Source: Thermoplasmatota archaeon (lineage in GTDB: Archaea; Thermoplasmatota; SW-10-69-26; JACQPN01; JAJPHT01). From it: a stretch of 64,000 bases of DNA. Within the stretch, counting starts at the first letter, position 1, and each line of letters begins with the position of its first letter. The notes beneath the pieces were generated by a model, which had not been told where the DNA came from, searched no databases, and worked only from the letters and a program-made list of their open reading frames with translations. Made by a program: the position numbers and the translations under genes. The stretch spans positions 3,743-67,742 of the forward strand of contig DATLCC010000102.1 of the NCBI GenBank assembly GCA_035526585.1, written 5' to 3'. Below are positions 1-64,000 of this stretch, piece by piece.

Positions 1-111
1 ACGCCGACGCTGCGCCTTGCCGCCGACGAAGGCACGTTCGAGTGGGAGGCCCGCGCCCGCGACGCCAACGCGACGGCCTGGACGCTCCGGGTGACGGCCG
101 CGCGCGGCTGA
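1..111 (+). CDS. 3' end of an upstream CDS, product unknown (partial)
   Basis: Frame 1 is open from the window edge to TGA at 109-111, with G/C-rich third positions (...[25 protein letters not shown]). Confidence 0.4.
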
Positions 112-148
112 GGGCCCCCCAGCGGAAACGCCAAGGTGGGGGCGCGGG

Positions 149-1345
149 ATGCGGGCCGCGATGCCCCGCCTCGCCTCGCCCCTCACCCCTGGCGCCACGA
201 AGATCCTTCTCCTGGGCTCGGGCGAGCTCGGGAAGGAGGTCGCGATCGAGGCGATGCGCCTGGGCGCGGAGGTCGTCGCGTGCGACCGGTACGCGAACGC
301 GCCCGCGATGCAGGTCGCGCACCGATCGCACGTCTTCTCGATGCTCGATGGGGACGCGATCCGACGCGTCGTCGAGCTGGAGAAGCCCTCCTTCATCGTG
401 CCCGAGATCGAGGCCATCGCGACGCAGACGCTGGTCGAGCTCGAGAAGGAAGGGTGGCACGTGGTCCCGACCGCGCGCGCCGCGCGCCTTACGATGGACC
501 GCGAGGGGATCAGGCGCCTCGCGGCGGAGGAGCTGGGGCTCCCGACGTCGAGCTATCATTTCGCCTCGAGCTTCGATGAGCTCCTCGCCGGCGCCCGGAA
601 GGTAGGCTTCCCGTGCGTCATCAAGCCCACGATGTCGTCGAGCGGGAAGGGGCAGAGCGTCGCCCGGAGCGAGGCCGACCTCCCGCGCGCGTGGGAGTAC
701 GCGCAGAGCGGCACTCGCGCGAAGACCGGCCGCGTCATCGTGGAGGGCTTCGTCCGCTTCGACTACGAGATCACGCTCCTCACCGTGCGCCACGCCGAGG
801 GGACGAGCTTCTGCGAGCCCATCGGCCACATCCAGGTGGATGGCGACTACCGCGAGAGCTGGCAGCCGCACCCCATGTCGCCAGGCGCGCACGCTCGCTC
901 GCAGGAGATCGCGCGCAAGGTGACGGATGCGCTGGGCGGGCGGGGCGTCTTCGGCGTGGAGCTCTTCGTCCGTGGCGACGACGTCTGGTTCAGCGAGGTC
1001 TCGCCGCGCCCGCACGACACGGGCATGGTCACGCTCTGCTCGCAGACCATGAGCGAGTTCGAGCTCCACGTGCGCGCGATCCTCGGTCTCCCGATCCCGC
1101 AGATCGAGTGCCGCCCGGGGGCGAGCGCCGCCGTCCTCTCGGAGATCGAGACCGACCGCCCCGCGATCGAGGGCGTCGCGGACGCGCTGCGCGAGCCAGG
1201 CACGTGGGTGCGCGTGTTCGGCAAGCCCGTCGCGCACAAGAAGCGCCGCATGGCGGTGGCGCTCGCCACCGCGGCGAGCGTCGACGAGGCCCGGCGCAAG
1301 GCCGTGGCGGCCGCGAAGATCGTCCGCGTCGTACAAGCGCCGTAA
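149..1345 (+). CDS. purT: Formate-dependent phosphoribosylglycinamide formyltransferase (GAR transformylase 2, ATP-grasp)
   Basis: Full-length resemblance to PurT: N-terminal [17 protein letters not shown]-grasp core, C-terminal FGKP...[10 protein letters not shown]. The start could be ATG 149 or ATG 161. Confidence 0.9.
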
Positions 1346-1473
1346 GCCCCGCCGTATCCACCGCCAGTAGACGACACGCTTTTCCGGCTCCCGCCAGTCC
1401 TCCCAGACGCGTGAACCCGGAGCTGCGTCAGAGGACCGAAGGCATCCCGCAGCCAAGCGCGGACCCGCTCGAG

Positions 1474-4158
1474 ATGCTGGGCATGGGCCGCTGGGAAGCG
1501 GATCCCAGCATGGTGCGCTTCCACGCCGTGGGTCCAGGCGCAGAGCGGATCCTCGGCATCCCCGCAGAGCGTTGGCTCGACGAGCCGGGCCTCTGGCTCG
1601 CGCGCGTGCACCCGCTGGATCGCGCCGCGGTCCTCCGCGATCGCGCCTCGCACCGCGACCACGTCGTCGACTACCGCCTCGTGGCGGGCGACGGGCGCAC
1701 CGTCTGGGTGCGCGAGGCCGTCTCGTTCGCGCGCGGAGCGGATGGCGTCGTCTCGCGCCTCCACGGCGTCTTCCACGACGTCTCCTCCGAGCGACGCAAC
1801 GCCGCGCGCCTCGCCGCGCAGGCCGGTCTCTCCACGCTCCTCGCCGGCGCCGACCGGATCGAAGAGATCGCCGTCGACATCCTGCGCACCATCGGCGAGG
1901 CCCTGGGCTACGAGCTGGGCAGCTTCTGGAAGCTTGACGAGCCCTCCGCCTGTCTGCGCTGCGAAGCCGTCTGGGTCGCGCCGCACATCCGCGCGGTCTC
2001 GTTCGAGTCGCAGACGCGCGCGGCGACGGTCGCCCCCGGCGAAGGGCTTCCCGGCCGCGTCCTGCAGACGGGGCGCGCCATGTGGGTCACGGACGTCACG
2101 CGCGAGAGCGGCTTCCCGCGCGCCGAGGTCGCCGCGCGCGAGGGGCTCCGCGCCGGCGTCGCGGTGCCGATCGGGCGCGGGGGTCGCACCTACGGCGTCC
2201 TCGAGCTCTTCACGCGGGACGTGCGCGCGCCCGACGAGGCGCTCGTCTCGATCCTCGAAAGCCTCGGGACCCAGCTCGCCCAGGCCATGGAGCGCCGGCT
2301 CGCCGAGGCCCACGCGCGCGACCTGGGCGTGCGCCGCGCCGCGATCCTCGAGGCGGCGCTCGACGCGATCGTCGCGATGGACGCCACCGGGCGCGTCCTC
2401 GAGTGGAACCCCGCCGCGGAGCGCACGTTCGGCTACGCGCGCGACGAGGTCGTCGGGCGCTCCCTCGTCGAGCTCATCGTCGCGCCGCAGCATCGGGAAG
2501 GCTCCCTCCTCGCGCGCCAGCTCCAGGGGAGCCAAGGGCGCAGGCTGGGCGAGCGCCTGGAGCTCGTCGCGATGCGCAAGGACGGGACGAGCTTCCCCGT
2601 CGAGCTCGCGATCGTGCGCATCCCCGTCGACGGGCCCGCGCTTTACACCGGTCATTTCCGCGACATCAGCGCGCGCCAGGCGTCCTTCGACGCGCTGCGC
2701 GAGAGCGAGTCGCGCTATCGTTTCCTCGCCGACAGCATCCCGCAGCAGGTGTGGACGACGCTCCCGGCCGGGACCTTCGAGTACGCGAACGCCCGCGCGA
2801 CGGAGTACCTCGGCGTCGAGGGGACGAAGGGTGGCTGGGACGCGATCGCGCACCCGCAGGACCTGCCGCGGATGCACGAGGCGTGGGGCGCGGCGCGCGC
2901 GAGCGGAGAGGCCTTCGAGATCGAGATGCGCCTGCGTCGGCGCACCGGCGAGCACCGCTGGCACCTCGTGCGCGCCTCGCCCCTCAAGGACGACGCGGGA
3001 CGCGTGCTGCGCTGGTTTGGCAGCTCGACCGACATCGAGGAGAAGAAGCGCCAGGAGCAGCGCCTCGCCGATCTCCTCGCGGAGGTGGACCAGCAGCGCC
3101 GCCGCCTGGACAACATCGTGGCGTCGGTCCCCGGCGTCGTCTGGGAGGCGTGGGGCCAGCCCGACGCGCAGGCGCAGCGCATCGACTTCGTGAGCGACCA
3201 CGTGGAGGCGATGCTGGGCTACTCGACGCAGGAATGGCTCTCGACGCCCAACTTCTGGCTCACGATCGTCCACCCCGACGACCGGGCGGACGCGGCGGCG
3301 CGTTCGCGCGCGGCGTTCGAATCGGGCGAAGGCTCGTCGCAGCAGTTCCGCTGGCGCCGCAAGGACGGCTCCTACGTGTGGGTGCAGGCGTGGAACGTGA
3401 TCGTGAAGGACGGTCTTGGTCGCCCGATCGGCATGCGCGGCGTGACGCTCGACGTCTCGAAGCTCAAGGAGACGGAGGAGGCGCTGCGGGCGAGCGTGAA
3501 GGAGCTCGACCAGTTCGCCTACGTCACCTCGCACGACCTCAAGGCGCCGCTGCGGGGCATCGCGAACCTCTCGCGCTGGATCGAGGAGGACCTCGGCGCC
3601 GCCATCACGCCCGACTCCCGCGCGCACCTCGATCTGTTGCGCGGGCGCGTGCAGCGCATGGAGTCGCTCATCGACGCGATCCTCGCCTACTCCCGCGTCG
3701 GCCGGGTGAAGGCGAAGCCGGAGCGCGTCGAGGTGTCGAAGCTCCTCGCGGAGACGATCGACCTCCTCGCGCCGCCGGACGGGTTCCGCGTCGAGGTCGC
3801 GACGCCGATGCCCACCCTCACCACGGAGCGCCTGCGCCTGCAGCAGGTCTTCATGAACCTCATCGGCAACGCCATCAAGCATCACCCCGACAAGGCGCGC
3901 GGCCGCGTCGAGGTGCGCGCCGTCGAGCACGGGCGCATGTGGCGCTTCAGCGTCGCGGACAATGGCGCGGGCATCGCTCCGCGATATCACGACAAGATCT
4001 TCGTCATCTTCCAGACGCTCGAGGCGCGCGACAAGGTCGAAGGCACCGGCATCGGCCTCGCGCTCGTGAAGAAGATCGTCGAAGGCAATGGCGGCACGAT
4101 CGCGGTCGACTCGGACGTCGGCCGTGGCGCGGCCTTCCAGTTCACCTGGCCCAAGTGA
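1474..4158 (+). CDS. Multi-sensor histidine kinase (PAS-GAF-PAS-PAS-PAS-HisKA-HATPase)
   Basis: H-box FAYVTSHDLKAPLR, N-box NLIGNAIKH, G-boxes DNGAGI and GTGIGL. A GAF block (ELGSFWKLDE...GVLELF) and repeated PAS blocks are present. Only the 3' three quarters of track ORF 613..4158 look coding; the alternative start is GTG 1411. Confidence 0.85.
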   Translation: MLGMGRWEADPSMVRFHAVGPGAERILGIPAERWLDEPGLWLARVHPLDRAAVLRDRASHRDHVVDYRLVAGDGRTVWVREAVSFARGADGVVSRLHGVFHDVSSERRNAARLAAQAGLSTLLAGADRIEEIAVDILRTIGEALGYELGSFWKLDEPSACLRCEAVWVAPHIRAVSFESQTRAATVAPGEGLPGRVLQTGRAMWVTDVTRESGFPRAEVAAREGLRAGVAVPIGRGGRTYGVLELFTRDVRAPDEALVSILESLGTQLAQAMERRLAEAHARDLGVRRAAILEAALDAIVAMDATGRVLEWNPAAERTFGYARDEVVGRSLVELIVAPQHREGSLLARQLQGSQGRRLGERLELVAMRKDGTSFPVELAIVRIPVDGPALYTGHFRDISARQASFDALRESESRYRFLADSIPQQVWTTLPAGTFEYANARATEYLGVEGTKGGWDAIAHPQDLPRMHEAWGAARASGEAFEIEMRLRRRTGEHRWHLVRASPLKDDAGRVLRWFGSSTDIEEKKRQEQRLADLLAEVDQQRRRLDNIVASVPGVVWEAWGQPDAQAQRIDFVSDHVEAMLGYSTQEWLSTPNFWLTIVHPDDRADAAARSRAAFESGEGSSQQFRWRRKDGSYVWVQAWNVIVKDGLGRPIGMRGVTLDVSKLKETEEALRASVKELDQFAYVTSHDLKAPLRGIANLSRWIEEDLGAAITPDSRAHLDLLRGRVQRMESLIDAILAYSRVGRVKAKPERVEVSKLLAETIDLLAPPDGFRVEVATPMPTLTTERLRLQQVFMNLIGNAIKHHPDKARGRVEVRAVEHGRMWRFSVADNGAGIAPRYHDKIFVIFQTLEARDKVEGTGIGLALVKKIVEGNGGTIAVDSDVGRGAAFQFTWPK

Positions 4159-4167
4159 GGACACACC

Positions 4168-4599
4168 ATGGAACCCCAGAAGATGGTCAACATCCTCCTC
4201 GTCGAGGACGACGAGGTCGACGTGATGAACGTGCGTCGCGCGTTCAAGAAGAACAACGTGATGAACCCGCTCTTCGTGGCCTCGAACGGCCTCGAAGCGT
4301 TGGAGCTCCTGCGCTCGAACGGCAAGCCCGCGCAGGTCCCCAAGGACCGGCGGCTCGTCCTCCTCGACCTCAACATGCCCAAGATGGGCGGGATCGAGTT
4401 CCTGCGCGAGCTGCGCGGCGACTCGGACCTGCGCTCGACCCCCGTCGTCGTGCTCACCACGTCGAACGAGGAGCGGGACCGCATCGAGGCGTACGACCTG
4501 AACGTCGCCGGCTACATCCTGAAGCCCGTCACGCTCACGAGCTTCATGGAGACGATGGCCACGCTCAATCGGTATTGGATGCTCAGCGAATTCCCATGA
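4168..4599 (+). CDS. Single-domain response regulator (CheY-like receiver)
   Basis: ILLVEDDEVD, phospho-acceptor context LVLLDLNMPKMGG, and conserved GYILKP lysine motif. The stop overlaps the next gene's ATG (ATGA at 4596-4599). Confidence 0.9.
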   Translation: MEPQKMVNILLVEDDEVDVMNVRRAFKKNNVMNPLFVASNGLEALELLRSNGKPAQVPKDRRLVLLDLNMPKMGGIEFLRELRGDSDLRSTPVVVLTTSNEERDRIEAYDLNVAGYILKPVTLTSFMETMATLNRYWMLSEFP

Positions 4600-6764
4600 C
4601 CAAGCTCCGGGTGCTCGTCGTCGACGATGACCTCGTCGATCGACTGTCGGTCCGCCGCGCGCTGCGCACGGCGGGGTTCGAGGCCGAGGTGGATGACGCC
4701 GAGTGCCGCGTCGACGCGCTCGCGAAGCTGAGCTCCGGCGAGTACGACTGCACCTTCCTCGACTTCCTGCTGCCCGATGGCAACGGCCTCGACGTGATCC
4801 GTGAGGCGCGCGAGGCCGGCGTGCGCTCGCCCATCATCGTCCTCACGGGCCAGGGGGACGAGCGCACCGCGGTGGAGCTCATGAAGGCGGGCGCCGCGGA
4901 TTACCTGCCGAAGTCGGAGGTCTCGCCCGAGCGCCTGACCCACGCGCTCCACAACGCGATCCGCCTCTACCACGCCGAGCGCTCGGCGCACGCGGCGGAG
5001 CGCGAGCGCTCGCGCGCGTTGAAGCTCGAGCGCCACGCGCGCGAGGAGGCCGTGGCCGCGCAGCGGCGCCTCGCGTTCCTCGCCGAGGCGAGCGCGATCG
5101 TCTCCGCGTCGCTCGATTACCAGGAGACGCTGGAGAACGTCGCCCGCATCTGCGTGCCGGAGCTCGCCGAATGGTGCCTGCTCGACCTCGTCGAGGCGGG
5201 CGGGGGCCACGAGCGCGTCGCGGTCGCGCACGCAGACACGGCGCACGCGCCCATCGCGGCGAGGCTGCGCCGGCGGTACGAGGCGCGGCTGGACGCGACG
5301 TACGGCGTGACGCGCGTCATCGCGACGGGGCGCTCGGAGATCATGCGCGAGGTGCCCGACTGGGTCCTCGTGGAGCTCGCGAACGACGGGGACCACCTGG
5401 ACGCCTTGCGCGAGATCGGGGCGAAGAGCGTGATGACGGTCCCGCTCGTCGCGCGCGGGCGGACGCTGGGCGCGATGAGCTTCCTCTCGAAGGCGCCTGC
5501 GCGCTACGGGCTCGACGACCTCACCTTCGCCGAGGAGATCGCGCGCCGCGCGGCGCTCGCCGTCGACAACGCGCGCCTCTACGACGAGGTGCGACGCGCG
5601 GAATCGCGCCTGCGCCAGCAGCTCGATCTCACGACGGCGATCACGGGCAGCCTCGCGGAGGGCGTGCTCGCGGTGGACCGCGACGGGCGTTTCACGTTCG
5701 CGAACGCGGCCGCCGAGAGCATCCTCGGCCTTCGCGGCGGCGCGCTCCTGGGGCGCGAGGTCGACCGCGTGCTCGCGCCCGGGCGACGCAACGCCATCAT
5801 GGACGCCATCTTCGCCGGAGGCGTCCTCCACGCCGAGGACGATGCGTTCGTGCGCGAGGACGGCCGCCTCGTGCCCGTCTCGTTCGCGGCGTCGCCGCTC
5901 TTCGCGGAGGACAAGGTGTGCGGCGCGGTGCTCGCGTTCCACGACATCACCGAGCGCAAGCGCGCGCAGGCCGAGATCGAGGCGTCGCGCCGCCAGCTCG
6001 TGCAGACGGAGAAGCTCTCGGCGCTGGGCACGTTGATCTCGGGCGTCGCGCACGAGCTGCGCACGCCGCTCACGTATCTGACGAACAACATGTTCCTTCT
6101 CCAGGCGCGACTCGACGCCGCCGCGAAAGCGGACCCGAGCCTCGCGCCGCTCGTGGCCGACGCGCGGCGCTTCTCGGCCTCGGCGCTCGAAGGCGCGGAT
6201 CGCATCAACGCGCTCGTGCGCGACCTGCGCCCCTTCGCGAAGACCGACACGGGACGGCGCGTCGAGGCGGGCCTGCACGAGGTCGTGGAGGGCGCCGTCG
6301 ACCTCTTCCGAGCGACGCAGCGCGGGCGCGTCGAGGTCGTGGCGGACCTCGCGCCGACGCGCCCGATCCCCCTGGATCGGGGCCAGGTGCAGCGCGTCGT
6401 CCTGAACCTCCTCCTCAACGGATCGGAGGCGATGCCCAAGGGCGGCCGCGTGCGCGTCGCGACGCGCGACGCCGCGGACGGAGCCGAGGTCGAGGTCGAG
6501 GACGAGGGGATCGGCATGACGCCCGAGGTCGAGGAGCGCATGTTCGACCCGTTCTTCACGACGAAGCCCGAGGGGACCGGCTTGGGCCTCGCCATCACCC
6601 GCCGGATCGTGGAGGCGCACGGGGGCACGCTGCGCTATAGCACCGCGCCGGGCCGCGGCACGATCTTCATCGTCAGGCTGCCCGCCGGGCAACCGGGCGC
6701 GGGCATCCCCGTCCTCGCCGACGCTCCGCGCGCGATGAGCACCCATCCGGGAACCACCTCCTGA
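4596..6764 (+). CDS. Hybrid sensor kinase (REC-GAF-PAS-HisKA-HATPase)
   Basis: N-terminal receiver (VLVVDDD...FLDFLLPDGNG...ADYLPK), a GAF block, one PAS, H-box GVAHELRTPL, N-box LNLLLNGSEA, and DEGIGM / GTGLGL. Confidence 0.85.
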   Translation: MTKLRVLVVDDDLVDRLSVRRALRTAGFEAEVDDAECRVDALAKLSSGEYDCTFLDFLLPDGNGLDVIREAREAGVRSPIIVLTGQGDERTAVELMKAGAADYLPKSEVSPERLTHALHNAIRLYHAERSAHAAERERSRALKLERHAREEAVAAQRRLAFLAEASAIVSASLDYQETLENVARICVPELAEWCLLDLVEAGGGHERVAVAHADTAHAPIAARLRRRYEARLDATYGVTRVIATGRSEIMREVPDWVLVELANDGDHLDALREIGAKSVMTVPLVARGRTLGAMSFLSKAPARYGLDDLTFAEEIARRAALAVDNARLYDEVRRAESRLRQQLDLTTAITGSLAEGVLAVDRDGRFTFANAAAESILGLRGGALLGREVDRVLAPGRRNAIMDAIFAGGVLHAEDDAFVREDGRLVPVSFAASPLFAEDKVCGAVLAFHDITERKRAQAEIEASRRQLVQTEKLSALGTLISGVAHELRTPLTYLTNNMFLLQARLDAAAKADPSLAPLVADARRFSASALEGADRINALVRDLRPFAKTDTGRRVEAGLHEVVEGAVDLFRATQRGRVEVVADLAPTRPIPLDRGQVQRVVLNLLLNGSEAMPKGGRVRVATRDAADGAEVEVEDEGIGMTPEVEERMFDPFFTTKPEGTGLGLAITRRIVEAHGGTLRYSTAPGRGTIFIVRLPAGQPGAGIPVLADAPRAMSTHPGTTS

Positions 6765-6948
6765 GGTGGTCCGATGGACTTCTTGCCGGCGCAGCCCAAG
6801 TGGCGCCTCCGATGGCATCGCTTCGCGCGGGACTTCTCCTGTCTCCCCTCTGCTTCACCTGCGGGCGCCCGGGCGAAGCGTGCGCCTGCGGCTTCGGCCA
6901 CGGCCGCCGCGGGCACACCGAAGGCGCGCTGAGCTGAAGGCGCCTCAG

Positions 6949-7971
6949 CTACGTGGCGCGCGCCGGCGCCCGCTTCGTCCCTTCCTTCTCCGGCTCTCCC
7001 TGCTCCTGCGCGACGGCCTCGCGTAGCGGGCGCGCGTCGCGCGACTCGCGCACACGGGAGCCGTACCGGTTCGCGTACACCTGCGTGAGCTCCGCGCCAA
7101 AGAACAGGATCATGCCCGAGTAGTAGACCCACACGAGGATGACGAGCATCGCGCCCGCGGCGCCGTAGCGCGACGAGAGCGGGCCCGCGCCCAGGTAGTA
7201 CCCGATCGCGATCTGGCCCACGACGAAGAGGAGCGCCGTGACGAAGCCGCCGACGAACACGTCGCGCCATGCGACGCGCGCGTCGGGCAGGAGCTTGAAC
7301 GTCGCGGCGAAGACGATCGTGACGACCGCGAGGGACACGAGGACGTTCGCGACGAGCAGGAGCGCCCCCGCTCCGGGGAACGCGGCGACCAGGTAGTCTC
7401 CCATCGCGGCGAGGCCCGCGCTCATGAGGAGCGACACGAGGAGCAGGAAGCCCGTGCCCATGACGCCCACGAAGCTCAGGAAGTTCTTGCGCAGGGCGAC
7501 GTGCACCTTCGCCCGGAACCCCACGGGCTTCTTGGCCTCGACCTCCCAGATGCGGTTGAGCGCCTCCTTCATCTGCGCGAACACCGCGCCCGCGGAGAGG
7601 AGAAGGAGCGCGCCGCCCATGATCGTGCCGACGATGCCGACGCGCTCGCGGTCGGCGCCCGCGAGGAGCGCCGCGATCCCTTCGCTGCCCGTGGCGCCGA
7701 GCATCTTCGTGAGCTGCCCCATGACGGCGCCGCGCGCGGCCTCCGCGCCGAAGGCGAGCGCCGCGACGCCGATCGCGAGCACGAGGAGCGGCCCGAGCGC
7801 GAAGAGCGTGTAGTACGCGAGCGCGGCCGCCTGCTTGGGGCACTTGTCCTCGAAGAACTCGCGCGTCGCTGCGCGCAGCAGGTCGAACGAGGCGCGCGGG
7901 CCTCCGCGGAAGCGCTCGCGTCGCGCGTCGTCGCGCGCGCGGGGCTCGTGCGAGGCCTTCTCCTTGGGCAT
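6949..7971 (-). CDS. YihY/BrkB-family integral membrane protein
   Basis: AAALAYYTLFALGPLL signature and about 6 hydrophobic spans. This is only the C-terminal 340 codons of track ORF 6949..8736, starting at ATG 7971. Confidence 0.75.
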   Translation of the reverse strand: MPKEKASHEPRARDDARRERFRGGPRASFDLLRAATREFFEDKCPKQAAALAYYTLFALGPLLVLAIGVAALAFGAEAARGAVMGQLTKMLGATGSEGIAALLAGADRERVGIVGTIMGGALLLLSAGAVFAQMKEALNRIWEVEAKKPVGFRAKVHVALRKNFLSFVGVMGTGFLLLVSLLMSAGLAAMGDYLVAAFPGAGALLLVANVLVSLAVVTIVFAATFKLLPDARVAWRDVFVGGFVTALLFVVGQIAIGYYLGAGPLSSRYGAAGAMLVILVWVYYSGMILFFGAELTQVYANRYGSRVRESRDARPLREAVAQEQGEPEKEGTKRAPARAT

Positions 7972-8029
7972 CCCTCGAAGGGTCGCGATGCGAAGTATGT
8001 CGGCGTTCTGGCCGGTCCGTCGCAGACGT

Positions 8030-8056
8030 GGATGACGCGCGACGGATGACGCGCGA
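8030..8056. repeat. Tandem direct repeat GGATGACGCGCGA x2 (1-nt spacer)
   Basis: 8030-8042 and 8044-8056 are identical 13-mers in the yihY/tRNA-Pro intergenic region. Confidence 0.6.
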
Positions 8057-8134
8057 GCGGTCGCCGAATCATTAAATAGGGCGACCCGGATAGGCGGCCA
8101 CCCCAGCCGGAAAACCCCGGCCGATTCTCCCTGC

Positions 8135-8207
8135 GGGTCCGTGGGGTAGCTTGGTATCCTTGGTGCTTGGGGTGCACTTGACTTCGGTTCAAATCCGAAC
8201 GGACCCA
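8135..8207 (+). tRNA. tRNA-Pro (anticodon GGG)
   Basis: Hand-folded cloverleaf: acceptor GGGTCCG/CGGACCC, anticodon stem GGTGC/GCACT, loop TTGGGGT, T-arm TTCGG-TTCAAAT-CCGAA, discriminator A, no encoded CCA. Confidence 0.85.
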
Positions 8208-8213
8208 TGTTCT

Positions 8214-8235
8214 GCGACAGCCGGCAGGCTGTCGC
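8214..8235 (+). other. Perfect 9-bp hairpin immediately 3' of tRNA-Pro
   Basis: GCGACAGCC-GGCA-GGCTGTCGC, followed about 40 nt later by CTTTTGATATC. Confidence 0.35.
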
Positions 8236-8316
8236 GCACCATGGAGCGAGGCCGCATCGCGGCCGAACGTGTCCTTTTGATATCGACTTCAGCACCAGAA
8301 GCGTCAACCCTTCACC

Positions 8317-8571
8317 ATGCGTAGAACAGTCCAGATGCCTGCCAGCTCCGACGACGCGGCCGCCGCCCGGCACGCCCGCATCGACCGCCTGTCGCCGCTT
8401 GCCCGCGAGGAGCTCGCCCTCATCATCGGCGAGGCCGCGCTGGAGAGCTGGCTCTGCGGCGAGGCCTGGCCGCCGCTCCTCGAGCGCTGCGTCGACGCCA
8501 TCGAGGAGGAGCAGGACCAGGGGCCTGTCGCCATCCGGATCGTGGTCGACGGCTCCCCGGGCCCTTCTTAA
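8317..8571 (+). CDS. Hypothetical small protein (84 aa)
   Basis: ATG-initiated ORF with G/C-rich third positions. I recognise no family. Confidence 0.4.
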   Translation: MRRTVQMPASSDDAAAARHARIDRLSPLAREELALIIGEAALESWLCGEAWPPLLERCVDAIEEEQDQGPVAIRIVVDGSPGPS

Positions 8572-8635
8572 GGCGTCGTTGAACGCTGGCACCACAAGAC
8601 CCAAGTCTCCCTTGCCTTGACGCCTGCTGAACAGC

Positions 8636-9868
<1,233 letters not shown>

Positions 9869-10028
9869 GCAGCCGGCTAGCCGCCACGACCAAGCGAGAG
9901 GAGATGCTTCTCTCCGTGTGCCTGCCTCGGCCCTGCTCCTTACCCTGCGCACCGACGCTCGCCGCCGCCCGGCTCGCCTCCTCGTGGTCTGGGCGCCGCC
10001 GACCGAGGAGCCCGGGCGCCCGCGGCAG

Positions 10029-10481
10029 ATGGGAGGCGCGGGCGGCGGCGCGCCCCCGTCGGACGTGTGCATCCTGATCGTGGACGACGATCCCCTCATG
10101 ACCGAGTTCCTTCCGCGCAAGCTCGCGCGCGCGATGGCGGACGGCGTGCGCATCGTGACCGCGGCCACGGCCCGCGAGGCGAGCGACATCCTCGCGCGCG
10201 AAAGGCCCGCGATCGTGCTCAGCGACTTCAACCTCCGCGAGGGGCGCACCGGGCTCGACGTGCTCGCGGAGGCCGCGCGCGAAGCGCCCGACGCGACCCG
10301 CATCCTCTTCAGCGGCCACACCCAGCGCGAGATCGGCATCCCGCTGCGCGAAGCCGACATCCACGGCTACATCGAGAAGCCGATGCGGATCGACGAGCTC
10401 GTGACGACGCTCCTCCACACGATCAAGGATGCGACGGGCATGGACCTCGCGCGAAAGGGAGCGGGCGATGGCAAGGCTTGA
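10029..10481 (+). CDS. Stand-alone response regulator receiver
   Basis: ILIVDDDPLM, VLSDFNL, LFSGH, YIEKP. Start taken at the internal ATG of track ORF 9918..10481. Confidence 0.8.
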   Translation: MGGAGGGAPPSDVCILIVDDDPLMTEFLPRKLARAMADGVRIVTAATAREASDILARERPAIVLSDFNLREGRTGLDVLAEAAREAPDATRILFSGHTQREIGIPLREADIHGYIEKPMRIDELVTTLLHTIKDATGMDLARKGAGDGKA

Positions 10482-11598
10482 GGAGGCCCCTTCCCGGCTC
10501 GCGCGCTTCGCGGGCCCGCTCCTCACGCTCATCGTCATCGCCGTCACGGAGATCTTCACGCACGCGATCCCCCTGGGCGAGCTCCCCTCCGCCGGGCTGT
10601 TCCTCCTCGCCTACGTGCCGATCGCCTACAGCGCGCTCCAGGGCGGCCTTCCGCTGGGCCTCCTTTCCACCGCGCTCCTCACCCTCTACACGTTCCGCTA
10701 CGTGGCGCAGCCTGGCGAGATCGTCGAGCTGCGCCCCATCGTGTGGCCCAGCCTCGCGATCGTCTCCGGCCTCGGCGTCGCGATGACGTGGCCCATGAGC
10801 CGGATCAAGAGGCGCGAGGATCGTCTGCGCGAGGCGCTCGAGTCGCGCGCGCAGGACCTCCAGGCGCGCAACGCCGATCTCACGAGCGCGAACGAAGCGC
10901 TCGAGGCGTTCGGATACGTCGTGAGCCACGACCTCAAGGAGCCCGTGCGCGCGCTGGAGAACTACCTCGACGCCGCGCGACAGGAATGGCCCAGCGACGA
11001 GAGCCGCGGCTTCGTCGAGCAGGCGTACCGCGCGAACGAGCGGCTCGCGCGGCTGCTGCACGGCCTCCTCGACTACAGCCGCCTCTCGAGCGGTGCCACG
11101 ACGACGCGCGCGGTGGACATCGAGGCCGTGCTCACGAGCGACGCATGTCGCGCGCAGTACGAGAAGCTCCTCCACGAGACGGACGCCCAGCTGCGCATCG
11201 AGCCCGGGCTCCCGCGCGTCCAGGGGGACGACGCGATGCTCGCCCAGCTGTTCGGCAACGTCCTCCTGAACGCGCTTCGCCACCACGGCCGCGCCGGCGC
11301 GCGCGTCGTCGTGGGCTCCGCCGAGGCGGCCGACGGCTTCGCGCACGTCACGGTCTGCGACGACGGCCCCGGCTTCCCCCCCGACGTCCTCGCGCGCTTC
11401 GGCGAGCTACGCGGCAACAGGCCCGCCACGATCAAGAGCGGCTTCGGCCTCGTCATCGCGCACCGCGCCGCCCAACGCCTGGGAGGCCGGATGTGGATCG
11501 AGAACCCGCCTGGCGGCGGCGCCCGCGTGCACGTCGAGCTTCCGGCCGCGCCCGGCGGGGCCGCCGCGACGGCGGCGCACCTCAGCCACACCGCGTGA
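10468..11598 (+). CDS. Membrane-bound histidine kinase
   Basis: About 4 N-terminal hydrophobic spans, coiled coil, H-box FGYVVSHDLKEPVR, N-box NVLLNALRH, DDGPGF, GFGLVI. Overlaps the preceding RR by 14 nt. Confidence 0.85.
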   Translation: MARLEEAPSRLARFAGPLLTLIVIAVTEIFTHAIPLGELPSAGLFLLAYVPIAYSALQGGLPLGLLSTALLTLYTFRYVAQPGEIVELRPIVWPSLAIVSGLGVAMTWPMSRIKRREDRLREALESRAQDLQARNADLTSANEALEAFGYVVSHDLKEPVRALENYLDAARQEWPSDESRGFVEQAYRANERLARLLHGLLDYSRLSSGATTTRAVDIEAVLTSDACRAQYEKLLHETDAQLRIEPGLPRVQGDDAMLAQLFGNVLLNALRHHGRAGARVVVGSAEAADGFAHVTVCDDGPGFPPDVLARFGELRGNRPATIKSGFGLVIAHRAAQRLGGRMWIENPPGGGARVHVELPAAPGGAAATAAHLSHTA

Positions 11599-11608
11599 AC
11601 GCCTGCGC

Positions 11609-11734
11609 TCAGGCCGAGGGCTCGTCGGGCTCCACGTCGCCCACGTCCTCCGTGTCGAGCCCCTTCATCCCGTCGGGGATGTTCTCGCCGATCTCCTTCT
11701 CGGCCTTCCGCATCTTCTCGGCGCTCTCCGGCAT
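11609..11734 (-). CDS. Small acidic protein (41 aa), hypothetical
   Basis: ATG 11734; MPESAEKMRKAEKEIGENIPDGMKGLDTEDVGDVEPDEPSA. Third positions are strongly G/C-biased. Confidence 0.4.
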   Translation of the reverse strand: MPESAEKMRKAEKEIGENIPDGMKGLDTEDVGDVEPDEPSA

Positions 11735-11845
11735 GGTGGTCGCTTCTGCGGAAGCGGGAGTTGTGGCTTGTCGCTGGATCCTCGCTGAAGAGAGCCCTCG
11801 CATGCCGAGTGAGCTTCATGAGGGTCGAGGTCCATTCGAAGAGGA

Positions 11846-14800
11846 TTGGCCCGCGACGCCGCCAACGCGACCTGGGATTGGGACCGCCTGCGCGCCTACG
11901 CGCCAGCGGGCGCCCTCCGGCGCGCCCTGGACCACCTGCTCCTGGGGCAGGTCGAGCTCGACGCGCCGGGGGCGCACCTCGCCGGCCGGGTCGGAGGGTT
12001 CGACGTCGGCGTCTCGCGGGCGGACGGGCGCGGCCTCTGCTCCTGCCTCGTCCCTCAACCCTGCGCCCACGGCGTCGCCCTCCTCGCGGCCGCGAGCGGG
12101 CTCGCCGCCTCGGCCGCCCCCGGCGCCGTGCGCGACGCGGGGCGACCCGCCTTCCGGCCCACCGACGCGCCCGTCCCCGTCCCCGCCTTCCCAGAGTCGG
12201 CGACCGACTACGAGGTGCCCGCGGACGCGCTCAGCGAGGCGCAACGCACCGCGGTCGAGGCGACGACGGGCGTCATCCGTCGCTCGGCGACCGCCTACGC
12301 GCTCCCGCGCGAGGAGGCGCCCGCGCTCGCCGGCGCGCTGGAGGCGTTGGGCACGTCGCTCGTCACCTTCGCGCGCCGGCCGTACGTGCGACTGCGGGCG
12401 AACCGGCGCGAAGGGCTCGCGCGCCTGCTCAGCAGCGAGACGCCGGGGATGGGCGTGCGCGGCGTGCTGGAGCGCCACGGATTCCGCCCCGTGAGGAAGC
12501 CCAAGTCGCTCATCCACGAATGGGAAGGCCCCGTGGGCGCGCTGCACCTTGCGGCCGAGGAGATCGCGCGCCTCGGGGGCGCGGTCGTGCTCGCCGAGAG
12601 CGCGCCGCCCACCTTCGAGCCCCTCGCGGCCGCTTCGCCGCCGGCGCGCGCTCGGACGGCCGTGATGCCCGTGATCCTCTCGAAGCGCCGCTTCGAGTGG
12701 TGGACGCCCCGCGAAGCGCTCGTCCCGCTCCAGCTCGCGATCCTCCAGCGCCACAGCTTCGGACAGGACCGCGGCATCCTCCTCAGCAACGAAGCCAGCC
12801 GCAACGCCGAGCGCGAGCTTGTCGCCGCCGGCCTTCACGTCCTCCGCGTGGACGACGCGCTCGCGGTCGTGGCGGAGGCCACGACCGGCGGAGAGGAAGG
12901 CGTGACGCTCCTCAGGGTCAAAGCGCGCCCGCTGCCCGGACCCATCGGCGACGCGCTGCGCCGCCACGGATACACGCTCAAGGGCACATCCAGCGGCGAG
13001 ACGCAGCTCGAAGGCCCCGCCGCGAACCTCCCTCCGCTCGCGGGCGCTCTCGCCCAGGCGGGCGCGCACCTCGTCCCCGGCCCCGACGGGTGGCCCGACA
13101 TCCCGGACACGCCGCCCGCGCCCACTGCGCTCGGACCCGACGACCCGCGCGTGCCGATGGCGCGAGCCGGGACCTTGCGCCGCGAGGGGACGCGCCTCGT
13201 CGTGGACGCCGAAGGCGTCCTCCCGCGATCCCTCAGGATCGAGCTCTATCGGATGGGCTATCTTTCCCCGGAGGGCCGGGTGGACGCGCCCGTGAGCGAG
13301 GCGGGGCGGCTCGTCTCCATCCTGCGCGACGGGGGCTTCGACATCAAATGGCCAAAGCCCACCTCGAACGAGTGGCGCCTCACCACCGTGCGCTACCACG
13401 AGCGTCCGCGCAAGGAAGGAGGCGGGACGCTGCTGCACCTCAAGGGCCCGATCCCCCTCGGGCGCCTGGGGGGCGTCGACCCCGCCGCCGAGCACGCAAG
13501 GAACGCCGCCCTCATCGTCTCCATGGAAAACGCGCTCCGCGAGAAGCACCCCGACGCGCGGCAGCTGGCGTTGGGCGTCATGCCCGGCGTCTGGACCGTC
13601 GCGGGCGGCGCGGGCGAGTTCCTCCTGGAGGCCGCCACGCGAGGCGCCGCCGTCACGCCCTCCGGCTCGCTCTCCCCCGCGCCCGCGAGCAAAGGCGTCG
13701 TCCTCGTTGACACGGCGTGCCTGCCGCCGCGCCTCATGGAGTTCCGGCGCACCGTCGACGAGCACGGCGTCCTGCGGCCCGTCGTCTCGCCCGAGATCGA
13801 GTCCGTGATCCGGCGCGTCGTCACCGAAGGGCTCGAGACCGACGAGGAGCGCGGCCACTACCTGATCCCCTCGCCGCGCATGACGGAGCTCCTCGAGGCG
13901 CTCCGCGAGATGGGCGCGAAGGTGCTCCAGCGGCGCCTCGCGCCGCGCGGGAAGCGATACGCGCGCTGGGAAGCCAAGCTTCCCGAGGACGAGACCGGGG
14001 CCCGCCCGAAGCTGCGGCCCCGCTGGCAGGGCGTGCCCTACGACGGCGAGGTCCCGCGTCTCCGGGACACGACCGAGCTCGACCCGCACCAGCGCGAGGC
14101 GATCGCGTTCATCCTGGAGCGCGGCTACTGCGCGCTCCTCGCCGACGAGATGGGCCTCGGGAAGACGCTCACCTCGATCGCCGCCGCGCAGTTCCTCCCC
14201 GGCCGCGTGCTCGTCGTCTGCCCCGCGAGCGCGCGAAGCGTGTGGAAGCAGGAGGTGCGCGCGTGGACGCAAGAGCAGGTGAAGGTGCTGGACCCGGCGT
14301 CTCCGCCTTCCGCCGCAGCGGAAGGTGACGAGAAGTACGTTGTCGTCGCGTATTCGGGGCTCTCGAAGTTCGGCGATGTGCTATCAAGCATGAAGTGGGA
14401 CCTCGTCATCCTCGACGAGAGCCACTACGTCAAGTCGCGCACGGCGCAGCGCACGCGCCTCGTCGAGGAGAAGCTGCGGCGCATCCCGCGGCGGCTCATC
14501 CTGTCGGGCACGCCCGTGATGAACGAGCCCAAGGAGGTTCGCACGCAGCTCGCCTTCACGCACCCCGACGAGTGGAGCGACACGGCGTGGTTCAACCGGC
14601 GCTTCCAGCAACCCTGGCGCCACGGCACGCCCGAGGTGCGCGAGCAGGTGCTGACGCGGCTTCGCGAATACATGGAGGGCGTGATGCTGCGGCGCGAGAA
14701 GCGCCAGGCGCTCCCCGATCTCCCCGAGAAGCACCTGCACGTGCATCGACTCGAGCTCGCCGCCGCCGCGCGCCGCTCGTACGACGAGCAGGAGGACGCC

Positions 14801-15496
14801 TTCCGCGACTACGTGCAGGAGCACGACGAGAACGCGCTCACCTCCGGCATGGCTGCGACGAGCGGGCGGCTGGAGGCGTTGAAACAGAATGTGCTGTTGG
14901 GAAAGCTCCCGATCATCCTGACCGAATTGCGCAAGATCCTCGACGGCGCGGGGGCGGACCCCCCCACGGCGCCCCCTCTCCAAGAGAAGATCGTCGTCTT
15001 CTGCCACTACCGGGAGCCCATCCGCGCGATGGCGAAGGAGCTCGCCCAGTACGGCGTCGTCACGCTCACGGGCAGCACGGAGGCCGAGCAGCGCGGCGAG
15101 GTCGTGCGCCGCTTCCAGGAGGATCCGGAGGTGCGCGTCTTCATCGGCCAGACCGTCGCCGCGGGCACCGCGATCACGCTCACGCGCGCGCGGCATGCTA
15201 TCTTCACCGATCTCGAATGGAACCCGGCGCTCCACCGCCAGGCGATGGACCGCATCCACCGCAAGACGCAGACGCGCGACGTGGAGATCCACTTCTATCT
15301 CGCCGAGGACACCATCGAAGGTGATATCGCCGAAGTCCTCGAGGAAAAGACGGCCATGATGGACCAGCTCCTCGAGGGGCGCACCGGCTCCTCCTTCGGC
15401 CTCCGCGACAAGGACGTCGTCCAACGCGAGGTCGCGCTGCGCATCCTCTCCCGCCGCCGTCGCCTGATGGCGACGGGCGGTGACGATGACGACTGA
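11846..15496 (+). CDS. SWIM zinc-finger / SNF2-family helicase (about 1216 aa)
   Basis: SWIM-like CSCLVPQPCAHG near the N-terminus. SNF2 motifs LADEMGLGKT (I), DESHYVK (II), SGTPVMN (III), and helicase-C block QAMDRIHR. TTG start preceded by GAGGA. Confidence 0.85.
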   Translation: MARDAANATWDWDRLRAYAPAGALRRALDHLLLGQVELDAPGAHLAGRVGGFDVGVSRADGRGLCSCLVPQPCAHGVALLAAASGLAASAAPGAVRDAGRPAFRPTDAPVPVPAFPESATDYEVPADALSEAQRTAVEATTGVIRRSATAYALPREEAPALAGALEALGTSLVTFARRPYVRLRANRREGLARLLSSETPGMGVRGVLERHGFRPVRKPKSLIHEWEGPVGALHLAAEEIARLGGAVVLAESAPPTFEPLAAASPPARARTAVMPVILSKRRFEWWTPREALVPLQLAILQRHSFGQDRGILLSNEASRNAERELVAAGLHVLRVDDALAVVAEATTGGEEGVTLLRVKARPLPGPIGDALRRHGYTLKGTSSGETQLEGPAANLPPLAGALAQAGAHLVPGPDGWPDIPDTPPAPTALGPDDPRVPMARAGTLRREGTRLVVDAEGVLPRSLRIELYRMGYLSPEGRVDAPVSEAGRLVSILRDGGFDIKWPKPTSNEWRLTTVRYHERPRKEGGGTLLHLKGPIPLGRLGGVDPAAEHARNAALIVSMENALREKHPDARQLALGVMPGVWTVAGGAGEFLLEAATRGAAVTPSGSLSPAPASKGVVLVDTACLPPRLMEFRRTVDEHGVLRPVVSPEIESVIRRVVTEGLETDEERGHYLIPSPRMTELLEALREMGAKVLQRRLAPRGKRYARWEAKLPEDETGARPKLRPRWQGVPYDGEVPRLRDTTELDPHQREAIAFILERGYCALLADEMGLGKTLTSIAAAQFLPGRVLVVCPASARSVWKQEVRAWTQEQVKVLDPASPPSAAAEGDEKYVVVAYSGLSKFGDVLSSMKWDLVILDESHYVKSRTAQRTRLVEEKLRRIPRRLILSGTPVMNEPKEVRTQLAFTHPDEWSDTAWFNRRFQQPWRHGTPEVREQVLTRLREYMEGVMLRREKRQALPDLPEKHLHVHRLELAAAARRSYDEQEDAFRDYVQEHDENALTSGMAATSGRLEALKQNVLLGKLPIILTELRKILDGAGADPPTAPPLQEKIVVFCHYREPIRAMAKELAQYGVVTLTGSTEAEQRGEVVRRFQEDPEVRVFIGQTVAAGTAITLTRARHAIFTDLEWNPALHRQAMDRIHRKTQTRDVEIHFYLAEDTIEGDIAEVLEEKTAMMDQLLEGRTGSSFGLRDKDVVQREVALRILSRRRRLMATGGDDDD

Positions 15497-15507
15497 TCCA
15501 AAGACGC

Positions 15508-15888
15508 TCAGACGTCGAAGCGCCGAGACTCGATGACGAGCGTGCCGCTGCCCACCGCTTCCAGGCGTCGCACGCTCGGCTGCGGGGGGCAGCCCTCGTG
15601 GGGCTCAGGGGGCCCGCCTCGGAGGGGCCACAGCTCGAAGCCCACTGCCGTGACGGTCGTGACGTGGCCGCCTCCTGGAAGCACGATCTCCACGATCTGG
15701 CCATCGGCCACTGCGCGCTCGGTGCGCTCGTCGATCGGGCCGGGATCGAAGTCGTAGGGGAGCGAGCCAGGACACCGGAAGTCCGCGACGGACATCGGCC
15801 CGCTCGTCGTGGTCCGGGTGAGAAGGTACGCGCCGGCGGATCCCGCCATGAGCGCGGCGACGATCGCGATCATCACCCAGGCGCGCAC
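15508..15888 (-). CDS. Hypothetical signal-anchored protein (126 aa)
   Basis: N-terminal hydrophobic segment MRAWVMIAIVAALMAGSAGAYLL; codon bias is coding-like. Confidence 0.5.
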   Translation of the reverse strand: MRAWVMIAIVAALMAGSAGAYLLTRTTTSGPMSVADFRCPGSLPYDFDPGPIDERTERAVADGQIVEIVLPGGGHVTTVTAVGFELWPLRGGPPEPHEGCPPQPSVRRLEAVGSGTLVIESRRFDV

Positions 15889-15979
15889 AGCAAGAAGGAG
15901 CGAGCTCGCGACCTCAAGGCACTCGTGTCACCCGTGGAGGTCAACGCGGGCGGGGCCTCTCGAACGCTTAAGCGCAACC

Positions 15980-16399
15980 ATGCCGCTGCCCTGGAACATG
16001 GACCCCCACGCGGACCTCGCCCAGCGCTTCTTTGGCGCCTTCGCGAAGAAGGACATCGACGCCGCGCGCGCGTGCCTCGCGCCGCACGTGACGTGGCACG
16101 TGCCTGGGCAGAGCGTGATCTCGGGCGCGCACCGCGGCCCGGACGGCGTGCTCGCGTACTTCGCGAAGCTCCGCGCGCTCACCGAGGGCACCTGGCAGGC
16201 GCACCCGATCGACCTCCTCGCCGGGAAGAGCGGCGCGATCGTCCTCGCGCGGGGCACGGGCGCGCGGCAGGGGCGCCGCTTCGACGCGACCTACGCGCTC
16301 CACCTGCGCATGGAGGGCGGGCTCATCGTGGAGGCGCGGCTTTACCCGGAGGACCTGAGCGCCTTGGACGCCTTCTGGGGGACCGACGCGCCGAAGTGA
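15980..16399 (+). CDS. SnoaL-like / NTF2-fold protein
   Basis: About 139 aa with a pattern (AQRFFGAFAKKDIDAARACLAPHVTWHVPG...) typical of the ketosteroid-isomerase-like fold. Internal ATG of track ORF 15809..16399. Confidence 0.6.
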   Translation: MPLPWNMDPHADLAQRFFGAFAKKDIDAARACLAPHVTWHVPGQSVISGAHRGPDGVLAYFAKLRALTEGTWQAHPIDLLAGKSGAIVLARGTGARQGRRFDATYALHLRMEGGLIVEARLYPEDLSALDAFWGTDAPK

Positions 16400-16427
16400 G
16401 CGGAGCGCCGAAGCGGACGCGCCTACG

Positions 16428-17597
16428 CTACGACGCATGCACGGCGGGCGCGCGCGCGGGTTCGAGCCAGATCTGCGCGATCCCGACGAGGGCGAGCGCG
16501 ACGCCGAAGGCGAGCGCGGGCACGAGGCCGCCCGCGGCGCAGAGGGAGAGCACGAGGAGCGCGCTCGCGCCGCGCACGCTCGCGCGCCACTTCCCTTCCC
16601 ACGGCCCCGTGCGCGTGGCGGTCGTGAGGTGGATGGTGCCCATCGCGAGGAGCGCGACGACGACCGAGCCCCCGAGGAGCCAGCGCCCGTGCGCGTCGAA
16701 GGGCGCGCCGAGGGCCGCTTTCGCGAGCTCCTCCGCGCCGACGGCGGCGGCGGTGATCCCCATGACGAGCGGCAGGTGCGCATAGAACCACACCTGGCCC
16801 GCGACGCGCGTCTTGCGGACGACCTGCTCTTCCATGTTGTCGAAGTACGTCCACCATAGGCAGAAGACGATCCCGAGGCCCAGCCCGCCGCCCAGGAACG
16901 CGGCGATCGAAGGCCGCTCGATGCCGCGCACGATCGCGGCGACGGCCTCGCCGAGCACGATGATCGTGAAGAGGCCGATCCGCTCGGGAAGATGCGACGT
17001 GGAGAGAGGCAGCTTCGCCTGCAGCGCGCGCGCCGTGAGCGGCGTGCCGATGTCGACGATCATCGCGACGCCCCACAACACGTATCGCCACGGCGCCGGC
17101 AGCAAGAGCGACGCGAGCCAGAGGGCGGCGGCGAACGAGAAGCCCAGGGCATAGCGCGCGCAGAGGGGGCGCGCGAGCGGGACGTACCGGGCGACGCGCA
17201 CGTACTGCGCGATGAGGAGCGCGCGCAACGCGACGTACGCGAGCGCGAAGCCTGGCGCGGCGAACGCGCCGTGGATGCTGAGCGCGAGCGCGGCGGCGCC
17301 GATCATCTGCAGGAACGTGATCAGGCGCGTGCCCAGGTCGTCCGTGTCGAAGCGGTCGTTGTAGAGGGTGACGCCGACCCACGACCACCACACGGGCACG
17401 AAGAGCGCCGCGAAGCGCAGCACGCTCCCGCCCGTCGCGAGCTCGTGCGCGAGCGCGGCGACCACGACGACGTAGACGAGGTCGTAGAACAACTCCAGCC
17501 ACGTGGCGCGGCGCTGGGCGTCGCCAGGCTCGTTCGAGCGGAGTCGGGGCGGGACGAAGACGGGCAACAAAGCGACATCATGTCTCCGTCTCTTCAC
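16428..17597 (-). CDS. LtrA (low-temperature-requirement A) family membrane protein
   Basis: ATWLELFYDLVYVVVV signature and about 10 hydrophobic spans. GTG 17597 is preferred over the track start 17639, which lies inside an intergenic hairpin. Confidence 0.75.
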   Translation of the reverse strand: MKRRRHDVALLPVFVPPRLRSNEPGDAQRRATWLELFYDLVYVVVVAALAHELATGGSVLRFAALFVPVWWSWVGVTLYNDRFDTDDLGTRLITFLQMIGAAALALSIHGAFAAPGFALAYVALRALLIAQYVRVARYVPLARPLCARYALGFSFAAALWLASLLLPAPWRYVLWGVAMIVDIGTPLTARALQAKLPLSTSHLPERIGLFTIIVLGEAVAAIVRGIERPSIAAFLGGGLGLGIVFCLWWTYFDNMEEQVVRKTRVAGQVWFYAHLPLVMGITAAAVGAEELAKAALGAPFDAHGRWLLGGSVVVALLAMGTIHLTTATRTGPWEGKWRASVRGASALLVLSLCAAGGLVPALAFGVALALVGIAQIWLEPARAPAVHAS

Positions 17598-17608
17598 CGC
17601 TTCGCTTG

Positions 17609-17674
17609 GCGCGACCGACGCGACGAACGCGACAAGCAAAGTGTCGCGTCTGTCGCGTCGTCGCGTCCGTCGCG
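17609..17674. repeat. Long imperfect hairpin built from CGCGAC / GTCGCG units (copy 1)
   Basis: Left arm has 3x CGCGAC (17610, 17619, 17628), loop AAGCAAAGT, right arm has 4x GTCGCG (17643, 17652, 17660, 17669). It fills the spacer between the M14 peptidase stop and the ltrA start. Confidence 0.8.
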
Positions 17675-17684
17675 AGAAGCGACG

Positions 17685-18983
17685 CTAGCCCGCGACGGGG
17701 AGCGAAGGAAGGAGCCGGCCCGGATCGGTGGGCGCCCCTTCGGCGGGCTCGGGTGATATCAGCGCCGCCTTCACGTACGCGGGCAACGGCGCCGGCGGCG
17801 TGCCCGCGGGGAGCGGGGGCGCCGCGTAGGGGAGGTCCCACGCATCGATGGCCTCCCAGTTCTGGAGCAGGAAGAGCGGGATCGGGAGCGAGGCGTCGAG
17901 CCAGTAGCGGAGGCCCTTGTAGGGTTCGAGGTAGACCTGCTGGACGTAGTCCTCGCTCGTGATGCTCGTGTACCAGATCTCGATCTCGAGCGTGAAGCTC
18001 GCGGCCTCGTACGTCGCGTAGACGTAGTCGCCGCTGGAGCCGCTCGCGCTGTACGGGAGCCCGGCGCTGAAGTTGCCCCACGCGGCCTTGCCGGCGCGAT
18101 AGCTCGTGTTCGTGCGCGTCCAGTCGAGCACGCGCTCGAAGAGCGCGTCGTGCTCGGGGGGAAGCGGGAAAGGCGCATCATACGCGGCCCACGGGGAGAT
18201 GAGCGCGTTGGTCGGCGTGTGATAGCTGAGGTACACGACGAGCCGCGAGCCCACCTCCGCGAGGAGGTCGCGCATCGCCTGCGACTCGGGCTCGCTGAAC
18301 GGGCCGGAGCCGCAGTTCTCGGCGACGATCGAGACGCTCGGCATGCTCTGGTTCGTGGCGTGCGCGAGTGTGCCCATCGCGAGGTTCGACGCGCCCAGAG
18401 GGTTCCCCCAATCGAGGTCGTAATTCCTGTTCAGGTTCACGCCGAGCGCGTTGCCGCGCGTCCCGTCGACATAGCCGTCCGGGTTCACGATGGGTACGGT
18501 GTGGATCTCAAGCGCGTCGAGCCAGCCGGCGACGGTCGCGTTCGTCGCGCGGTTGTCGAGAAGGAAGTCGATGAGGTAGAGCGCCATCTCGGTGCCTGCG
18601 ACCTCGTTCCCATGGTGGCCGCCGTCGATGAAGACGACGGGCTTCGGGCCCAGGATCGCCTCGTTCGTGAGCACGACGTCCCACATGGGGCGCCCCAGGA
18701 TGCTCGCGCCGAACGTGCGCACCTCGACGAAGCCGGGCTGCGTCGCATTCCACATGGCGACTCTCGCTTCGACCTCCTCGAAGGTGTGGAAGGGCTCGGC
18801 CGGAAGGATGCCGAACGTCTTCGTGCGCGTGGGTTCGCCCGTGATGTTGTAGAAGTCCGTGAGCGGGAGGATCGTGGGCTGGTCCGCGCCGAGCGCGGGC
18901 CCGACCGAGCCGGGCGTGAGAAGGCTCGCGCCGGTGCAGCCCGCGGCGAGCGATGCGATCGCGACGAGCAGAAGGAGCCTCAC
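17685..18983 (-). CDS. M14-family zinc carboxypeptidase, lipobox lipoprotein
   Basis: GTG start then VRLLLLVAIASLAAGC lipobox. Zinc motif GGHHGNEVAG; NPDGY, NRNY. This is only the C-terminal 432 codons of track ORF 17685..20720. Confidence 0.85.
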   Translation of the reverse strand: MRLLLLVAIASLAAGCTGASLLTPGSVGPALGADQPTILPLTDFYNITGEPTRTKTFGILPAEPFHTFEEVEARVAMWNATQPGFVEVRTFGASILGRPMWDVVLTNEAILGPKPVVFIDGGHHGNEVAGTEMALYLIDFLLDNRATNATVAGWLDALEIHTVPIVNPDGYVDGTRGNALGVNLNRNYDLDWGNPLGASNLAMGTLAHATNQSMPSVSIVAENCGSGPFSEPESQAMRDLLAEVGSRLVVYLSYHTPTNALISPWAAYDAPFPLPPEHDALFERVLDWTRTNTSYRAGKAAWGNFSAGLPYSASGSSGDYVYATYEAASFTLEIEIWYTSITSEDYVQQVYLEPYKGLRYWLDASLPIPLFLLQNWEAIDAWDLPYAAPPLPAGTPPAPLPAYVKAALISPEPAEGAPTDPGRLLPSLPVAG

Positions 18984-19112
18984 GTGCCAGCCTCGTGCCG
19001 GAGTGCGGCGGAGACTACCTGAACCCTTGCCTGAGGCGCCGAAGCGGAAGCGGAGCGCGGGAGCGCCTGCCGCGGCCCGAAACGCTATCCACCGCGGCCC
19101 CTGTCGCGTCCC

Positions 19113-19658
19113 ATGGACCGCGAGCGCGCCGGGCTTCTCCTCCTCGCGACGGGCGCGCTCCTGTATTTCCCTGGCATCGCCCTCTCCGACTCGCTCGTCC
19201 TTGTCGCCTGGCCCGTGGCCCTCGCGGGCGCGCTGGTGCTGGCCACTGTCGGAGGCGCGCGGCGGCGCGCCGCGGGGGCGCTCGCGGCGCTCCTCGTCCT
19301 GGCGGCGCTCCTGCTCCTCACGCTCGGAGGGACGATGAACGGCGTGGGCTCGATCGGCGGAGTGCTCGGCAAGGATGCGGAGCTCATCGCCCTCGTCGGC
19401 GTACCGCCGGGCGCGGCGGTCTTCCTCGCGCTCGGGCCAGCGGGAGGCGGCCCGCGGACGCTCGCGCGCATCTCGGTGGGCACCCTCGTCGGCGTCGCGC
19501 TGTGGCTTGCCTTCGAGGCGGCCACGGGCACGTTGTCCGATGGCCTCGTGATCCCCGCATTCGCCTCCATGATCACGGGCAGCGCCGCGCTCGCGTGGGA
19601 GAGCGCGCGGCGCGTCCGTGGGGCGCGGGGGGTCATCGCTATGCCCGCGGACGCGTAA
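19113..19658 (+). CDS. Hypothetical integral membrane protein (181 aa)
   Basis: Five to six hydrophobic spans with coding-like third positions. Confidence 0.5.
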   Translation: MDRERAGLLLLATGALLYFPGIALSDSLVLVAWPVALAGALVLATVGGARRRAAGALAALLVLAALLLLTLGGTMNGVGSIGGVLGKDAELIALVGVPPGAAVFLALGPAGGGPRTLARISVGTLVGVALWLAFEAATGTLSDGLVIPAFASMITGSAALAWESARRVRGARGVIAMPADA

Positions 19659-19670
19659 CCATTCGGTTAC
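19655..19670. promoter_or_regulatory. Palindrome GTAACC-ATTC-GGTTAC (copy 1)
   Basis: AT-rich 6+4+6 inverted repeat overlapping the TAA stop at 19656-19658. The exact reverse complement recurs at 34617-34632. Confidence 0.4.
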
Positions 19671-19771
19671 ACTGGCGCCCTCTGGACACGGCACGACGCG
19701 AACCCGCGGCCCCCGTTGCGGGTACGCGGGTCCGCGTTGTTCGTCTGCTGACCGCGCGCGGGGGAGGGCAA

Positions 19772-19804
<33 letters not shown>

Positions 19805-19868
19805 ACGCCCCTGCGGGGCGTAAGCCCCATACCCAAGGACCCGGTTGGCCGCAGCAGGTGCGTCGAAC

Positions 19869-20513
19869 ATGACCTTCAAACTCCCCGAACTCCCGTACGC
19901 GCCGGACGCGCTGGAGCCCGCCATCGACAAGACGACGATGGAGATCCACCACGGCCGCCACCACAAGGCGTACGTCGACAACCTGAACAAGGCCGTCGAA
20001 GGCAAGCCCGAGTGGGCCGCGAAGCCCGAATGGCAGCTCTGCATGGACATCGCGAGCGCCCCGAAGGAGCTGCAGCCCGCCCTCCGCAACAACGGCGGCG
20101 GCCACTGGAACCACACGCACTTCTGGAACATCATGGCCCCCAAGGGCAAGACCGGCTCCCCCTCGGCGGAGCTCGCCCGCAAGATCGACGAGGACCTCGG
20201 CGGCCTCGAGAAGATGAAGGAGGCCGTGAGCGACGCCGGCGTAAAGCGCTTCGGCAGCGGCTGGGCATGGGTCATCGTCGGCGGCGACGGCCACCTGCAC
20301 GTCGCCTCCACGCCCAACCAGGACAACCCCCTCATGAAGGGGATCGTCGAGCCCGCCGCGACCGGCACGCCCATCCTCGGCGTCGACGTCTGGGAGCACG
20401 CTTACTACCTGAAGTACCAGAACAAGCGCGCGGATTACCTCAAGGCCTGGTGGGACGTCGTCAACTGGAACACCGTCTCCACCATCTACGCCCAAGCCAC
20501 CAAGAAGTGGTGA
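19869..20513 (+). CDS. sod: Fe/Mn superoxide dismutase
   Basis: MTFKLPELPYAPDALEP..MEIHHGRHH..., and DVWEHAYYL near the C-terminus. Confidence 0.95.
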   Translation: MTFKLPELPYAPDALEPAIDKTTMEIHHGRHHKAYVDNLNKAVEGKPEWAAKPEWQLCMDIASAPKELQPALRNNGGGHWNHTHFWNIMAPKGKTGSPSAELARKIDEDLGGLEKMKEAVSDAGVKRFGSGWAWVIVGGDGHLHVASTPNQDNPLMKGIVEPAATGTPILGVDVWEHAYYLKYQNKRADYLKAWWDVVNWNTVSTIYAQATKKW

Positions 20514-20524
20514 TCTCCTGGCGA

Positions 20525-20551
20525 GGTCGCCTGCGGGCGACCCAGGCTTTT
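20525..20551 (+). terminator. Hairpin plus T-tract after sod
   Basis: GGTCGCC-TGCG-GGCGACC followed by CAGGCTTTT. Confidence 0.4.
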
Positions 20552-20664
20552 GATATCTTTCCTCGCTTTGTCCGAGCGGAGGCGCTCGCCTGACCGCGGT
20601 GTAACGTCGGGATCCTCGGTAGAAAGCAAGTATAAGTTCTCCAACCGCGAGCGACCCCCATCGA

Positions 20665-20895
20665 GTGGGGTTTCCGATGCGCGCGATCGAACCGGACATG
20701 GTCCTCGGGAAGCAAGCCATCGCCAGCGGCGGCGAACGCCTCGGCGAGATCGTCGACGTCGGGCTCTACACGCACGACCGCGTGAAGTTCCTCGTCGTCC
20801 AGCGCGGCGGCCCCGGCGCCGTCCCCATCCGCCGCGTCGAGGTGGGGGAGATCACGCAGGTCTCCGCCGACTCGGTCCGGCTGAGCGTCGCCTGA
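20665..20895 (+). CDS. PRC-barrel domain protein
   Basis: LGKQAIASGGERLGEIVDVGLYTHDRVKFLVV pattern. TATAAG at 20631-20636. The start is GTG 20665 or ATG 20677. Confidence 0.65.
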   Translation: MGFPMRAIEPDMVLGKQAIASGGERLGEIVDVGLYTHDRVKFLVVQRGGPGAVPIRRVEVGEITQVSADSVRLSVA

Positions 20896-20954
20896 GCCGC
20901 CTGTTCATCACGGGCACAAGAACGCTTTATCAAGCCGTTCCCGTAGCCCCCGCC

Positions 20955-22058
20955 ATGCGGACGCTCCTCGTCCTGTGCTCGATCGCTCTTCTCGTCGCCG
21001 GCTGCGCCGCGCCCGCCGGAGAGGAGGCGCCGGCCGCCGTCGCGGACCCGAGCGTCACGATCGACGAGGCGCGCCCCGACCCCACCTTCGCCGACGTGAA
21101 GCTCACGGCCGCCCTTCCCGACACCGCCGCGACGCTCGCCGCCGCGCCCGCGTGGGTGCCAGGCGAGTGGTGGCGCTATCATTTCTCGAGCCCCCTCACG
21201 GGCGAGGACGTCGAGTTCGTGAAGGTCGTCGCCGCGGTGGATGGAGACGTGTACGTCGTCGGCATGCCGCACGAGGGCTGGTACAAGGAGGCCGTCGTCT
21301 ACCACACGCCCTGCTTTGGCGACGTCCGCATCGAGGATCTCGGATGCGAGGCGCACAACATCCCCTTCCTCCCCGTCCAGTTCCCGCTCACCGACGGCGC
21401 GACGTGGACCACGCAGTTCGAGCGCCCGCCCGACCTCACCGCCACTGTGAAGGTCGACTCGCCCACGCAGGCCACCATCACGTTCACAGGCCCGAACGGC
21501 AACGTCGCGATCGAGGAGGTCTACGACGCGACCATCCACGAGGTCCGTTCGTTCACGCAGGCCACCGCCGTGTACGAGGTGATCGAGCACGGCTACGGCT
21601 TCCAAGGTTGGATCACGATCCCGCGCGCGATGCACCTCGTCTTCGAGCACGGCCGCCTGGGCGCGCCCGTCCTCTCGGTGAAGGCGAACCCGAACGACCC
21701 CGACCCCGCGAACCTCGCCGGCCCCCCGCAGGAGACGGTCGACGTCGCCGGCGGCTACAACCGCCTGAGCTTCATCATCGCCGCCGGCAACATCGGCCTC
21801 ACCCCCGGCGACGCCGGATACTACAAGGAGACCGCGACCGCGCCCGATGGCACCGCGTACAGCATCGAGGCGACGGGCCCCGAAGGGCTGAAGATCGAGT
21901 TCCTCGAAGCGAAGGACCCCGACGGCACGTGGAACCTCGAGCACCTCGCCGCCGGACCGGGGATCGCGTTCATCGAGGGGATCGCGTACCACCAGTACGA
22001 CATCCAACTCCCCGGCGGAGCGATCCGCTCCGATCATAGCCACGAAGTGATCCGCTGA
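20955..22058 (+). CDS. Hypothetical lipoprotein (367 aa)
   Basis: MRTLLVLCSIALLVAGC lipobox. Internal ATG of track ORF 20550..22058. Confidence 0.65.
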   Translation: MRTLLVLCSIALLVAGCAAPAGEEAPAAVADPSVTIDEARPDPTFADVKLTAALPDTAATLAAAPAWVPGEWWRYHFSSPLTGEDVEFVKVVAAVDGDVYVVGMPHEGWYKEAVVYHTPCFGDVRIEDLGCEAHNIPFLPVQFPLTDGATWTTQFERPPDLTATVKVDSPTQATITFTGPNGNVAIEEVYDATIHEVRSFTQATAVYEVIEHGYGFQGWITIPRAMHLVFEHGRLGAPVLSVKANPNDPDPANLAGPPQETVDVAGGYNRLSFIIAAGNIGLTPGDAGYYKETATAPDGTAYSIEATGPEGLKIEFLEAKDPDGTWNLEHLAAGPGIAFIEGIAYHQYDIQLPGGAIRSDHSHEVIR

Positions 22059-22311
22059 CGCAAAGCTCGCGCTTCGCGCTCACTTTGCGTACGACGACGG
22101 AGGTGCTGCCGACTTTGCTCAGCGCCGCTGCGGCGGCGTCCGAGGTGCACCGCAGCGCCCCGAGGACAAGGCGCGCCCTCAGCGCGCCGGCGCCTACGCA
22201 AAGTCGGCAGGACTCGCGGCTTCGCCGCTCCAGAGATCTACTTTAGGGGCGCTCGGCACGGCCGCTGCGGCGGCCGCGCCTCGGCCCCTACAAAGAATTC
22301 ACGATCTCTGG
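22058..22311. repeat. Cluster of nested inverted repeats between convergent genes
   Basis: ACGCAAAG/CTTTGCGT (22058/22083). CTGCCGACTTTGC/GCAAAGTCGGCAG (22106/22198). CCAGAGATC/GATCTCTGG (22230/22303) enclosing AGGGGC/GCCCCT. Direct 13-mer GCCGCTGCGGCGG at 22124 and 22261. Confidence 0.75.
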
Positions 22312-22330
22312 AGGGACGCTTGTTGGGATC

Positions 22331-22714
22331 TTACATCATCGTCTCACTGAGACCGATGATCCACGCGCGGTAAGCGAACGTGGAAGGATCCGTCCCATCC
22401 GCCCGCGCCTTCGCCGACAGGATGGATCTGGCCTCGCGCCATTCCTCGCGCGGGATCGGATGGCTCGCGCTTCCGCCCTCGTACGCGAGGAGGGCGTCCC
22501 TCATCGAAGCGGGGAGGCGTGCGAGCGTCGCGTTGTCCAGCGTCGTCGCGGTGGCATCGCCGGCGTGCACCTCCGTGATATGGACGGACGCGACCGGGCC
22601 CTCGTGCGGCGGCACGGTGACGTTGTTGACCAGGACCGCGACGAACACCGCGAGCGCCGCCAGGCAAAGGGCCGCGGCGATCCACACCATGCGTCGTTCC
22701 CGGGCCGCGAACAT
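22331..22714 (-). CDS. Hypothetical signal-anchored protein (127 aa)
   Basis: One N-terminal hydrophobic span (WIAAALCLAALAVFVAVLV). C-terminal part of track ORF 22331..23401; the alternative ATG is at 22690. Confidence 0.5.
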   Translation of the reverse strand: MFAARERRMVWIAAALCLAALAVFVAVLVNNVTVPPHEGPVASVHITEVHAGDATATTLDNATLARLPASMRDALLAYEGGSASHPIPREEWREARSILSAKARADGTDPSTFAYRAWIIGLSETMM

Positions 22715-22857
22715 GCGCGACGCGTGAGCGAGCCCCTCCGAGAACCTTGCGCGTCGCGGAGCGGAGACCGGCGGCAAGCTGCGTCTCCTCGCCCTCTTGC
22801 TCGCCCTCTTCGTCGCCCTCATGCAGGGCGAGGGCGAGCAAGAGCAAGTGGGCGAGG

Positions 22858-23871
22858 CTATCGGACGACGACGCGCCTCGGCCGCGGCGCGTTGTACCCG
22901 TAGCCGTGCACGTTCCACGCGGGCTTCTCGGGCTGCGCGTTCCCCGCCGCGTCCGTCGCCCGCGCGAGGATCACGGTCTCGCCCGCACGCGGCGACCACT
23001 CGGCGCTCCAGCCGCGCCACGCGTGCCGCTCCTTCTGCAGATCGAGCTTCGCGTCGCTCCACCTGCGGCCGCCGTCCGTGCTCACCTCCACGCGCGCGAT
23101 CGGCGCCTGGCCCGACCAGGCCCAGCCGCGGATCTGCGTGGGCGCGCCGGCCCGGACGCTCGCGTCCGGCGTCGGCGCGACGATGAGGGAATTCACGCGC
23201 TTCTCGCGGACGGGCGTCGTGGGCGCGCCTTCGGCGGCCTGGTAGACGTAGCGCTCGCGTTGGAAGTGGCCGGTGAAGGGGCGGCGCAGGCCGCGCACCT
23301 CGACGAGCCATTTGACGCTCGCGACGCCGTACCAGCTCGGGACGACGAGGCGCACGGGCGCGCCGTGGCGCGGCTCCAGAGCCGCGCCGTTCATCTCCCA
23401 CACGAGGAGCGCGCCCGCTTCGCGCGCGTCCTTCACGGGGAGCGAGCGCTCGAAGCCCATGGTGCGATCATGGTCCGCGCCGCGGAAGAGGAGCTCCGCC
23501 GTGCCGGGCGAGACGCCCGCGTCGTCCAGGAGCTCGTGGAGCGGCGCGCCGGTGAAGCGGGCACAGGCGACGGCGCGCTCGCGCCAGGCGGTGCCGCTGG
23601 GCTTGGGATCGAAGTAGGAGCGTCCGTTCCCCGCGCATTCGAGGACGACGTCGATCGTCTGCGACGGGCGCGCGGTGAGGTCGCCGTACGAGAGGCTGAA
23701 CGCGCGATCGAAGCCGTGGACCTGGAGCCGCCAGGCTTCCTTCGCGATGCTCGGGATGGGGAAATTGTTGCGCGTGTAGAAGCCGGCGATCGGCGTGATC
23801 GGTGGCGCGAGCGCGTCCCATGAGGACTCGACGTTGAGCGGCTCGCGGGTGATGACGTCCTCGTCGCGCAT
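22858..23871 (-). CDS. Sulfite-oxidase-family molybdopterin oxidoreductase
   Basis: FYTRNNFPIP, the VLECAGNGR molybdenum-cysteine context, VVPSWYGVASVKW, and a C-terminal dimerisation-domain pattern. Start at ATG 23871 avoids overlap with the upstream gene. Confidence 0.8.
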   Translation of the reverse strand: MRDEDVITREPLNVESSWDALAPPITPIAGFYTRNNFPIPSIAKEAWRLQVHGFDRAFSLSYGDLTARPSQTIDVVLECAGNGRSYFDPKPSGTAWRERAVACARFTGAPLHELLDDAGVSPGTAELLFRGADHDRTMGFERSLPVKDAREAGALLVWEMNGAALEPRHGAPVRLVVPSWYGVASVKWLVEVRGLRRPFTGHFQRERYVYQAAEGAPTTPVREKRVNSLIVAPTPDASVRAGAPTQIRGWAWSGQAPIARVEVSTDGGRRWSDAKLDLQKERHAWRGWSAEWSPRAGETVILARATDAAGNAQPEKPAWNVHGYGYNAPRPRRVVVR

Positions 23872-23893
23872 GCGTCGCCAACCTGGCGTCGTC

Positions 23894-24949
23894 TCAAGAA
23901 GGTTGGTTCGTCGCGGGGGCCGCATCCAGGAAGGCGCACACGTCGCCCATCGTGGGCGGCACCCCCTCCTTCCCGCTGATGTAGAGGCCGGCGACGGCGT
24001 TCGCGAGGAGCAGGCGGTCGGCGGGGCCGAGACCCGCGAGGTGACCGAGGATGCTGCCCGCGTTCCACGAGTCGCCCGCGCCCGTGACGCGCAGAGGCTC
24101 CACCCGGAACGTGGGGACGACCGCCTCTCCGTCGGGCCCGAAGCTCGCGGCGAAGCGCGCCGTGTGCAGGTCCAGCGTTCCTGCGGGGCGTCGGGACGCG
24201 AGGGCGCGCGCCGCGGCGACCTCCTCCTCGCCGACGGCGAGCGCGCGTCCTGCGAGAAGGCGGAGCTCGTTCTCGTTCAGGGCGTAGACGTCGAGGTCGG
24301 CGAGCGGCACGACCTCCGCGAGGAGCCCCTCGATGTCGCCCATCCGCGCGCTCGGGTCGCCCGTGTCCAGCATCGTCGTGGTGTTCGCACGTCGCGCGAC
24401 GCGCGCGACCTCGCGCACGAGCTCGGTGCCGCGCCGGTTCTGGCTCCAGTTGGCAAGGAGCACGAGGTCGGCCGCCTCGATGAGCGTCCAGTCGTTCTGC
24501 TCGAGCGAATCGGGGCCGAAGTGCGCCACGCTCCCCGGGTCGGAGAGCATCACGTTCGCGGGTCGGGCCTCGTGGAACTCGAGCGCGGTCGTGACGCTGA
24601 GCTCGCCATCGGGGCGGACGTAGCGCATGTCGACGCCCATGGTCCCGAGCGTCTGCTGGAGGTAGGCCTTGCCGAAGGGCGACGTGCGCGTCACGAGGTG
24701 CGCCTGCACGCCCAGGCGCGCGAGCGCGAGCGCGGTGTTCGCCGCGTTGCCGCCGGGCTGGAAGTGCTGCGCGGGCGTCGGGACGTTGCCGCCGCCGCGC
24801 CCGTGGACGCCCTGCCAGCGCGGGAGGACGTCCTGCCACGCGGGGAGAGGGACGAAGTGGTCGAGGAAGAAGTCGGGGAGCGTGACCACGTGCAACGCGC
24901 TCGCGTCGAGGGCTCGCAGGCGCTGGGCGAGTCCTCGCAGGTCGGGCAT
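23894..24949 (-). CDS. PfkB-family sugar/nucleoside kinase
   Basis: GGNAANTALALARLG near the N-terminus and the VTGAGDSWNAG anion-hole motif near the C-terminus. Confidence 0.8.
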   Translation of the reverse strand: MPDLRGLAQRLRALDASALHVVTLPDFFLDHFVPLPAWQDVLPRWQGVHGRGGGNVPTPAQHFQPGGNAANTALALARLGVQAHLVTRTSPFGKAYLQQTLGTMGVDMRYVRPDGELSVTTALEFHEARPANVMLSDPGSVAHFGPDSLEQNDWTLIEAADLVLLANWSQNRRGTELVREVARVARRANTTTMLDTGDPSARMGDIEGLLAEVVPLADLDVYALNENELRLLAGRALAVGEEEVAAARALASRRPAGTLDLHTARFAASFGPDGEAVVPTFRVEPLRVTGAGDSWNAGSILGHLAGLGPADRLLLANAVAGLYISGKEGVPPTMGDVCAFLDAAPATNQPS

Positions 24950-25054
24950 CGTTCGAGCGAAGCCGCCAAAGGCGGAAAAGCCCAGCGGCTCGCCTGTCCC
25001 TTGTTGGCAAAGGGCTTATCCCCGCCGCCCTTCGTCCTTCAAGCGAGCCGCGCC

Positions 25055-26929
25055 ATGATCACGTTCTTGACGGGGAACTCGCGCGTCCTTCTCACCATCG
25101 ACGAGAAGGGGCACTGGTCCAACCTGTACTACCCCTTCGCGGGCCAATACCAACATCTGCGCGCGGTGAAGCTGGGCGTCTTCGACGTCGCGGAGGACAC
25201 CTTCGCCTGGCTGGGCGAGGACGCTTCGTACGCGATCGAGCAGGACTACTACCAGGGATCCAACGCGGCGCGCACCTTCTACAACGGGCCGCTCCTGGAC
25301 GTGGAGGTCGTCGACACGGTGCACAGCAACCACGACCTCGTCATCCGCCGCGTGAGCGTGCACAACAAGACGCCCGTCGCTCGCTCCATCCGGATCTTCA
25401 ACTACCAGAGCCTCATGGTCCAGGAGTCGATGTACCAGGACACGGCGTACTGGGACGACACACGGAAGACCATCAACCACTACAAGCGCAACTACTACTT
25501 CCAGTACTGGGGTCGCCCCGACTTCACGAGCTACACGTGCGGGGAGCACACCCTGAAGGGGCTCCAAGGCTCCTACGTCGACGCGGAGGACGGCAAGCTC
25601 GAAGGCGGCCGCATCTCGCATGGCGCCGCCGACTCCGTCGTGCAATGGGACGTCGAGGTGCCCGCGGGCGGCACGCAGCACGTGCGGCTCCTCCTCATGA
25701 TCGGGCACAGCCGCAAGGACGTGAACCGCTTCTGGTCGCTCCTCGAGCACCGGGACCCGGAGGAGCTGGAGCGCGAGGCGATCGCCTTCTGGAACAACTG
25801 GATCGACCACAAATCCGCGGCCATCCCGGGCGACCTCAGCGAGGCCGTGCGCGAGGTCTACAAGCGGAGCGTCTTCGTCCTGCGCAACTGCTCCTCCGTG
25901 AACGGCTCGATCATCGCGTCGCCCGATCCGCGCACGCTGAAGTCCGGCGGAGACACGTACAACTACAACTGGTGGCGCGACGGCGGCTACATCGCGAAGG
26001 CGATGGACGAGGTCGGCCTCTACGAGAACGCGCACCGGTTCCTGAAGTTCGCGCAGGGCGCGCAGGAGGAGGAGGGCTACTTCCTCCACCGCCACTTCCC
26101 GGACGGCACCGTCGGCTCGACGTGGCACCCGCCTCCGTTCATCCAGATCGACCAGACCGCGACCGTGGTCTCCGCCGTGTGGCACCACTTCAAGCGCCAC
26201 GGCGACGTGGATCAGCTCCTCGAGCTCTGGCCGGTCGTGAAGCGCGCGGCGAACTGGCTCGAGCACTACGTCGACGCGCGCGGCCTGCCCCACCCGAGCT
26301 ACGATCTCTGGGAGGAGAAGAAGGCCGTGAACGCGTACTCGGTCGCGGCGGTGATCCACGGCCTCGAACGCGCCGAGCGCATCAGCGAGCAGCTGGGCAA
26401 GTCGCGCGGACGCTGGCGGCGCGCGAGCGCGCGCATGCGCGACGCGATGCTCTCGACGATGTGGAACGACAAGCGCGGCTGCTTCTACAAGGGCATCGAC
26501 CCCCTCGACGACACGATCGACGCGTCGACCCTCCTCGCCTTGAAGCTGGGCGTCCTCGACCCGCGCGACGCGCGCGCCGAGCGTCTAGTCCAAGCGGTGG
26601 AGAAGAGGCTCTGGGTGAAGGCGACCGGCGGCGTGGCGCGCTACGAGAACGACTCGTACTACGGCCACGAGAACCCGTGGATCATCTGCACGCTCTGGCT
26701 CGCCGAGGCGCATCTTCTCCTGGGGCGCCCCGAGAAGACGCGCGAGCTCCTCGAGTGGACGGCGCGCACGGCGTCCCCCACCGCGCTCCTTGCGGAGCAG
26801 CTCGACGGACGCACCGGCGAGCACACGTCCGTGACGCCCCTCGTCTGGTCGCATTCCACGTTCCTAGACGTCATGAACAAATACCGGCGCTTCGTCGAGG
26901 GCTCTGCCGCGCACGAGCGAGGCGACTGA
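25055..26929 (+). CDS. GH15 glucoamylase-type glycoside hydrolase
   Basis: Archaeal-type GH15 layout: N-terminal beta domain, then a catalytic (alpha/alpha)6-like region with YNYNWWRDG and LWEEKKAVNAYS. Internal ATG of track ORF 23795..26929. Confidence 0.8.
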   Translation: MITFLTGNSRVLLTIDEKGHWSNLYYPFAGQYQHLRAVKLGVFDVAEDTFAWLGEDASYAIEQDYYQGSNAARTFYNGPLLDVEVVDTVHSNHDLVIRRVSVHNKTPVARSIRIFNYQSLMVQESMYQDTAYWDDTRKTINHYKRNYYFQYWGRPDFTSYTCGEHTLKGLQGSYVDAEDGKLEGGRISHGAADSVVQWDVEVPAGGTQHVRLLLMIGHSRKDVNRFWSLLEHRDPEELEREAIAFWNNWIDHKSAAIPGDLSEAVREVYKRSVFVLRNCSSVNGSIIASPDPRTLKSGGDTYNYNWWRDGGYIAKAMDEVGLYENAHRFLKFAQGAQEEEGYFLHRHFPDGTVGSTWHPPPFIQIDQTATVVSAVWHHFKRHGDVDQLLELWPVVKRAANWLEHYVDARGLPHPSYDLWEEKKAVNAYSVAAVIHGLERAERISEQLGKSRGRWRRASARMRDAMLSTMWNDKRGCFYKGIDPLDDTIDASTLLALKLGVLDPRDARAERLVQAVEKRLWVKATGGVARYENDSYYGHENPWIICTLWLAEAHLLLGRPEKTRELLEWTARTASPTALLAEQLDGRTGEHTSVTPLVWSHSTFLDVMNKYRRFVEGSAAHERGD

Positions 26930-26981
26930 GCATGCGTGTCCCCCCAACAGCGAGGCCCGCACGCGAGGCGGAGAGTGTACG

Positions 26982-28169
26982 ATGAAGGTGGCCATGATCG
27001 GATGGGAGTTTCCGCCGTTCCTTGCCGGCGGGCTAGGCATCCATTGCCTGGAGCTCACGACGCAGCTCGCGAAGATCGGGGTCGCGATCGATTTCTACAT
27101 GCCGCACATCGCGATGGAGGGCGATCTGCGCGTCGCGGACCATCACAAGCATCTCGCGATCCACGAGGTCGAGGCGGAGCCTGGCATGTCTCCCTACGGG
27201 GACAGCACGCGCCGCGGGTACGACGCGGCCTTCAACGATGCGGTGTGGCAGTACAACATGCGGGTCGTGGACGCGTTCCAGAGCCACGATGCGGACGTGC
27301 TGCACGCGCACGATTGGATCACGTACCAGGCGGCGGTCGAGCTCAAGCGGCGCACCGGCAAGCCGCTCGTGTGGAGCTGCCACAGCACCGAGTACGATCG
27401 CAGCGCCGGCTTCTTCCCGCAGCACTGGACGATCGAGATCGAGAAGGCCGCCGTGCGCGCGGCCGACGTCGTCATCGCCGTGTCGGGCCTCACGCGCCAG
27501 CAGCTCATCGACCGCTACGGCGCCGACCCGGACAAGGTCGTGGCGATCCACAACGGCGTCGACTTCTCGAAGTGGTCGAGCCACGCGGATCGTGACTATG
27601 GCCTCTCGAAGAAGGTGGTCCTTTACCTAAGCCGCGTCTCGCGGCAGAAGGGACCCATGTCGTTCATCCGCGCCGCGAAGCGCGTGCTCGAGCTCGACCC
27701 GAGCGTGCGCTTCGTCGTCGCCGGCAAGGGGGAGATGGTCCCCGAGATGATCCAGTACTGCATCGCGAACGGCATCATGGAGAAGGTGACCTTCACCGGC
27801 TTCGTGCCCGACGCCGAGGCGCAGAGGCTCTACGAGATGTCGGACGTGTATGTCCTCCCGTCCGTCTCCGAGCCATTCGGGATCTCCGTGCTGGAGGCCA
27901 TGACGTCGGGCTGTCCGACGATCGTCTCGAAGACGACGGGGGTCGGCGAAGCCCTGACCCACGTGCTGCGCGCCGAGCACTGGGACAGCGACGAGATCGC
28001 GGACCAGATCGTCGCCGTGCTGCGCGATCGCCCCCTTCGCGAGGCGCTGGGCAAGAACGGCGCGCTCGAGGTCCGCAAGTTCACGTGGGAGCGCTGCGGG
28101 CGCAGCACGCTGGACGCGTACCAGCGCGCGGTGGCCCGAGCGCGCGGCGCACAACAGGTGATCGCTTGA
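26982..28169 (+). CDS. Glycogen synthase-like glycosyltransferase (GT-B fold)
   Basis: MKVAMIGWEFPPFLAGGLGIHC N-terminus and a C-terminal EPFGISVLEAM motif. It sits between GH15 and GH57. Confidence 0.75.
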   Translation: MKVAMIGWEFPPFLAGGLGIHCLELTTQLAKIGVAIDFYMPHIAMEGDLRVADHHKHLAIHEVEAEPGMSPYGDSTRRGYDAAFNDAVWQYNMRVVDAFQSHDADVLHAHDWITYQAAVELKRRTGKPLVWSCHSTEYDRSAGFFPQHWTIEIEKAAVRAADVVIAVSGLTRQQLIDRYGADPDKVVAIHNGVDFSKWSSHADRDYGLSKKVVLYLSRVSRQKGPMSFIRAAKRVLELDPSVRFVVAGKGEMVPEMIQYCIANGIMEKVTFTGFVPDAEAQRLYEMSDVYVLPSVSEPFGISVLEAMTSGCPTIVSKTTGVGEALTHVLRAEHWDSDEIADQIVAVLRDRPLREALGKNGALEVRKFTWERCGRSTLDAYQRAVARARGAQQVIA

Positions 28170-29356
28170 CGGATGTCTGCTTCTATTTCCAGGTCCACCA
28201 GCCGATCCGGCTGCGCCGGCTCCACCTCTTCAACATGCCCCAGGACACGCACTACTGGGACGACGCGAAGAACCGCGCGATCTTCGACCGCGTCTCCAAC
28301 AAGTGCTACGTCCCGACGAACAAGATGCTCCTCGAGCTCATCAAGGAGCACCCCGAGTTCAAGGTGAGCTTCAGCCTGAGCGGCACGTTCGTCGAGCAGG
28401 CCAAGCAGTTCCGCCCGGACGTGATGGACCTCTTCCGCGACCTCGCCGACACGGGTCGGGCCGAGTTCCTCGACGAGACGTACTACCATTCCCTCGCGGG
28501 CCTGTGGGAGGACCAGACGGAGCTGAAGACGCAGATCCAGCTCCACCGCGACCTCATGGAGAAGGAGCTCGGCGTCACGCCCACCTTCTACCGCAACACC
28601 GAGCTCATCTACGACGATCGCATCGCGCGCACCATCGAATCGTTGGGCTACCAGGGCATCGCGACCGAGGGCACGGAGAAGATCCTCGGCTGGCGCTCCC
28701 CCAACTTCGTCTACAAGCCCGCCCACGGAGACTCGAAGCTCAAGGTCCTCCTCAAGAACTACCGGCTCTCGGACGACATCGCGTTCCGCTTCAGCACGGG
28801 CCCCTCGTGGCCCGAGTGGCCCCTGACGGCGCCCAAGTTCGCCGACTGGCTCGCGAAGCAGGAGGGCGACACGATCGACCTCTTCATGGACTACGAGACG
28901 TTCGGCGAGCACAACTGGCCCGAATCCGGCATCTTCGACTTCCTGCGCCACATGCCAGGCGAAGCCATCCGCCGCGGCGTACGCTTCGCGACCCCGAGCG
29001 AGGTCGTCACCAAGCACGACCCCGTCGGCACGATCGACGTCCCCTTCGCGATCAGCTGGGCCGACTCGGAGAGGGATGTGAGCGCCTGGCTGCACAACGA
29101 GATGCAACAGCAGGCATTCAACACGCTGCGCGAGCTCGCCCCGTACGTCAAGGAGCTCAACGACCCCCAGATCACGCACGCCTGGCGCCTCCTCCAGACG
29201 AGCGACCACGTCTACTACTGCACGACGAAGCACATGGGCGACCAGGACATCCACATGTACTTCTCGCCCTACGACTCGCCCTACCAGGCGTTCATCAACC
29301 TGATGAACGTGATCGTGGACCTGAAGCACAAGATCTTCTCGCGCCTGCGGCGCTGA
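28166..29356 (+). CDS. GH57-family alpha-amylase-like enzyme
   Basis: CFYFQVHQPIRL, MDYETFGEHNW. TTG start overlaps the preceding TGA (TTGA at 28166-28169), and there is no in-frame ATG before the conserved HQP block. Confidence 0.75.
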   Translation: MTDVCFYFQVHQPIRLRRLHLFNMPQDTHYWDDAKNRAIFDRVSNKCYVPTNKMLLELIKEHPEFKVSFSLSGTFVEQAKQFRPDVMDLFRDLADTGRAEFLDETYYHSLAGLWEDQTELKTQIQLHRDLMEKELGVTPTFYRNTELIYDDRIARTIESLGYQGIATEGTEKILGWRSPNFVYKPAHGDSKLKVLLKNYRLSDDIAFRFSTGPSWPEWPLTAPKFADWLAKQEGDTIDLFMDYETFGEHNWPESGIFDFLRHMPGEAIRRGVRFATPSEVVTKHDPVGTIDVPFAISWADSERDVSAWLHNEMQQQAFNTLRELAPYVKELNDPQITHAWRLLQTSDHVYYCTTKHMGDQDIHMYFSPYDSPYQAFINLMNVIVDLKHKIFSRLRR

Positions 29357-29365
29357 GGCGTCGTC

Positions 29366-29430
29366 CGAAGTCGCCGCCGAGGGAACTCGGCGCCGACGCA
29401 TCCGCAGATGCGTTGAGCGCAGCGACTTCG
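29366..29430 (+). other. Three-way-junction-like structured element 3' of the GH57 gene
   Basis: Closing stem CGAAGTCGC/GCGACTTCG encloses CGCCGAG-GGAA-CTCGGCG and ACGCATC-CGCA-GATGCGT. Confidence 0.55.
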
Positions 29431-29435
29431 CGAGC

Positions 29436-29463
29436 GGGGGGTTTGGGGGGCAGCAAGCCCCCC
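29436..29463 (+). other. G6-TTT-G6 motif forming a G6/C6 hairpin
   Basis: GGGGGGTTTGGGGGG-CAGCAAG-CCCCCC. Confidence 0.5.
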
Positions 29464-29522
29464 AACGTCTCGGTGGCTGGACCAGCGCAAACATTGTGCG
29501 CACGTCGTGAGCTGCCTTCTTG

Positions 29523-30008
29523 ATGCGTCGTCGGGAGATCGCAGCGCTCGCTCTTCTCGCGCTCATCGGGCTCGCGCCCACGCTGCGGATGTGGGCACAA
29601 GGCGACGTCGGCCACCATCCGCTGTTGCCGCTCATCATGGTGCTCGCCTACGCGGGACTCGCGGCGCCGCTGCTCTTCCTCATCGCGGTCGCGCTCCTTG
29701 CTCCCAGCGCGATGCGTTTGTGGAGGGCCCATCGCTTCGCGCTCGTGCTCCTCCTTCTCCTGCTCCTCGTGCCCGTGCCTGCAGTGAAGCGACACTTCAA
29801 CGACGCCGCGGGTCCGGAGAACCCGCGGGGTTACTTCCCGGGCGAGCCGGCGTGGTTGCTCCTTGGCGTCGGGCTCGCGACAGGGGGTCGCGTGGGGCCT
29901 CTCGCCGCGTTCGAGTACGACGAGACCATCCTCGACGGCGCCTGGTCGCTCGCGCCGCTTGTGTGGGTGATCCTGTTTGCGGCGATGCTTACGTGGAAGC
30001 ACAGGTGA
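29523..30008 (+). CDS. Hypothetical integral membrane protein (161 aa)
   Basis: Four hydrophobic spans. ATG 29523 (TTG 29520 in the track). Confidence 0.5.
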   Translation: MRRREIAALALLALIGLAPTLRMWAQGDVGHHPLLPLIMVLAYAGLAAPLLFLIAVALLAPSAMRLWRAHRFALVLLLLLLLVPVPAVKRHFNDAAGPENPRGYFPGEPAWLLLGVGLATGGRVGPLAAFEYDETILDGAWSLAPLVWVILFAAMLTWKHR

Positions 30009-30254
30009 GATCAACGATGCTAAAGCTCGCGCTCTGAAGAGCGCTCGCGTCTTCGGTCGCAACGGAAGACAAGCCGCGTCGCAACGCGGCGGCGTCTTCT
30101 GGCAAGGATGACCGAGACGCTTCTTGGTCGTGCATGGGGCGAGCGGCACTCTTTTGCCCCACGGGCCCTCCGCGTGGCGGGTCTCAGAACCACGATGAAC
30201 CACGCGCGGAAACCAGACACACCCCGTCACCCCCATCCTTGCCGCTGCAGCATC

Positions 30255-30282
30255 CCGAAATTTTCCCGCAGGAAAATTTCGG
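30255..30282. promoter_or_regulatory. Perfect AT-rich palindrome CCGAAATTTTCC-CGCA-GGAAAATTTCGG
   Basis: 12-bp arms and a 4-nt spacer, inside a 415-bp non-coding gap. Confidence 0.5.
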
Positions 30283-30382
30283 CCCGGACAACGATGGCCC
30301 CGGCATAGCGCGCGAAAGCCAGCTTCGCCACGGGGCCGTGCTTCGACCTCGCACGCCCCCCTTCTTGAACCCCCTTCCAAGC

Positions 30383-30390
30383 ATTTATCC
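30383..30390 (+). promoter_or_regulatory. TATA-like box upstream of the LSm gene
   Basis: ATTTATCC, about 35-40 nt upstream of ATG 30424, in otherwise GC-rich DNA. Confidence 0.35.
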
Positions 30391-30423
30391 TCGGCCTGGG
30401 CTCGTGGCGACGCGATCCCTCTC

Positions 30424-30819
30424 ATGTCGCTCATCCAGTCCAAGCTCAAGGGCCTCGTCGGCCAGGAGATCGTCGTCGTCATGGTGGACAACCGCGCCTT
30501 CCGCGGCACGCTCGTCGAGCACGACAGCGACACGATGATACTCCGCAACGTCGTCGAGGCGCTCCCGAACAACGCCGCCGGCTGGGAGGAGCCCACGGTC
30601 AGCACGGGCATCGTGCAGAAGGTCGTCACGTGGCACGGCACGTTCAGCCATGAGGACACGAGCGCGGGCGTCGTCAAGCTCAAGGATGCGATGATCCAGC
30701 TCGCGCACGTGCTGCGCATCTGGGAGTACAGCACGAAGAACCTGGCCAAGCCCGATCACGTCGAGATGACCGACGCGGGCCAGGTGCGCCCCGGCACGCG
30801 CGTGTCGAAGAAGATGTGA
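30424..30819 (+). CDS. Sm-like (LSm) domain protein with C-terminal extension
   Basis: LVGQEIVVVMVDNRAFRGTLVEHDSDTMILRNV matches the Sm1/Sm2 pattern. About 70 extra C-terminal residues. Confidence 0.65.
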   Translation: MSLIQSKLKGLVGQEIVVVMVDNRAFRGTLVEHDSDTMILRNVVEALPNNAAGWEEPTVSTGIVQKVVTWHGTFSHEDTSAGVVKLKDAMIQLAHVLRIWEYSTKNLAKPDHVEMTDAGQVRPGTRVSKKM

Positions 30820-30848
30820 CGACGCTTCGCGCCGTCGTCCTCAGCCGC

Positions 30849-32663
30849 TCACGCGCGCCGGCGTAGCCGGAGAGCGAGGCTCACCGTCATGGTCCCCGCG
30901 AGCGCGAGCACGAGCCACGGCGCGCGCGCGACGATCTCGAGGGGCGCCATGCCGTCCGCGCTCGCGGCGAAGCCGCCGCCCGCGGGGCGCGCGTGGACGC
31001 CGTGGCTTTCGGAGGCGACCTCGATGAGGCGCTCTTCGCGCACGGCGATCCCGCCGGCGAGCGTGTAGGGCGAGTAGGCGGCGGGCGAGCTCGCGATGAC
31101 CTCGACATGATAGCTTCCGGGCGCGGCGGGCGCCGCGAGGTGGAGGCTCTGAGCGCCGGTGCGCGCGAAGGCGAGCGGCCCGTCGGGGCCGACGAGGCGC
31201 GCGTCGAAGCTGCCCTGGCCGGACCAGTTGAACCAGAGGTCGACGCCCACCGCTCCCTGCGGCAGCTCGAGCGGGAGGCTCGCGGAGGCGGCTGGGGGGA
31301 GCCTGGGGGCGCTGCCTTCGAGGAGGATCTGCCCGGCCGCGGCGCCGAGGCTCCCTTCCTTGCGCACGGGCACGCGGCTCTCGATGACGATGCGGCGCTC
31401 GCCCGCCGAGACGTAGCTCGCCTCGGCGAGCGCGGCGGCGACGTCGAGCATGCCGTAGCCCGTGTCGTCGTCTGCGCCCGAGGCGCCAAGGTCGACCGCG
31501 GTGCGCTGGAGGAGGACCTGCACGTCGGCGGGTGTGAGCTCGGGGTGGGCGTCCAGGAGGAGCGCGGCCGCGCCGGCGACCTGGGGCGCCGCCATGCTCG
31601 TGCCGTTCATGACCGTGTAGTAGCGCTCCTCGTCCGTGCGCGGCGAGTCGGTGACGAGCACCGAGGCGCGCGCGGAGACGACCGCCGTGCCGGGCGCGAC
31701 GACGTCCGGCTTCGTCCACGAGAGCTTCTGGCCGCGCCCGTCGACCGCGGGGCCGCGCGACGAGTAGCTTTCGGGGCGCCCGGAGCCGCCCGCGGCGCCC
31801 ACGGCGATGACGTTCGGGTTCATCGCTTCGGTCGTGAGCGTCGCGCCGCCTTCGCGACCGCGGTTGCCGGCGCTGAAGACGACGACGATCCCCTGCGCGA
31901 CGAGCGCGTCGCTCGCGCGGATGACGGGATCCTCCGCGTCGTAGTGCGCGTCGTCCTTCTCGCGGCCCCACGAGTTGCTCACGACCTTGATATCGTACTT
32001 GTCCGCGTTCTCGGAGATCCAGGCGAACGCGCGCACGGCGTTCGTGGTGGTGAAGGAGTCGCTGATGTCGAGGCCCACGAGGCGCGCGTCGGGCGCGAGG
32101 CCGCGGTGGCGCGCGTTCGGACTGCCGGTGCCGTCGCCGGCGACGATCCCGGCGACGTGCGTGCCGTGCCCGTCCGCGTCCCCCGCGTCGGCGGAGACCA
32201 CGCCGCCACGGGAGATGCGGACGGAGGCGGACACGCGGCCCGCGAAGGCCGGATGAGAGGCATCGATGCCCGAGTCGACGAGCGCGACGGTCACGCTCGC
32301 GCCCGTGGGCCAGCCCTGCGCGCCCGCGGGCGCGTCGGCGTCGACGAGCGTGCGCTCGCGTTCCATGGTGAGCGCGATCGGCTCCTCGTCGTACACGCCC
32401 TCGACGCCCGGGAGCGCGGCGAGGGAGGCGCGCGCGGAGGCGGGCGCCGCGACGAGCGCGACGCGCGCGAAGGGGAACGACTCGAGGACGCGCGCGCCGG
32501 GGGCAAGGAGCGCGCCGGCCGCGGGGGGAGCGCCGTCGAAGGAGAGGAGGAACGCGCCGGACGAGGGCTCGGGCGAGGGCGGGGGCGAGGGCGCGGGGAC
32601 GGCGGCGGCGACTCCCGGGAGCGCGAGGACGAGGAGGAGAGTCGCTGCGAGGACGCGTCCCAT
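30849..32663 (-). CDS. Secreted subtilisin-like serine protease (S8) with C-terminal membrane anchor
   Basis: Signal peptide; catalytic triad contexts VALVDSGID, HGTHVAGIV, GTSMAAPQVAG. C-terminal hydrophobic span followed by RLRRRA. Confidence 0.9.
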   Translation of the reverse strand: MGRVLAATLLLVLALPGVAAAVPAPSPPPSPEPSSGAFLLSFDGAPPAAGALLAPGARVLESFPFARVALVAAPASARASLAALPGVEGVYDEEPIALTMERERTLVDADAPAGAQGWPTGASVTVALVDSGIDASHPAFAGRVSASVRISRGGVVSADAGDADGHGTHVAGIVAGDGTGSPNARHRGLAPDARLVGLDISDSFTTTNAVRAFAWISENADKYDIKVVSNSWGREKDDAHYDAEDPVIRASDALVAQGIVVVFSAGNRGREGGATLTTEAMNPNVIAVGAAGGSGRPESYSSRGPAVDGRGQKLSWTKPDVVAPGTAVVSARASVLVTDSPRTDEERYYTVMNGTSMAAPQVAGAAALLLDAHPELTPADVQVLLQRTAVDLGASGADDDTGYGMLDVAAALAEASYVSAGERRIVIESRVPVRKEGSLGAAAGQILLEGSAPRLPPAASASLPLELPQGAVGVDLWFNWSGQGSFDARLVGPDGPLAFARTGAQSLHLAAPAAPGSYHVEVIASSPAAYSPYTLAGGIAVREERLIEVASESHGVHARPAGGGFAASADGMAPLEIVARAPWLVLALAGTMTVSLALRLRRRA

Positions 32664-32830
32664 CGCCCCCCATGTATCTGGCCCGCGGCCATCAAGCGCT
32701 CATGGAGGAGACCTAGGTCCGCGGGAACAGTGGCCTGCCTCCCGGAAGGGGCGAGGGGACCTGGGCCGCTGAGCGTGATTGACGAAGCGGGGGGTCCACG
32801 GCGGGCACAAGAAGTCGATCTGCGAGATCG

Positions 32831-32835
32831 AAAAA
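32831..32835 (-). terminator. Oligo-T stop after SRP RNA
   Basis: TTTTT on the minus strand directly after the terminal ...ACCCCCCAGCG. Confidence 0.5.
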
Positions 32836-33196
32836 CGCTGGGGGGTAAACCCCCCAGACCCCCCTTCTTGGACGCGTACTTAGCGGGCACGGCGACCCCA
32901 GGTGGACGGTCAGCAGCGGACGGGAGTAGCCCCGGAACGTTCTCGACCCCGCGACCCCACGAACGTCCTTGGTCCACGGTGAGGCTGCTCGCTTCCGCGC
33001 CTGACCCGGTGCCCGTGGCAAAGCACCTCCAGTCCGCTTCCGCGGACGAAGAGTTTGCGCCCCGAACCACGAGGGACGAAGTCTCATTGTCGATTCCGGG
33101 CTCCCGGACGCCCTGGGCCGCCGCCCCGGGATGATCGGCTCGCGCATGAAGGCCGTGTCGCGTCACAGGGGAGGCCTAACCCCCCAGCCTAGCCGG
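32836..33196 (-). ncRNA. Signal recognition particle RNA (7S RNA); ends +/- 20 nt
   Basis: Minus strand carries GGGTCAGGCGCGGAAGCGAGCAGCC (32983-33007), matching the universal helix-8 motif GGUCAGGUCCGGAAGGAAGCAGCC. A 5' Alu-domain-like GGCTAGGCTGGGGGGTTAGGCCTCCCCTGTGAC is present. 5' GCTGGGGGG can pair with 3' CCCCCCAGC. No credible CDS in this 600-bp gap. Confidence 0.8.
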
Positions 33197-33264
33197 TGCC
33201 TATCGCCTCCGCGTCCTGGCGGAGTCTATGCCGACGAGGCGCGGATGCGTGAAAAAGCTATGCC

Positions 33265-34446
33265 CTACGCAGCCCCGACGCCGCCCGCCATGTCGCCCGC
33301 GACGGGGCCGGCGTATTTGCGGAGGCGCTGCGCCACGATGGGCTCGCTCGTCTCGACCTTCGTCGCGAGGGTGAGGAAGAGCGGCTTGAGCTGGTCGGTG
33401 CGCGCGTAGAGGTGCGCGCTGCGGCCCTGGCGCGTCTCGTCGACGAGCCCGGCCTCGCGCAGGCGGCGCAGGTGCCAGTTGATCGTGGTCGCGGTGACGC
33501 CGAGCTTCTCGGCGAGCGCCGCGCGGTACGTGCCCGGCGAGTCGACGATCGCTTCGAAGAGCTTCGCCGCCTCCTCGTTCTTCACGAGGGGCAGGACCTT
33601 GCGCTCGCTCTCGCTGAACGCGCCGCCGTTCTTGTAATAGCAGAGCTTGTTGCCATCCGGCGTCATCACGATCATGCCGGCGCCCAGCAGGCGCTCGAGG
33701 TGGTACGTCGCCGTGCTGTACGAGACGCCGGCGGTGCGGCTGATCTCGTGGACGCCGAGGCCCGGCGTGCCGCACACGCTGTCGAAGATGACCTTGCGCG
33801 TCTCGTTCTCGAGCGCGGCGTTCGGACGGATCCGGTGGTAGAGGAGGACGCCCAGACCGGCGAGCGCCGCGAGGGCGAAGCCGCCGCCCACGAGCGCGCC
33901 CATCGAAGGCAGCACGTGCGTCGGGCGCGGATCGAAGACCGCCGCCTGCTGCTCGACCTGCGGCGCGGGCGCCGGCGTCGCGCGGGGCGAGCCGAAATCG
34001 CCCGCGAAGCCGGGCGAGTCCGTGCGGCGCTCCAACGCGGGCGAGCCCGCGAGCGGCGCGCTGGGCGCGAGGCGCGGCGGGGCGGGGGCGGGATCGCGCA
34101 GCAGGATCCCGCGCATGAGGGGCGAGTCGTCGTCGATCGTGTCGTACGCGGCGAAGAGCGCGCCGTCGGGAAGGAGGATGAAGGTCGGGAGCTTGTCGAT
34201 GCGCTCCGTGTCGGCGCTCAACGCCTCGGTCGCCGAGGCGAGGATGCGCGCCGGCGCCGGCACCGTCTGCGCGGCCGCGAGCGGCGCGATGGGCTCCGGC
34301 GCGAGGCCGATGGCCGCGGTATGCGAATCCGAAAGCGCGGGCACCACCGGCGGCGGCGCGAGGGGCCCTTGCAGAAGCGATACACCCGCCGCGAGACCCG
34401 TGAGCCCCGACAGCGCGACGACGGCGATGACAACGTACACCTTCAC
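33265..34446 (-). CDS. Membrane-tethered protein with two winged-helix (ArsR/MarR-like) domains
   Basis: N-terminal signal anchor, Pro/Ala-rich region, second hydrophobic span (GALVGGGFALAALAGLGVLLY). Then two wHTH-like blocks (GVHEISRTAGVSYSTATYHLERL; RAALAEKLGVTATTINWHLRRLREAGLV). Confidence 0.7.
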   Translation of the reverse strand: MKVYVVIAVVALSGLTGLAAGVSLLQGPLAPPPVVPALSDSHTAAIGLAPEPIAPLAAAQTVPAPARILASATEALSADTERIDKLPTFILLPDGALFAAYDTIDDDSPLMRGILLRDPAPAPPRLAPSAPLAGSPALERRTDSPGFAGDFGSPRATPAPAPQVEQQAAVFDPRPTHVLPSMGALVGGGFALAALAGLGVLLYHRIRPNAALENETRKVIFDSVCGTPGLGVHEISRTAGVSYSTATYHLERLLGAGMIVMTPDGNKLCYYKNGGAFSESERKVLPLVKNEEAAKLFEAIVDSPGTYRAALAEKLGVTATTINWHLRRLREAGLVDETRQGRSAHLYARTDQLKPLFLTLATKVETSEPIVAQRLRKYAGPVAGDMAGGVGAA

Positions 34447-34616
34447 GGCCTGCCTCTCCTTGACACGGCCGTCCCTTTCGGAGATGATAACGGATAGGGT
34501 GTCACGAAGCGAAGGGAAAAGCGAACAGGGGAACGCGAGTGCGACGTCACGACGAGGACGGGACGACCGCCGGCGCTGCGGACGAGGGCGGGGGCGGGGA
34601 CGATGGCCGCTATTCT

Positions 34617-34632
34617 GTAACCGAATGGTTAC
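34617..34632. promoter_or_regulatory. Palindrome GTAACC-GAAT-GGTTAC (copy 2)
   Basis: Exact reverse complement of 19655-19670. Lies between the divergent wHTH gene (start 34446) and tRNA-Arg (34753). Confidence 0.4.
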
Positions 34633-34752
34633 ACGCCGATGGGAGCCGCGCGCGTCGGAGTGCCCGTCGGCACCGGGTCCGCATCATCCCCGCCGTTGTC
34701 CGCAGGGCGCCCGGAAAGCCTGATATGAATCATCACAGGTGCGCGACCCACT

Positions 34753-34824
34753 GGGCTCGTAGGCTAGCGGATAGACTGGAGGCCTCCGAAGCCTTCGGCC
34801 CGGGTTCGAATCCCGGCGGGCCCG
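34753..34824 (+). tRNA. tRNA-Arg (anticodon CCG)
   Basis: Acceptor GGGCTCG/CGGGCCC, anticodon stem GAGGC/GCCTT, loop CTCCGAA, T-arm CCGGG-TTCGAAT-CCCGG, no CCA. The D-stem has one C:A mismatch in my hand fold. Confidence 0.75.
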
Positions 34825-34837
34825 CTTTCGCGCCAGA

Positions 34838-34864
34838 GGAACCCACGCGGGTCCGCGTTGTTCC
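34838..34864 (+). other. Hairpin GGAAC-CC-ACGCGGGTCCGCGT-T-GTTCC 3' of tRNA-Arg
   Basis: Contains the 19-mer ACGCGGGTCCGCGTTGTTC (34845-34863), which also occurs at 19724-19742. Confidence 0.55.
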
Positions 34865-34917
34865 GTCCGACGCAGCACGGCGCAGACGGCACGGAAAGGA
34901 AAGGGCCTCGGCGGCCG

Positions 34918-34922
34918 AAAAA
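34918..34922 (-). terminator. Oligo-T stop after tRNA-Ala
   Basis: TTTTT on the minus strand 3 nt after the tRNA discriminator base. Confidence 0.5.
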
Positions 34923-34925
34923 TCA

Positions 34926-34998
34926 TGGACGCTGGGGGATTTGAACCCCCGGCCTCGTCCTTGCGAAGGACGCGATCTACCAGCTGATCTAAGCGCCC
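34926..34998 (-). tRNA. tRNA-Ala (anticodon CGC)
   Basis: Minus strand reads GGGCGCTTAGATCAGCTGGTAGATCGCGTCCTTCGCAAGGACGAGGCCGGGGGTTCAAATCCCCCAGCGTCCA. G3:U70 Ala identity pair, loop TTCGCAA, no CCA. Confidence 0.9.
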
Positions 34999-35098
34999 GG
35001 TTCCAGCAGGATTTCCCTGTTGGTCTACGGCGTGCTGCTGCACGCCGGATCCTCAGTTTTTCTGAGGAGGCACGCTGCAAAGGGGGAACCCCTATTTG

Positions 35099-35863
35099 AT
35101 GGTTCGCGGCGGGCGCCAGGCTCTTGCACGGCGCGCGGCGTCGGTCGCCGTGGATCGGGACCGTCGTCTCGCGCTCGCCCTCCTCGCGGCCGGCGCGCTC
35201 GTGTTCGGCGCCGCGACCGTGTGGCTGCCGCGCCCGGTGAAGCTCGAGGAGTGGGACGGCGCGCCCCGCGCCGCGGTCGCGCGCGGGCCTGCGGTCGCGA
35301 GCTACGACGCGGCGAACGACACGACGTACGCGCTCTTCCTCTGCGGTCACGGGCGCTGCCCGGCCGCGCTGCGCGTGGAAGGCGACGCGCGCGCAAGCCT
35401 CGGCGGCGAGCGCACGTATCTTGCGGTGACGCATCGCGCGGAGGGCGCCGCCCCGATGCCCGCGCCCATCGCGCTCGCGGAGCCGCCAAGCGAGGTCACG
35501 TACGCGATGGCCGCGACGCTCGCGCCGCGCCCGCTCTGGGCCGCACTCGTGGCGACGCCGCTCGCGGTGGGCCTCGTCGCCATGGGCGCGCTCGTCGCGT
35601 GGCGCGGGCGCGCGGTCGTCACATGGGGGCGCGTGGCGGCGGGTGGCGCGGGGGCGGCGCTCGGGGGCTTCGCGGCGAGCTTCCCCGGGGACGCGATCGT
35701 GTGGGGCTACCTGTGCGTGGCGCTCGCGGTGTCGCTCGCCCTCATCGTGATGAGCGTGGATGCGTGGAAAAAGGCGCGAGCGGCTGCGGCATGGGCCGCG
35801 ATCGCCATCGTCGCGATGCTGTGGTGGGCGCGCCCGTTCTTCCCGAGCCCGCCCAGCCTATAG
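35099..35863 (+). CDS. Hypothetical membrane protein (254 aa)
   Basis: N-terminal anchor plus 4 C-terminal hydrophobic spans; coding-like third positions. Confidence 0.5.
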   Translation: MVRGGRQALARRAASVAVDRDRRLALALLAAGALVFGAATVWLPRPVKLEEWDGAPRAAVARGPAVASYDAANDTTYALFLCGHGRCPAALRVEGDARASLGGERTYLAVTHRAEGAAPMPAPIALAEPPSEVTYAMAATLAPRPLWAALVATPLAVGLVAMGALVAWRGRAVVTWGRVAAGGAGAALGGFAASFPGDAIVWGYLCVALAVSLALIVMSVDAWKKARAAAAWAAIAIVAMLWWARPFFPSPPSL

Positions 35864-35903
35864 AGAAGCGCGCGCCGGGGCGCGGCGTCCTCCCCGGGGG
35901 AGT

Positions 35904-36173
35904 TCACTCCCACGGGTCGCTGAACTGCGAGGCCTGCGTCTTGCAGTAGCGGTAGAAGATCCAGCTCAGCGCCCCGACGACGAAGACGGCGTCGCGCATC
36001 ATCGCCCAGAACGTCATGCTGTAGTTCGTGGCGTCGCGCTGCTCCCAGAAGCCCGCGACGTACGAGTCGCGCACGAGGACGACGAGGCTCACGGCGAAGA
36101 TGCCGAGGACGAGGACGTCCAGGTAGAGCATGATCTTTCGAAATTCCTTCTTCTCGAACCTGGCCGTCATCAT
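35904..36173 (-). CDS. Small membrane protein (89 aa), hypothetical
   Basis: MMTARFEKKEFRKIMLYLDVLVLGIFAVSLVVLV..., two hydrophobic spans. Internal ATG of track ORF 35904..36284. Confidence 0.5.
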   Translation of the reverse strand: MMTARFEKKEFRKIMLYLDVLVLGIFAVSLVVLVRDSYVAGFWEQRDATNYSMTFWAMMRDAVFVVGALSWIFYRYCKTQASQFSDPWE

Positions 36174-36386
36174 GGGGCATCCATCCGAGGCGCTGTCTAG
36201 CGGCAAGGGATGAAGCAAGTTCTGAAGTGGTTCGCAAGAAACGAGGTGTGTCGCCAAGGGCGCCATGGAGGCCAAGGCCGCCAAGCGGGGACTGGCGAAG
36301 CTCTCGCTCGTTGCGAAAAGAATGACAGAAAAGTGTGGGACGCGCTTGGCGCCCTGGCCCGCCTTGGCGCCCTTGGCGAGCGGCCT

Positions 36387-36584
36387 TCAGGCCGCCGCCT
36401 TCTTCATCTCGGTATAGCCGCAGTTGCCGCAGGAGACGCGGTTCTTGTGCTCCGCGAGGAACACGCCGGGGCCGCACTTCGGGCACGCCTTCTTCTTGCG
36501 GATGAGCTGGTTGCCCTTGACCTCGTAGAGGCCGCGCTTGCCGGCCGGGCCCTTCTTCTTCGGGGCTTCCTTTCCTTTTGCCAT
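36387..36584 (-). CDS. rps27ae: Ribosomal protein eS31 (S27ae)
   Basis: [26 protein letters not shown] zinc ribbon and a basic N-terminus. Confidence 0.95.
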
Positions 36585-36597
36585 GTTTCAGACCTCC

Positions 36598-36957
36598 TTA
36601 CTTCCTCGCCTTCGGCGCGCCCTTCTTGGGAGCCGCGGCCGCCTGCACCTTCGCGACCTTCTTGGGCTTGAGCTCCTCGAGCTTGTTGCGCTTGAGGATG
36701 TAGTGGGGCTCGTTCTTCGCGAGCGCCTCCTGCGTGTCGTAGACGCGCACGTAGCCGCGCGTGCTGCTGCGGCCGAACGCGCTCGCCATGCTGTCGACGA
36801 CGACGTTGCCCTTCTTGCTGTTGAGCTGGCCCGCGATCTTCTCGCGGATGCCATCGCGCGTCGGGGTCTTCTCGCCCTGGTGGTGCACCTGGAAGCGCAC
36901 CTCCCATCGGGAGAGGAGCGGGTTGTGCTTCTTCTCGATGATCTCGATGTCCATCAT
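36598..36957 (-). CDS. rps24e: Ribosomal protein eS24 (S24e)
   Basis: MMDIEIIEKKHNPLLSRWEVRFQVHH...FGRSSTRGYVRVYD. The start overlaps the upstream gene's stop. Confidence 0.95.
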   Translation of the reverse strand: MMDIEIIEKKHNPLLSRWEVRFQVHHQGEKTPTRDGIREKIAGQLNSKKGNVVVDSMASAFGRSSTRGYVRVYDTQEALAKNEPHYILKRNKLEELKPKKVAKVQAAAAPKKGAPKARK

Positions 36958-37460
36958 TTCACGTCCATTTTCTCGAGGATGTCCTTCGCGCGTTTCCGCA
37001 CGACGGGAGTGACGATCACGACCACGACCCCCTCGTTGGGCTGGCCGTAGCAGACCGCGGCGCCCTCGGGCGCCAGGATCATGGCGGGGAGGGCCGCGAG
37101 GTCCTCTTCGCCGATGACAGTGATGAGGGTCGAGCCCTTGCCGCGGATCGCGGTGTCCATGACGGACAAAAGCTGGTGCGTGATCGCCGCGGCGGGGTTC
37201 TTGACCTCGACGCGCTTCACGCCGAACTCGGGCAGGTTCTGGAGCGCGCCTTCGACCTTTGCGCCCCGCTTCGTCACGCCATCGACGAGCATGAGCTTGG
37301 GCAGGACGCCCGCGTCGAGGAACATCTGCGTGACGACGTCGCCCACCGCGATGATGGTGCGCCCGCTCGTCTTGCGAAGCGCCTCGCCCGTGTCGTGGAC
37401 GGGGCCGAAAGGCTGCGCCAGCACGGGGCGCAGCGCGTGGGGAAGATGATAGCTTGTCAT
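36954..37460 (-). CDS. DUF359 protein / archaeal GTP-dependent dephospho-CoA kinase
   Basis: IAVGDVV...LMLVDGVTKR...VIGEEDLAALPAMILAP pattern, and the canonical position between spt4 and rps24e. Start at internal ATG 37460. Confidence 0.8.
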   Translation of the reverse strand: MTSYHLPHALRPVLAQPFGPVHDTGEALRKTSGRTIIAVGDVVTQMFLDAGVLPKLMLVDGVTKRGAKVEGALQNLPEFGVKRVEVKNPAAAITHQLLSVMDTAIRGKGSTLITVIGEEDLAALPAMILAPEGAAVCYGQPNEGVVVVIVTPVVRKRAKDILEKMDVK

Positions 37461-37537
37461 GTGAAGCGGGGCTCCGTTCTGGCTCCCCCCTCGGCCAGGC
37501 ACGTCAACAAGGGGAGCGGGAGTTCAGTTCTGTTCTT

Positions 37538-37723
37538 TCAGCGCACCTTCAGGGCGTACTTTCCGGGGCGGTCGATCTGCATCTTCTTCGCGACCATGCT
37601 GTGGTCCGCGTCGGTCACGACGACGAAGCCGTTCCAGTCCTTGGAGAGGTTCGTGCCGTTGCAGGCAGGGCACTTGTCGCCCTCTTCGATGATGTAGTGG
37701 CAGTCGCGGCAGGCCTTCGTCAT
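37538..37723 (-). CDS. spt4: Transcription elongation factor Spt4 (RpoE'')
   Basis: MTKACRDCHYIIEEGDKCPACNG zinc ribbon, 61 aa, downstream of rpo7. Confidence 0.9.
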   Translation of the reverse strand: MTKACRDCHYIIEEGDKCPACNGTNLSKDWNGFVVVTDADHSMVAKKMQIDRPGKYALKVR

Positions 37724-37729
37724 GCGGGC

Positions 37730-38347
37730 TCAGGCCTCCCTGCGCGCGCGGGGCGGGCCGCGGGGGCCGCGGGGCGCGCGGGGCGCCTTCACGGCGTTCG
37801 GGTCGCGGTCCTCGACGAGCCACTCGAGCTTGCCAAGGCCGGGCTGGCGCATGGTGAGGCCGATCTTGGACTCGCGCGGGGAGAGCTCGTTGAGGCTCAC
37901 CGTGACGAGGCGGGCCCTGACCTTGTCTCCGAGCCCGACCCAGCGGCCGGTCTCCTTGCCCGTGAGGCGCTCGTTGCCGAGGTCCACGTTGAGGTAGTCG
38001 TTCATGATCTGCGACATGTGGAGCAGACCATCGAGGGGGCCGAAGCGGACGAAGGCGCCGAACTCGACGACCTCGCACACGGTGCCTTCCACGACCTCGC
38101 CGACCTCGGGCTTGAAGGCGAGCGCGTTGAACTTCACGCGCTGGTAGACCGCGCCATCGCCGTGGATGACGCGACCTTCGCCCAGGCGCTGGATGTCCGT
38201 GGCGAGGAGCGTGAAGCCGTACTTCTTGTTGAGCCGCCCCTCGAAGGAGCGGTGGACGAGCTCGCGGGCGACCGCATCTTGGTCCTCGCCGAGCTCGTTG
38301 GGCGGGATGCGGACGGTGTCTTCCATCTCGACGATCTGATAGACCAT
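37730..38347 (-). CDS. rpoE: DNA-directed RNA polymerase subunit E' (Rpo7)
   Basis: MVYQIVEMEDTVRIPP..., and an S1-like domain GEVVEGTVCEVVEFGAFVRFGPLDGLLHMSQI. Confidence 0.95.
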   Translation of the reverse strand: MVYQIVEMEDTVRIPPNELGEDQDAVARELVHRSFEGRLNKKYGFTLLATDIQRLGEGRVIHGDGAVYQRVKFNALAFKPEVGEVVEGTVCEVVEFGAFVRFGPLDGLLHMSQIMNDYLNVDLGNERLTGKETGRWVGLGDKVRARLVTVSLNELSPRESKIGLTMRQPGLGKLEWLVEDRDPNAVKAPRAPRGPRGPPRARREA

Positions 38348-38440
38348 GGTCTGACCTCCGTTGCGCCCTCGCCGCCTGACGGCGGCGAGGGAGGGAGCGC
38401 CCTGGCGGGCGCAGCGGATGGGCGGCCCATCCTGGACCGC

Positions 38441-38450
38441 CTATATAACC
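38441..38450 (-). promoter_or_regulatory. TATA box candidate for the rpo7 operon
   Basis: Minus strand GGTTATATAG, the only AT-rich patch in this spacer, about 95 nt upstream of ATG 38347. Confidence 0.35.
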
Positions 38451-38570
38451 GTTTGTCGGGCGAGGGCGCGGACTCGGGCGCGGGGTGGGGGCGGACGAGG
38501 GCGCGGAAGCGGCCGGCCCGCTCCCCGCCGCCCGCGTCCCGCCCCGCGCCCGCTTGCGCGCCCGCGCCCG

Positions 38571-39524
38571 TCACGGGCGCGACCGGCGCGCCAGCAGCGC
38601 GCCGATCGCGCGCGTGATCGGAAGCCCCGTCGCGTCCTCCAGCCAGAGCCACGCGGGCTCCGAGTTCGCTTCGAGGAAGACGTACTCGTCCTGGGGCGTG
38701 CGGATGAGGTCCACGCCGCTGTAGTCGAGCCCGCAGTCCTTCACGATCGCGGCGCACGCGCGCCGTACGGGCGCGGGGAGCTCCAGCTTCGTGTAGCGCA
38801 TCCCCTCCTCGTAGTGTCGCCAGTCGATACGCGTGCTCTCCTTCTCCTGCGAGTGGATCTCGACGGCGAACACCTTCGCGCCCACGACCGTCGCCCGCAC
38901 CTCGGTCCGCTTCTCCACGTACTCCTGCGCGAGCACCGGCGCGAGGCGCACGCTCTCCGCGTCGCTGATATCGTTCGAGGTGACGCGGCTCGTGAGCACG
39001 CGGCGCGACTCTGGCACGCCCGCGCTGCCGCTCGGAGATTTCACGGCCGCCGCGCGATGCTTGCGCACGAACGCGCGGAACTCCCGGGGGTCGCTCGTGA
39101 GGAGCGTCTCGGGGATCGCGAGCCCCCGCTCGCGCGCGAGGCGCAGCTGGAGCAGCTTGTCGCTCGAGGCGAGCGCGCGCCACGGATCGTTGACCCACGC
39201 GAAGCCGTGCGCCTGGCGCAGAGCCACGAGGCCCGCGATGGCGGCCGCGCGGGCGAAAGGGCGGGCGGCGCGCGCGAGCCCGGGCGCGAGGCGCACGCTC
39301 TCCGCGGAGGAGAACCAGCCGACCTTCGTCTCCGCCAGGTCGAGCGCGCCGATCCTTGCCCGCACCGGACCGCGCGGCCCGAGCGCCACGCTCAGGGTGG
39401 AGGAGGCGGGAAAAAGGCGAGGGTCGAGCACGCGCGGCTCGAGGCCGTGGCGCGGGAGCTCGTCGCAGAGCGCGACGACGTTGGGGTGGTCCGGGCGGCC
39501 CAGGAGGAGCGCGTGCCGATTCAT
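38571..39524 (-). CDS. MdnC/MvdD-like ATP-grasp ligase (candidate graspetide macrocyclase)
   Basis: 318 aa from ATG 39524. Blocks KLLQLRLARERGLAIPETLLTSDP, EVRATVVGAKVFAVEIHSQ...RIDWR, YSGVDLIRTPQDEYVFLEANSEPAWLWLE resemble the RiPP ATP-grasp family (from memory). Confidence 0.75.
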   Translation of the reverse strand: MNRHALLLGRPDHPNVVALCDELPRHGLEPRVLDPRLFPASSTLSVALGPRGPVRARIGALDLAETKVGWFSSAESVRLAPGLARAARPFARAAAIAGLVALRQAHGFAWVNDPWRALASSDKLLQLRLARERGLAIPETLLTSDPREFRAFVRKHRAAAVKSPSGSAGVPESRRVLTSRVTSNDISDAESVRLAPVLAQEYVEKRTEVRATVVGAKVFAVEIHSQEKESTRIDWRHYEEGMRYTKLELPAPVRRACAAIVKDCGLDYSGVDLIRTPQDEYVFLEANSEPAWLWLEDATGLPITRAIGALLARRSRP

Positions 39525-39622
39525 TGGCCTTCGTTCTTGATGGTCTCGCGATCGAAGGTGGCGCCGGCCGGACCGCGCGGGGTGGGCTCGGAGCGGGCGT
39601 AGAGGAAGGGCGTGCGCTTCAT
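39521..39622 (-). CDS. Candidate graspetide precursor peptide (33 aa), not in the ORF track
   Basis: ATG 39622...TGA 39521: MKRTPFLYARSEPTPRGPAGATFDRETIKNEGQ. ATGA overlap with the ligase start. G/C-rich third positions. PFLYAR leader-like motif and a T/D/E/K-rich C-terminus. Confidence 0.6.
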   Translation of the reverse strand: MKRTPFLYARSEPTPRGPAGATFDRETIKNEGQ

Positions 39623-39645
39623 GCAAGGAGCCTCAAGACCGTCAG

Positions 39646-39653
39646 GATAGTAA
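39646..39653 (-). promoter_or_regulatory. Possible TATA-like element upstream of the precursor ORF
   Basis: Minus strand TTACTATC, centred about 28 nt upstream of ATG 39622. Confidence 0.2.
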
Positions 39654-39675
39654 GAGCGTGTCGATAGGCCCGCTC

Positions 39676-40005
39676 CTACATCGAGGCCGGGCGCTTCGAC
39701 ATCGCCTCGATGTCGACGCTCTGCCAGGTCATCGAGGGGCCGAACTTGGCTTCGCTCGACTGCGGTTGGCTGACCCAGGTCTTGCTGTTGCCGCGCGTGA
39801 GGATGCCTCGCGAGTCGAGGAGCTCGAGGAGCGCGGCGACGTCGTCGGGGCGCATGTCGTCGCTCTCGATGCTGACGCTCACGTGGCGGTCCTGCCCGTT
39901 CTCGTCGTAGCGGAAGAGGACGCTCACCTGGTTGTCGCTCGCCTTCGCCGTGTCGACGTTCTTGAGCTTGCGACCCAGCTTCAGCTTGGTCTCGTACTCG
40001 GCCAT
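39676..40005 (-). CDS. Hypothetical protein (109 aa)
   Basis: ATG-initiated, charged, no family recognised. Visibly less GC-rich than its neighbours. Same strand, immediately upstream of the precursor/ligase pair. Confidence 0.55.
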   Translation of the reverse strand: MAEYETKLKLGRKLKNVDTAKASDNQVSVLFRYDENGQDRHVSVSIESDDMRPDDVAALLELLDSRGILTRGNSKTWVSQPQSSEAKFGPSMTWQSVDIEAMSKRPASM

Positions 40006-40051
40006 CCCACCCCGATTCGGCTCGGAAGGTTTGGCGCTTTCTAGAAGTCGG

Positions 40052-40636
40052 TCACGCCGGAACCGGGCGCACCCGGATCGTCCCGGTGCCCGTCCCCTGG
40101 CCGGAGAACTCGACGGTCCAGTCGCCCGGCACGACCGCGCCGCCGGTCGCCGTGCCGGCCATAGTGACGCCGCAGTGGACGTTGGACGGGTCGCCGGTCC
40201 CGGTCGAGGGCGCGGCGAAGGCGTCCGCGTGCGTCGAGCCGTCCGGGCGCTTCACGACCGCGTGCATCGGGCCGGCGCATGCGTACCCGGTGAGGGTCGT
40301 GCCGGGTTGGAAGTCGATCACGACCTCGAGCTGGACCGTGTTGTTCGGGATGGTGAACGTCTTCGTCTCGCCGGCCGTCGCGTAGTCGTGCGTGACGTTG
40401 AGCCAGAACGTCCCTGGCGGGGTCGGCACGGGCGGCGCCGGCGTGGACGCGGGCGTCGTGTTCGTCGGCTGCGGCGTCGGCACCGTCGTCGGCGTGGGCG
40501 TCGGCTCGGGCGTCGCGTCGGGGGTCGGCGACGCCTCGGGCGTCGAGGTGACCGGGGGCGTCGTCGTGCCGGCGGGCTTCGCGCAGCCGCTCACGAGGAG
40601 CGCGAGCACGAGGATCGAGGCGAGGACGACGCGCAC
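40052..40636 (-). CDS. Lipoprotein with Pro/Thr-rich linker, hypothetical
   Basis: MRVVLASILVLALLVSGC lipobox, a PT-rich stretch of about 60 aa, then a beta-rich domain. Confidence 0.7.
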   Translation of the reverse strand: MRVVLASILVLALLVSGCAKPAGTTTPPVTSTPEASPTPDATPEPTPTPTTVPTPQPTNTTPASTPAPPVPTPPGTFWLNVTHDYATAGETKTFTIPNNTVQLEVVIDFQPGTTLTGYACAGPMHAVVKRPDGSTHADAFAAPSTGTGDPSNVHCGVTMAGTATGGAVVPGDWTVEFSGQGTGTGTIRVRPVPA

Positions 40637-40647
40637 GTCTTCTCACC

Positions 40648-42768
40648 TCAGATGCCGACGAAGCTGTAGGTGACCACGAGGCCCGCGATGATGACGGAGA
40701 TCGTCGTCATCGCCTTGATGAGCGGGTTGATCGCGGGGCCCGCGGTGTCCTTGAAGGGGTCGCCGACCGTGTCGCCGACGACGGCGGCCTTGTGGGCGGG
40801 GCTCCCCTTGCCGCCGTGCACGCCGCTCTCGAAGCTCTTCTTCGCGTTGTCCCACGCGCCACCCGCGTTGGACATGAGGAGCGCGAGGGCGAAGCCGCCG
40901 ACGATCGTGCCCATGATCATGCCGCCAAGCGCCAGAGGGCCCAGGACGAAGCCCACGACGATCGGCGCGGCGACGGCGAGGCTGCCGGGGACGACCATCT
41001 CCTTGAGGGCCGCCTTCGTGACGATGGCGACGCAGGTCTGGTAGTCGGGCTTGCGCTTCCCGGCCATGATCTGGCCGTCGGCGAACTGGCGGCGCACCTC
41101 GTTCACGACGGCGTGCGCGGCGCGCCCGACGGCGGCCATCGCGTAGCTGCTGAAGAGGAAGACGATCGCCGCGCCCAGGAGGAGGCCCGAGAGGACGAAG
41201 GGGTTGCTGACCTCGAAGACGATGCTCTTCGAGGCGTCGAGGAGCGCGGCTGCGTGCGCGCTCTCGTTGGCGTGGTCGACGAAGTCGGCGAAGAGGACGA
41301 GGGCCGCGAGCGCGGCGCTGCCGATCGCGTACCCCTTCGTCGTCGCCTTCGTCGTGTTGCCCACGGCGTCCAGCGCGTCGGTGACCTTGCGCACGTCGGG
41401 CGGGAGCTCCGACATCTCGGCGACTCCGCCCGCGTTGTCGGTGATCGGACCGTACGTGTCGAGCGCGACGACCATGCCGGCCACGGAGAGCATGCCGACG
41501 GCGGCCATCGCGACGCCGTAGAGGCCGAGCCCGGCGCCCGCGGCGTTGCCGAGCATGTAGCTCGAGATGATGCCGGCCACGACGAAGAGGACCGGGATGA
41601 AGACGGACTGGAGGCCCACCGCGAGGCCCTGGATGATGTTCGTCGCGGGGCCGGTCGTCGAGGCGTCCACGATCCCCTTCACGGGCGCGTAGCCCTGGCT
41701 CGTGAAGTAGTCCGTGACGAAGACGAGCGCGAGCGTGAGGATCAGGCCGATGATCGCGGCGAACAGGAAGTTCACGTGGATCGTCGGGAACACGTAGGCC
41801 CACACGAGGGCGAAGCCGATCGCGCTCACGCAGCAGGTCGCGATGACGCCCATGTACAGGGCGTTCATGATGTTCTCGTTCTTCGGCAGGCGCACGAAGA
41901 AGATGCCGACGATGCTCGCGACGATGGCGAAGGCGCCAAGCGTCAGCGGGAAGAGGATGCCGGCCTCGCCGTACGCGGCGAAGACGCCGGCCGTCGCGGC
42001 GAGCGTCATCGCGGCGACGAGCGTCACGACGTACGTCTCGAAGAGGTCGGCGCCCATGCCGGCGCAGTCGCCGACGTTGTCGCCGACGTTGTCCGCGATG
42101 ACGGCGGGGTTGCGCGGGTCGTCCTCGGGGATCCCTGCCTCGACCTTGCCGACGAGGTCGGCGCCGACGTCGGCGGCCTTCGTGTAGATGCCGCCGGCGA
42201 TGCGCGCGAAGAGCGTGATGAGCGACGCGCCGAACGCGAAGCCGATGAGGTTCAGGGGCGTCTCCTGGACGGTGAGGCCGAAGACGCGCTGGAAGGAGAT
42301 ATAGAGGCCGCCCAGGCCGATGATGCCCAGGCCCACGACGGCGAAGCCGTTGACCGCGCCTGCGCGGAACGAGAGCGCGAGCGCGGGCTTGATGCCGCCG
42401 CGAGCGGCCTCCGCGACGCGCGCGTTCGAGGACACGCTGATCCACATGCCGATGTAGCCCGCGAGCGCGGAAAGGAGCGCGCCGATGACGAAGCCACCGG
42501 CCGTGAAGTACCAGAAGGCCTTGCCCGTGGCGACGCCCACGCCGGCGAAGACGATCGTGAGGATCGCCGCGAAGATGGCGACGACCTGGTACTCGACCTT
42601 GAGGAAGGCGAACGCGCCCTCGCGGACGGCGCCCTGGATCTCCTGCATGCGCGCGTTCCCGCGGCTCTTCGAGAGGATGGTGGAGGCGAGGTAGGCCGCG
42701 AAGGCGAGGGCGACGATGCCCGCGAGCGGACCGAGGTAGGAAACGGTGGCGAAGTCCAACGGGATCAC
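40648..42768 (-). CDS. hppA: Membrane-bound H+-translocating pyrophosphatase
   Basis: 706 aa, about 16 hydrophobic spans, with [38 protein letters not shown], and [14 protein letters not shown] motifs. Confidence 0.95.
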
Positions 42769-42917
42769 CGGATGCCGGCCAGCGGCCGGCGGGGTCGCGC
42801 GGCCATTCTAGAAGGCCGGTATGAGGCTTTCGGGGCGAGTCGGGCGTGCGCGCGGGCGAGCGCGCGGGCGCCGGAACGCGCGCGCTTCGCGTGCCCGCGC
42901 CCCTCGCCCGGACTGGC

Positions 42918-42926
42918 TTTTATGTA
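42918..42926 (+). promoter_or_regulatory. TATA box candidate for aspS
   Basis: TTTTATGTA, centred about 29 nt upstream of ATG 42951 (implies a leaderless or very short leader mRNA). Confidence 0.4.
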
Positions 42927-42950
42927 GAGGTCCCATCATCGCGCGCCCAT

Positions 42951-44306
42951 ATGACCGTCGACCTCCGGCAGCGCAAGTACGCCCTCGACATCCACGGCAA
43001 GGAGATGGACGGCCAGGAGGTCGTCGTCGCGGGGTGGATGCAGGAGATCCGCGACATGGGGAAGATGGCGTTCATCATCCTCCGCGACCGCTCCGGCACG
43101 CTGCAGGTGTTCGCGATGAAGGCGAAGGTGGACGAGGCGCTCTACCTGACGCTCACGAAGGACCTGCAGCGCGAGTCGGTGATCGCGGTGCGCGGCCACG
43201 TGAAGGCCAGCGACAAGGCGAGGAACGGCTACGAGATCATCCCGTCGGAGGTCCGTGTGCTGAACCCTGCCGAGGCGCCGCTCCCCATGGGGATCGTGGA
43301 CAAGGTCGACGTGGATTTCGAGACGCGGCTCGACAACCGGTTCCTCGACCTGCGCAAGCCCGACGTCGCCGCGATCTTCCGCGTGCGCTCGGCGCTCGTG
43401 AAGGCGGGCATCGACTCGTTCACGCGGATGGGCTTCTGCCAGGTGCACACGCCGCGCATCATCGGCGCGTCCTCCGAAGGCGGCACGGACCTCTTCCCGG
43501 TCAAGTACTTCGAGAAGGACGCGTACCTCGCGCAATCGCCGCAGCTCTACAAGCAGATGCTGATGGCGACCGGCATGGACCGCCAGTTCGAGGTCGCGAC
43601 GTACTTCCGCGCCGAGAAGCACAACTCGTACCGGCACCTGAACGAGGTCACCGCGTTCGACGTGGAGATGGCGTTCATCGAGAGCGAGGAGGAGGTCCTC
43701 CACGTGCTCGAGACCGCCGTGCGCGACATGTGGGCGGGCGTGCACGAGCACTGCAGGTCCGAGCTCGCGATCCTCCAGAAGGAGGTCAAGGTCCCCGCCC
43801 TGCCCTTCCCCCGCGTCCACTACGACGACGCGCTGAAGATGGTGAACGAGACGAAGCGGTGGACCAACGACAAGGGCGAGGTCGCCGAGATCCCCTGGGG
43901 CGACGACCTCAACGCCGCGGCCGAGAAGATCCTCGGCGACGTCATGGTCGCGAAGGGGCACCACTTCTACTTCATCACGAAGTACCCCGAGACGATCCGC
44001 CCCTTCTACACGTACGTGGAGGAGGGCACGGCTGTCACGCGCAGCTTCGATCTCGAGCACAACGGCTTGGAGGTCACGAGCGGCGCGCAGCGCCAGCACG
44101 ACCCGAAGAAGCTCGAGAGCCGCATCCGCGACAAGGGGCTCGACCCCGCGGACTTCACGGACTACCTCAAGCCCTTCCGCTACGGCATGCCGCCGCACGG
44201 GGGATTCGGATTGGGCATCGACCGGCTCACGATGGAAGTGCTCGGGCTCGCGAACGTGCGCGAGGCGGTCCTCTTTCCGCGGGACCGCACGCGCCTCGCG
44301 CCGTAG
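42951..44306 (+). CDS. aspS: Aspartyl-tRNA synthetase, archaeal/eukaryal type
   Basis: OB-fold N-terminus (VVVAGWMQEIRDMGKMAFIILRDRSG). Class II motifs FRAEKHNSYRHLNE and GMPPHGGFGLGIDRL. About 451 aa with no bacterial insertion domain. Confidence 0.95.
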   Translation: MTVDLRQRKYALDIHGKEMDGQEVVVAGWMQEIRDMGKMAFIILRDRSGTLQVFAMKAKVDEALYLTLTKDLQRESVIAVRGHVKASDKARNGYEIIPSEVRVLNPAEAPLPMGIVDKVDVDFETRLDNRFLDLRKPDVAAIFRVRSALVKAGIDSFTRMGFCQVHTPRIIGASSEGGTDLFPVKYFEKDAYLAQSPQLYKQMLMATGMDRQFEVATYFRAEKHNSYRHLNEVTAFDVEMAFIESEEEVLHVLETAVRDMWAGVHEHCRSELAILQKEVKVPALPFPRVHYDDALKMVNETKRWTNDKGEVAEIPWGDDLNAAAEKILGDVMVAKGHHFYFITKYPETIRPFYTYVEEGTAVTRSFDLEHNGLEVTSGAQRQHDPKKLESRIRDKGLDPADFTDYLKPFRYGMPPHGGFGLGIDRLTMEVLGLANVREAVLFPRDRTRLAP

Positions 44307-44385
44307 GCGCACTCGGCATCGAGCACCTGCCCATCGCACGCTCCACGTCGAACGGAACCACGGCGCTCTCGAAGGACACGAAGAC

Positions 44386-44928
44386 GTGACGGGGTCGTCG
44401 TCGGGGGCGGCGCAAGCTTGGGCGGGACATCCGCTCGGTTGGCAGAAGATTCTTGCGAGGCCCGGACTCCTTGGGGACTCGGTGGCCGCCGCCCCAGTAC
44501 GCGACGAGATCGTGGTCCTGCTCGTGGACGACGATCCGTTCATCCGCGAATTCCTGCCCCTCCTCGTCCTCCGCGGCGCCCCTCCGGGTACGCCGCTCCC
44601 CCGCATCGAGGTCGCGCAGGCGCCCGAGGAGGCGCTTGCGCTGAGCGGCTCGCTGAAGGCGACGCGCCTCGTCGTGGTCTCGGATTTTGATCTCAAGACC
44701 GCGACGACGGGCCTCGACCTTCTCGTCGAGATGGCGCGCCGCCGGCCCGATTCGGTGCGGATCCTCCTCAGCGGGCACCGCCGCGTCGAGCTGGGCTCCC
44801 TGGTCGATCACCCCGAGCACGTGCAGTGCTTCCTGGAGAAGCCGTTCAAGCTGCAGGAGCTGATCGCCCCCCTCTGGCAGGCGATCCTCACGGGCCTCGC
44901 GACGCGGGATCCTCGTCAGGGATCGTGA
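44386..44928 (+). CDS. Stand-alone response regulator receiver
   Basis: VLLVDDDPFIREFL, VVSDFDL, LLSGH, FLEKPF. GTG start is uncertain. The 3' end overlaps the convergent kinase gene by 41 nt. Confidence 0.7.
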   Translation: MTGSSSGAAQAWAGHPLGWQKILARPGLLGDSVAAAPVRDEIVVLLVDDDPFIREFLPLLVLRGAPPGTPLPRIEVAQAPEEALALSGSLKATRLVVVSDFDLKTATTGLDLLVEMARRRPDSVRILLSGHRRVELGSLVDHPEHVQCFLEKPFKLQELIAPLWQAILTGLATRDPRQGS

Positions 44929-46144
44929 ACCGGAACACGCTCCCCTTCCCTCGTCCCTGGCTCTCGACCCAGATGCGCCCGCCATGGCGCTCGACGATCT
45001 TCTTGCAGAGGGCGAGCCCCATCCCGGTCCCAGGATGGCGCCCCCGCGGATCGAGGCGCGTGAAGATGGTGAAGAGGCGCGGGACGTCGACGGGATCGAT
45101 GCCGAGCCCTTCGTCCTTGACGCTGAAATGCCAGGCGCGCCCCTCGCGGCGCGCGTCGATCTCGATGCGAGGCGGGGCGCCGGGGGCGGTGAACTTGATC
45201 GCGTTCTGGACGAGGTTCTGGAACACGCGTGGCAGATGCACGGGGTCCCCATGGATGGCGGGGAGGTCGCCGACGCGGATCTTCGCGCGCGCTTCGCGGA
45301 TGGCGACGTCGAGCGATTCGAGGACGTCCGCCACCGCCTTCTTCGTGTCGACGATCTGCCCCGAGCCCCCCTTGTCCGCGGACGAGTATTCGAGGAGCGC
45401 CCGCACGAGCTCGTGCATCCGCGAGGTCCCGGCTGCCGCGCGCTCGAGGAGGAGCCGCTGGCCGGCGTCGAGCGAGAGCTTGTCGTCCTCGAGGAGCATG
45501 TGGACGCTCGTGCCGATCGCGCGCAGCGGCTCCTGGATGTCGTGGGAGGCGACGTACGCGAACTCGCGGAGCTCCGCGTTGGAGCGCTCCAGCTCGAGCG
45601 CGGTCCGCGTCAATTCCGAGATGTCCGTCACGATGAGGCAGACGTGCGGGACGCTGTCGCCCTCGCGCACGAGGAACGAGCCGCTCGCCACGAGCGCGGG
45701 GACGCGGGTCCCGTCCACGGCGAGGATCGGGATCTCCAGTGAGACGCCAGCCGTGGGCTCCTTGACGAGGCGCTGGATCGAGGGGCGGTCGGTCTCGTCG
45801 ACGAAATCGTGGATCGAGCGCGCGAGGACCCGATCCAGCGTCGTCCTCGCAAGCTGCGCGAACCGCGCGTTCGCGTACACGATGGTCCCGTCGGGCGCGA
45901 GCGTCAGCGCACCTTCCGCCATCGTCTCGACAAGGATGCGAAAAGGATGGTCGGCGCCTTCGAGCGTGTAGGCGCGCTCGCCTCGCGGTCCGCTCACGAC
46001 GATCGCGTCGACCTCGCCCGACCTGATCGCGTCAAGCGTCGCCTCGGCCTCCTCGAGCCTTGCGCGCAGCCGCTCCCACTCCTTCTCGCTCCGGCGCCCG
46101 GGCTTCGCGGCCTTGCGGGAGCGCGCTCCCTTCTTCGAGGTCAT
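44888..46144 (-). CDS. Soluble PAS histidine kinase, last gene of the kai operon
   Basis: PAS block, H-box FAYVASHDIQEPLR, N-box QNLVQNAIKF, DEGLGI, GTGMGLALC. Its ATG overlaps the kaiB-2 stop (ATGA). Confidence 0.85.
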   Translation of the reverse strand: MTSKKGARSRKAAKPGRRSEKEWERLRARLEEAEATLDAIRSGEVDAIVVSGPRGERAYTLEGADHPFRILVETMAEGALTLAPDGTIVYANARFAQLARTTLDRVLARSIHDFVDETDRPSIQRLVKEPTAGVSLEIPILAVDGTRVPALVASGSFLVREGDSVPHVCLIVTDISELTRTALELERSNAELREFAYVASHDIQEPLRAIGTSVHMLLEDDKLSLDAGQRLLLERAAAGTSRMHELVRALLEYSSADKGGSGQIVDTKKAVADVLESLDVAIREARAKIRVGDLPAIHGDPVHLPRVFQNLVQNAIKFTAPGAPPRIEIDARREGRAWHFSVKDEGLGIDPVDVPRLFTIFTRLDPRGRHPGTGMGLALCKKIVERHGGRIWVESQGRGKGSVFRFTIPDEDPASRGP

Positions 46145-46575
46145 CCCTTCTTCGCCGCCCTCGCCGCGGCCTCGATGGCGGCGGCGCGTTTGAGGTCCAG
46201 GCCGAGGAGTACGCGTTCGCGTGCGCTTAGATCCCCGACCAGGCGGCGGATCGGGGCGGGGAGCTTCCGGATGAGCGTCGGGACGGCGACGATCTGCTCG
46301 CCTCGCGCGAGCGCGGGCTGCTGGTAGATGTCGATCACCTGGAGATCGTAGCGGCCTTCGAGGTGGACGTCGCAGATCTGCTTGATCGTCTCCACGGCGC
46401 GTAGCGACGCGGGGGTCGCGCCGGTCACGTAGAGCTTGAGGACGAAGCGATCCCTGCGCGCCGCGCGCGCCTTCGTCCGCGAGGACGCGGGGCGACGGGC
46501 GGGCATCTTCGTCGACGTGCGTCGCCCCTTCTTGGCGCCCTCCTTGGGCGCCGGCGCAGCGCGCTTCCGGGTCAT
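46141..46575 (-). CDS. kaiB: KaiB-family protein (copy 2) with basic N-terminal tail
   Basis: Core [26 protein letters not shown]...[21 protein letters not shown], preceded by about 43 Lys/Arg/Ala-rich residues. ATG overlaps the kaiB-1 stop. Confidence 0.8.
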
Positions 46576-46955
46576 CGGCGCCGCTCCTGGTCGGGACGCA
46601 CCTGAAGTCCGACGAGCGTGCGCTCCTCGTTGCTGAGGTCCCCGATGATCTTCTTCACGGGCGGAGGAAGGCGCCGCACGAGCGTCGGGACGGCGATGAT
46701 CTCGTCGCCGCGCGCAAGCTTCGGATCCACGAGGAGGTCCACGACCTCGATCGAGTAGCGACCCTTGAGATGCACCTCGCAGAGCCGCTGCAGGTTCTCC
46801 AATGCGGCCAACGACTTGGGCGTCTGCCCAGCCACGTAGAGCCTGAGCTTCCAGCGCTCGGCCTTGGGCCTCGCGGCCTTGGCGGGGACCGGACGAGCCT
46901 TGCTCGTCTTCTTCGCGCCCTTCGCGCCTTTCCTGGCCTGCTTGGCCTTCGCCAT
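46572..46955 (-). CDS. kaiB: KaiB-family protein (copy 1) with basic N-terminal tail
   Basis: Core [26 protein letters not shown]...[21 protein letters not shown], preceded by about 34 Lys/Arg/Ala-rich residues. ATG shares one base with the kaiC TGA. Confidence 0.85.
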
Positions 46956-48757
46956 CAGGATCGCCTCTTCCCGCCGCGCGCAGGCATCCCCTCACGGCCT
47001 CGAGCCAGCGACGCACGGGACCGCGTGGCCTGCTCGATGCGTTCGGACTCGACCATATCGGCGTGCTTTTCGGCGCGAGCGGCCTCGTCGATCTCCTCCT
47101 CGACGGCCTTGATCTGTGCCTGGAGCGCGTGGCGCTTGCGACGGACGTCCTCCGCGCGCCCTGCGGCCGCCGATCGCTGCTCGACCTCGCGCACGGCCTC
47201 CTTCGCCTCGTGGGCCGCGCGAGCGCTCCCCGTGAGGACGCCGGAAGGGCCGACGTAGATGTCGCGCAGCTGGATGCCCTTCTTGGACATGGTGAACTCG
47301 CGAAGCTGGTTGCTGTGCGGCATGCCGCGAGACTTGAGGATCCCGATCGCGCGGTTGCGCTCTCCGTTCTCTTCGAAGTTGCGCAGGTGGATCCACGTGT
47401 CCACGATGGAGCTGATCCCGACGACGCTGTCCTCGAACGTGGGCGCTTCGTTGAGGGCGCTGAACACGCTCGTGATGTGGTGGCTCTTGAGATGATCGAC
47501 GAGCCGCGTGAGCATCGACCGCACAGTCTCGAGGTTCCCCGCGCTGTGGAAGTCCGTCACGGGGTCCACGATGACGACGCGCGGCTCGAAGGCGCGGATC
47601 TCTTTCACCATGCGCGCGAGGTGCATCTCGAGGCCGTACGTCGTCGGCCGCGAGCACTGGAAGCGCAGAAGCCCCGATCTCGCGAAGGGCGCGAGATCGA
47701 CGCCGATGCTCCGCATGTTGCGGATGATCTGGCTGGGGGACTCCTCGAATCCGAAGTAGAGGCAGCGCTCCCCGCGCGCGCAGGTCGCCTGGACCATGTT
47801 CGCGAGGAGGCTCGACTTCCCGGTCCCGGTCGCTCCCGTGATGAGGGCGGTCGAGCCTTCGTAGACCCCTTTCGCGCCGAGCATCTCGTCGAGCCCGGGC
47901 GTCCCGGTGGAGACGCGACGCTCGGAGCTTTCGTGGATGAGCTCGAGGCCCGTGATGGGAGCGATGCTCAAGCCATCGTTGTCGATGAGGAACGGGTAGG
48001 CGTTGGAGCCGTGACGCGAGCCGCGGTATTTGACGACCCGGATCCGTCGCGTGGCGACGTCGCCTTCGAGCCGGTTGTCCAGCGCGATCACGCAGTCTGT
48101 GACGTACTCCTCGAGCCCGTGCCGCGTGAGCGAGCCGCCCACGCCCGACTCCGCGGTGACGACCGTCGTGAGCCCCTTCTCCTTGAGCCACGCCATCAGG
48201 CGCGCGAATTCGCTGCGCAGCACGGCGTGGTCGTCAAGGCCAGCAAAGAGGGCGTCGAGCGTGTCGAGCACGACGCGCTTCGCCCCGACCGCATCCACCG
48301 CGCTCTGGAGTCGCACGAAGAGGCCATCGAGCGTGTACTCGCCGGTCTCCAGCATCGTGTTCCGGTCGACGCGGATGTGGTCCACGGCGAGCTTGCCCTG
48401 ACGCCGGAGCGCATCCAGATCGATGCCGATCGAAAGCGAGCTCTTTGCGATGTCCTCGGGGCTCTCCTCGAACGCGAGGAGGACGCCGTTCTCGCCTTCC
48501 TCCAGGATGCCCGCAGAAAGAAATTGGCAGGCCAGGTTCGTCTTGCCAGAGCCCGCCCCTCCCGCGACAAGCGTCGGGCGGCCGCGGGGAAGGCCGCCAT
48601 CCGTGATGTCGTCGAGGCCCGCGATCCCGCTTGGCGTTTTCTGCACTCCTTCGATCCGGCTGGCCCCTTTCCGTCTCGCTCCCACGTGCGTTCGCTCCGC
48701 GCGGCCTCTCGCCACGGGACGCCCAAACCTCGGAATCCCGCTTAAAGGGAGCGTCAT
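46955..48757 (-). CDS. kaiC: KaiC-family double RecA-like ATPase with C-terminal coiled-coil extension
   Basis: [17 protein letters not shown], two Walker A motifs ([16 protein letters not shown]), FEES in both halves. Start is uncertain (ATG 48757 or GTG 48685). Confidence 0.9.
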
Positions 48758-48865
48758 CCCTGGAAGCGAGCGACCGGGTGAGCAACGGCGCGGGCGCTTC
48801 GTGCTCGCGCGGCGCCGCGTCGGCCTCCGGACGGCGCTCACGGGCGCGGCATCGCGCCGGTCGCC

Positions 48866-49324
48866 TCACGGCATGCCAGGCAGGAGCGGCGGCGTGCCCG
48901 CGACGCAGTCAAGGCCGTCACCGCCGTTCGGGACCGGGTCGAAGCCGTACGTGTACTCCGTCATGGTGCAGTAGGGCTCGCCTGGCTCGCCGCCGAACGA
49001 CCACGAGTAGCCGTACCACGCGACGCCCGCCGCCTTGTACTCGCCTGTGTTCTCATCGAACGAGTAGTAGCCCACGGCGAGGCCGCTGTCCTCCTCGGCG
49101 TAGAAGCCGTCGTCGTACGTGTAGCAGTAGCTCGACACGCTCGCGTGCTGCGAGCCGTCGTCGACGTGCACGCCGCGCTCGGCGCCGTCGTTCGCGCCTT
49201 CGCAGCCGTCGCCGGACGAGGTGACGTTGGCGCACGTGTCGGCGTCGAGGCAGACGGGGTCCGCGGCGGCGGCGGGGACGAGGGCGGTCGCGAGCAGGCA
49301 CAGGATCAGAAGCTTCGTCGTCAT
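48866..49324 (-). CDS. Secreted Cys/Tyr/Gly-rich protein (152 aa), hypothetical
   Basis: Signal peptide MTTKLLILCLLATALVPAAAA and 8 Cys. C-terminal part of track ORF 48866..49810. Confidence 0.6.
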   Translation of the reverse strand: MTTKLLILCLLATALVPAAAADPVCLDADTCANVTSSGDGCEGANDGAERGVHVDDGSQHASVSSYCYTYDDGFYAEEDSGLAVGYYSFDENTGEYKAAGVAWYGYSWSFGGEPGEPYCTMTEYTYGFDPVPNGGDGLDCVAGTPPLLPGMP

Positions 49325-49328
49325 GATA

Positions 49329-50204
49329 TCAGTCTCCCTGCGGAATGGGAATGTCGCTCCCCAGCACGAAGGCCGGCGTGCGCCAGCAGCGCTCGCCCGC
49401 GAGGGCGCGGCAGAGCGGCTGGTTGTCGTTCTCGTCCACGTTGCGGTCGATGCGGAACGTGTGGTCCCCCGCCGGCATGCCGGGAAGGAGGAAGCCGTCC
49501 GACATCGCGATCGGGTCGCCCGGCCCGTCGACGGAGATCTCCTGGAGGCCGAGGTGCGACCCGGCCCAGAAGGACGCGAACAGCGCGCCTTCGATGGGCA
49601 CGGTCGCGGCGGCGTCGAGCTGCGCCTTCGCCTCCACGACGCCATCGCGCACCGGCAGCGACTCGCGCGCGACGACGTTCGCCGCGCCGTCGAGGTCGCG
49701 TTCGGTGAGGAGGAACGCGTCGCCGCTCGTCGTCGCGAGAACGGTCGCGCCGTCGTCGGCGAACATGCGCCATTCGCCCGTCGTCGCTCCCTCGAACGCG
49801 CCCAACGCAACGACGATCCACTCGTGGTCGTACGCGGGATCGAAGTCGACGCGCATCTCGATGGGCCATGGCGATCCGCCGGAGAGCTCGGAGACGAGCG
49901 TGCCGGTCTGCGCGGTCTGCGCGTGGAGCTCGTGGCCGCCCTCGTCGTACCAGGTCGGGTTGATGAGGCCGTTGAACTCCATCGTCTCGGCGTCGATGAA
50001 CCAGAGGCCGAAGCTCGCGAAGGTCGCCTCCTCGTGCGTCGCGGCGAGCCACACGCTGAAGAAGGAATGGGCGGGCAGGAAGAGGCGCCACGCCGTCGCG
50101 GTGGGGCCCTCGAACGGGATGCTCTGGATCAGCGGCGCGTCGGGCGGGTCGAATGCGGCGACGGTGGGCGCGAGGAGCAGAGCTATCACGAGCAAGGCGC
50201 GCAT
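49329..50204 (-). CDS. Secreted hypothetical protein (291 aa)
   Basis: Signal peptide MRALLVIALLLAPTVAA. Internal ATG of track ORF 49329..50246. Confidence 0.6.
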   Translation of the reverse strand: MRALLVIALLLAPTVAAFDPPDAPLIQSIPFEGPTATAWRLFLPAHSFFSVWLAATHEEATFASFGLWFIDAETMEFNGLINPTWYDEGGHELHAQTAQTGTLVSELSGGSPWPIEMRVDFDPAYDHEWIVVALGAFEGATTGEWRMFADDGATVLATTSGDAFLLTERDLDGAANVVARESLPVRDGVVEAKAQLDAAATVPIEGALFASFWAGSHLGLQEISVDGPGDPIAMSDGFLLPGMPAGDHTFRIDRNVDENDNQPLCRALAGERCWRTPAFVLGSDIPIPQGD

Positions 50205-50272
50205 AGGGCCTCCCGAGACGCGAGCGGCCCCCCGAGGGAAAAGCATTCCCGTCCGGAAGCCTCTGCGACCGT

Positions 50273-50848
50273 ATGCGTACCCTGCTCGTCGCCCTCCTGC
50301 TCGCCGCGCCCCTTGCGGCGGGGGAAGCCGACATCGGCGCCCTCGTCGCGAGCCTGCGGGCGCAAGGCGCCACCACGCTCACGGGCGCAGAAGGGGCGCC
50401 CGCCGTGCCCGCGGACGTGGGGTACGCCGTCCGGACGGAGGATCTCCCGTGCTACGTCGCGGCGCTCCTCACCGTGTTCGAGGTGACGACGGACGGCGTG
50501 CCGCGCGACGGGATCGAGATCGAGCGCACGCTCCTCGCGCCCGAGCCCGTCGTGCCGTGCGGCTATGGCTTCGAAAGCTGGGTGGGGGAAGCGCGCGCGA
50601 CGGTCGCGCCCGATGCGTGGGACTGGGTCGCGTGCACGGCGTTCGAAGGAGGACTCGGCGGCTGGGCCGCGATCAGCGCGCCGTGCCACGTCGCGGACTT
50701 CTCCGAGGTGACGCTCACCGGGCGCGTCGGCGTCGTGCGTCTCTCCGATTGCTCGGCGGAGGGCGTGTGCGTCACGATGCAGCAGGTCTTCGGTGGCACG
50801 AACAACGCGCCGGGCCACGCGGACGCGGCGTCCATCCGCATCGCCTGA
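50273..50848 (+). CDS. Secreted hypothetical protein (191 aa)
   Basis: Signal peptide MRTLLVALLLAAPLAAG and 6 Cys. Confidence 0.6.
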   Translation: MRTLLVALLLAAPLAAGEADIGALVASLRAQGATTLTGAEGAPAVPADVGYAVRTEDLPCYVAALLTVFEVTTDGVPRDGIEIERTLLAPEPVVPCGYGFESWVGEARATVAPDAWDWVACTAFEGGLGGWAAISAPCHVADFSEVTLTGRVGVVRLSDCSAEGVCVTMQQVFGGTNNAPGHADAASIRIA

Positions 50849-50940
50849 AGCTTGCGGCTACGGCCGCGGGCAGAAAGGCGAAGCGCTTATCTTATCCCAG
50901 GTCGCAGACGGGCGAAGGTGTGTTTTCAGTGACGCGAGGA

Positions 50941-52218
50941 ATGAACTATACCGACTTCCTCGAGCTTGGCGCGAGCGCGCGCCCCGAAGAGTTCGTCTGC
51001 ACGTTCCGCCTCGAAGCGCATCCCTCGGTCAAGTTCGACTGGGCCGCGGGCGCGCTCGCCGCCGAATCGAGCATCGGGACGTGGGATCCGGGCCTCACGA
51101 CGATGACGGGGGAGGAGCGCCAGTACGGCGCCCGCGTCATCAAGCTCGACGAGGAGAAGAAGCTCGTCTGGATCGCGTACCCGCCGGCCCTCTTCGAGTT
51201 CGGCAACCTCTCGCAGCTCCTCTCGAGCGTCGTGGGCAACGTGTACGGCCTCAAGGAAGTGCAGAAGCTGCGCTTCGTGGACATCGAGATGCCCAAGGAG
51301 TTCGTCCGCAGCTTCAAGGGCCCGCAGCTCGGGATCGAGGGCGTGCGCAAGATGACGGGCATCCACGGGCGCCCGATCACCGGCACGATCGTGAAGCCCA
51401 AGCTCGGCCTCTCGTCCGAGAACTGGGCGAAGGCCGCATACAACGCGTGGCGCGGCGGCATCGACTTCGTGAAGGACGACGAGAACCTCACGAGCATGCC
51501 GTTCAACACCTTCCACAAGCGCGTGGAGCTCGTCATGGAGGCCAAGAAGAAGGCCGAGCGAGAGACGGGCGAGAAGAAGCTCTACTTCTGCAACGTGAGC
51601 GCGCCCGTCACGGAGATGAAGCGACGCGCCGACGAGGTCATCGGGCGCGGCAACGACTACGTCATGATCGACGTGCTCACCGTCGGCTGGTCCGCCGTGC
51701 AGGAGATGCGCGACTTCCTCGACGGACGCGGCATCGGCATCCACGCGCACCGCGCGATGCACGGCGCGTTCAGCCGGCTCGAGGAGCACGGCATCGACAT
51801 GTTGCCGGTCTCCAAGTGGATCCGCATGGCCGGCGCCGACACGCTCCACGCCGGAACCCTTGGCGCGGGCAAGATGTTCACCGAGGGCGGCAAGTCGCAC
51901 GCCAAAGGGATCTACGACATGCTCCGCGGAGACATGCACGGCCTCAAGCCGACCCTCCCCGTCGCCTCGGGCGGCATGCACCCGGGCGTCATCGCGCAGG
52001 TCTGGGAGGCCAACGGCGGCTCGCCCGACTTCTGCGCGGCCGCAGGTGGCGGCGTCCACGGGAACCCGCTGGGCTCGCAGGCCGGCGCGAAGGCGATGCG
52101 GCAGGCCGTCGAAGCCTACCAGAAGGGCATCAGCCCCGAGGAATACGCGAAGACGCACGATGAGCTCGCCGCCGCCATCAAGCGCTGGGGCACGAAGCCC
52201 GTGAGCGGCGCGGAGTAG
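50941..52218 (+). CDS. rbcL: Ribulose-1,5-bisphosphate carboxylase/oxygenase large subunit, form III type
   Basis: Catalytic contexts are retained: AAESSIGTW, GNVYG, IVKPKLGLS, GGIDFVKDDENL (carbamylated Lys), IHAHRAMHGA, PVASGGMHPG, GGGVHGNP. No small-subunit gene; AMP phosphorylase lies downstream. Confidence 0.85.
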   Translation: MNYTDFLELGASARPEEFVCTFRLEAHPSVKFDWAAGALAAESSIGTWDPGLTTMTGEERQYGARVIKLDEEKKLVWIAYPPALFEFGNLSQLLSSVVGNVYGLKEVQKLRFVDIEMPKEFVRSFKGPQLGIEGVRKMTGIHGRPITGTIVKPKLGLSSENWAKAAYNAWRGGIDFVKDDENLTSMPFNTFHKRVELVMEAKKKAERETGEKKLYFCNVSAPVTEMKRRADEVIGRGNDYVMIDVLTVGWSAVQEMRDFLDGRGIGIHAHRAMHGAFSRLEEHGIDMLPVSKWIRMAGADTLHAGTLGAGKMFTEGGKSHAKGIYDMLRGDMHGLKPTLPVASGGMHPGVIAQVWEANGGSPDFCAAAGGGVHGNPLGSQAGAKAMRQAVEAYQKGISPEEYAKTHDELAAAIKRWGTKPVSGAE

Positions 52219-52250
52219 GAGCGCGAGGCCAGCTTCGCCCAGAGCGACCT

Positions 52251-52310
52251 ACGCGACGACGCGACCCACGCGACATGCTATCAGGGTCGCGTGCGTCGCG
52301 TCCGTCGCGC
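52251..52310. repeat. Long imperfect hairpin built from CGCGAC / GTCGCG units (copy 2)
   Basis: 3x CGCGAC (52252, 52260, 52269), loop ATGCTATCAGG, 3x GTCGCG (52286, 52295, 52304). Shares the 15-mer GTCGCGTCCGTCGCG with copy 1. Confidence 0.8.
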
Positions 52311-52376
52311 TGCGCGACGCGGCGCAAAGGGAGCCAAGCTTAAGCCCCCAAACCCCCCAACAGAGTTGACTCGAAC

Positions 52377-53909
52377 ATGGAAGGTCTCAACCTCAAGGCC
52401 AAGATCCTCGACATCGACCTTGGCAAGTTCCAGGTGCTCCTGCACTCCGCCGACGCCGAGGAGCTTGGCGTCCATCCGGGCGACCGCGTCCGCGTGCACG
52501 CGAACAACCTCGACGTGATCGCCGTCGTCGACGTCACGAAGAGCGTCGTGCCCGAAGGCATCATCGGCGTCTTCGCCGACGTACGCACGCACTTTGGCGT
52601 CGAGGACGCGCACGACATGTTCGTGCGGCCTGCGGAAAAGCCCGAGAGCGTCCGCTTCATCAAGAAGAAGATGCACGGCAAGAAGCTCACGCGCGAGGAG
52701 ATCGACCAGGTCATCGTCGATACGGTGAACGGATCCCTCACCGACATCGAGCTCTCCGCGTGGGTCACCTCGCTCGAGATCAACGACATGGACATGGAGG
52801 AGATCGAGTACCTCACACGCTCCATGGTGAAGCACGGCGAGGTCCTCGACTTCGGCCCCGAGGCCGTCGTCTTCGACAAGCACTCGATCGGCGGCGTGCC
52901 AGGCAACAAGATCTCGCTCCTCATCGTCCCCATCGTCGCCGCGGCCGGCCTCCTCATCCCCAAGACATCGAGCCGCGCCGTCACCGGCGCCGCCGGCACC
53001 GCGGACGTGATGGAGGTCTTCGGACCCGTGAGCCTCTCGGGCCCCCAGATCATGGAGATCACGCGCGACGTCGGCGGCGTCCTCTGCTGGGGCGGCGGCG
53101 TCAACCTCGCCCCCTCCGACGACATCATCATCCGCGCCGAACACCCCCTCTCCATCGACCCCCGCGCCCAGCTCCTCGCGAGCGTCATGGCCAAGAAGAA
53201 GGCCGTCGGCGCCAACAAGGTCGTCATGGACCTCCCCATGGGAGACGGCACGAAGCTCCCCACGATCGACGACGCCAAGAAGATCGGCCGCATGTTCATC
53301 GACCTCGGAGAACGCCTCGACATGCAGGTCGAATGCGCCGTCACCTACGGCGGCCAACCCGTCGGACGCGCCGTCGGATGCTCCCTCGAAGCGAACGAAG
53401 CCCTCGCCGCGCTCCGCGGCCTCGAGACCGCCCCCAGATCCCTCGTCGAAAAAAGCGTAGGCATCAGCGGCATCATCCTCGAGATGGGCGGCGTCGTCGG
53501 CCGCGGCAAAGGCCGCGCCAAAGCCGAAGAGATCCTCCGCTCGGGCGAAGCCCTCGCGAAATTCATCGAGATCGTCGAAGCCCAGAACGGAAAGGTCCCC
53601 AAAGGCGACTTCGCCATCGGCCCCTTCCACGCCGACCTCACCACCGTCGAAGGCGGCTACGTCTCCGGCATGAAGAACAAAGCGCTCATCGCCATCGCAC
53701 GCGCCTCCGGCAGCCCCAAGGAACACGGCGCAGGCATCGTCGTCCACCACAAACGCGGAGACCGCGTCGCCCCCGGCGAACCCATGATGACCATCTACGC
53801 CGAATCCCAATACCGCCTCGACCAGGCCATGGCGCTCGCGCGAAAAACGCAACCCATCATCGTCGAAGGCATGCTCCTCTCCAGGATGCCGGAAGTGAGG
53901 GAGCTCTAA
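52377..53909 (+). CDS. deoA: AMP phosphorylase (archaeal thymidine-phosphorylase-family enzyme)
   Basis: About 85-aa N-terminal extension typical of AMPpase, VRFIKKKMHGKKL, HSIGGVPGNK, PKTSSRAVTGAAGTAD, and a C-terminal PIIVEGMLLSR-type tail. Confidence 0.9.
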   Translation: MEGLNLKAKILDIDLGKFQVLLHSADAEELGVHPGDRVRVHANNLDVIAVVDVTKSVVPEGIIGVFADVRTHFGVEDAHDMFVRPAEKPESVRFIKKKMHGKKLTREEIDQVIVDTVNGSLTDIELSAWVTSLEINDMDMEEIEYLTRSMVKHGEVLDFGPEAVVFDKHSIGGVPGNKISLLIVPIVAAAGLLIPKTSSRAVTGAAGTADVMEVFGPVSLSGPQIMEITRDVGGVLCWGGGVNLAPSDDIIIRAEHPLSIDPRAQLLASVMAKKKAVGANKVVMDLPMGDGTKLPTIDDAKKIGRMFIDLGERLDMQVECAVTYGGQPVGRAVGCSLEANEALAALRGLETAPRSLVEKSVGISGIILEMGGVVGRGKGRAKAEEILRSGEALAKFIEIVEAQNGKVPKGDFAIGPFHADLTTVEGGYVSGMKNKALIAIARASGSPKEHGAGIVVHHKRGDRVAPGEPMMTIYAESQYRLDQAMALARKTQPIIVEGMLLSRMPEVREL

Positions 53910-53964
53910 GTTCAGTCAGCCAGGAAGGCTCAACCACCGCTCCCGTGTGCCGAAATGACCTGGG

Positions 53965-54360
53965 TTGAAGGCGGGGGGGCACGTCCTGCTGACGGTGTAT
54001 CCTGATCGGACGTGGGCGCGCATCCTGTTCGCGGATCGCCTGCGCAGGAACCCTACGGAGGCCATGGTCCGATCGGAACGGTACATGGCCGATCGCTTCG
54101 GGCGGGATCCGTTCCGAAGAGAGCGCGTGGTCGGCGAGCGTATCGCGGATTTCTATTTCCCTCTTCAGCGAGTCGTTGTCGAAGTCGATGGCCCTTCCCA
54201 TGATAACATCGACCAGTGGGTCAAGGACCGGTTTCGCGATCTGGAGATGAGCCAGCGTGGGCTTCTCGTCCTTAGATCTCGTAACAGCGACGTCTTTGAG
54301 CGTGCAGGCTGGGTGATGGCAAGAGTCGAGGCCGCGGTTCAGGCGCGTAGCCAAATTTAG
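53965..54360 (+). CDS. DUF559 / Vsr-like endonuclease-fold protein
   Basis: LRRNPTEAM...ADFYFPLQRVVVEVDGPSHD...RDLEMSQRGLLVLR pattern. TTG start is uncertain. Lies in a locally less GC-rich patch. Confidence 0.6.
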   Translation: MKAGGHVLLTVYPDRTWARILFADRLRRNPTEAMVRSERYMADRFGRDPFRRERVVGERIADFYFPLQRVVVEVDGPSHDNIDQWVKDRFRDLEMSQRGLLVLRSRNSDVFERAGWVMARVEAAVQARSQI

Positions 54361-54580
54361 CCGTCCCCCTGCCTCGCCCCATCCAGACTTCCGGAGGTCC
54401 GCAAGGGTCGCCTCGAATTGCGCGGTAGCTGCCTTGAGATCTTCAATGATCTCCTCGGCGATGACGTGCGGCGAGCAGGAGCAGCGTCAGGACCACGGGA
54501 CGCAGCGACATCCCGCGAAGGTGGCCCCCTCACCCGGGAAAACGTTGCCCCTCAGGGCGCGAAGGATCCCCTGCGCGCGG

Positions 54581-55870
54581 TCACACGAGGAAGAAGCTCA
54601 GTGCCGCGGCCACGGAGGCGACCGCCGTCATGAGCGCGAACCCCGGGAGGGCGCCCTCGTACGTCTCGCGGTGCGTCCAGCGGAGGATGAGGAGCTTCCC
54701 GCCGACGCTCGCCGCGGTGGCGAGAAGCGCCGTGCGGATCGCGATCGTGAGCGGGATGCTCCCGTTCGCCGCGAGCGACCCCAGCGAGGCGATGACGGCG
54801 CCTGCGCTCACGAACCCGCCAAGCGCCGCGAAGTAGACGCCGGCGTCTCCGAGGTTCTGGCTCGCGAGCGTGACGAGCACGCTCACGGCGGCGAAGTAGA
54901 GCGCGAAGCGGAGGGCTGGGAGGACCGCGAACGGGTTCTTCACGCGCACCGCGGCGCCCTCGTCCTGGGACGGCGCGCCAGACGAGCGGCGTCGCCACGC
55001 CGAGTAGAGCCCGACCATCGCGATGAGGAGGAAGAAGGGCGCGATCGCCATCGCGAGATGGAAGCTCGTGTCGGCGAAGGCCGCGATGGCGAAGTTGCGC
55101 ACGAGCATCGTGGTGCTCGCGAGGAGCGAGCCCACGACGGCGGCGCCCACGAGGCGTCGGTCCTCCTTCGCCCGCTGCGCGAGCCCGGCCGTGGTGGCCT
55201 CGCTGTTCACGAGGCCGCCCATGAGGCCGCTGAACTGGATGCCGCGGTGCGGGCCGATCTGGCGCATCGCGATGAGGCTCGCGAAGCTGATGCCCGCGAC
55301 GAAGACGCTCACGAGCAGGATGACGTAGGGGTCGACGAGCTTTCCCCGCCCGATCCACGACACGGGCAGGTCGTCGCCCGTGAAGGTCGCGGTGAGCGGG
55401 AGGAGGATGAAGACGAGCGTGATGAACTGGAGCGCCGAGAGGATCTCCGTGTCGTCCAGGATGGCAGCGAAGCGGTGGAGGCGCTTCTTTGTGAGGAGGA
55501 GCGCGGTCGTCACGACGCCGACGGTCACGGCCTCGAAGACGTAGTGATAACCGATCGCAAGGCCGAGGAGGAACGTGATGACCATCGTGACGGGCGTCGT
55601 GATGCCGGTCTGCCCGACGCTCATGCGCATGTGCATGAACATGTAGGCGAGCCCGAAGGCGCCAAAGAGGCCGGCCGCGATGACGAAGGGGGAGGCCACC
55701 TCGATCGCCATGACCGCGGTGAGGAAGCCGGCGATCGCGACGAGTGGGAACGTGCGCACGCCAGCGATGACCGGGAGGCCGTCGTCGCGGTGCTCGCGCT
55801 CGACGCCGATCAGGCCGCCCATCGCGGCCGAGACGAAGAACTCGACGAAGAAGCCTGACGGGCCGGCCAT
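54581..55870 (-). CDS. MgtC/SapB-family plus DUF4010-type integral membrane protein
   Basis: GGLIGVEREHR...GVRTFPLVAI N-terminal MgtC signature, about 11 hydrophobic spans. Internal ATG 55870 of track ORF 54581..56104. Confidence 0.75.
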   Translation of the reverse strand: MAGPSGFFVEFFVSAAMGGLIGVEREHRDDGLPVIAGVRTFPLVAIAGFLTAVMAIEVASPFVIAAGLFGAFGLAYMFMHMRMSVGQTGITTPVTMVITFLLGLAIGYHYVFEAVTVGVVTTALLLTKKRLHRFAAILDDTEILSALQFITLVFILLPLTATFTGDDLPVSWIGRGKLVDPYVILLVSVFVAGISFASLIAMRQIGPHRGIQFSGLMGGLVNSEATTAGLAQRAKEDRRLVGAAVVGSLLASTTMLVRNFAIAAFADTSFHLAMAIAPFFLLIAMVGLYSAWRRRSSGAPSQDEGAAVRVKNPFAVLPALRFALYFAAVSVLVTLASQNLGDAGVYFAALGGFVSAGAVIASLGSLAANGSIPLTIAIRTALLATAASVGGKLLILRWTHRETYEGALPGFALMTAVASVAAALSFFLV

Positions 55871-55984
55871 CGCGACCCTCGCACTTCGGACTCGCGCGAT
55901 ATAGCCTCGTCGGCTCCGGCCTTCGTGGGGCGGGGGCTCGTTGCGGCGGCTTGTCCTTGTCCTGGCCGTCGGGCTTGCCGCGGT

Positions 55985-56053
55985 CAGGACAAGGGCAAGG
56001 ACAGGGACAAGGTCAAGGACAAGGACAAGGACAAGGACAAGGACAAGGACAAC
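55985..56053. repeat. Hexanucleotide microsatellite (AAGGAC)n
   Basis: Six perfect units at 56015-56050, preceded by about five degenerate units. Lies in the divergent mgtC-like / M61 promoter spacer. Confidence 0.9.
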
Positions 56054-56102
56054 GTCCTTTGGAACGGGAATCCTCAAACGACCCCGCCTCGTGGCGGCGC
56101 CC

Positions 56103-57989
56103 ATGAAGCTCGCCTACGAGCTCGCGATGCCGCAGCCGGAGACGCACCTCTACCACGTGACGGTGCGCGTGTCCCGCGCGCGCGGCGGGCGGCTCCTTTT
56201 CCGCATGCCCGCGTGGGCTCCGGGGAGCTATCTGATCCGCGACTACGCGCGCCACGTGCAGGACTTCGAGGCGACGGATGGCGCCGGGAAGGCGCTGCGA
56301 TGGACGCGCGTCGACAAGCAGACGTGGGAGGTCGAGACGGATGGCGGCAAGGGGATCGTCGTGCGCTATCGCGTCTATGCGAACGAGCTCTCGGTGCAGA
56401 CGAGCCACCTCGACGCGACGCATGCGTACGGGAACGGCACGTCCGTGTTGATGTACGTCGAGGGCGCGAAGGGATCCCCCGCGACGCTCGCGATCGCGCC
56501 GCCCAAGGGCTGGCGTGTGGACATCGCGCTCCCGAAACGGGGCGGCGTGTGGCGCGCGGAGGACTACGACGCGCTCGTGGACGCGCCCTGGGAGATCGGC
56601 ACGCATCGGACGCTCGCGTTCCGCGTGCGTGGCAAGCGTCACCGGCTCGCGATCTACGGGCGCGGGAACGAGGACGAGGACCGCCTCGTCGCGGACCTCA
56701 CGCGCATCGTCGAAGAAGAGGCGGAGATCTTCGGGGGGCTCCCGTATGAGGAGTATCTCTTCATCCTGCACCTGGCGGACAAGCCCGCGGGGGGCCTGGA
56801 GCATCGCGGGAGCAACACCTCGATCGTGGATCGATGGACGTTCCAGCCGGGGAAGAAGTACGAGGACTTCCTCGCGCTCGAGGCGCACGAGTTCTTCCAC
56901 ACGTGGAACGTGAAGCGGCTTCGCCCCGCTCTCCTCGGCCCCTTCGACTACGCGAAGGAGGTTCACACGACGCTCCTCTGGGCGATGGAAGGGATCACGA
57001 GCTACTACGATCACCTCGTCCTCGCCCGCGCGGGCCTCATCTCGGAGGATCGCTATCGGGAGTTCCTCGCCGAGACGATCACGAAGCTTCGCCAGCAGCC
57101 GGGCCGCTTCAAGCTCTCGCTGTCGCAGTCGAGCTTCCTCACCTGGGTGAAGCTCTACAAGCAGGACTCCAACTGGATGAACACGGGTGTCAGCTACTAT
57201 CTCAAGGGCGAGCTCGTGGGCCTCGTGCTCGATCTTGCGATCCGCGACCGCACGGACGGAAAGCAGGGACTCGACGACGTCATGCGCTTCCTCTGGGAGA
57301 CGTATCCCGTGGACGGCCCCGGTATCCCGGAGCTCCACGCGGGCGGCCGCGACGGCTGGCGCATCGCGATCGAGAGCGTGACGGGCCTCTCGTGGCGCGC
57401 CTTCTGGTCGAAGTACATCGACGGCACCGACGAGGTGGACTTCGAGGCGTTCCTCGAGAAGGTCGGTTGGACGCTGCGCGCGGTGGCGAAGGACGACGAT
57501 CCCCAGAAGAAGGAGGCGACGGGCGAATACCTCGGCCCCGGCGCCTGGCTCGGCGCGGAGCTCAAGGAGCACGAGCGCCGCGTGAAGGTGCAGCACGTGC
57601 TCGTCGCCTCGCCTGCGATCGCGGCCGGGCTCGCGCCCGAGGACGAGATCGTCGCGATGGACCGCATGCGCGCGAACGACAAGGAATGGGTCGAGAAGCG
57701 GCTGCGCGAGCGCCTGCCGGGCGACCTCGTCACGCTCCACTGGTTCCGCAGGGGCGAGCTCGTCGAGCGTGAGATCATGCTCGGCGAGAACCCCCCCGAG
57801 AAGTGGACGATCGAGCAGGTGGACAAGTCCACGCCGCGCCAGAAGCGCCTGCGCGAGGACTGGCTCGCGCCCCTCGCAGGCGCGAAACGAAGGAAGCCCG
57901 TCGCGGGCGGCAAGGGGCGCGGCCGCAACGCGCAGCGGGGGGCGAAGCGCGCGCGGCCTCAGGCGCCGCGGCCGCCGCGACGCGAGTAG
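56103..57989 (+). CDS. M61-family glycyl aminopeptidase with PDZ domain
   Basis: HEFFHTWNVKR zinc motif, EGITSYY, a PDZ-like block (GAWLGAELKE...VLVASPAIAAGLAPEDEIVAMD), and a basic C-terminal tail. Confidence 0.85.
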   Translation: MKLAYELAMPQPETHLYHVTVRVSRARGGRLLFRMPAWAPGSYLIRDYARHVQDFEATDGAGKALRWTRVDKQTWEVETDGGKGIVVRYRVYANELSVQTSHLDATHAYGNGTSVLMYVEGAKGSPATLAIAPPKGWRVDIALPKRGGVWRAEDYDALVDAPWEIGTHRTLAFRVRGKRHRLAIYGRGNEDEDRLVADLTRIVEEEAEIFGGLPYEEYLFILHLADKPAGGLEHRGSNTSIVDRWTFQPGKKYEDFLALEAHEFFHTWNVKRLRPALLGPFDYAKEVHTTLLWAMEGITSYYDHLVLARAGLISEDRYREFLAETITKLRQQPGRFKLSLSQSSFLTWVKLYKQDSNWMNTGVSYYLKGELVGLVLDLAIRDRTDGKQGLDDVMRFLWETYPVDGPGIPELHAGGRDGWRIAIESVTGLSWRAFWSKYIDGTDEVDFEAFLEKVGWTLRAVAKDDDPQKKEATGEYLGPGAWLGAELKEHERRVKVQHVLVASPAIAAGLAPEDEIVAMDRMRANDKEWVEKRLRERLPGDLVTLHWFRRGELVEREIMLGENPPEKWTIEQVDKSTPRQKRLREDWLAPLAGAKRRKPVAGGKGRGRNAQRGAKRARPQAPRPPRRE

Positions 57990-58150
57990 CGGCGGCGTCC
58001 GACGGCGAGGTGCACGACGGCGAGGATCACGCCGACGACCATCGCGATCCACCCGGCCCACGCGAGGATCGGCGCGAAGGCGGCCATCGGCGTGAGCGCG
58101 AGGCCCACGCCGAGGAGAAGGAGAAAGAGGCCGAGCGCGAGGAGTCCCAC
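57959..58150 (-). CDS. Small two-span membrane protein (63 aa), paralog A
   Basis: MGLLALGLFLLLLGVGLALT...GWIAMVVGVILAVVHLAVGRRR, clearly homologous to the next ORF. Overlaps the M61 3' end by 31 nt (convergent). Confidence 0.55.
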   Translation of the reverse strand: MGLLALGLFLLLLGVGLALTPMAAFAPILAWAGWIAMVVGVILAVVHLAVGRRRYSRRGGRGA

Positions 58151-58217
58151 GCGCCCGGGTTCGGAAGAGATCGCTCGTCAAGTCTCTGGCCATCTCACGG
58201 ATGGCCTCGGGTCCCCC

Positions 58218-58436
58218 TTACGGGTAGCCCGGTCGGCGGTACTCGCGTTCGACGACGACGTCGCGGTTGCGGCGGCCCGAGAAGGCGTAGATCAACGCCA
58301 ACACGATGCCGATCGCCACGCACACCCAACCCAGCCAGATGAGAGGCTGCGAGAGGGTCGCGAGACCGAGCACGTTCGTGAACGCCAGCACGAGGCCGAC
58401 GAGGACGAGCACGATGCCGAATGCAAGCATGCCCAT
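58218..58436 (-). CDS. Small two-span membrane protein (72 aa), paralog B
   Basis: MGMLAFGIVLVLVGLVLAFT...GWVCVAIGIVLALIYAFSGRR, alignable to paralog A. Confidence 0.6.
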   Translation of the reverse strand: MGMLAFGIVLVLVGLVLAFTNVLGLATLSQPLIWLGWVCVAIGIVLALIYAFSGRRNRDVVVEREYRRPGYP

Positions 58437-58501
58437 GCTGGGGACGTCGTCCGCACGGGAGGTATCTTTTGTGGCCGGAACGGCGGTCAGGCCCGCCCGC
58501 G

Positions 58502-59671
58502 TCAGGGCGTCACCACGTCGCGCTGGGCTTTCGTGGTCACTTCCGGGCGCCCGTCAGGATGGATGTACACGTCGATCTCGTTCCTGACGCCGAACTCCGG
58601 CAGGTACACGCCCGGCTCGATGCTGAAGAGAAGGCCGGGGATCAGCTCGCGCGTGTCGTACGTCTCGAAGCCGTCGAGGTTGGCGCCCTCGCTGTGCACC
58701 TCGTAGCCGATGCTGTGGCCCGTGCGGTGGGTGAACCAGCCGGCGAGCCCCTTGTCCACGAGATGCTGGCGGACGGCGGCGTCCGTCGCGGCGCCCGTCG
58801 TCGGCTTCCCGGCCTTGTGCGCGGCCTCGATGTGCATGACGCCGGCGTCGCGCGCGTCGCGGACGGCCTCGAAGACCTCCAGATGCTTCTTGGGGACGTT
58901 CCTCCCCACGAAGCCGGTCCACGTGATATCACCGTACACCGCGCCAGGCTTCGCGAGCTTCGCCCACAGGTCGAGGAGGACCCAATCGTCGCGCTGGATC
59001 ACGGCGCTCCCTTCGGCGGGCGGCGCGTAGTGCGGGTCGCCCGCGTGCGCGTTCACGGCGACGATCGGGTCGTGGTCCGTCACCATCCCCTCGTCGCGGA
59101 AGCGTTTCGCGAGATGCTGCTGAGCCTCGCGCTCGGTGATCCGCCCGCCCGCGAGCACGGTGCTGAAGATGTGCGCGAACGTCGCGTCCTTGGCCTCGTC
59201 GAGCTTCCTCGCGGCCGCCCGATGCGTCTCCAGCTCGGCTGCGGAGAGGCGCGCGTAGGCGAACTGGTAGAGGTCGCCGCTTGGGACCACCGACTTCCCC
59301 ATGCCACGGACCATGTCGAGCGTGCCGCCATCGACGCGCGAGACGTACGGCAGCGCGCCGCCTGGCGCGTACTCCATGGCGACGGTGCGCGCGTCCTTCA
59401 GGACCTCGACGAGCGCGTCGGCGAGCGAGGCGCGGTGCGTGTAGCTGCGCACGCTGGCGTCCACGCCCTTGAACTGCCCCGCGTCGATCATGCTGCCCAC
59501 GAGCGTGGGACGGCCATGCGCGGGGATCCAGTAGAAGACGCGGCGCGTGAGGTGGCGGTCCTCCCCACCCAGCACTCGCTTGAGGACCGGGTTGGAGCCC
59601 TTGAAATCGTAGACGAGCCAGCCGTCGATGCCCTTCTGCTGGAGGTACTGCTGCGCGTCCCGGAGGCTCAT
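58502..59671 (-). CDS. M24-family metallopeptidase (Xaa-Pro aminopeptidase/dipeptidase type)
   Basis: Creatinase-like N-domain, then pita-bread metal-ligand contexts VLLDLWAKL..YGDITWT, HRTGHSIG, LFSIEPGVY, VRNEIDV. Internal ATG 59671 of track ORF 58502..60442. Confidence 0.8.
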   Translation of the reverse strand: MSLRDAQQYLQQKGIDGWLVYDFKGSNPVLKRVLGGEDRHLTRRVFYWIPAHGRPTLVGSMIDAGQFKGVDASVRSYTHRASLADALVEVLKDARTVAMEYAPGGALPYVSRVDGGTLDMVRGMGKSVVPSGDLYQFAYARLSAAELETHRAAARKLDEAKDATFAHIFSTVLAGGRITEREAQQHLAKRFRDEGMVTDHDPIVAVNAHAGDPHYAPPAEGSAVIQRDDWVLLDLWAKLAKPGAVYGDITWTGFVGRNVPKKHLEVFEAVRDARDAGVMHIEAAHKAGKPTTGAATDAAVRQHLVDKGLAGWFTHRTGHSIGYEVHSEGANLDGFETYDTRELIPGLLFSIEPGVYLPEFGVRNEIDVYIHPDGRPEVTTKAQRDVVTP

Positions 59672-59725
59672 GCGCCGCGCACGCTCCGCCGCGGGCTTCA
59701 AGCTTCGCCAGGCGCCTGCCGGCGC

Positions 59726-60046
59726 ATGCGCGCCCTCGTGCTCCTTTCGCTCGTGCTTCTGGTCCCGGTGGCGCTCGCAGGCGCGACGCACGAGGTCGAC
59801 GTGCGAAACTCGGGATACACCGACGTCGAGAGCGGCACGCCGGTCACCTCGATCCATGTGGGCGACACGGTGCTCTGGCGAAATCTCGAGGGCCACCACA
59901 CGATCACGGACATCGACGGCTCCGCGAGCCACGGCGGCTTCTCCGCGGGGGAGACGGCGTCGCACACGTTCACCGCGCCGGGTGTGACGCCGTACCGGTG
60001 CTCGTTCCATCTCAACATGCACGGGCTCATCGTTGTCGGACCGTGA
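59726..60046 (+). CDS. Secreted cupredoxin (type 1 blue copper protein)
   Basis: Signal peptide MRALVLLSLVLLVPVALAGA. Copper ligands: H in WRNLEGHHT and the C-x2-H-x4-M motif YRCSFHLNMHG. Confidence 0.75.
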   Translation: MRALVLLSLVLLVPVALAGATHEVDVRNSGYTDVESGTPVTSIHVGDTVLWRNLEGHHTITDIDGSASHGGFSAGETASHTFTAPGVTPYRCSFHLNMHGLIVVGP

Positions 60047-60092
60047 CGGAACACCCATCGCGTGCCGTACATGGCCGGAGGGCGAAACCCTG

Positions 60093-61040
60093 ATGCGGGC
60101 CGCCTCGCTCGCGCAGCCCATGTCCTCCGCCGCTGTCGTCGCCCGCGGGCTGCGGAAGAAGTACGGAGACTTCGAGGCCGTGAAGGGCATCGACTTCGAC
60201 GTGCCGCGCGGCAGCGTGCTCGGCTTCCTGGGCCCGAACGGCGCCGGCAAGACGACGACGATGCGCATGGTGTACGGCCTCTCCCCTCGCACGTCCGGCA
60301 CGCTCGAGGTGCTCGGCCGGGACATCGACGCGCACGCGCGCTCGATCAAGCAGCGCATCGGCGTCGTGCCGCAAGAGTCGAACCTTGACGCGGACATGAC
60401 GGCGCGCGAGAATCTTCTCGTGTTCGGCCGCTTCTTCGACATCGTGGGCGCGCGCCTGCGCGATCGCGTCGACGAGCTCCTCGCCTACGTGCAGCTCACG
60501 GAGAAGGCGGACGAGCGCGTGACCGAGCTCTCCGGCGGCATGAAGCGCCGCCTCCACATCGCGCGCTCGCTCCTGAACGATCCCGAGCTCCTCGTGCTCG
60601 ACGAGCCCACGACGGGCCTGGATCCGCAGAGCCGCGTGCTCGTGTGGGAGCAGATCCGCGCGATGCGACGCGCGGGGAAGACCGTGCTCCTCACGACGCA
60701 CTACATGGACGAGGCGGAGAAGCTCAGCGACTCCCTGCTCGTGATCGACGCGGGCCGCATCATCGAGCGCGGGACGCCGGCCGATCTCATCGCGCGCCAC
60801 ATCGGCCGCGAGGCGCTGGAGCTCGCGGTGGATCCCGCGGAGGACAAGCGCGTGCTGGAGCGGGTGGAGGCGACGCACGCCGAGCGGGTCGGGGACGAGC
60901 TGCGCCTCTTCGGGCAGAGCGGTGATGATCTTTACCAGCAAGTGGTCCGTGCTGGGGTGAAGCCGGAGGGGCATCGCGTGCGGCGCGCGACGCTGGAGGA
61001 TGTCTTCTTGAAGCTCACGGGGCGGGCGTTGTCCGAATGA
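60093..61040 (+). CDS. ABC transporter ATP-binding protein (ABC-2/DrrA type)
   Basis: Walker A GPNGAGKTT, signature LSGGMKRRL, Walker B LLVLDEPTTGLD. The start is ATG 60093 or 60120. Confidence 0.9.
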   Translation: MRAASLAQPMSSAAVVARGLRKKYGDFEAVKGIDFDVPRGSVLGFLGPNGAGKTTTMRMVYGLSPRTSGTLEVLGRDIDAHARSIKQRIGVVPQESNLDADMTARENLLVFGRFFDIVGARLRDRVDELLAYVQLTEKADERVTELSGGMKRRLHIARSLLNDPELLVLDEPTTGLDPQSRVLVWEQIRAMRRAGKTVLLTTHYMDEAEKLSDSLLVIDAGRIIERGTPADLIARHIGREALELAVDPAEDKRVLERVEATHAERVGDELRLFGQSGDDLYQQVVRAGVKPEGHRVRRATLEDVFLKLTGRALSE

Positions 61041-61089
61041 TGCGGCTCCACCAGTTCTTGCGGAAGCTCGTCTGCGAGGGGGCATCCCG

Positions 61090-61875
61090 ATGAGCTATCT
61101 CCTGGCTTACAGGCTCAACGCCAAGCTCGCGTTCAGGGTCTGGCAACGAGAGCTCACCCTGTACAAGCGCATCTGGCCGAGCACCATCCTCAGCACGCTC
61201 TTCGACCCGATCCTGTACCTGCTTGCCATGGGCTTCGGCGTCGGCGCGTACATCACGCAGACCATTGAAGGTGTCAGCTACCTGCAGTTCATCGCGCCGG
61301 GCCTCGTCGCGTCGAGCGTGATGTATGCGGCGGCGTACGAGGCCGCGTGGAACTCGTATGTGCGCATCTACCACGAGCGCAGCTACGACGCGATGATGAC
61401 GACGCCCGCCGAGCTGGAGGACGTCGTGGGCGGTGAGGTCGCGTGGGGGGCGACGCGCGCGTGCATCTACAGCATCGTGATGCTGGGCGTTCTCGCGGCA
61501 TTCGGCCTCGTGCGCTCGCCGTGGGCGCTCCTCGTGCCGGTCGTCGCGTTCCTGGGTGGCGCGATGTTCATGGTGCTCGGCCTCGCGTACACGGTGCGCG
61601 TCAAGCACATGGACCAGCTGACGTTCCTCTTCACGCTGGGCGTCACGCCGATGTTCCTCTTCAGCGGCGTCTTCTTTCCCCTCGCCGGGCTCCCGGCGTG
61701 GGTGCAGGTCGTCGCGTGGGTGAGCCCGCTCTACCATCTGGTGGAGATCGTGCGCGCGCTCGCGCTTGGCGCGATCGACGTCGCGCTCGCGGGTCACGCG
61801 GCGTGGATGCTCGTCGCCGTGGTCGCCCTGTGGGGGCTTCCGGTGAGCGTTCTGCGCAGGAAGCTGCGGAGCTGA
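61090..61875 (+). CDS. ABC-2 type transporter permease
   Basis: Six hydrophobic spans and an N-terminal WQRELTLYKRIWPS pattern. Lies directly downstream of the ATPase. Confidence 0.85.
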   Translation: MSYLLAYRLNAKLAFRVWQRELTLYKRIWPSTILSTLFDPILYLLAMGFGVGAYITQTIEGVSYLQFIAPGLVASSVMYAAAYEAAWNSYVRIYHERSYDAMMTTPAELEDVVGGEVAWGATRACIYSIVMLGVLAAFGLVRSPWALLVPVVAFLGGAMFMVLGLAYTVRVKHMDQLTFLFTLGVTPMFLFSGVFFPLAGLPAWVQVVAWVSPLYHLVEIVRALALGAIDVALAGHAAWMLVAVVALWGLPVSVLRRKLRS

Positions 61876-61878
61876 GGA

Positions 61879-62112
61879 TCAATCCTGGAGGATGGCCTCG
61901 ACGATGTCGCCCCAGCGCTCCTGGAGGCGGTCGCCGTCAGGGCGGCGGACGAGGGCGCGTCCGGCGGCGGGGGTCATGTCGAGGGGCCATTCGCCGTGCT
62001 GCGTGGCGAAGCGGATCGCCTTCGTGACCTCGTTGTGGACGCGCGTTCCGGGCTCGAGCTCGCGACGGGTGACGATGCCGCGCATGAGCCCCTCTATGCG
62101 CAGGGGGTGCAT
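61879..62112 (-). CDS. Hypothetical small protein (77 aa)
   Basis: ATG start with strongly G/C-biased third positions. No family recognised. Confidence 0.45.
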   Translation of the reverse strand: MHPLRIEGLMRGIVTRRELEPGTRVHNEVTKAIRFATQHGEWPLDMTPAAGRALVRRPDGDRLQERWGDIVEAILQD

Positions 62113-62374
62113 AGTCTTGCGGTCCGCGCAGGCTGGCGGCCGCTCCGTCGGCGTCCGCCGTGATAGCGTTCGGCCGGCCCCCCGGGGAGGCGCGTCCGCG
62201 GACGGCCCGTCCCCAGGGGCGGCTCCGACTCGTTCCCCTCGGGCTGGGCGTCCCGGAGGGCCTCTCCCAAGGGGGCGGGGGGTCGTGTGCCTTCATAAGG
62301 GCAGGCAGGCGCGGGGTTGCCTGCGGTCGCTTCCGGCCAAGCTTCATTCGCGCCGACGGGGGTCACGGCGTTTC

Positions 62375-63097
62375 GTGGACCTGGAGGCGTCGGCCGCGCA
62401 GGATGATGCGCTCGCCCGCTCGCTCGTCGCCCTGGCGCACCCGTCGCGCCTCGCGCTCCTTCGGCAGCTTCGCGCGCCCAAGACGCTGCGGGAGATCAGC
62501 CTGCGGCCGGGCGCGAGCGCGGGCGGGGGCTCGAGCGCCGGCGACGAGGGTCGGAGCATCTCGCGCCAGGCGGTGCGCGAACACTTGGATCGCCTCATGG
62601 GGATCGGCGTCGTGCACGCTTCGGAGGCGGAGCGCGACTACGGCGAGACGACGGAGTATTCCCTCAACCACCAGGCGCTCTACGCGCTCTCGGAGGAGTT
62701 CCGCGGGCTCGCCCGCCTGCGGCCCGCGTCGGAGCCCGTGCTTGCGACCGTGGCGCGGCCGGGGCTCGCGGCTGAGAGCGCGCCGGAAGGGCCTTGCCTC
62801 GTCCTCGTGAAGGGATTGGACGAGGGACGCTCCTTCCCGCTCGTCGCGGCCCACAAGCAGCAGTGGACGATCGGCCGGCGCCGCGGCCTCGACGTGTCGC
62901 TCGACTTCGATCCTTTCGTGTCGACGGAGAACACGGTGGTGTCGCATGCGCGGGGTGCGTTCAGCATCGAGGACCTGCCGGATTCGCGCAACGGCACGCT
63001 CGTGAACTTCCTTCCCCTCGCGAAGGGGGAGCGGCGCGCGCTCCGCTCCGCCGACGTCATCGGCGTGGGGCGCTCGCTCCTCGTGTTCCGCGGCTGA
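62375..63097 (+). CDS. Winged-helix (ArsR-like) plus FHA domain regulator
   Basis: LVALAHPSRLALLRQL...ISRQAVREHLDRL wHTH block. C-terminal FHA pattern WTIGRRRGLDVSL...VSHARGAF...DSRNGTLVN. GTG start within track ORF 61892..63097. Confidence 0.7.
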   Translation: MDLEASAAQDDALARSLVALAHPSRLALLRQLRAPKTLREISLRPGASAGGGSSAGDEGRSISRQAVREHLDRLMGIGVVHASEAERDYGETTEYSLNHQALYALSEEFRGLARLRPASEPVLATVARPGLAAESAPEGPCLVLVKGLDEGRSFPLVAAHKQQWTIGRRRGLDVSLDFDPFVSTENTVVSHARGAFSIEDLPDSRNGTLVNFLPLAKGERRALRSADVIGVGRSLLVFRG

Positions 63098-63107
63098 CGC
63101 GCATCGA

Positions 63108-64000
<893 letters not shown>

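Follow-up and report, generated by a model that had tools for sequence, protein, structure and literature searches.

Graspetides, the omega-ester/amide class of RiPPs, derive from precursor peptides with the leader signature 'Phhx(1,2)h', and the corresponding microviridin motif is PFFARFL (PMC8939145). In published surveys some graspetide groups consist of a ligase and a precursor alone, and ThfB is a single ligase that introduces two ester cross-links into a leader-bearing precursor (PMC12291112). The D(F/W)R motif (D233-F-R235 in PsnB) is described as kept in most graspetide ligases and essential to them, and Arg213 of PsnB recognises the ring-forming carboxylate (PsnB paper). Characterised RiPPs from archaea are very few. 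Group 7 graspetide loci have been predicted in Methanoculleus/Methanolacinia and in a DPANN archaeon (Makarova 2022, supplement), and archaeal graspetide groups 33 and 36 are included in a RODEO dataset (Carter 2026), in which the precursors of the archaeal groups are doubtful. In 2025 a survey that covered 11,644 archaeal genomes listed YcaO, rSAM, lanthipeptide and lasso classes, with graspetides unmentioned.

The locus described here lies within a 64,000-nucleotide stretch of DNA (hereafter, the window) from a metagenome-assembled genome of Candidatus Thermoplasmatota, an uncultured soil archaeon. It pairs a 33-codon gene with the gene for an ATP-grasp ligase. On comparative grounds it is likely that the pair forms a minimal two-gene graspetide cassette of Candidatus Thermoplasmatota, and it very probably represents a previously undescribed graspetide family in Thermoplasmatota. 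The features of the locus are as follows.

39647..39653, minus strand: AT-rich, TATA-like box TTACTAT, a putative dedicated promoter 25–31 nt upstream of the peptide ATG
39521..39622, minus strand: proposed precursor peptide gene, 33 codons and stop, reading MKRTPFLYARSEPTPRGPAGATFDRETIKNEGQ
39599..39610, minus strand: leader motif P5-F6-L7-Y8 (consensus PFL[YF]), a putative ligase-binding element, from conservation among 34 peptides
39524..39559, minus strand: putative core T22-Q33, TFDRETIKNEGQ, with a predicted leader/core boundary
39521..39524, minus strand: ATGA stop/start overlap (peptide TGA 39523-39521, ligase ATG 39524-39522)
38571..39524, minus strand: ATP-grasp ligase of graspetide-macrocyclase type, 317 aa, from HMM, PDB, Foldseek and tree comparisons
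38895..38897, minus strand: R210 in the E208-V-R210 strand, invariant in the family
38817..38825, minus strand: D234-W235-R236 loop, a D(F/W)R motif invariant in 23 family ligases
38460..38570, minus strand: long GC hairpin immediately 3' of the ligase stop, from RNA minimum free energy (MFE)

Class of the ligase

The ligase comprises 317 amino acids (954 nt with the stop codon), not the 318 given in the preliminary description, and the three sequence blocks quoted there were all found in it. The best curated NCBIfam model was TIGR04187, matched over its full length (1e-56, 192 bits, cut-off 350), followed by MvdC (6e-43, 147 bits, cut-off 425) and MvdD (1e-40, 140 bits, cut-off 475); the scores for these RiPP maturases all lie under the curated cut-offs. 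Models for RimK, LysX and GshB reached at most 66 bits, compared with 140–192 bits for the RiPP ATP-grasp maturases (rimK_fam TIGR00768: 4e-18, 65.7 bits, cut-off 143.4; LysX TIGR02144: 4e-8, 32.8 bits, cut-off 275.6). A phmmer search of the PDB returned AMdnB, MdnC, CdnC and MdnB with E-values of 1e-28 to 1e-26, and RimK with 6e-8.

An AF2 model of the ligase (pLDDT 88, pTM 0.85) was used to search for structural homologues with Foldseek. The top 32 chains were those of MdnC, AMdnB, CdnC, PruB, PsnB and MdnB (TM 0.68–0.85), with 0.83–0.85 for MdnC, AMdnB and CdnC; RimK, LysX and ArgX reached only 0.64–0.71. The structural alignments to MdnC and AMdnB extend over approximately 320 columns, corresponding to the whole ligase. 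In a neighbour-joining tree the ligase clade is placed among other ATP-grasp homologues, many of which carry the MvdD pre-ATP-grasp domain PF21068 and a few of which are named MvdC/MvdD, far from the RimK outgroup. PF21068 is present in the bacterial relatives and was not detected in the ligase itself (no match at E ≤ 1) or in its close relatives P0001–P0023. Distant bacterial homologues adjoin classic precursors, with PFFARFL...TLKYPSDRDE at one locus (L004) and ...ETTDDE at two others (L088 and L102).

More locally, D234-W235-R236 aligns to the DWR of MdnC, MdnB, AMdnB and CdnC, and R210 aligns to the arginine of 'ELR' in the same four ligases, all of solved structure; by position, R210 is a candidate counterpart of PsnB Arg213. 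Overall, assignment of the ligase to the graspetide macrocyclase type is supported by NCBIfam, by Foldseek and by the invariant D-W-R loop. The original proposal that the enzyme is of MdnC/MvdD type rather than RimK or LysX type is thus borne out by HMM, PDB, Foldseek and tree comparisons alike. A longer version of the ligase, starting from a TTG at 39626 (351 aa), was considered and rejected, as the N-termini of homologues align at the ATG; in the related contig L165 the ligase frame has an in-frame stop within the peptide region, which there cannot be an N-terminal extension of the ligase.

The best-surviving alternative, itself unlikely, is that the ligase forms no rings and works like RimK or LysX, with the peptide as its substrate or carrier; amino acids would then be attached to a Glu side chain or at the C-terminus, as happens with ribosomal protein S6 or LysW. 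The sole Pfam match above cut-off is indeed the generic RimK ATP-grasp domain, RimK, LysX and ArgX are next in structural similarity, the surroundings are housekeeping genes, and the conserved N-E-G-Q is always terminal, as if the chemistry took place at the C-terminus. However, the RimK and LysX models score far below those of the RiPP maturases, and no lysine or arginine biosynthesis genes adjoin the pair in the window or in related neighbourhoods. LysW has a zinc-ribbon and an EDWGE-type tail, whereas the peptide has neither Cys residues or a zinc-ribbon nor a tail of that kind. The P-h-h leader motif and the D-W-R loop, moreover, are traits of graspetide systems.

The peptide gene and its neighbourhood

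Retranslation of the minus strand from 39622 to 39521 reproduced the small open reading frame first translated base by base, MKRTPFLYARSEPTPRGPAGATFDRETIKNEGQ, and its third positions are G/C-rich as had been stated (GC3 = 0.88). Since a single 7-kb part of the window (70% GC) overlaps with 61 open reading frames that are 25 aa or longer, length alone is no better than chance, and it is conservation that marks the 33-codon frame as a gene. The peptide was found directly upstream of an orthologous ligase in all ten distinct related places examined, each time as a frame bearing PFL[YF], and gene callers had annotated it in most related contigs. The family comprises 34 distinct peptide sequences. 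In the peptide frame the ratio of synonymous to non-synonymous changes is 97:100 (about 1:1), and in the two shifted frames 27:180 and 21:185 (about 1:7 to 1:9); the peptide is under purifying selection at the codon level, in its own frame only. Length differences between family members are multiples of three and are restricted to the N-terminal part. The 33-codon frame is a real, conserved protein-coding gene.

A profile search led by a 41-aa family member recovered only peptides called as genes in the same frame. Extension to an exhaustive search of 1.84 billion representatives gave no further relatives; its single extra match (P0223) was rejected as a repetitive artefact. Pattern scans of metagenomes and genomes returned two and one close loci, respectively, which correspond to two distinct contigs. 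The remaining loci from these scans are distant bacterial graspetide loci and serve as context only.

The consensus of the 34 peptides is PFL[YF]..E....A-T-[FY]-x-R-E-T-x-K-N-E-G-Q-stop. In the leader, every sequence has P5 and L7, and nearly every one has F6. An N-terminal segment resembling PFFARFL had been proposed, and a P-hydrophobic motif of this kind is indeed kept throughout the family; PFL[YF] fits 'Phhx(1,2)h', and by analogy it is putatively the element bound by the ligase. The core is laid out as tandem TxxxE pentads, T22-E26 and T27-E31, with an invariant K29 and the C-terminal G32-Q33. Residues A21, T22, E26, K29, G32 and Q33 are invariant, conservation reaches 90% or more at F23, R25, T27, N30 and E31, and positions 24 and 28 vary, giving the family pattern TF[DGQN]RET[IVT]KNEGQ. 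Five of the six donor and acceptor residues originally listed (T22, E26, T27, K29 and E31) are conserved, but D24 is replaced by G, Q or N in relatives. The conserved core contains three nucleophiles and only two acidic residues, and it differs from the microviridin core TxKxPSDx(D/E)(D/E), as had been recognised from the single sequence. The core motif had no match in curated models or in the literature text searched.

The strictly conserved C-terminal G-Q counts against the graspetide reading, as do the maturase scores under the curated cut-offs, the missing PF21068 match, the surplus of nucleophiles over acids in the core and the lack of recurring neighbours for proteolysis, export or tailoring.

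As described at the outset, the peptide TGA overlaps the ligase ATG in an ATGA junction. The 4-nt overlap recurs in seven of ten cassettes for which DNA was available (the window counted), and the other three have short spacers; the overlap suggests translational coupling of peptide and ligase. Nucleotide conservation extends through GAA GGN CAA TGA at the 3' end of the peptide gene before the ligase start, part of which may be due to a signal for ribosome binding or coupling and not to the function of the peptide. A second alternative, less probable than a non-cyclising ligation, takes up this point: the small frame would be only a coupling or regulatory uORF, and the ligase would have another substrate, unlinked to it. 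A constraint on translation initiation is indeed suggested by the ATGA overlap together with the invariant GAA-GGN-CAA, and no other components of a biosynthetic cluster are present. Such a constraint would not, however, account for the 9–15 residues that are invariant throughout the 34 sequences, in the leader as well as the core, while third positions change synonymously, nor for a peptide that is unchanged in the three cassettes lacking the overlap, nor for the two peptide subfamilies that parallel two ligase subclades. The least probable account, a chance frame in GC-rich DNA (where spurious frames are plentiful) whose conservation would stem from a non-coding element belonging to the ligase gene, either its 5' UTR or an RNA structure, is effectively refuted by the synonymous bias specific to one frame and the length changes in threes confined to the N-terminal part, and it is also at odds with the same-frame peptides from the profile search and with an ATG start preceded by an AT-rich box in all loci.

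The box TTACTAT is a putative dedicated promoter of the peptide-ligase pair, and an AT-rich patch approximately 20–45 nt upstream of the peptide ATG was seen by eye in most related cassettes, against surroundings of about 70% GC. On the other side, the hairpin after the ligase stop has an MFE of −100.2 kcal/mol (z = −4.9; none of 200 shuffles folds as well) and is possibly a 3' end or an insulator before the rpo7 promoter; its membership in the cassette is doubtful, because, of the related loci, L164 alone has a comparable hairpin after the ligase.

The locus is surrounded by housekeeping genes, and the flanking genes vary among related loci, so that the conserved unit consists of peptide and ligase only. 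Every locus has a single ligase, genes for proteases, exporters or tailoring enzymes do not recur near the related loci, and a GNAT gene is adjacent in just one (L166). The 109-aa frame noted earlier is present upstream and is no part of the conserved unit. As a partner or alternative precursor it was set aside, having no family match and no homologue in related loci; the syntenic contig L165 lacks it.

Proposed maturation and its implications

In the mechanism we favour, both genes would be transcribed from the TATA-like promoter, some 30 nt ahead of the peptide start codon, with coupled translation. The PFL[YF] leader would dock on the ligase, by analogy with PFFARFL on MdnC, and the ligase would use ATP to phosphorylate E26 and E31 on their side-chain carboxylates. 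Attack by the hydroxyl or amine of T22, T27 or K29 would then close each ring with loss of 18 Da. One or two rings are expected, because the core has only two conserved acids; the preferred guess is a pair of tandem lactones, T22-E26 and T27-E31, with K29 either free or engaged in a lactam that replaces one of the esters. Unlinked functions would remove the leader and export the product, or perhaps neither step takes place. Like microviridins and marinostatin, the product might inhibit proteases, with specificity set by K29 or R25; this is speculation.

A more specific version of the graspetide reading is put forward tentatively, as possible rather than probable. It holds that uncultured soil Thermoplasmatota are the native hosts of the system and so far its only ones, and that it is self-sufficient, a cassette without exporter or protease. 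The 12-residue core would have a novel topology, either tandem i,i+4 Thr-Glu lactones or one ester and a Lys-Glu lactam, and the product would possibly remain intracellular, acting for instance by inhibiting an archaeal protease. If this is true, it would give archaea their first graspetide amenable to experiment.

The pair bears on whether archaea make graspetides, on the T-x3-E-T-x-K-x-E ring pattern and on the recognition of very short leaders. As a test case it is minimal: the peptide has 33 aa, the single enzyme has 317, and either is easily synthesised. The ligases have diverged to about 47% identity while the peptide core is near-invariant, which implies a specific conserved target; such a target may indicate an unknown side of the physiology or ecology of Thermoplasmatota. 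Small cyclases with short leaders would also be of use in peptide engineering.

Comparison with described systems

The preliminary description knew of no characterised archaeal graspetide, and none was found; loci of this kind had, however, already been predicted in published datasets. Like those loci, the present one combines an ATP-grasp gene with a small neighbouring frame, and some of them also lie among housekeeping genes. Their precursors are different: the methanogen group 7 has ...TKKADIETGEDLKGE, RODEO group 33 a peptidyl-tRNA-hydrolase-like protein and group 36 a Cys-rich 61-aa protein, and none has PFLY...ATFxRETxKNEGQ. No match to the core or leader strings was found in the searchable text of the supplements of Makarova 2022 and Carter 2026, which does not prove that they lack the family.

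RimK with S6, and LysX/ArgX with LysW, share the ATP-grasp fold and can have a small substrate encoded nearby (LysW; 3vpb is ArgX-LysW). HMM and structural comparisons with them give far lower scores, the substrate features of S6 and LysW are absent from the peptide, and these enzymes ligate amino acids and do not cyclise.

Plesiocin (PsnA2/PsnB, group 2) is similar in fold (TM 0.72–0.78), in the D(F/W)R loop and in a hydrophobic leader anchor, with R210 as a candidate for the active-site Arg. Sequence similarity to PsnB is much weaker (6e-15), and in place of the repeated TTxxxxEE hairpin there is a single copy of T, E, T, K and E.

The SAV_5884-type maturases of TIGR04187 provide the best curated model for the ligase, yet its 192 bits fall below the cut-off of 350. 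We take this model to represent graspimiditide ligases such as ThfB/fuscimiditide, with which the locus shares a single ligase and a leader-bearing precursor. No PIMT-type methyltransferase, the partner expected for TIGR04187, is found in the window or in related neighbourhoods, and the core is far shorter than that of fuscimiditide and cannot form its 4-15-residue stem-loop.

The microviridin system (group 1: MdnA precursor, MdnC ester ligase, MdnB amide ligase) differs in having two ligases, where a single one is present here with no recurrent GNAT or ABC transporter, and in its core, TxKxPSDx(D/E)(D/E) as against T-F-x-R-E-T-x-K-N-E-G-Q. The archaeal host, a precursor of 33–50 aa and scores below the MvdC/MvdD equivalog cut-offs further separate the two. 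In common with it, the ligase is nearest in fold and sequence to MdnC and AMdnB and has the DWR and ExR motifs, and the short precursor gene lies directly upstream, with a P-F-[FL] leader and a C-terminal core of Thr, Lys and Glu.

A conserved short gene upstream of the ligase

39622..39521, minus strand: precursor peptide ORF of 33 codons (strand read and ORF listing), MKRTPFLYARSEPTPRGPAGATFDRETIKNEGQ
39524-39521, minus strand: ATGA overlap of the peptide TGA with the ligase ATG (sequence read)
39524..38571, minus strand: ATP-grasp ligase of 317 aa (ORF listing)

The ORF and the ATGA junction of the preliminary description were both recovered on reading the minus strand, the former also in the ORF listing; the ligase is 317 rather than 318 residues long. 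Neither the openness of the 33-codon frame nor its GC3 of 0.88 means anything by itself. GC content in the window is 70%, and the 7 kb around the cassette alone are overlapped by 61 ORFs of 25 aa or longer (ORF listing), so that conservation is the deciding question.

About 23 relatives of the ligase (46–69% identity) were found, all from metagenomes or MAGs, and the cassette is visible in 11 distinct places including the window, with DNA for 10. The short PF-motif ORF that had been proposed as a synteny check is present in 11 of 11, as a 33–41-codon frame of the same pattern directly upstream of the ligase on the same strand, and gene callers had already predicted it in most of them. The 4-nt ATGA overlap is retained in seven of the ten cassettes with DNA, with short spacers in the other three. 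A nine-peptide profile searched against 5.8 billion clusters returned 30 called proteins of 34–50 aa (E 1e-19 to 3e-7). Among 34 distinct peptides, P5, L7, E12, A21, T22, E26, K29, G32 and Q33 are invariant and F6, F23, R25, T27, N30 and E31 at least 90% conserved. Residues 24 (D/G/Q/N) and 28 (I/V/T) vary, so D24, counted among the donors and acceptors in the preliminary description, does not qualify as a conserved ring residue.

In nine loci compared pairwise, the codon differences within the final 15 codons give a synonymous to non-synonymous ratio of 97:100 in frame, versus 27:180 and 21:185 in the shifted frames. In the locus L165 an N-terminal extension of the ligase is ruled out, since the ligase frame has a stop inside the peptide region. 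The peptides fall into two subfamilies, one of 33–39 aa ('PFLYARxE...GATF') and one of about 41 aa ('PFL[YF]RH[VA]ED.PRETGP.ATFQRET'), which pair with two ligase subclades at loci where both genes are known, matching the co-variation of leader and ligase in graspetides (PMC8939145). The short frame is a genuine gene. The codons for E31 (GAA) and Q33 (CAA) are the same in all nine aligned loci (window 39524-39541, minus strand) despite a GC3 of ~0.9, which suggests that a coupling or ribosome-binding signal ('GAAGG') for the ligase start constrains the nucleotides here; at a further locus, L169, the Q codon is CAG.

Class and structure of the ligase

The sole Pfam match of the ligase is the generic RimK ATP-grasp domain (5e-9). 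All NCBIfam scores lie below the curated cut-offs, which places the ligase outside every named subfamily.

NCBIfam models matching the ligase (E-value; bits, each below the curated cut-off)
TIGR04187, ATP-grasp ribosomal peptide maturase: 1e-56; 192
MvdC: 6e-43; 147
MvdD: 1e-40; 140
Grasp-with-spasm maturase: 3e-21; 76
rimK_fam: 4e-18; 66
LysX: 4e-8; 33
Glutathione synthase: 1e-4; 21

The PDB sequence search was led by AMdnB, MdnC, CdnC, MdnB, PruB and PsnB (1.5e-28 to 6e-15), with RimK at 6e-8. An AlphaFold2 model computed from 23 family members (pLDDT 88, pTM 0.85) was compared using Foldseek, and the top 32 chains were all graspetide macrocyclases (TM 0.68–0.85 over ~320 aligned columns), followed by RimK, LysX and ArgX (TM 0.64–0.71). 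Neighbour-joining groups the close relatives into a single clade amid wider ATP-grasp homologues, many with PF21068 and a few named MvdC/MvdD, with the RimK outgroup far off. The original assignment as MdnC/MvdD-like rather than RimK/LysX thus holds in all four analyses. According to the PsnB study, graspetide ligases conserve and require a D(F/W)R loop and an active-site arginine. D234-W235-R236 matches the loop, and R210 of E208-x-R210 is a candidate counterpart of the arginine; both motifs are invariant across all 23 relatives and align with DWR and ELR of MdnC, MdnB, AMdnB and CdnC. Distant bacterial homologues from genomes and metagenomes adjoin textbook precursors (PFFARFL...TLKYPSDRDE at locus L004; ...ETTDDE endings at L088 and L102).

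Extent, signals and host of the cassette

39676-40005, minus strand: orphan 109-aa ORF beside the cassette
39647-39653, minus strand: AT-rich TATA-like patch upstream of the peptide ATG (by eye)
38460-38570, minus strand: GC-rich hairpin of ~50 bp, G-run arm then C-run arm, directly 3' of the ligase stop
~38441-38451, minus strand: GGTTATATAGG, a strong TATA-like element of archaeal type some 95 nt 5' of the rpo7 start codon (ATG at 38347)

Flanking genes vary between contigs, and L165 alone has an H+-PPase and a Thr/Pro-rich protein in common with the window. Neither Pfam nor NCBIfam gives a match for the 109-aa ORF, no related locus, the syntenic L165 included, has a homologue of it, and it is ruled out as a member; it may have been inserted between the cassette and the lipoprotein-like gene. 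Conservation thus covers the peptide and the ligase alone. Downstream of their H+-pyrophosphatase genes, the window and L165 both encode the lipoprotein-like protein of 194 aa (window 40052-40636, minus strand; L165 2738-3295; 36% identity), with an N-terminal hydrophobic segment and Cys and a Thr/Pro-rich linker. As described previously, no acetyltransferase or dedicated exporter adjoins the cassette, and no protease, exporter, acetyltransferase or methyltransferase recurs across related loci. One-off neighbours that could be accessory in their own loci are a divergent GNAT acetyltransferase (L166 2039-2557), a cyclophilin-type PPIase immediately 3' of the ligase (L164 1458-2417), and InhA-like MAM and S8-like peptidases on the contig of ligase homologue P0096.

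Most loci show (by eye) an AT-rich TATA-like patch some 20–45 nt ahead of the peptide start codon, which suggests a putative dedicated promoter with a short or absent 5' UTR. The hairpin (RNA MFE -100.2 kcal/mol, z = -4.9) is matched in stability by no shuffle; a comparable one follows the ligase in L164 and is absent from other loci. The element upstream of rpo7 suggests that the rpo7-spt4-S24e-S27ae operon has its own putative promoter, separate from the cassette.

The cassette is flanked in the window by archaeal genes (S27ae, S24e, DUF359, Spt4, Rpo7). The window AspRS matches, at 100% identity, an NCBI protein that comes from a MAG named 'Candidatus Thermoplasmatota archaeon'; the closest relatives of this AspRS are labelled likewise, and the partial family ligase P0024 is labelled Thermoplasmatota. 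A contig titled 'Proteobacteria bacterium Centralia_MAG_189' in GenBank (L001/L161, JAJPHT010000020.1) has the cassette at 59% identity, with Trm1-type, PRC-barrel and AsnC genes among the neighbours; the label is probably wrong and the MAG or contig archaeal.

Proposed chemistry and relation to known graspetides

By homology, the ligase would bind the PFL[YF] leader and convert Glu side chains into acyl phosphates, after which these would be attacked by Thr hydroxyls or the Lys amine. Two tandem pentads, T22-F-x-R-E26 and T27-x-K-N-E31, can be read in the core, and with only two conserved acids one or two rings would be expected. Although E12 is invariant, its distance to T22 varies (10–11 residues in the 34 peptides), and we therefore assign it a putative role in leader recognition. 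Candidate pairings are T22-E26 plus T27-E31, T22-E31 plus K29-E26, and T22-E26 plus K29-E31. A protease-inhibitor role for the product would be only an analogy.

The misfit to the microviridin core motif noted for the window peptide extends across the family. Neither Pfam nor NCBIfam has a family or precursor model matching any of the 34 peptides, and the family strings are absent from the searched portion of the supplementary material of Makarova 2022 and Carter 2026. When 1.84 billion representatives were searched exhaustively with the profile, six clusters came back, all among those already recovered, plus one artefact, indicating a small and confined family. A 2025 archaeal RiPP survey leaves graspetides unmentioned.

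The preliminary description knew of no characterised archaeal graspetide and our literature search found none, but archaeal loci had already been predicted (Makarova 2022; Carter 2026). The Makarova 2022 tables place ligases in Methanoculleus, Methanolacinia, Methanosarcina and a DPANN archaeon; the Methanoculleus/Methanolacinia precursor (...ETGEDLKGE) is unrelated to the window family. Carter 2026 gives group 36 as 'only in Thermoprotea' and group 33 as from Methanolobus, and the RODEO-predicted precursors are a peptidyl-tRNA hydrolase (group 33) and a Cys-rich 61-aa protein (group 36; PMC13097080 supplement, Figs S10 and S13). Both precursor predictions look doubtful and implausible. The group 36 protein resembles a LysW-type zinc-ribbon carrier, and possibly neither group is a RiPP system.

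The original observation is confirmed, and its graspetide interpretation is supported at the computational level. Graspetide groups of ligase and precursor alone are already present in published surveys; neither the kind of system that the cassette represents nor archaeal graspetide loci as such are new. The most fitting description of the cassette is that of a new group (variant) of predicted graspetides, on present evidence specific to Thermoplasmatota.

Follow-up and report, generated by a model that had tools for sequence, protein, structure and literature searches.

Do four overlapping genes in a stretch of archaeal DNA of 64,000 nucleotides (the window) form a coherent KaiB-KaiC signalling unit and, if so, what are the long basic tails with which its KaiB proteins begin? 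Read directly on the minus strand, the genes encode KaiC, two KaiB proteins and a PAS histidine kinase (Table 1). In a TGATG at 46957 to 46953 the kaiC stop codon (TGA, 46957-46955) shares a base with the start of the first kaiB (ATG, 46955-46953), and ATGA overlaps follow at 46575 to 46572 and 46144 to 46141. Each of the three stop/start overlaps listed in the initial annotation (46953-46957, 46572-46575 and 46141-46144) is thus seen, and the tightly coupled unit that it proposed is borne out by the agreement of ORFs, Pfam domains and overlaps. Because a 4-nucleotide overlap between kaiC and the first kaiB is kept in all nine related loci with public gene calls, the three overlaps out of three in the window are not attributable to chance. 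A Pfam search of the neighbouring ORFs found no KaiA domain; KaiA has been reported from cyanobacteria only (PMC5520375).

Table 1. Features of the kai locus, in coordinates of the window.
Feature	Positions	Strand	Basis or description
Accessory segment, 6.5 kb	44311..50836	.	blastn of window against syntenic relatives L049 and L050
Stand-alone receiver-domain gene, 180 aa	44386..44928	+	Pfam Response_reg 29.2 bits (cut-off 30.2), E 1e-6
PAS-HisKA-HATPase_c histidine kinase, 418 aa	44888..46144	-	Pfam PAS 68-179, HisKA 192-259, HATPase_c 299-411
kaiB-beta, 144 aa	46141..46575	-	PF07689 on residues 47-127, E 6e-26
KaiB-beta N-terminal tail, 43 aa	46447..46575	-	6 Lys, 11 Arg, 2 acidic
kaiB-alpha, 127 aa	46572..46955	-	PF07689 on residues 38-118, E 3e-24
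KaiB-alpha N-terminal tail, 34 aa	46854..46955	-	9 Lys, 4 Arg, 10 Ala, 1 acidic
kaiC, KaiC2 type	46955..48757	-	Pfam PF06745 twice, E 4e-101
KaiC C-terminal extension, residues 510-590	46988..47230	-	one continuous predicted helix; homologous to dodecamer-forming coiled coil
Ser449-Ser450, presumed autophosphorylation pair (600-aa numbering)	47408..47413	-	alignment to R. sphaeroides KaiC

That the cassette is correctly identified, its tails real, its KaiBs a paralog pair and its segment (described below) an insertion is, taken jointly, a claim that we consider likely to be correct. The parts that we count as demonstrated by the analysis are gene content, coupling, homology, tail reality, the paralog pair and the insertion.

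The kaiC ORF opens with a GTG at 48841 and the protein would have 600 residues if started at ATG 48757 but 576 if started at GTG 48685. The ATG, which had been chosen at first, is the less likely because GC3 is only 0.71 in codons 1-24 of the long form against 0.89 in the remainder. The public gene call for this protein has 576 residues, and its GTG is preceded by GGAG. Translation therefore probably begins 24 codons downstream of ATG 48757. The best PDB match is 8DBA, the KaiC of Rhodobacter sphaeroides (E 7e-173, query residues 37-588 aligned), and the nearest relatives, which are mostly bacterial, are 53-59% identical. Walker A motifs are present at residues 66 (GGAGSGKT) and 308 (GATGTGKS), with FEES at 96 and 337. 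The SSIVD of the window protein aligns with GLSSLMD of R. sphaeroides KaiC, and at the equivalent positions the S413E/S414E phosphomimetic (PMC10076222), present as the second 8FWI/8FWJ sequence, has EE. About 90 residues lie beyond the CII domain. In an AlphaFold2 model of the fragment 495-600, fragment residues 16-96 are helical and pLDDT exceeds 90 over the central 50; in the HMMER alignment this region pairs with residues 476-554 of 8DBA. The extended KaiC of the initial annotation is therefore right as to the long helical C-terminal extension; it is not new, being the published KaiC2 coiled-coil extension, for which dodecamer formation and KaiA independence have been described in R. sphaeroides (8DBA; PMC10076222).

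The two KaiB proteins, here called alpha and beta in gene order, are 51% identical in their cores. In an NJ tree without support values KaiB-alpha falls in an alpha clade with R. sphaeroides KaiB, chain M of 8FWJ (8fwj_M) being its best PDB match (E 1.5e-29), while KaiB-beta falls in a beta clade apart from both the alpha clade and cyanobacterial KaiB. The beta clade has no characterised member. A tandem kaiB pair follows an extended kaiC in 30 of 40 GTDB loci, including Methanoperedens, and eight of nine metagenomic and archaeal loci with gene calls have the two-kaiB architecture. In addition, five proteins (P0002, P0121, P0122, P0124 and P0125) are clean alpha-beta fusions. KaiB-beta is an anciently diverged second paralog and a regular member of the cassette, and this conserved pair looks to be undescribed.

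In about 35 of 40 related loci the kaiB genes are followed by one for a kinase whose N-terminal PAS region is homologous. The kinase of the window has the H-box SHDIQEPLR at residue 200 and a basic N-terminal stretch (19 residues). Convergent with its gene, and overlapping it by 41 nucleotides at the 3' end, is the receiver gene (GC3 0.85), which lies within the inserted segment. Since the kinase in other loci is either a hybrid carrying a receiver domain or is followed by a receiver gene, the receiver protein is a candidate for the cognate response regulator.

The genes are best explained as a KaiC2-type KaiB-KaiC 'hourglass' cassette for signalling that needs no KaiA, like those of R. sphaeroides and Rhodopseudomonas palustris. 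Judged by homology to the proteins of R. sphaeroides, at an identity of about 50%, KaiC may form two hexamers held together by the C-terminal coiled coil, a state in which Ser449/Ser450 would autophosphorylate without KaiA. KaiB-alpha, bound to the CI ring, would then favour dephosphorylation of KaiC. Coupling of the state of KaiC to a two-component output may fall to the PAS histidine kinase that is co-translated with it, probably acting with the protein of the convergent receiver gene. KaiB-beta would most likely be a partner of alpha, either as alternating subunits on the CI ring or as an adaptor towards the kinase.

The KaiB tails are translated and predicted to be intrinsically disordered. 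In KaiB-alpha there is no in-frame ATG, GTG or TTG between ATG 46955 and the first core strand (the next start codon is a Val within strand 1), so that the minimum and maximum tail are both 35 residues; its GC3 is 0.91, and the long form given earlier for this protein can be retained. The start ATG of KaiB-beta overlaps the kaiB-alpha stop and has an AGGAG 8 nucleotides upstream, whereas comparison of the two start regions found no AGGAG-type motif ahead of the internal Met24. Even from Met24 the tail would have 21 residues and remain basic, and GC3 is 0.91 in codons 1-23 and 0.90 in codons 24-43. Overall, GC3 of the tail codons (0.90-0.96) matches that of coding sequence. The long form proposed at first for KaiB-beta is supported as well. 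The KaiB-alpha tail has no secondary structure in the model (pLDDT about 50) and is predicted to be disordered.

Such tails are missing from cyanobacterial KaiB, as had been claimed, and likewise from R. sphaeroides KaiB, which has 5 residues before the core. An unbiased, core-only KaiB search of 1.84 billion representatives gave 127 single-domain matches, 103 of which have tails of at least 15 residues (median 24). Internal starts or unconserved tails had been named beforehand as the findings that would tell against the long forms; KaiB-alpha has no internal start, the subfamily has this median length, and the tails survive. Across the subfamily they range from 7 to 70 residues with charge of either sign, and their alignment shares nothing except E-x-W immediately ahead of strand 1. 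To judge from these sequences, N-terminal tails of about 24 residues are normal for the subfamily and their charge depends on lineage.

Counted up to the residue directly before the conserved core, net charge is +12 in KaiB-alpha and +15 in KaiB-beta; 18 of the 103 tailed matches reach +8 or more. Basic tails on alpha and beta occur together with a basic N-terminus of KaiC in the window, L025, L041, L042, L043, L047 and L048, loci that are few, phylogenetically non-independent and partly picked for a basic alpha tail, with start codons in GTDB loci set by our own, noisy rule. At the N-terminus of the kinase a clear basic character is confined to the window and L025; the other basic-tail loci show it weakly. 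Tail charge is not explained by GC content, because Methanoperedens (43% GC), another archaeal carrier whose cassette has short acidic tails, and L046 (70% GC) have acidic or neutral tails, as do the actinomycete loci. Most other genes of the window encode an N-terminal stretch of 30 residues with a charge between -6 and +5; for the Kai genes the values are +7 to +11. Since KaiC may have 576 or 600 residues, the 'basic tail' of this protein is secure only in part. Tails of this kind, disordered and strongly positive, appear not to have been described on the proteins of such a module.

The initial annotation likened the tails to histone-like or nucleic-acid-binding tails. This is not supported as stated: the resemblance is one of composition, and the tails contain no recognisable DNA-binding motif. 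Lys/Ala/Pro-rich, histone-H1-like tails are carried by DNA-associated proteins of prokaryotes, among them HupB of mycobacteria and HU of Deinococcus. Compared with these, the window tails are alike in Lys, Ala, Pro and Arg, in having few hydrophobic residues and in predicted disorder; they differ in having no regular PAKKA-type repeat and in being attached to clock and signalling proteins instead of a DNA-binding fold. The reading we prefer, though with low confidence, is as follows. In the cassette lineage of the window, the Lys/Arg/Ala-rich tails on KaiB-alpha, KaiB-beta and the kinase, and less certainly on KaiC, may tether the whole module electrostatically to a polyanion (nucleoid DNA, RNA or polyphosphate). 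If so, the partners of the module would be concentrated together.

Two other explanations, both of them doubtful, have to be weighed against polyanion tethering. In one, tail charge tunes the timer without any polyanion, basic tails speeding and acidic tails slowing the binding of KaiB to a net-negative CI ring. In nearly all loci the KaiC core does have a net negative charge (-1 to -18), tail charge differs from lineage to lineage (-6 to +17) around a core that remains about 70% identical, as would a tunable kinetic knob, and in R. sphaeroides the return phase is governed by KaiB binding (PMC10076222). Tail and KaiC charges, however, move in the same direction and do not compensate, and a KaiB-specific on-rate device predicts neither the basic kinase N-terminus of the window and L025 nor the basic KaiC termini of the basic-tail loci. 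In the other, which we find hard to favour to about the same degree, the tails are neutral disordered spacers, short extensions that this KaiB subfamily tolerates and whose composition drifts by lineage, the basic state having arrived with a transferred cassette. Basic-tail loci also have a less acidic KaiC in both core and coil, and the charge shift could therefore be compositional drift of the cassette lineage and not a specific polyanion-binding device. The lack of alignable tail sequence beyond E-x-W, with length and sign so variable, fits this, as do the grouping of the window KaiB-alpha with the basic-tailed cassettes L041-L043 and the function of R. sphaeroides KaiB with almost no tail. 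Against it, the genome has 70% GC and other window proteins contain 0-9% Lys, yet the two KaiBs contain 8-12%, which argues for selection; basic tails recur at separate places in the alpha tree (L025, L037/L001, the group of the window), which is hard for drift alone; and a tail is kept in 103 of 127 representatives.

The setting of the operon raises a further alternative. That the host of this bacterial-type operon is a Thermoplasmatota-like archaeon is indicated by an archaeal SRP RNA (154 bits), by AMP phosphorylase plus RuBisCO and by a 90%-identity protein cluster with a member named 'Candidatus Thermoplasmatota archaeon'. The accessory segment, flanked by AspRS and type III RuBisCO, comprises the genes for the receiver, the kinase, both KaiBs and KaiC, and a further three ORFs that are small, acidic and secreted-looking. 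By blastn, the two closest Thermoplasmatota relatives available (L049 and L050) match the window at 84-86% nucleotide identity on either side, the match ending at 44310 and resuming at 50837/50842; at this syntenic site they have no kai operon but a radical-SAM gene or a BNR gene. The cassette is thus an insertion without counterpart in these two relatives. A location in such a variable hotspot, and KaiC relatives that are distant and mostly bacterial, might suggest a decaying, functionless remnant of horizontal transfer, but this is very unlikely: the four ORFs are intact, all catalytic and phospho-acceptor motifs and the translational coupling are kept, and GC and GC3 match the host genome, which implies long residence under selection. 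Least credible of all is that the long forms are annotation artefacts, with translation beginning near the thioredoxin-like core and the tails mere untranslated spacers, since, although high-GC genomes yield long spurious ORF extensions, the KaiC N-terminus first called does look over-extended and KaiB-beta has its ATG at codon 24, this is countered by the single possible start of KaiB-alpha, coding-like GC3 in all tail segments, the start/stop overlap in nine of nine relatives and the basic minimum tail of KaiB-beta.

Compared with known systems, the gene order is not as new as had been implied. The R. palustris operon (Ma et al. 2016, PMC4794148), for which one promoter is predicted, has the identical order kaiC, kaiB, PAS histidine kinase, and kaiC-kaiB followed by a kinase is a known gene context in non-cyanobacteria (PMC3164672). 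That operon has one kaiB against two in the window, and the R. palustris paper does not mention tails. With cyanobacterial KaiABC, SasA and CikA the cassette has in common a double-domain KaiC, its catalytic motifs, a histidine-kinase output and the KaiB fold family (KaiB-beta matches S. elongatus KaiB at 97 bits). It differs in the absence of KaiA, in a Ser-Ser instead of a Ser-Thr phosphosite, in the added KaiC coiled coil and in a kinase with a PAS domain in place of the KaiB-like N-terminal domain. Unlike the cyanobacterial oscillator, the timer is probably not self-sustained.

The closest parallel is the R. sphaeroides KaiBC hourglass (8DBA/8DB3, KaiBC complex 8FWJ; Pitsawong et al. 2023, PMC10076222). 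Both systems are without KaiA and have a Ser-Ser phosphosite and a homologous C-terminal helical extension, and R. sphaeroides KaiB is the best match and clade-mate of KaiB-alpha. The window cassette, only about 50% identical and in an archaeal host, adds KaiB-beta, a second paralog, and basic tails of 34-43 residues on both KaiBs.

Most of what appears strange in the Kai cassette is already explained by the literature on the KaiC2/KaiB hourglass. Three features are new: a conserved pair of KaiB paralogs (here called alpha and beta), polycationic tails that extend across the module and are lineage-specific, and the presence of the cassette as an insertion in an archaeon. The coordinates of all features are collected in the table.

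Features of the Kai cassette, its insertion and its surroundings
Feature	Coordinates	Strand	Details
Insertion	44311-50836
Cassette	44888-48757	-	four ORFs
kaiC		-	first ORF; PF06745 twice, E 4e-101
kaiC/first kaiB junction	46957-46953	-	TGATG, shared by stop and start
First KaiB (alpha)		-	127 aa; full-length KaiB domain
KaiB-alpha tail	46854-46955	-	34 aa
kaiB/kaiB junction	46575-46572	-	ATGA
Second KaiB (beta)		-	144 aa; full-length KaiB domain
KaiB-beta tail	46447-46575	-	43 aa
Second kaiB/kinase junction	46144-46141	-	ATGA
Kinase		-	fourth ORF, 418 aa; PAS-HisKA-HATPase_c
Kinase/receiver overlap	44888-44928		41 nt, convergent genes, tail-to-tail
Three small acidic ORFs	48866-50848		inside the insertion
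RuBisCO large subunit and AMP phosphorylase	50941-53909	+	425 aa, directly upstream of 510 aa
Archaeal SRP RNA	32886-33200	-	RF01857, 154 bits; full-length
tRNA-Pro (GGG)	8135-8207
tRNA-Arg (CCG)	34753-34825
tRNA-Ala (CGC)	34926-34998
Histidine kinase and receiver pair	3358-4599
Histidine kinase and receiver pair	10014-11523

The initial annotation described four tightly coupled genes. This is borne out by direct reading of the junctions and by the ORF and Pfam assignments: overlaps of 1 to 4 nucleotides occur at all three junctions, and kaiC, kaiB and a sensor histidine kinase follow one another on a single strand, as in non-cyanobacterial kaiC-kaiB-kinase operons. This order is repeated in related loci, and the arrangement of kaiC, kaiB and PAS kinase has already been published (PMC4794148, PMC3164672). 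No KaiA domain, such as a self-sustained KaiABC circadian oscillator includes, was found among the ORFs of the operon and its scanned neighbours, which cover part of the window. A promoter and terminator scan of positions 44000-49600, of a type unsuited to archaea, returned a single weak sigma-70-like match 5' of an unrelated ORF and no terminators.

KaiC itself is of the KaiC2 type. Its closest solved structure is R. sphaeroides KaiC (8DBA, E 7e-173), with which it aligns over residues 37-588, including the C-terminal extension; alignments to cyanobacterial KaiC end near residue 513. The two tandem RecA-like KaiC domains each carry a Walker A motif (GGAGSGKT at 66 and GATGTGKS at 308) and a catalytic Glu pair (FEES at 96 and 337). 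Ser449-Ser450 (in SSIVD) align with the two serines of GLSSLMD in 8DBA, numbered S413/S414 in the R. sphaeroides protein, and a Ser-Ser rather than a Ser-Thr pair is a KaiC2 criterion (PMC10076222). A monomer prediction gives a single long helix for residues 510-590 (central pLDDT >90), a helical extension of the length that identifies KaiC2 (at least about 50 residues beyond cyanobacterial KaiC). The extended KaiC had been singled out in the initial annotation. The extension is indeed present and predicted to be helical, but it is not new: it is typical of the kaiC2 subgroup, in which, as Pitsawong et al. showed, it forms a 12-helix coiled coil that connects two hexamers and removes the need for KaiA (PMC10076222). 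Rather than at 48757, as proposed for the longer form, the gene probably starts at the GTG at 48685. This corresponds to the public gene call of 576 amino acids, has a GGAG upstream at a suitable distance, and excludes codons 1-24 of the longer form, whose GC3 is low (0.71, against 0.89 in the remainder of the gene). The nearest KaiC proteins found among GTDB representatives and a set of 5.8 billion proteins are mostly bacterial and share 53-59% identity.

Both KaiBs match positions 1-81 of the 82 in the PF07689 profile, and thus contain the full-length thioredoxin-like domain; PDB KaiB chains match them at E 1e-24 to 1e-29. Two kaiB genes lie directly 3' of kaiC in 30 of 40 GTDB loci with relatives of the window KaiC. 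In about 35 of the 40 the kinase comes next, with an N-terminal PAS region homologous to that of the window kinase. The same four-gene order is found in eight of nine further loci with public gene calls, including Candidatus Methanoperedens and another archaeon, while the ninth (L046) has a single kaiB. Wherever the genes are paired, the first KaiB always resembles the first of the window and the second always the second. In a neighbour-joining tree without support values, alpha and beta form two clades, with R. sphaeroides KaiB and most single-copy KaiBs in alpha and cyanobacterial KaiB outside both. These clean clades were obtained with a better alignment of a KaiB subset; in an earlier neighbour-joining tree of all KaiBs, beta was split into two groups.

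The databases also contain clean in-frame alpha-beta fusion proteins (P0002, P0121, P0122, P0124 and P0125), which suggests that alpha and beta may act within one complex. The pair is present in two cultured bacteria, Pedobacter quisquiliarum CGMCC 1.15343 and Dankookia rubra JCM30602, which makes the question of its role experimentally approachable. No mention of the alpha/beta pair was found in the searchable open-access literature. For tandem kaiB genes or N-terminal KaiB tails, that literature yielded only the extension of about 150 amino acids in cyanobacterial 'elongated KaiB', which is unrelated. We take this silence as weak evidence of novelty.

The initial annotation had also proposed that both KaiBs are translated in long, tailed forms, and this holds. 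In KaiB-alpha, the start at 46955 is the last in-frame ATG, GTG or TTG before a Val inside the first beta strand, so that an intact fold can be made only if the 34-residue tail is translated. In KaiB-beta, a good AGGAG precedes the overlapping ATG but not the internal Met24; even a short form starting at Met24 would keep a basic tail of 21 residues. GC3 is 0.90-0.96 across all tail segments. Among the 34 residues of the KaiB-alpha tail are 9 K, 4 R, 10 A and 3 P. A low-confidence single-sequence model (mean pLDDT 63) gives this tail no secondary structure and a pLDDT of about 50. In composition and in this model the tail has the Lys/Ala/Pro-rich, low-complexity, disordered character of histone-H1-like tails. 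The KaiB-beta tails of seven loci (L001, L002, L025, L037, L041, L042 and L044) carry, just before strand 1, a semi-conserved motif consisting of [FY]-[EQ]-x-A-[IL]-A, 4-7 residues and [YF], which is degenerate in the window copy. It hints at a small beta-specific helix.

Tails were said to be absent from cyanobacterial KaiB. This is correct, since only 5-8 residues precede the core both there and in R. sphaeroides KaiB. Their conservation among other homologs was examined in 1.84 billion representatives; the query was the KaiB-alpha core without its tail, which kept the tail from influencing the matches. At least 15 residues (median 24) precede the core in 103 of 127 single-domain KaiB matches. 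The subfamily is thus characterised by an N-terminal extension whose end is a conserved E-x-W. The charge of the extension varies: among these 103 tails, 45 have a net charge of at least +3 (18 of at least +8) and 18 of -3 or below. Strongly basic tails are in the minority. In the 40 GTDB loci, automated choice of start codons is noisy, with some tails over-extended or missing, and tail figures were taken instead from minimum and maximum tails and from loci whose gene calls are public. An origin of the basic tails in GC content was ruled out: acidic tails occur in actinomycete loci (69% GC) and in L046 (70% GC) as well as in Methanoperedens (43% GC).

In the window, basicity concerns the whole module. 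Approximate net charges are +12 for the KaiB-alpha tail, +15 for the KaiB-beta tail, +7 to +8 for the kinase N-terminus and +3 to +8 for the KaiC N-terminus, depending on the start chosen; the extreme C-terminus of KaiC is also Arg-rich. Over their first 30 residues the Kai proteins carry +7 to +11, compared with -6 to +5 for most other genes of the window, and the two KaiBs contain 8-12% Lys, compared with 0-9% elsewhere. The same pattern occurs in L025, a Verrucomicrobiota locus of the unbiased GTDB set (+8, +8 and, for the kinase, +12 to +14). All five loci picked solely for a basic KaiB-alpha (L041, L042, L043, L047 and L048) also have a basic KaiB-beta and a basic KaiC N-terminus, and a weakly basic kinase N-terminus where readable. 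Acidic alpha tails, for their part, accompany acidic or neutral partners. Simple charge complementarity between tails and KaiC was rejected, because the KaiC core and coil are less acidic in basic-tail loci and the charges thus move in the same direction. Window KaiB-alpha groups with L041-L043, whose tails are also basic, and its basicity was probably brought in with the cassette.

The cassette lies in a site that varies between close relatives. In two contigs from such relatives (L049 and L050), gene order follows that of the window and nucleotide identity is 84-86%, from the H+-PPase and AspRS genes to position 44310 and again from 50837 with RuBisCO and AMP phosphorylase. In between, a radical-SAM gene occupies the site in one contig and a BNR-repeat gene in the other; neither has the Kai cassette there. 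The corresponding 6.5 kb of the window contain the four genes of the cassette, a receiver gene and three small acidic ORFs. Thus, the site is a variable hotspot and the cassette its accessory cargo. With a GC of 0.68-0.69 and a GC3 of 0.87-0.91, both matching the host, the cassette is not a recent arrival. A repeat search across the inserted segment gave only low-identity chance matches and no flanking direct repeats, and no integrase or tRNA was seen at the boundaries; none of the three tRNA genes of the window adjoins them. The three small ORFs have signal-peptide-like N-termini and mature parts with a net charge of -13 to -27, the first being rich in Cys, Tyr and Gly, and none has a Pfam match.

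The full-length archaeal SRP RNA identifies the window as archaeal. In addition, at 90% identity its AMP phosphorylase clusters with a protein bearing the name 'Candidatus Thermoplasmatota archaeon'. RuBisCO and AMP phosphorylase are an archaeal AMP-salvage gene pair and are kept in L049 and L050. One Thermoplasmatota relative without the cassette at the syntenic site carries a different KaiC-KaiB locus (L027; GCA_035687045.1, contig DASRYU010000267), with a KaiC lacking the coiled-coil extension and a single alpha-type KaiB lacking a basic tail. Of the two further histidine kinase and receiver pairs in the window, the receiver at about 10014-10427 resembles the Kai-adjacent receiver (phmmer E 8e-23).

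Homology suggests that KaiC assembles into a dodecamer through its coiled coil and that, with no need for KaiA, it phosphorylates itself on the two serines. The return phase would be driven by KaiB-alpha bound to the CI ring, and the PAS kinase and the convergent receiver protein within the same insertion would provide the signalling link. KaiB-beta most likely works with alpha, in a mixed ring or as an adaptor, as supported by the fusions and by strict co-occurrence. As to the tails, our tentative preference is that they anchor the entire module to a cellular polyanion by electrostatic attraction, because all partners are tailed and the tails are purely cationic and lack a hydrophobic moment; even so, we would not call it probable. 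Two other readings are comparably likely. The basic tails may tune the on-rate of KaiB, or they may be a tolerated spacer under neutral drift. A more elaborate scheme, which we consider improbable as a whole, would place an obligate alpha/beta mixed ring at each end of the KaiC dodecamer, with all tails tethering timer and kinase to the nucleoid or another polyanion for a local readout of phospho-KaiC, the system having been acquired ready-made by horizontal transfer. We know of no Kai system for which a local, tethered readout of KaiC phosphorylation has been described.

For archaeal biology, the window clearly exemplifies a complete bacterial-type module for timing and two-component signalling in a strain-variable hotspot. 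The variable charge of the tails gives a simple means of testing how such timers are tuned or localised. To our knowledge, the only KaiA-free timer dissected both structurally and kinetically is that of R. sphaeroides, which has one KaiB. Most relatives of the window KaiC, in contrast, are accompanied by a second KaiB, sometimes fused to the first, so that the current hourglass model may lack one of its regular components.
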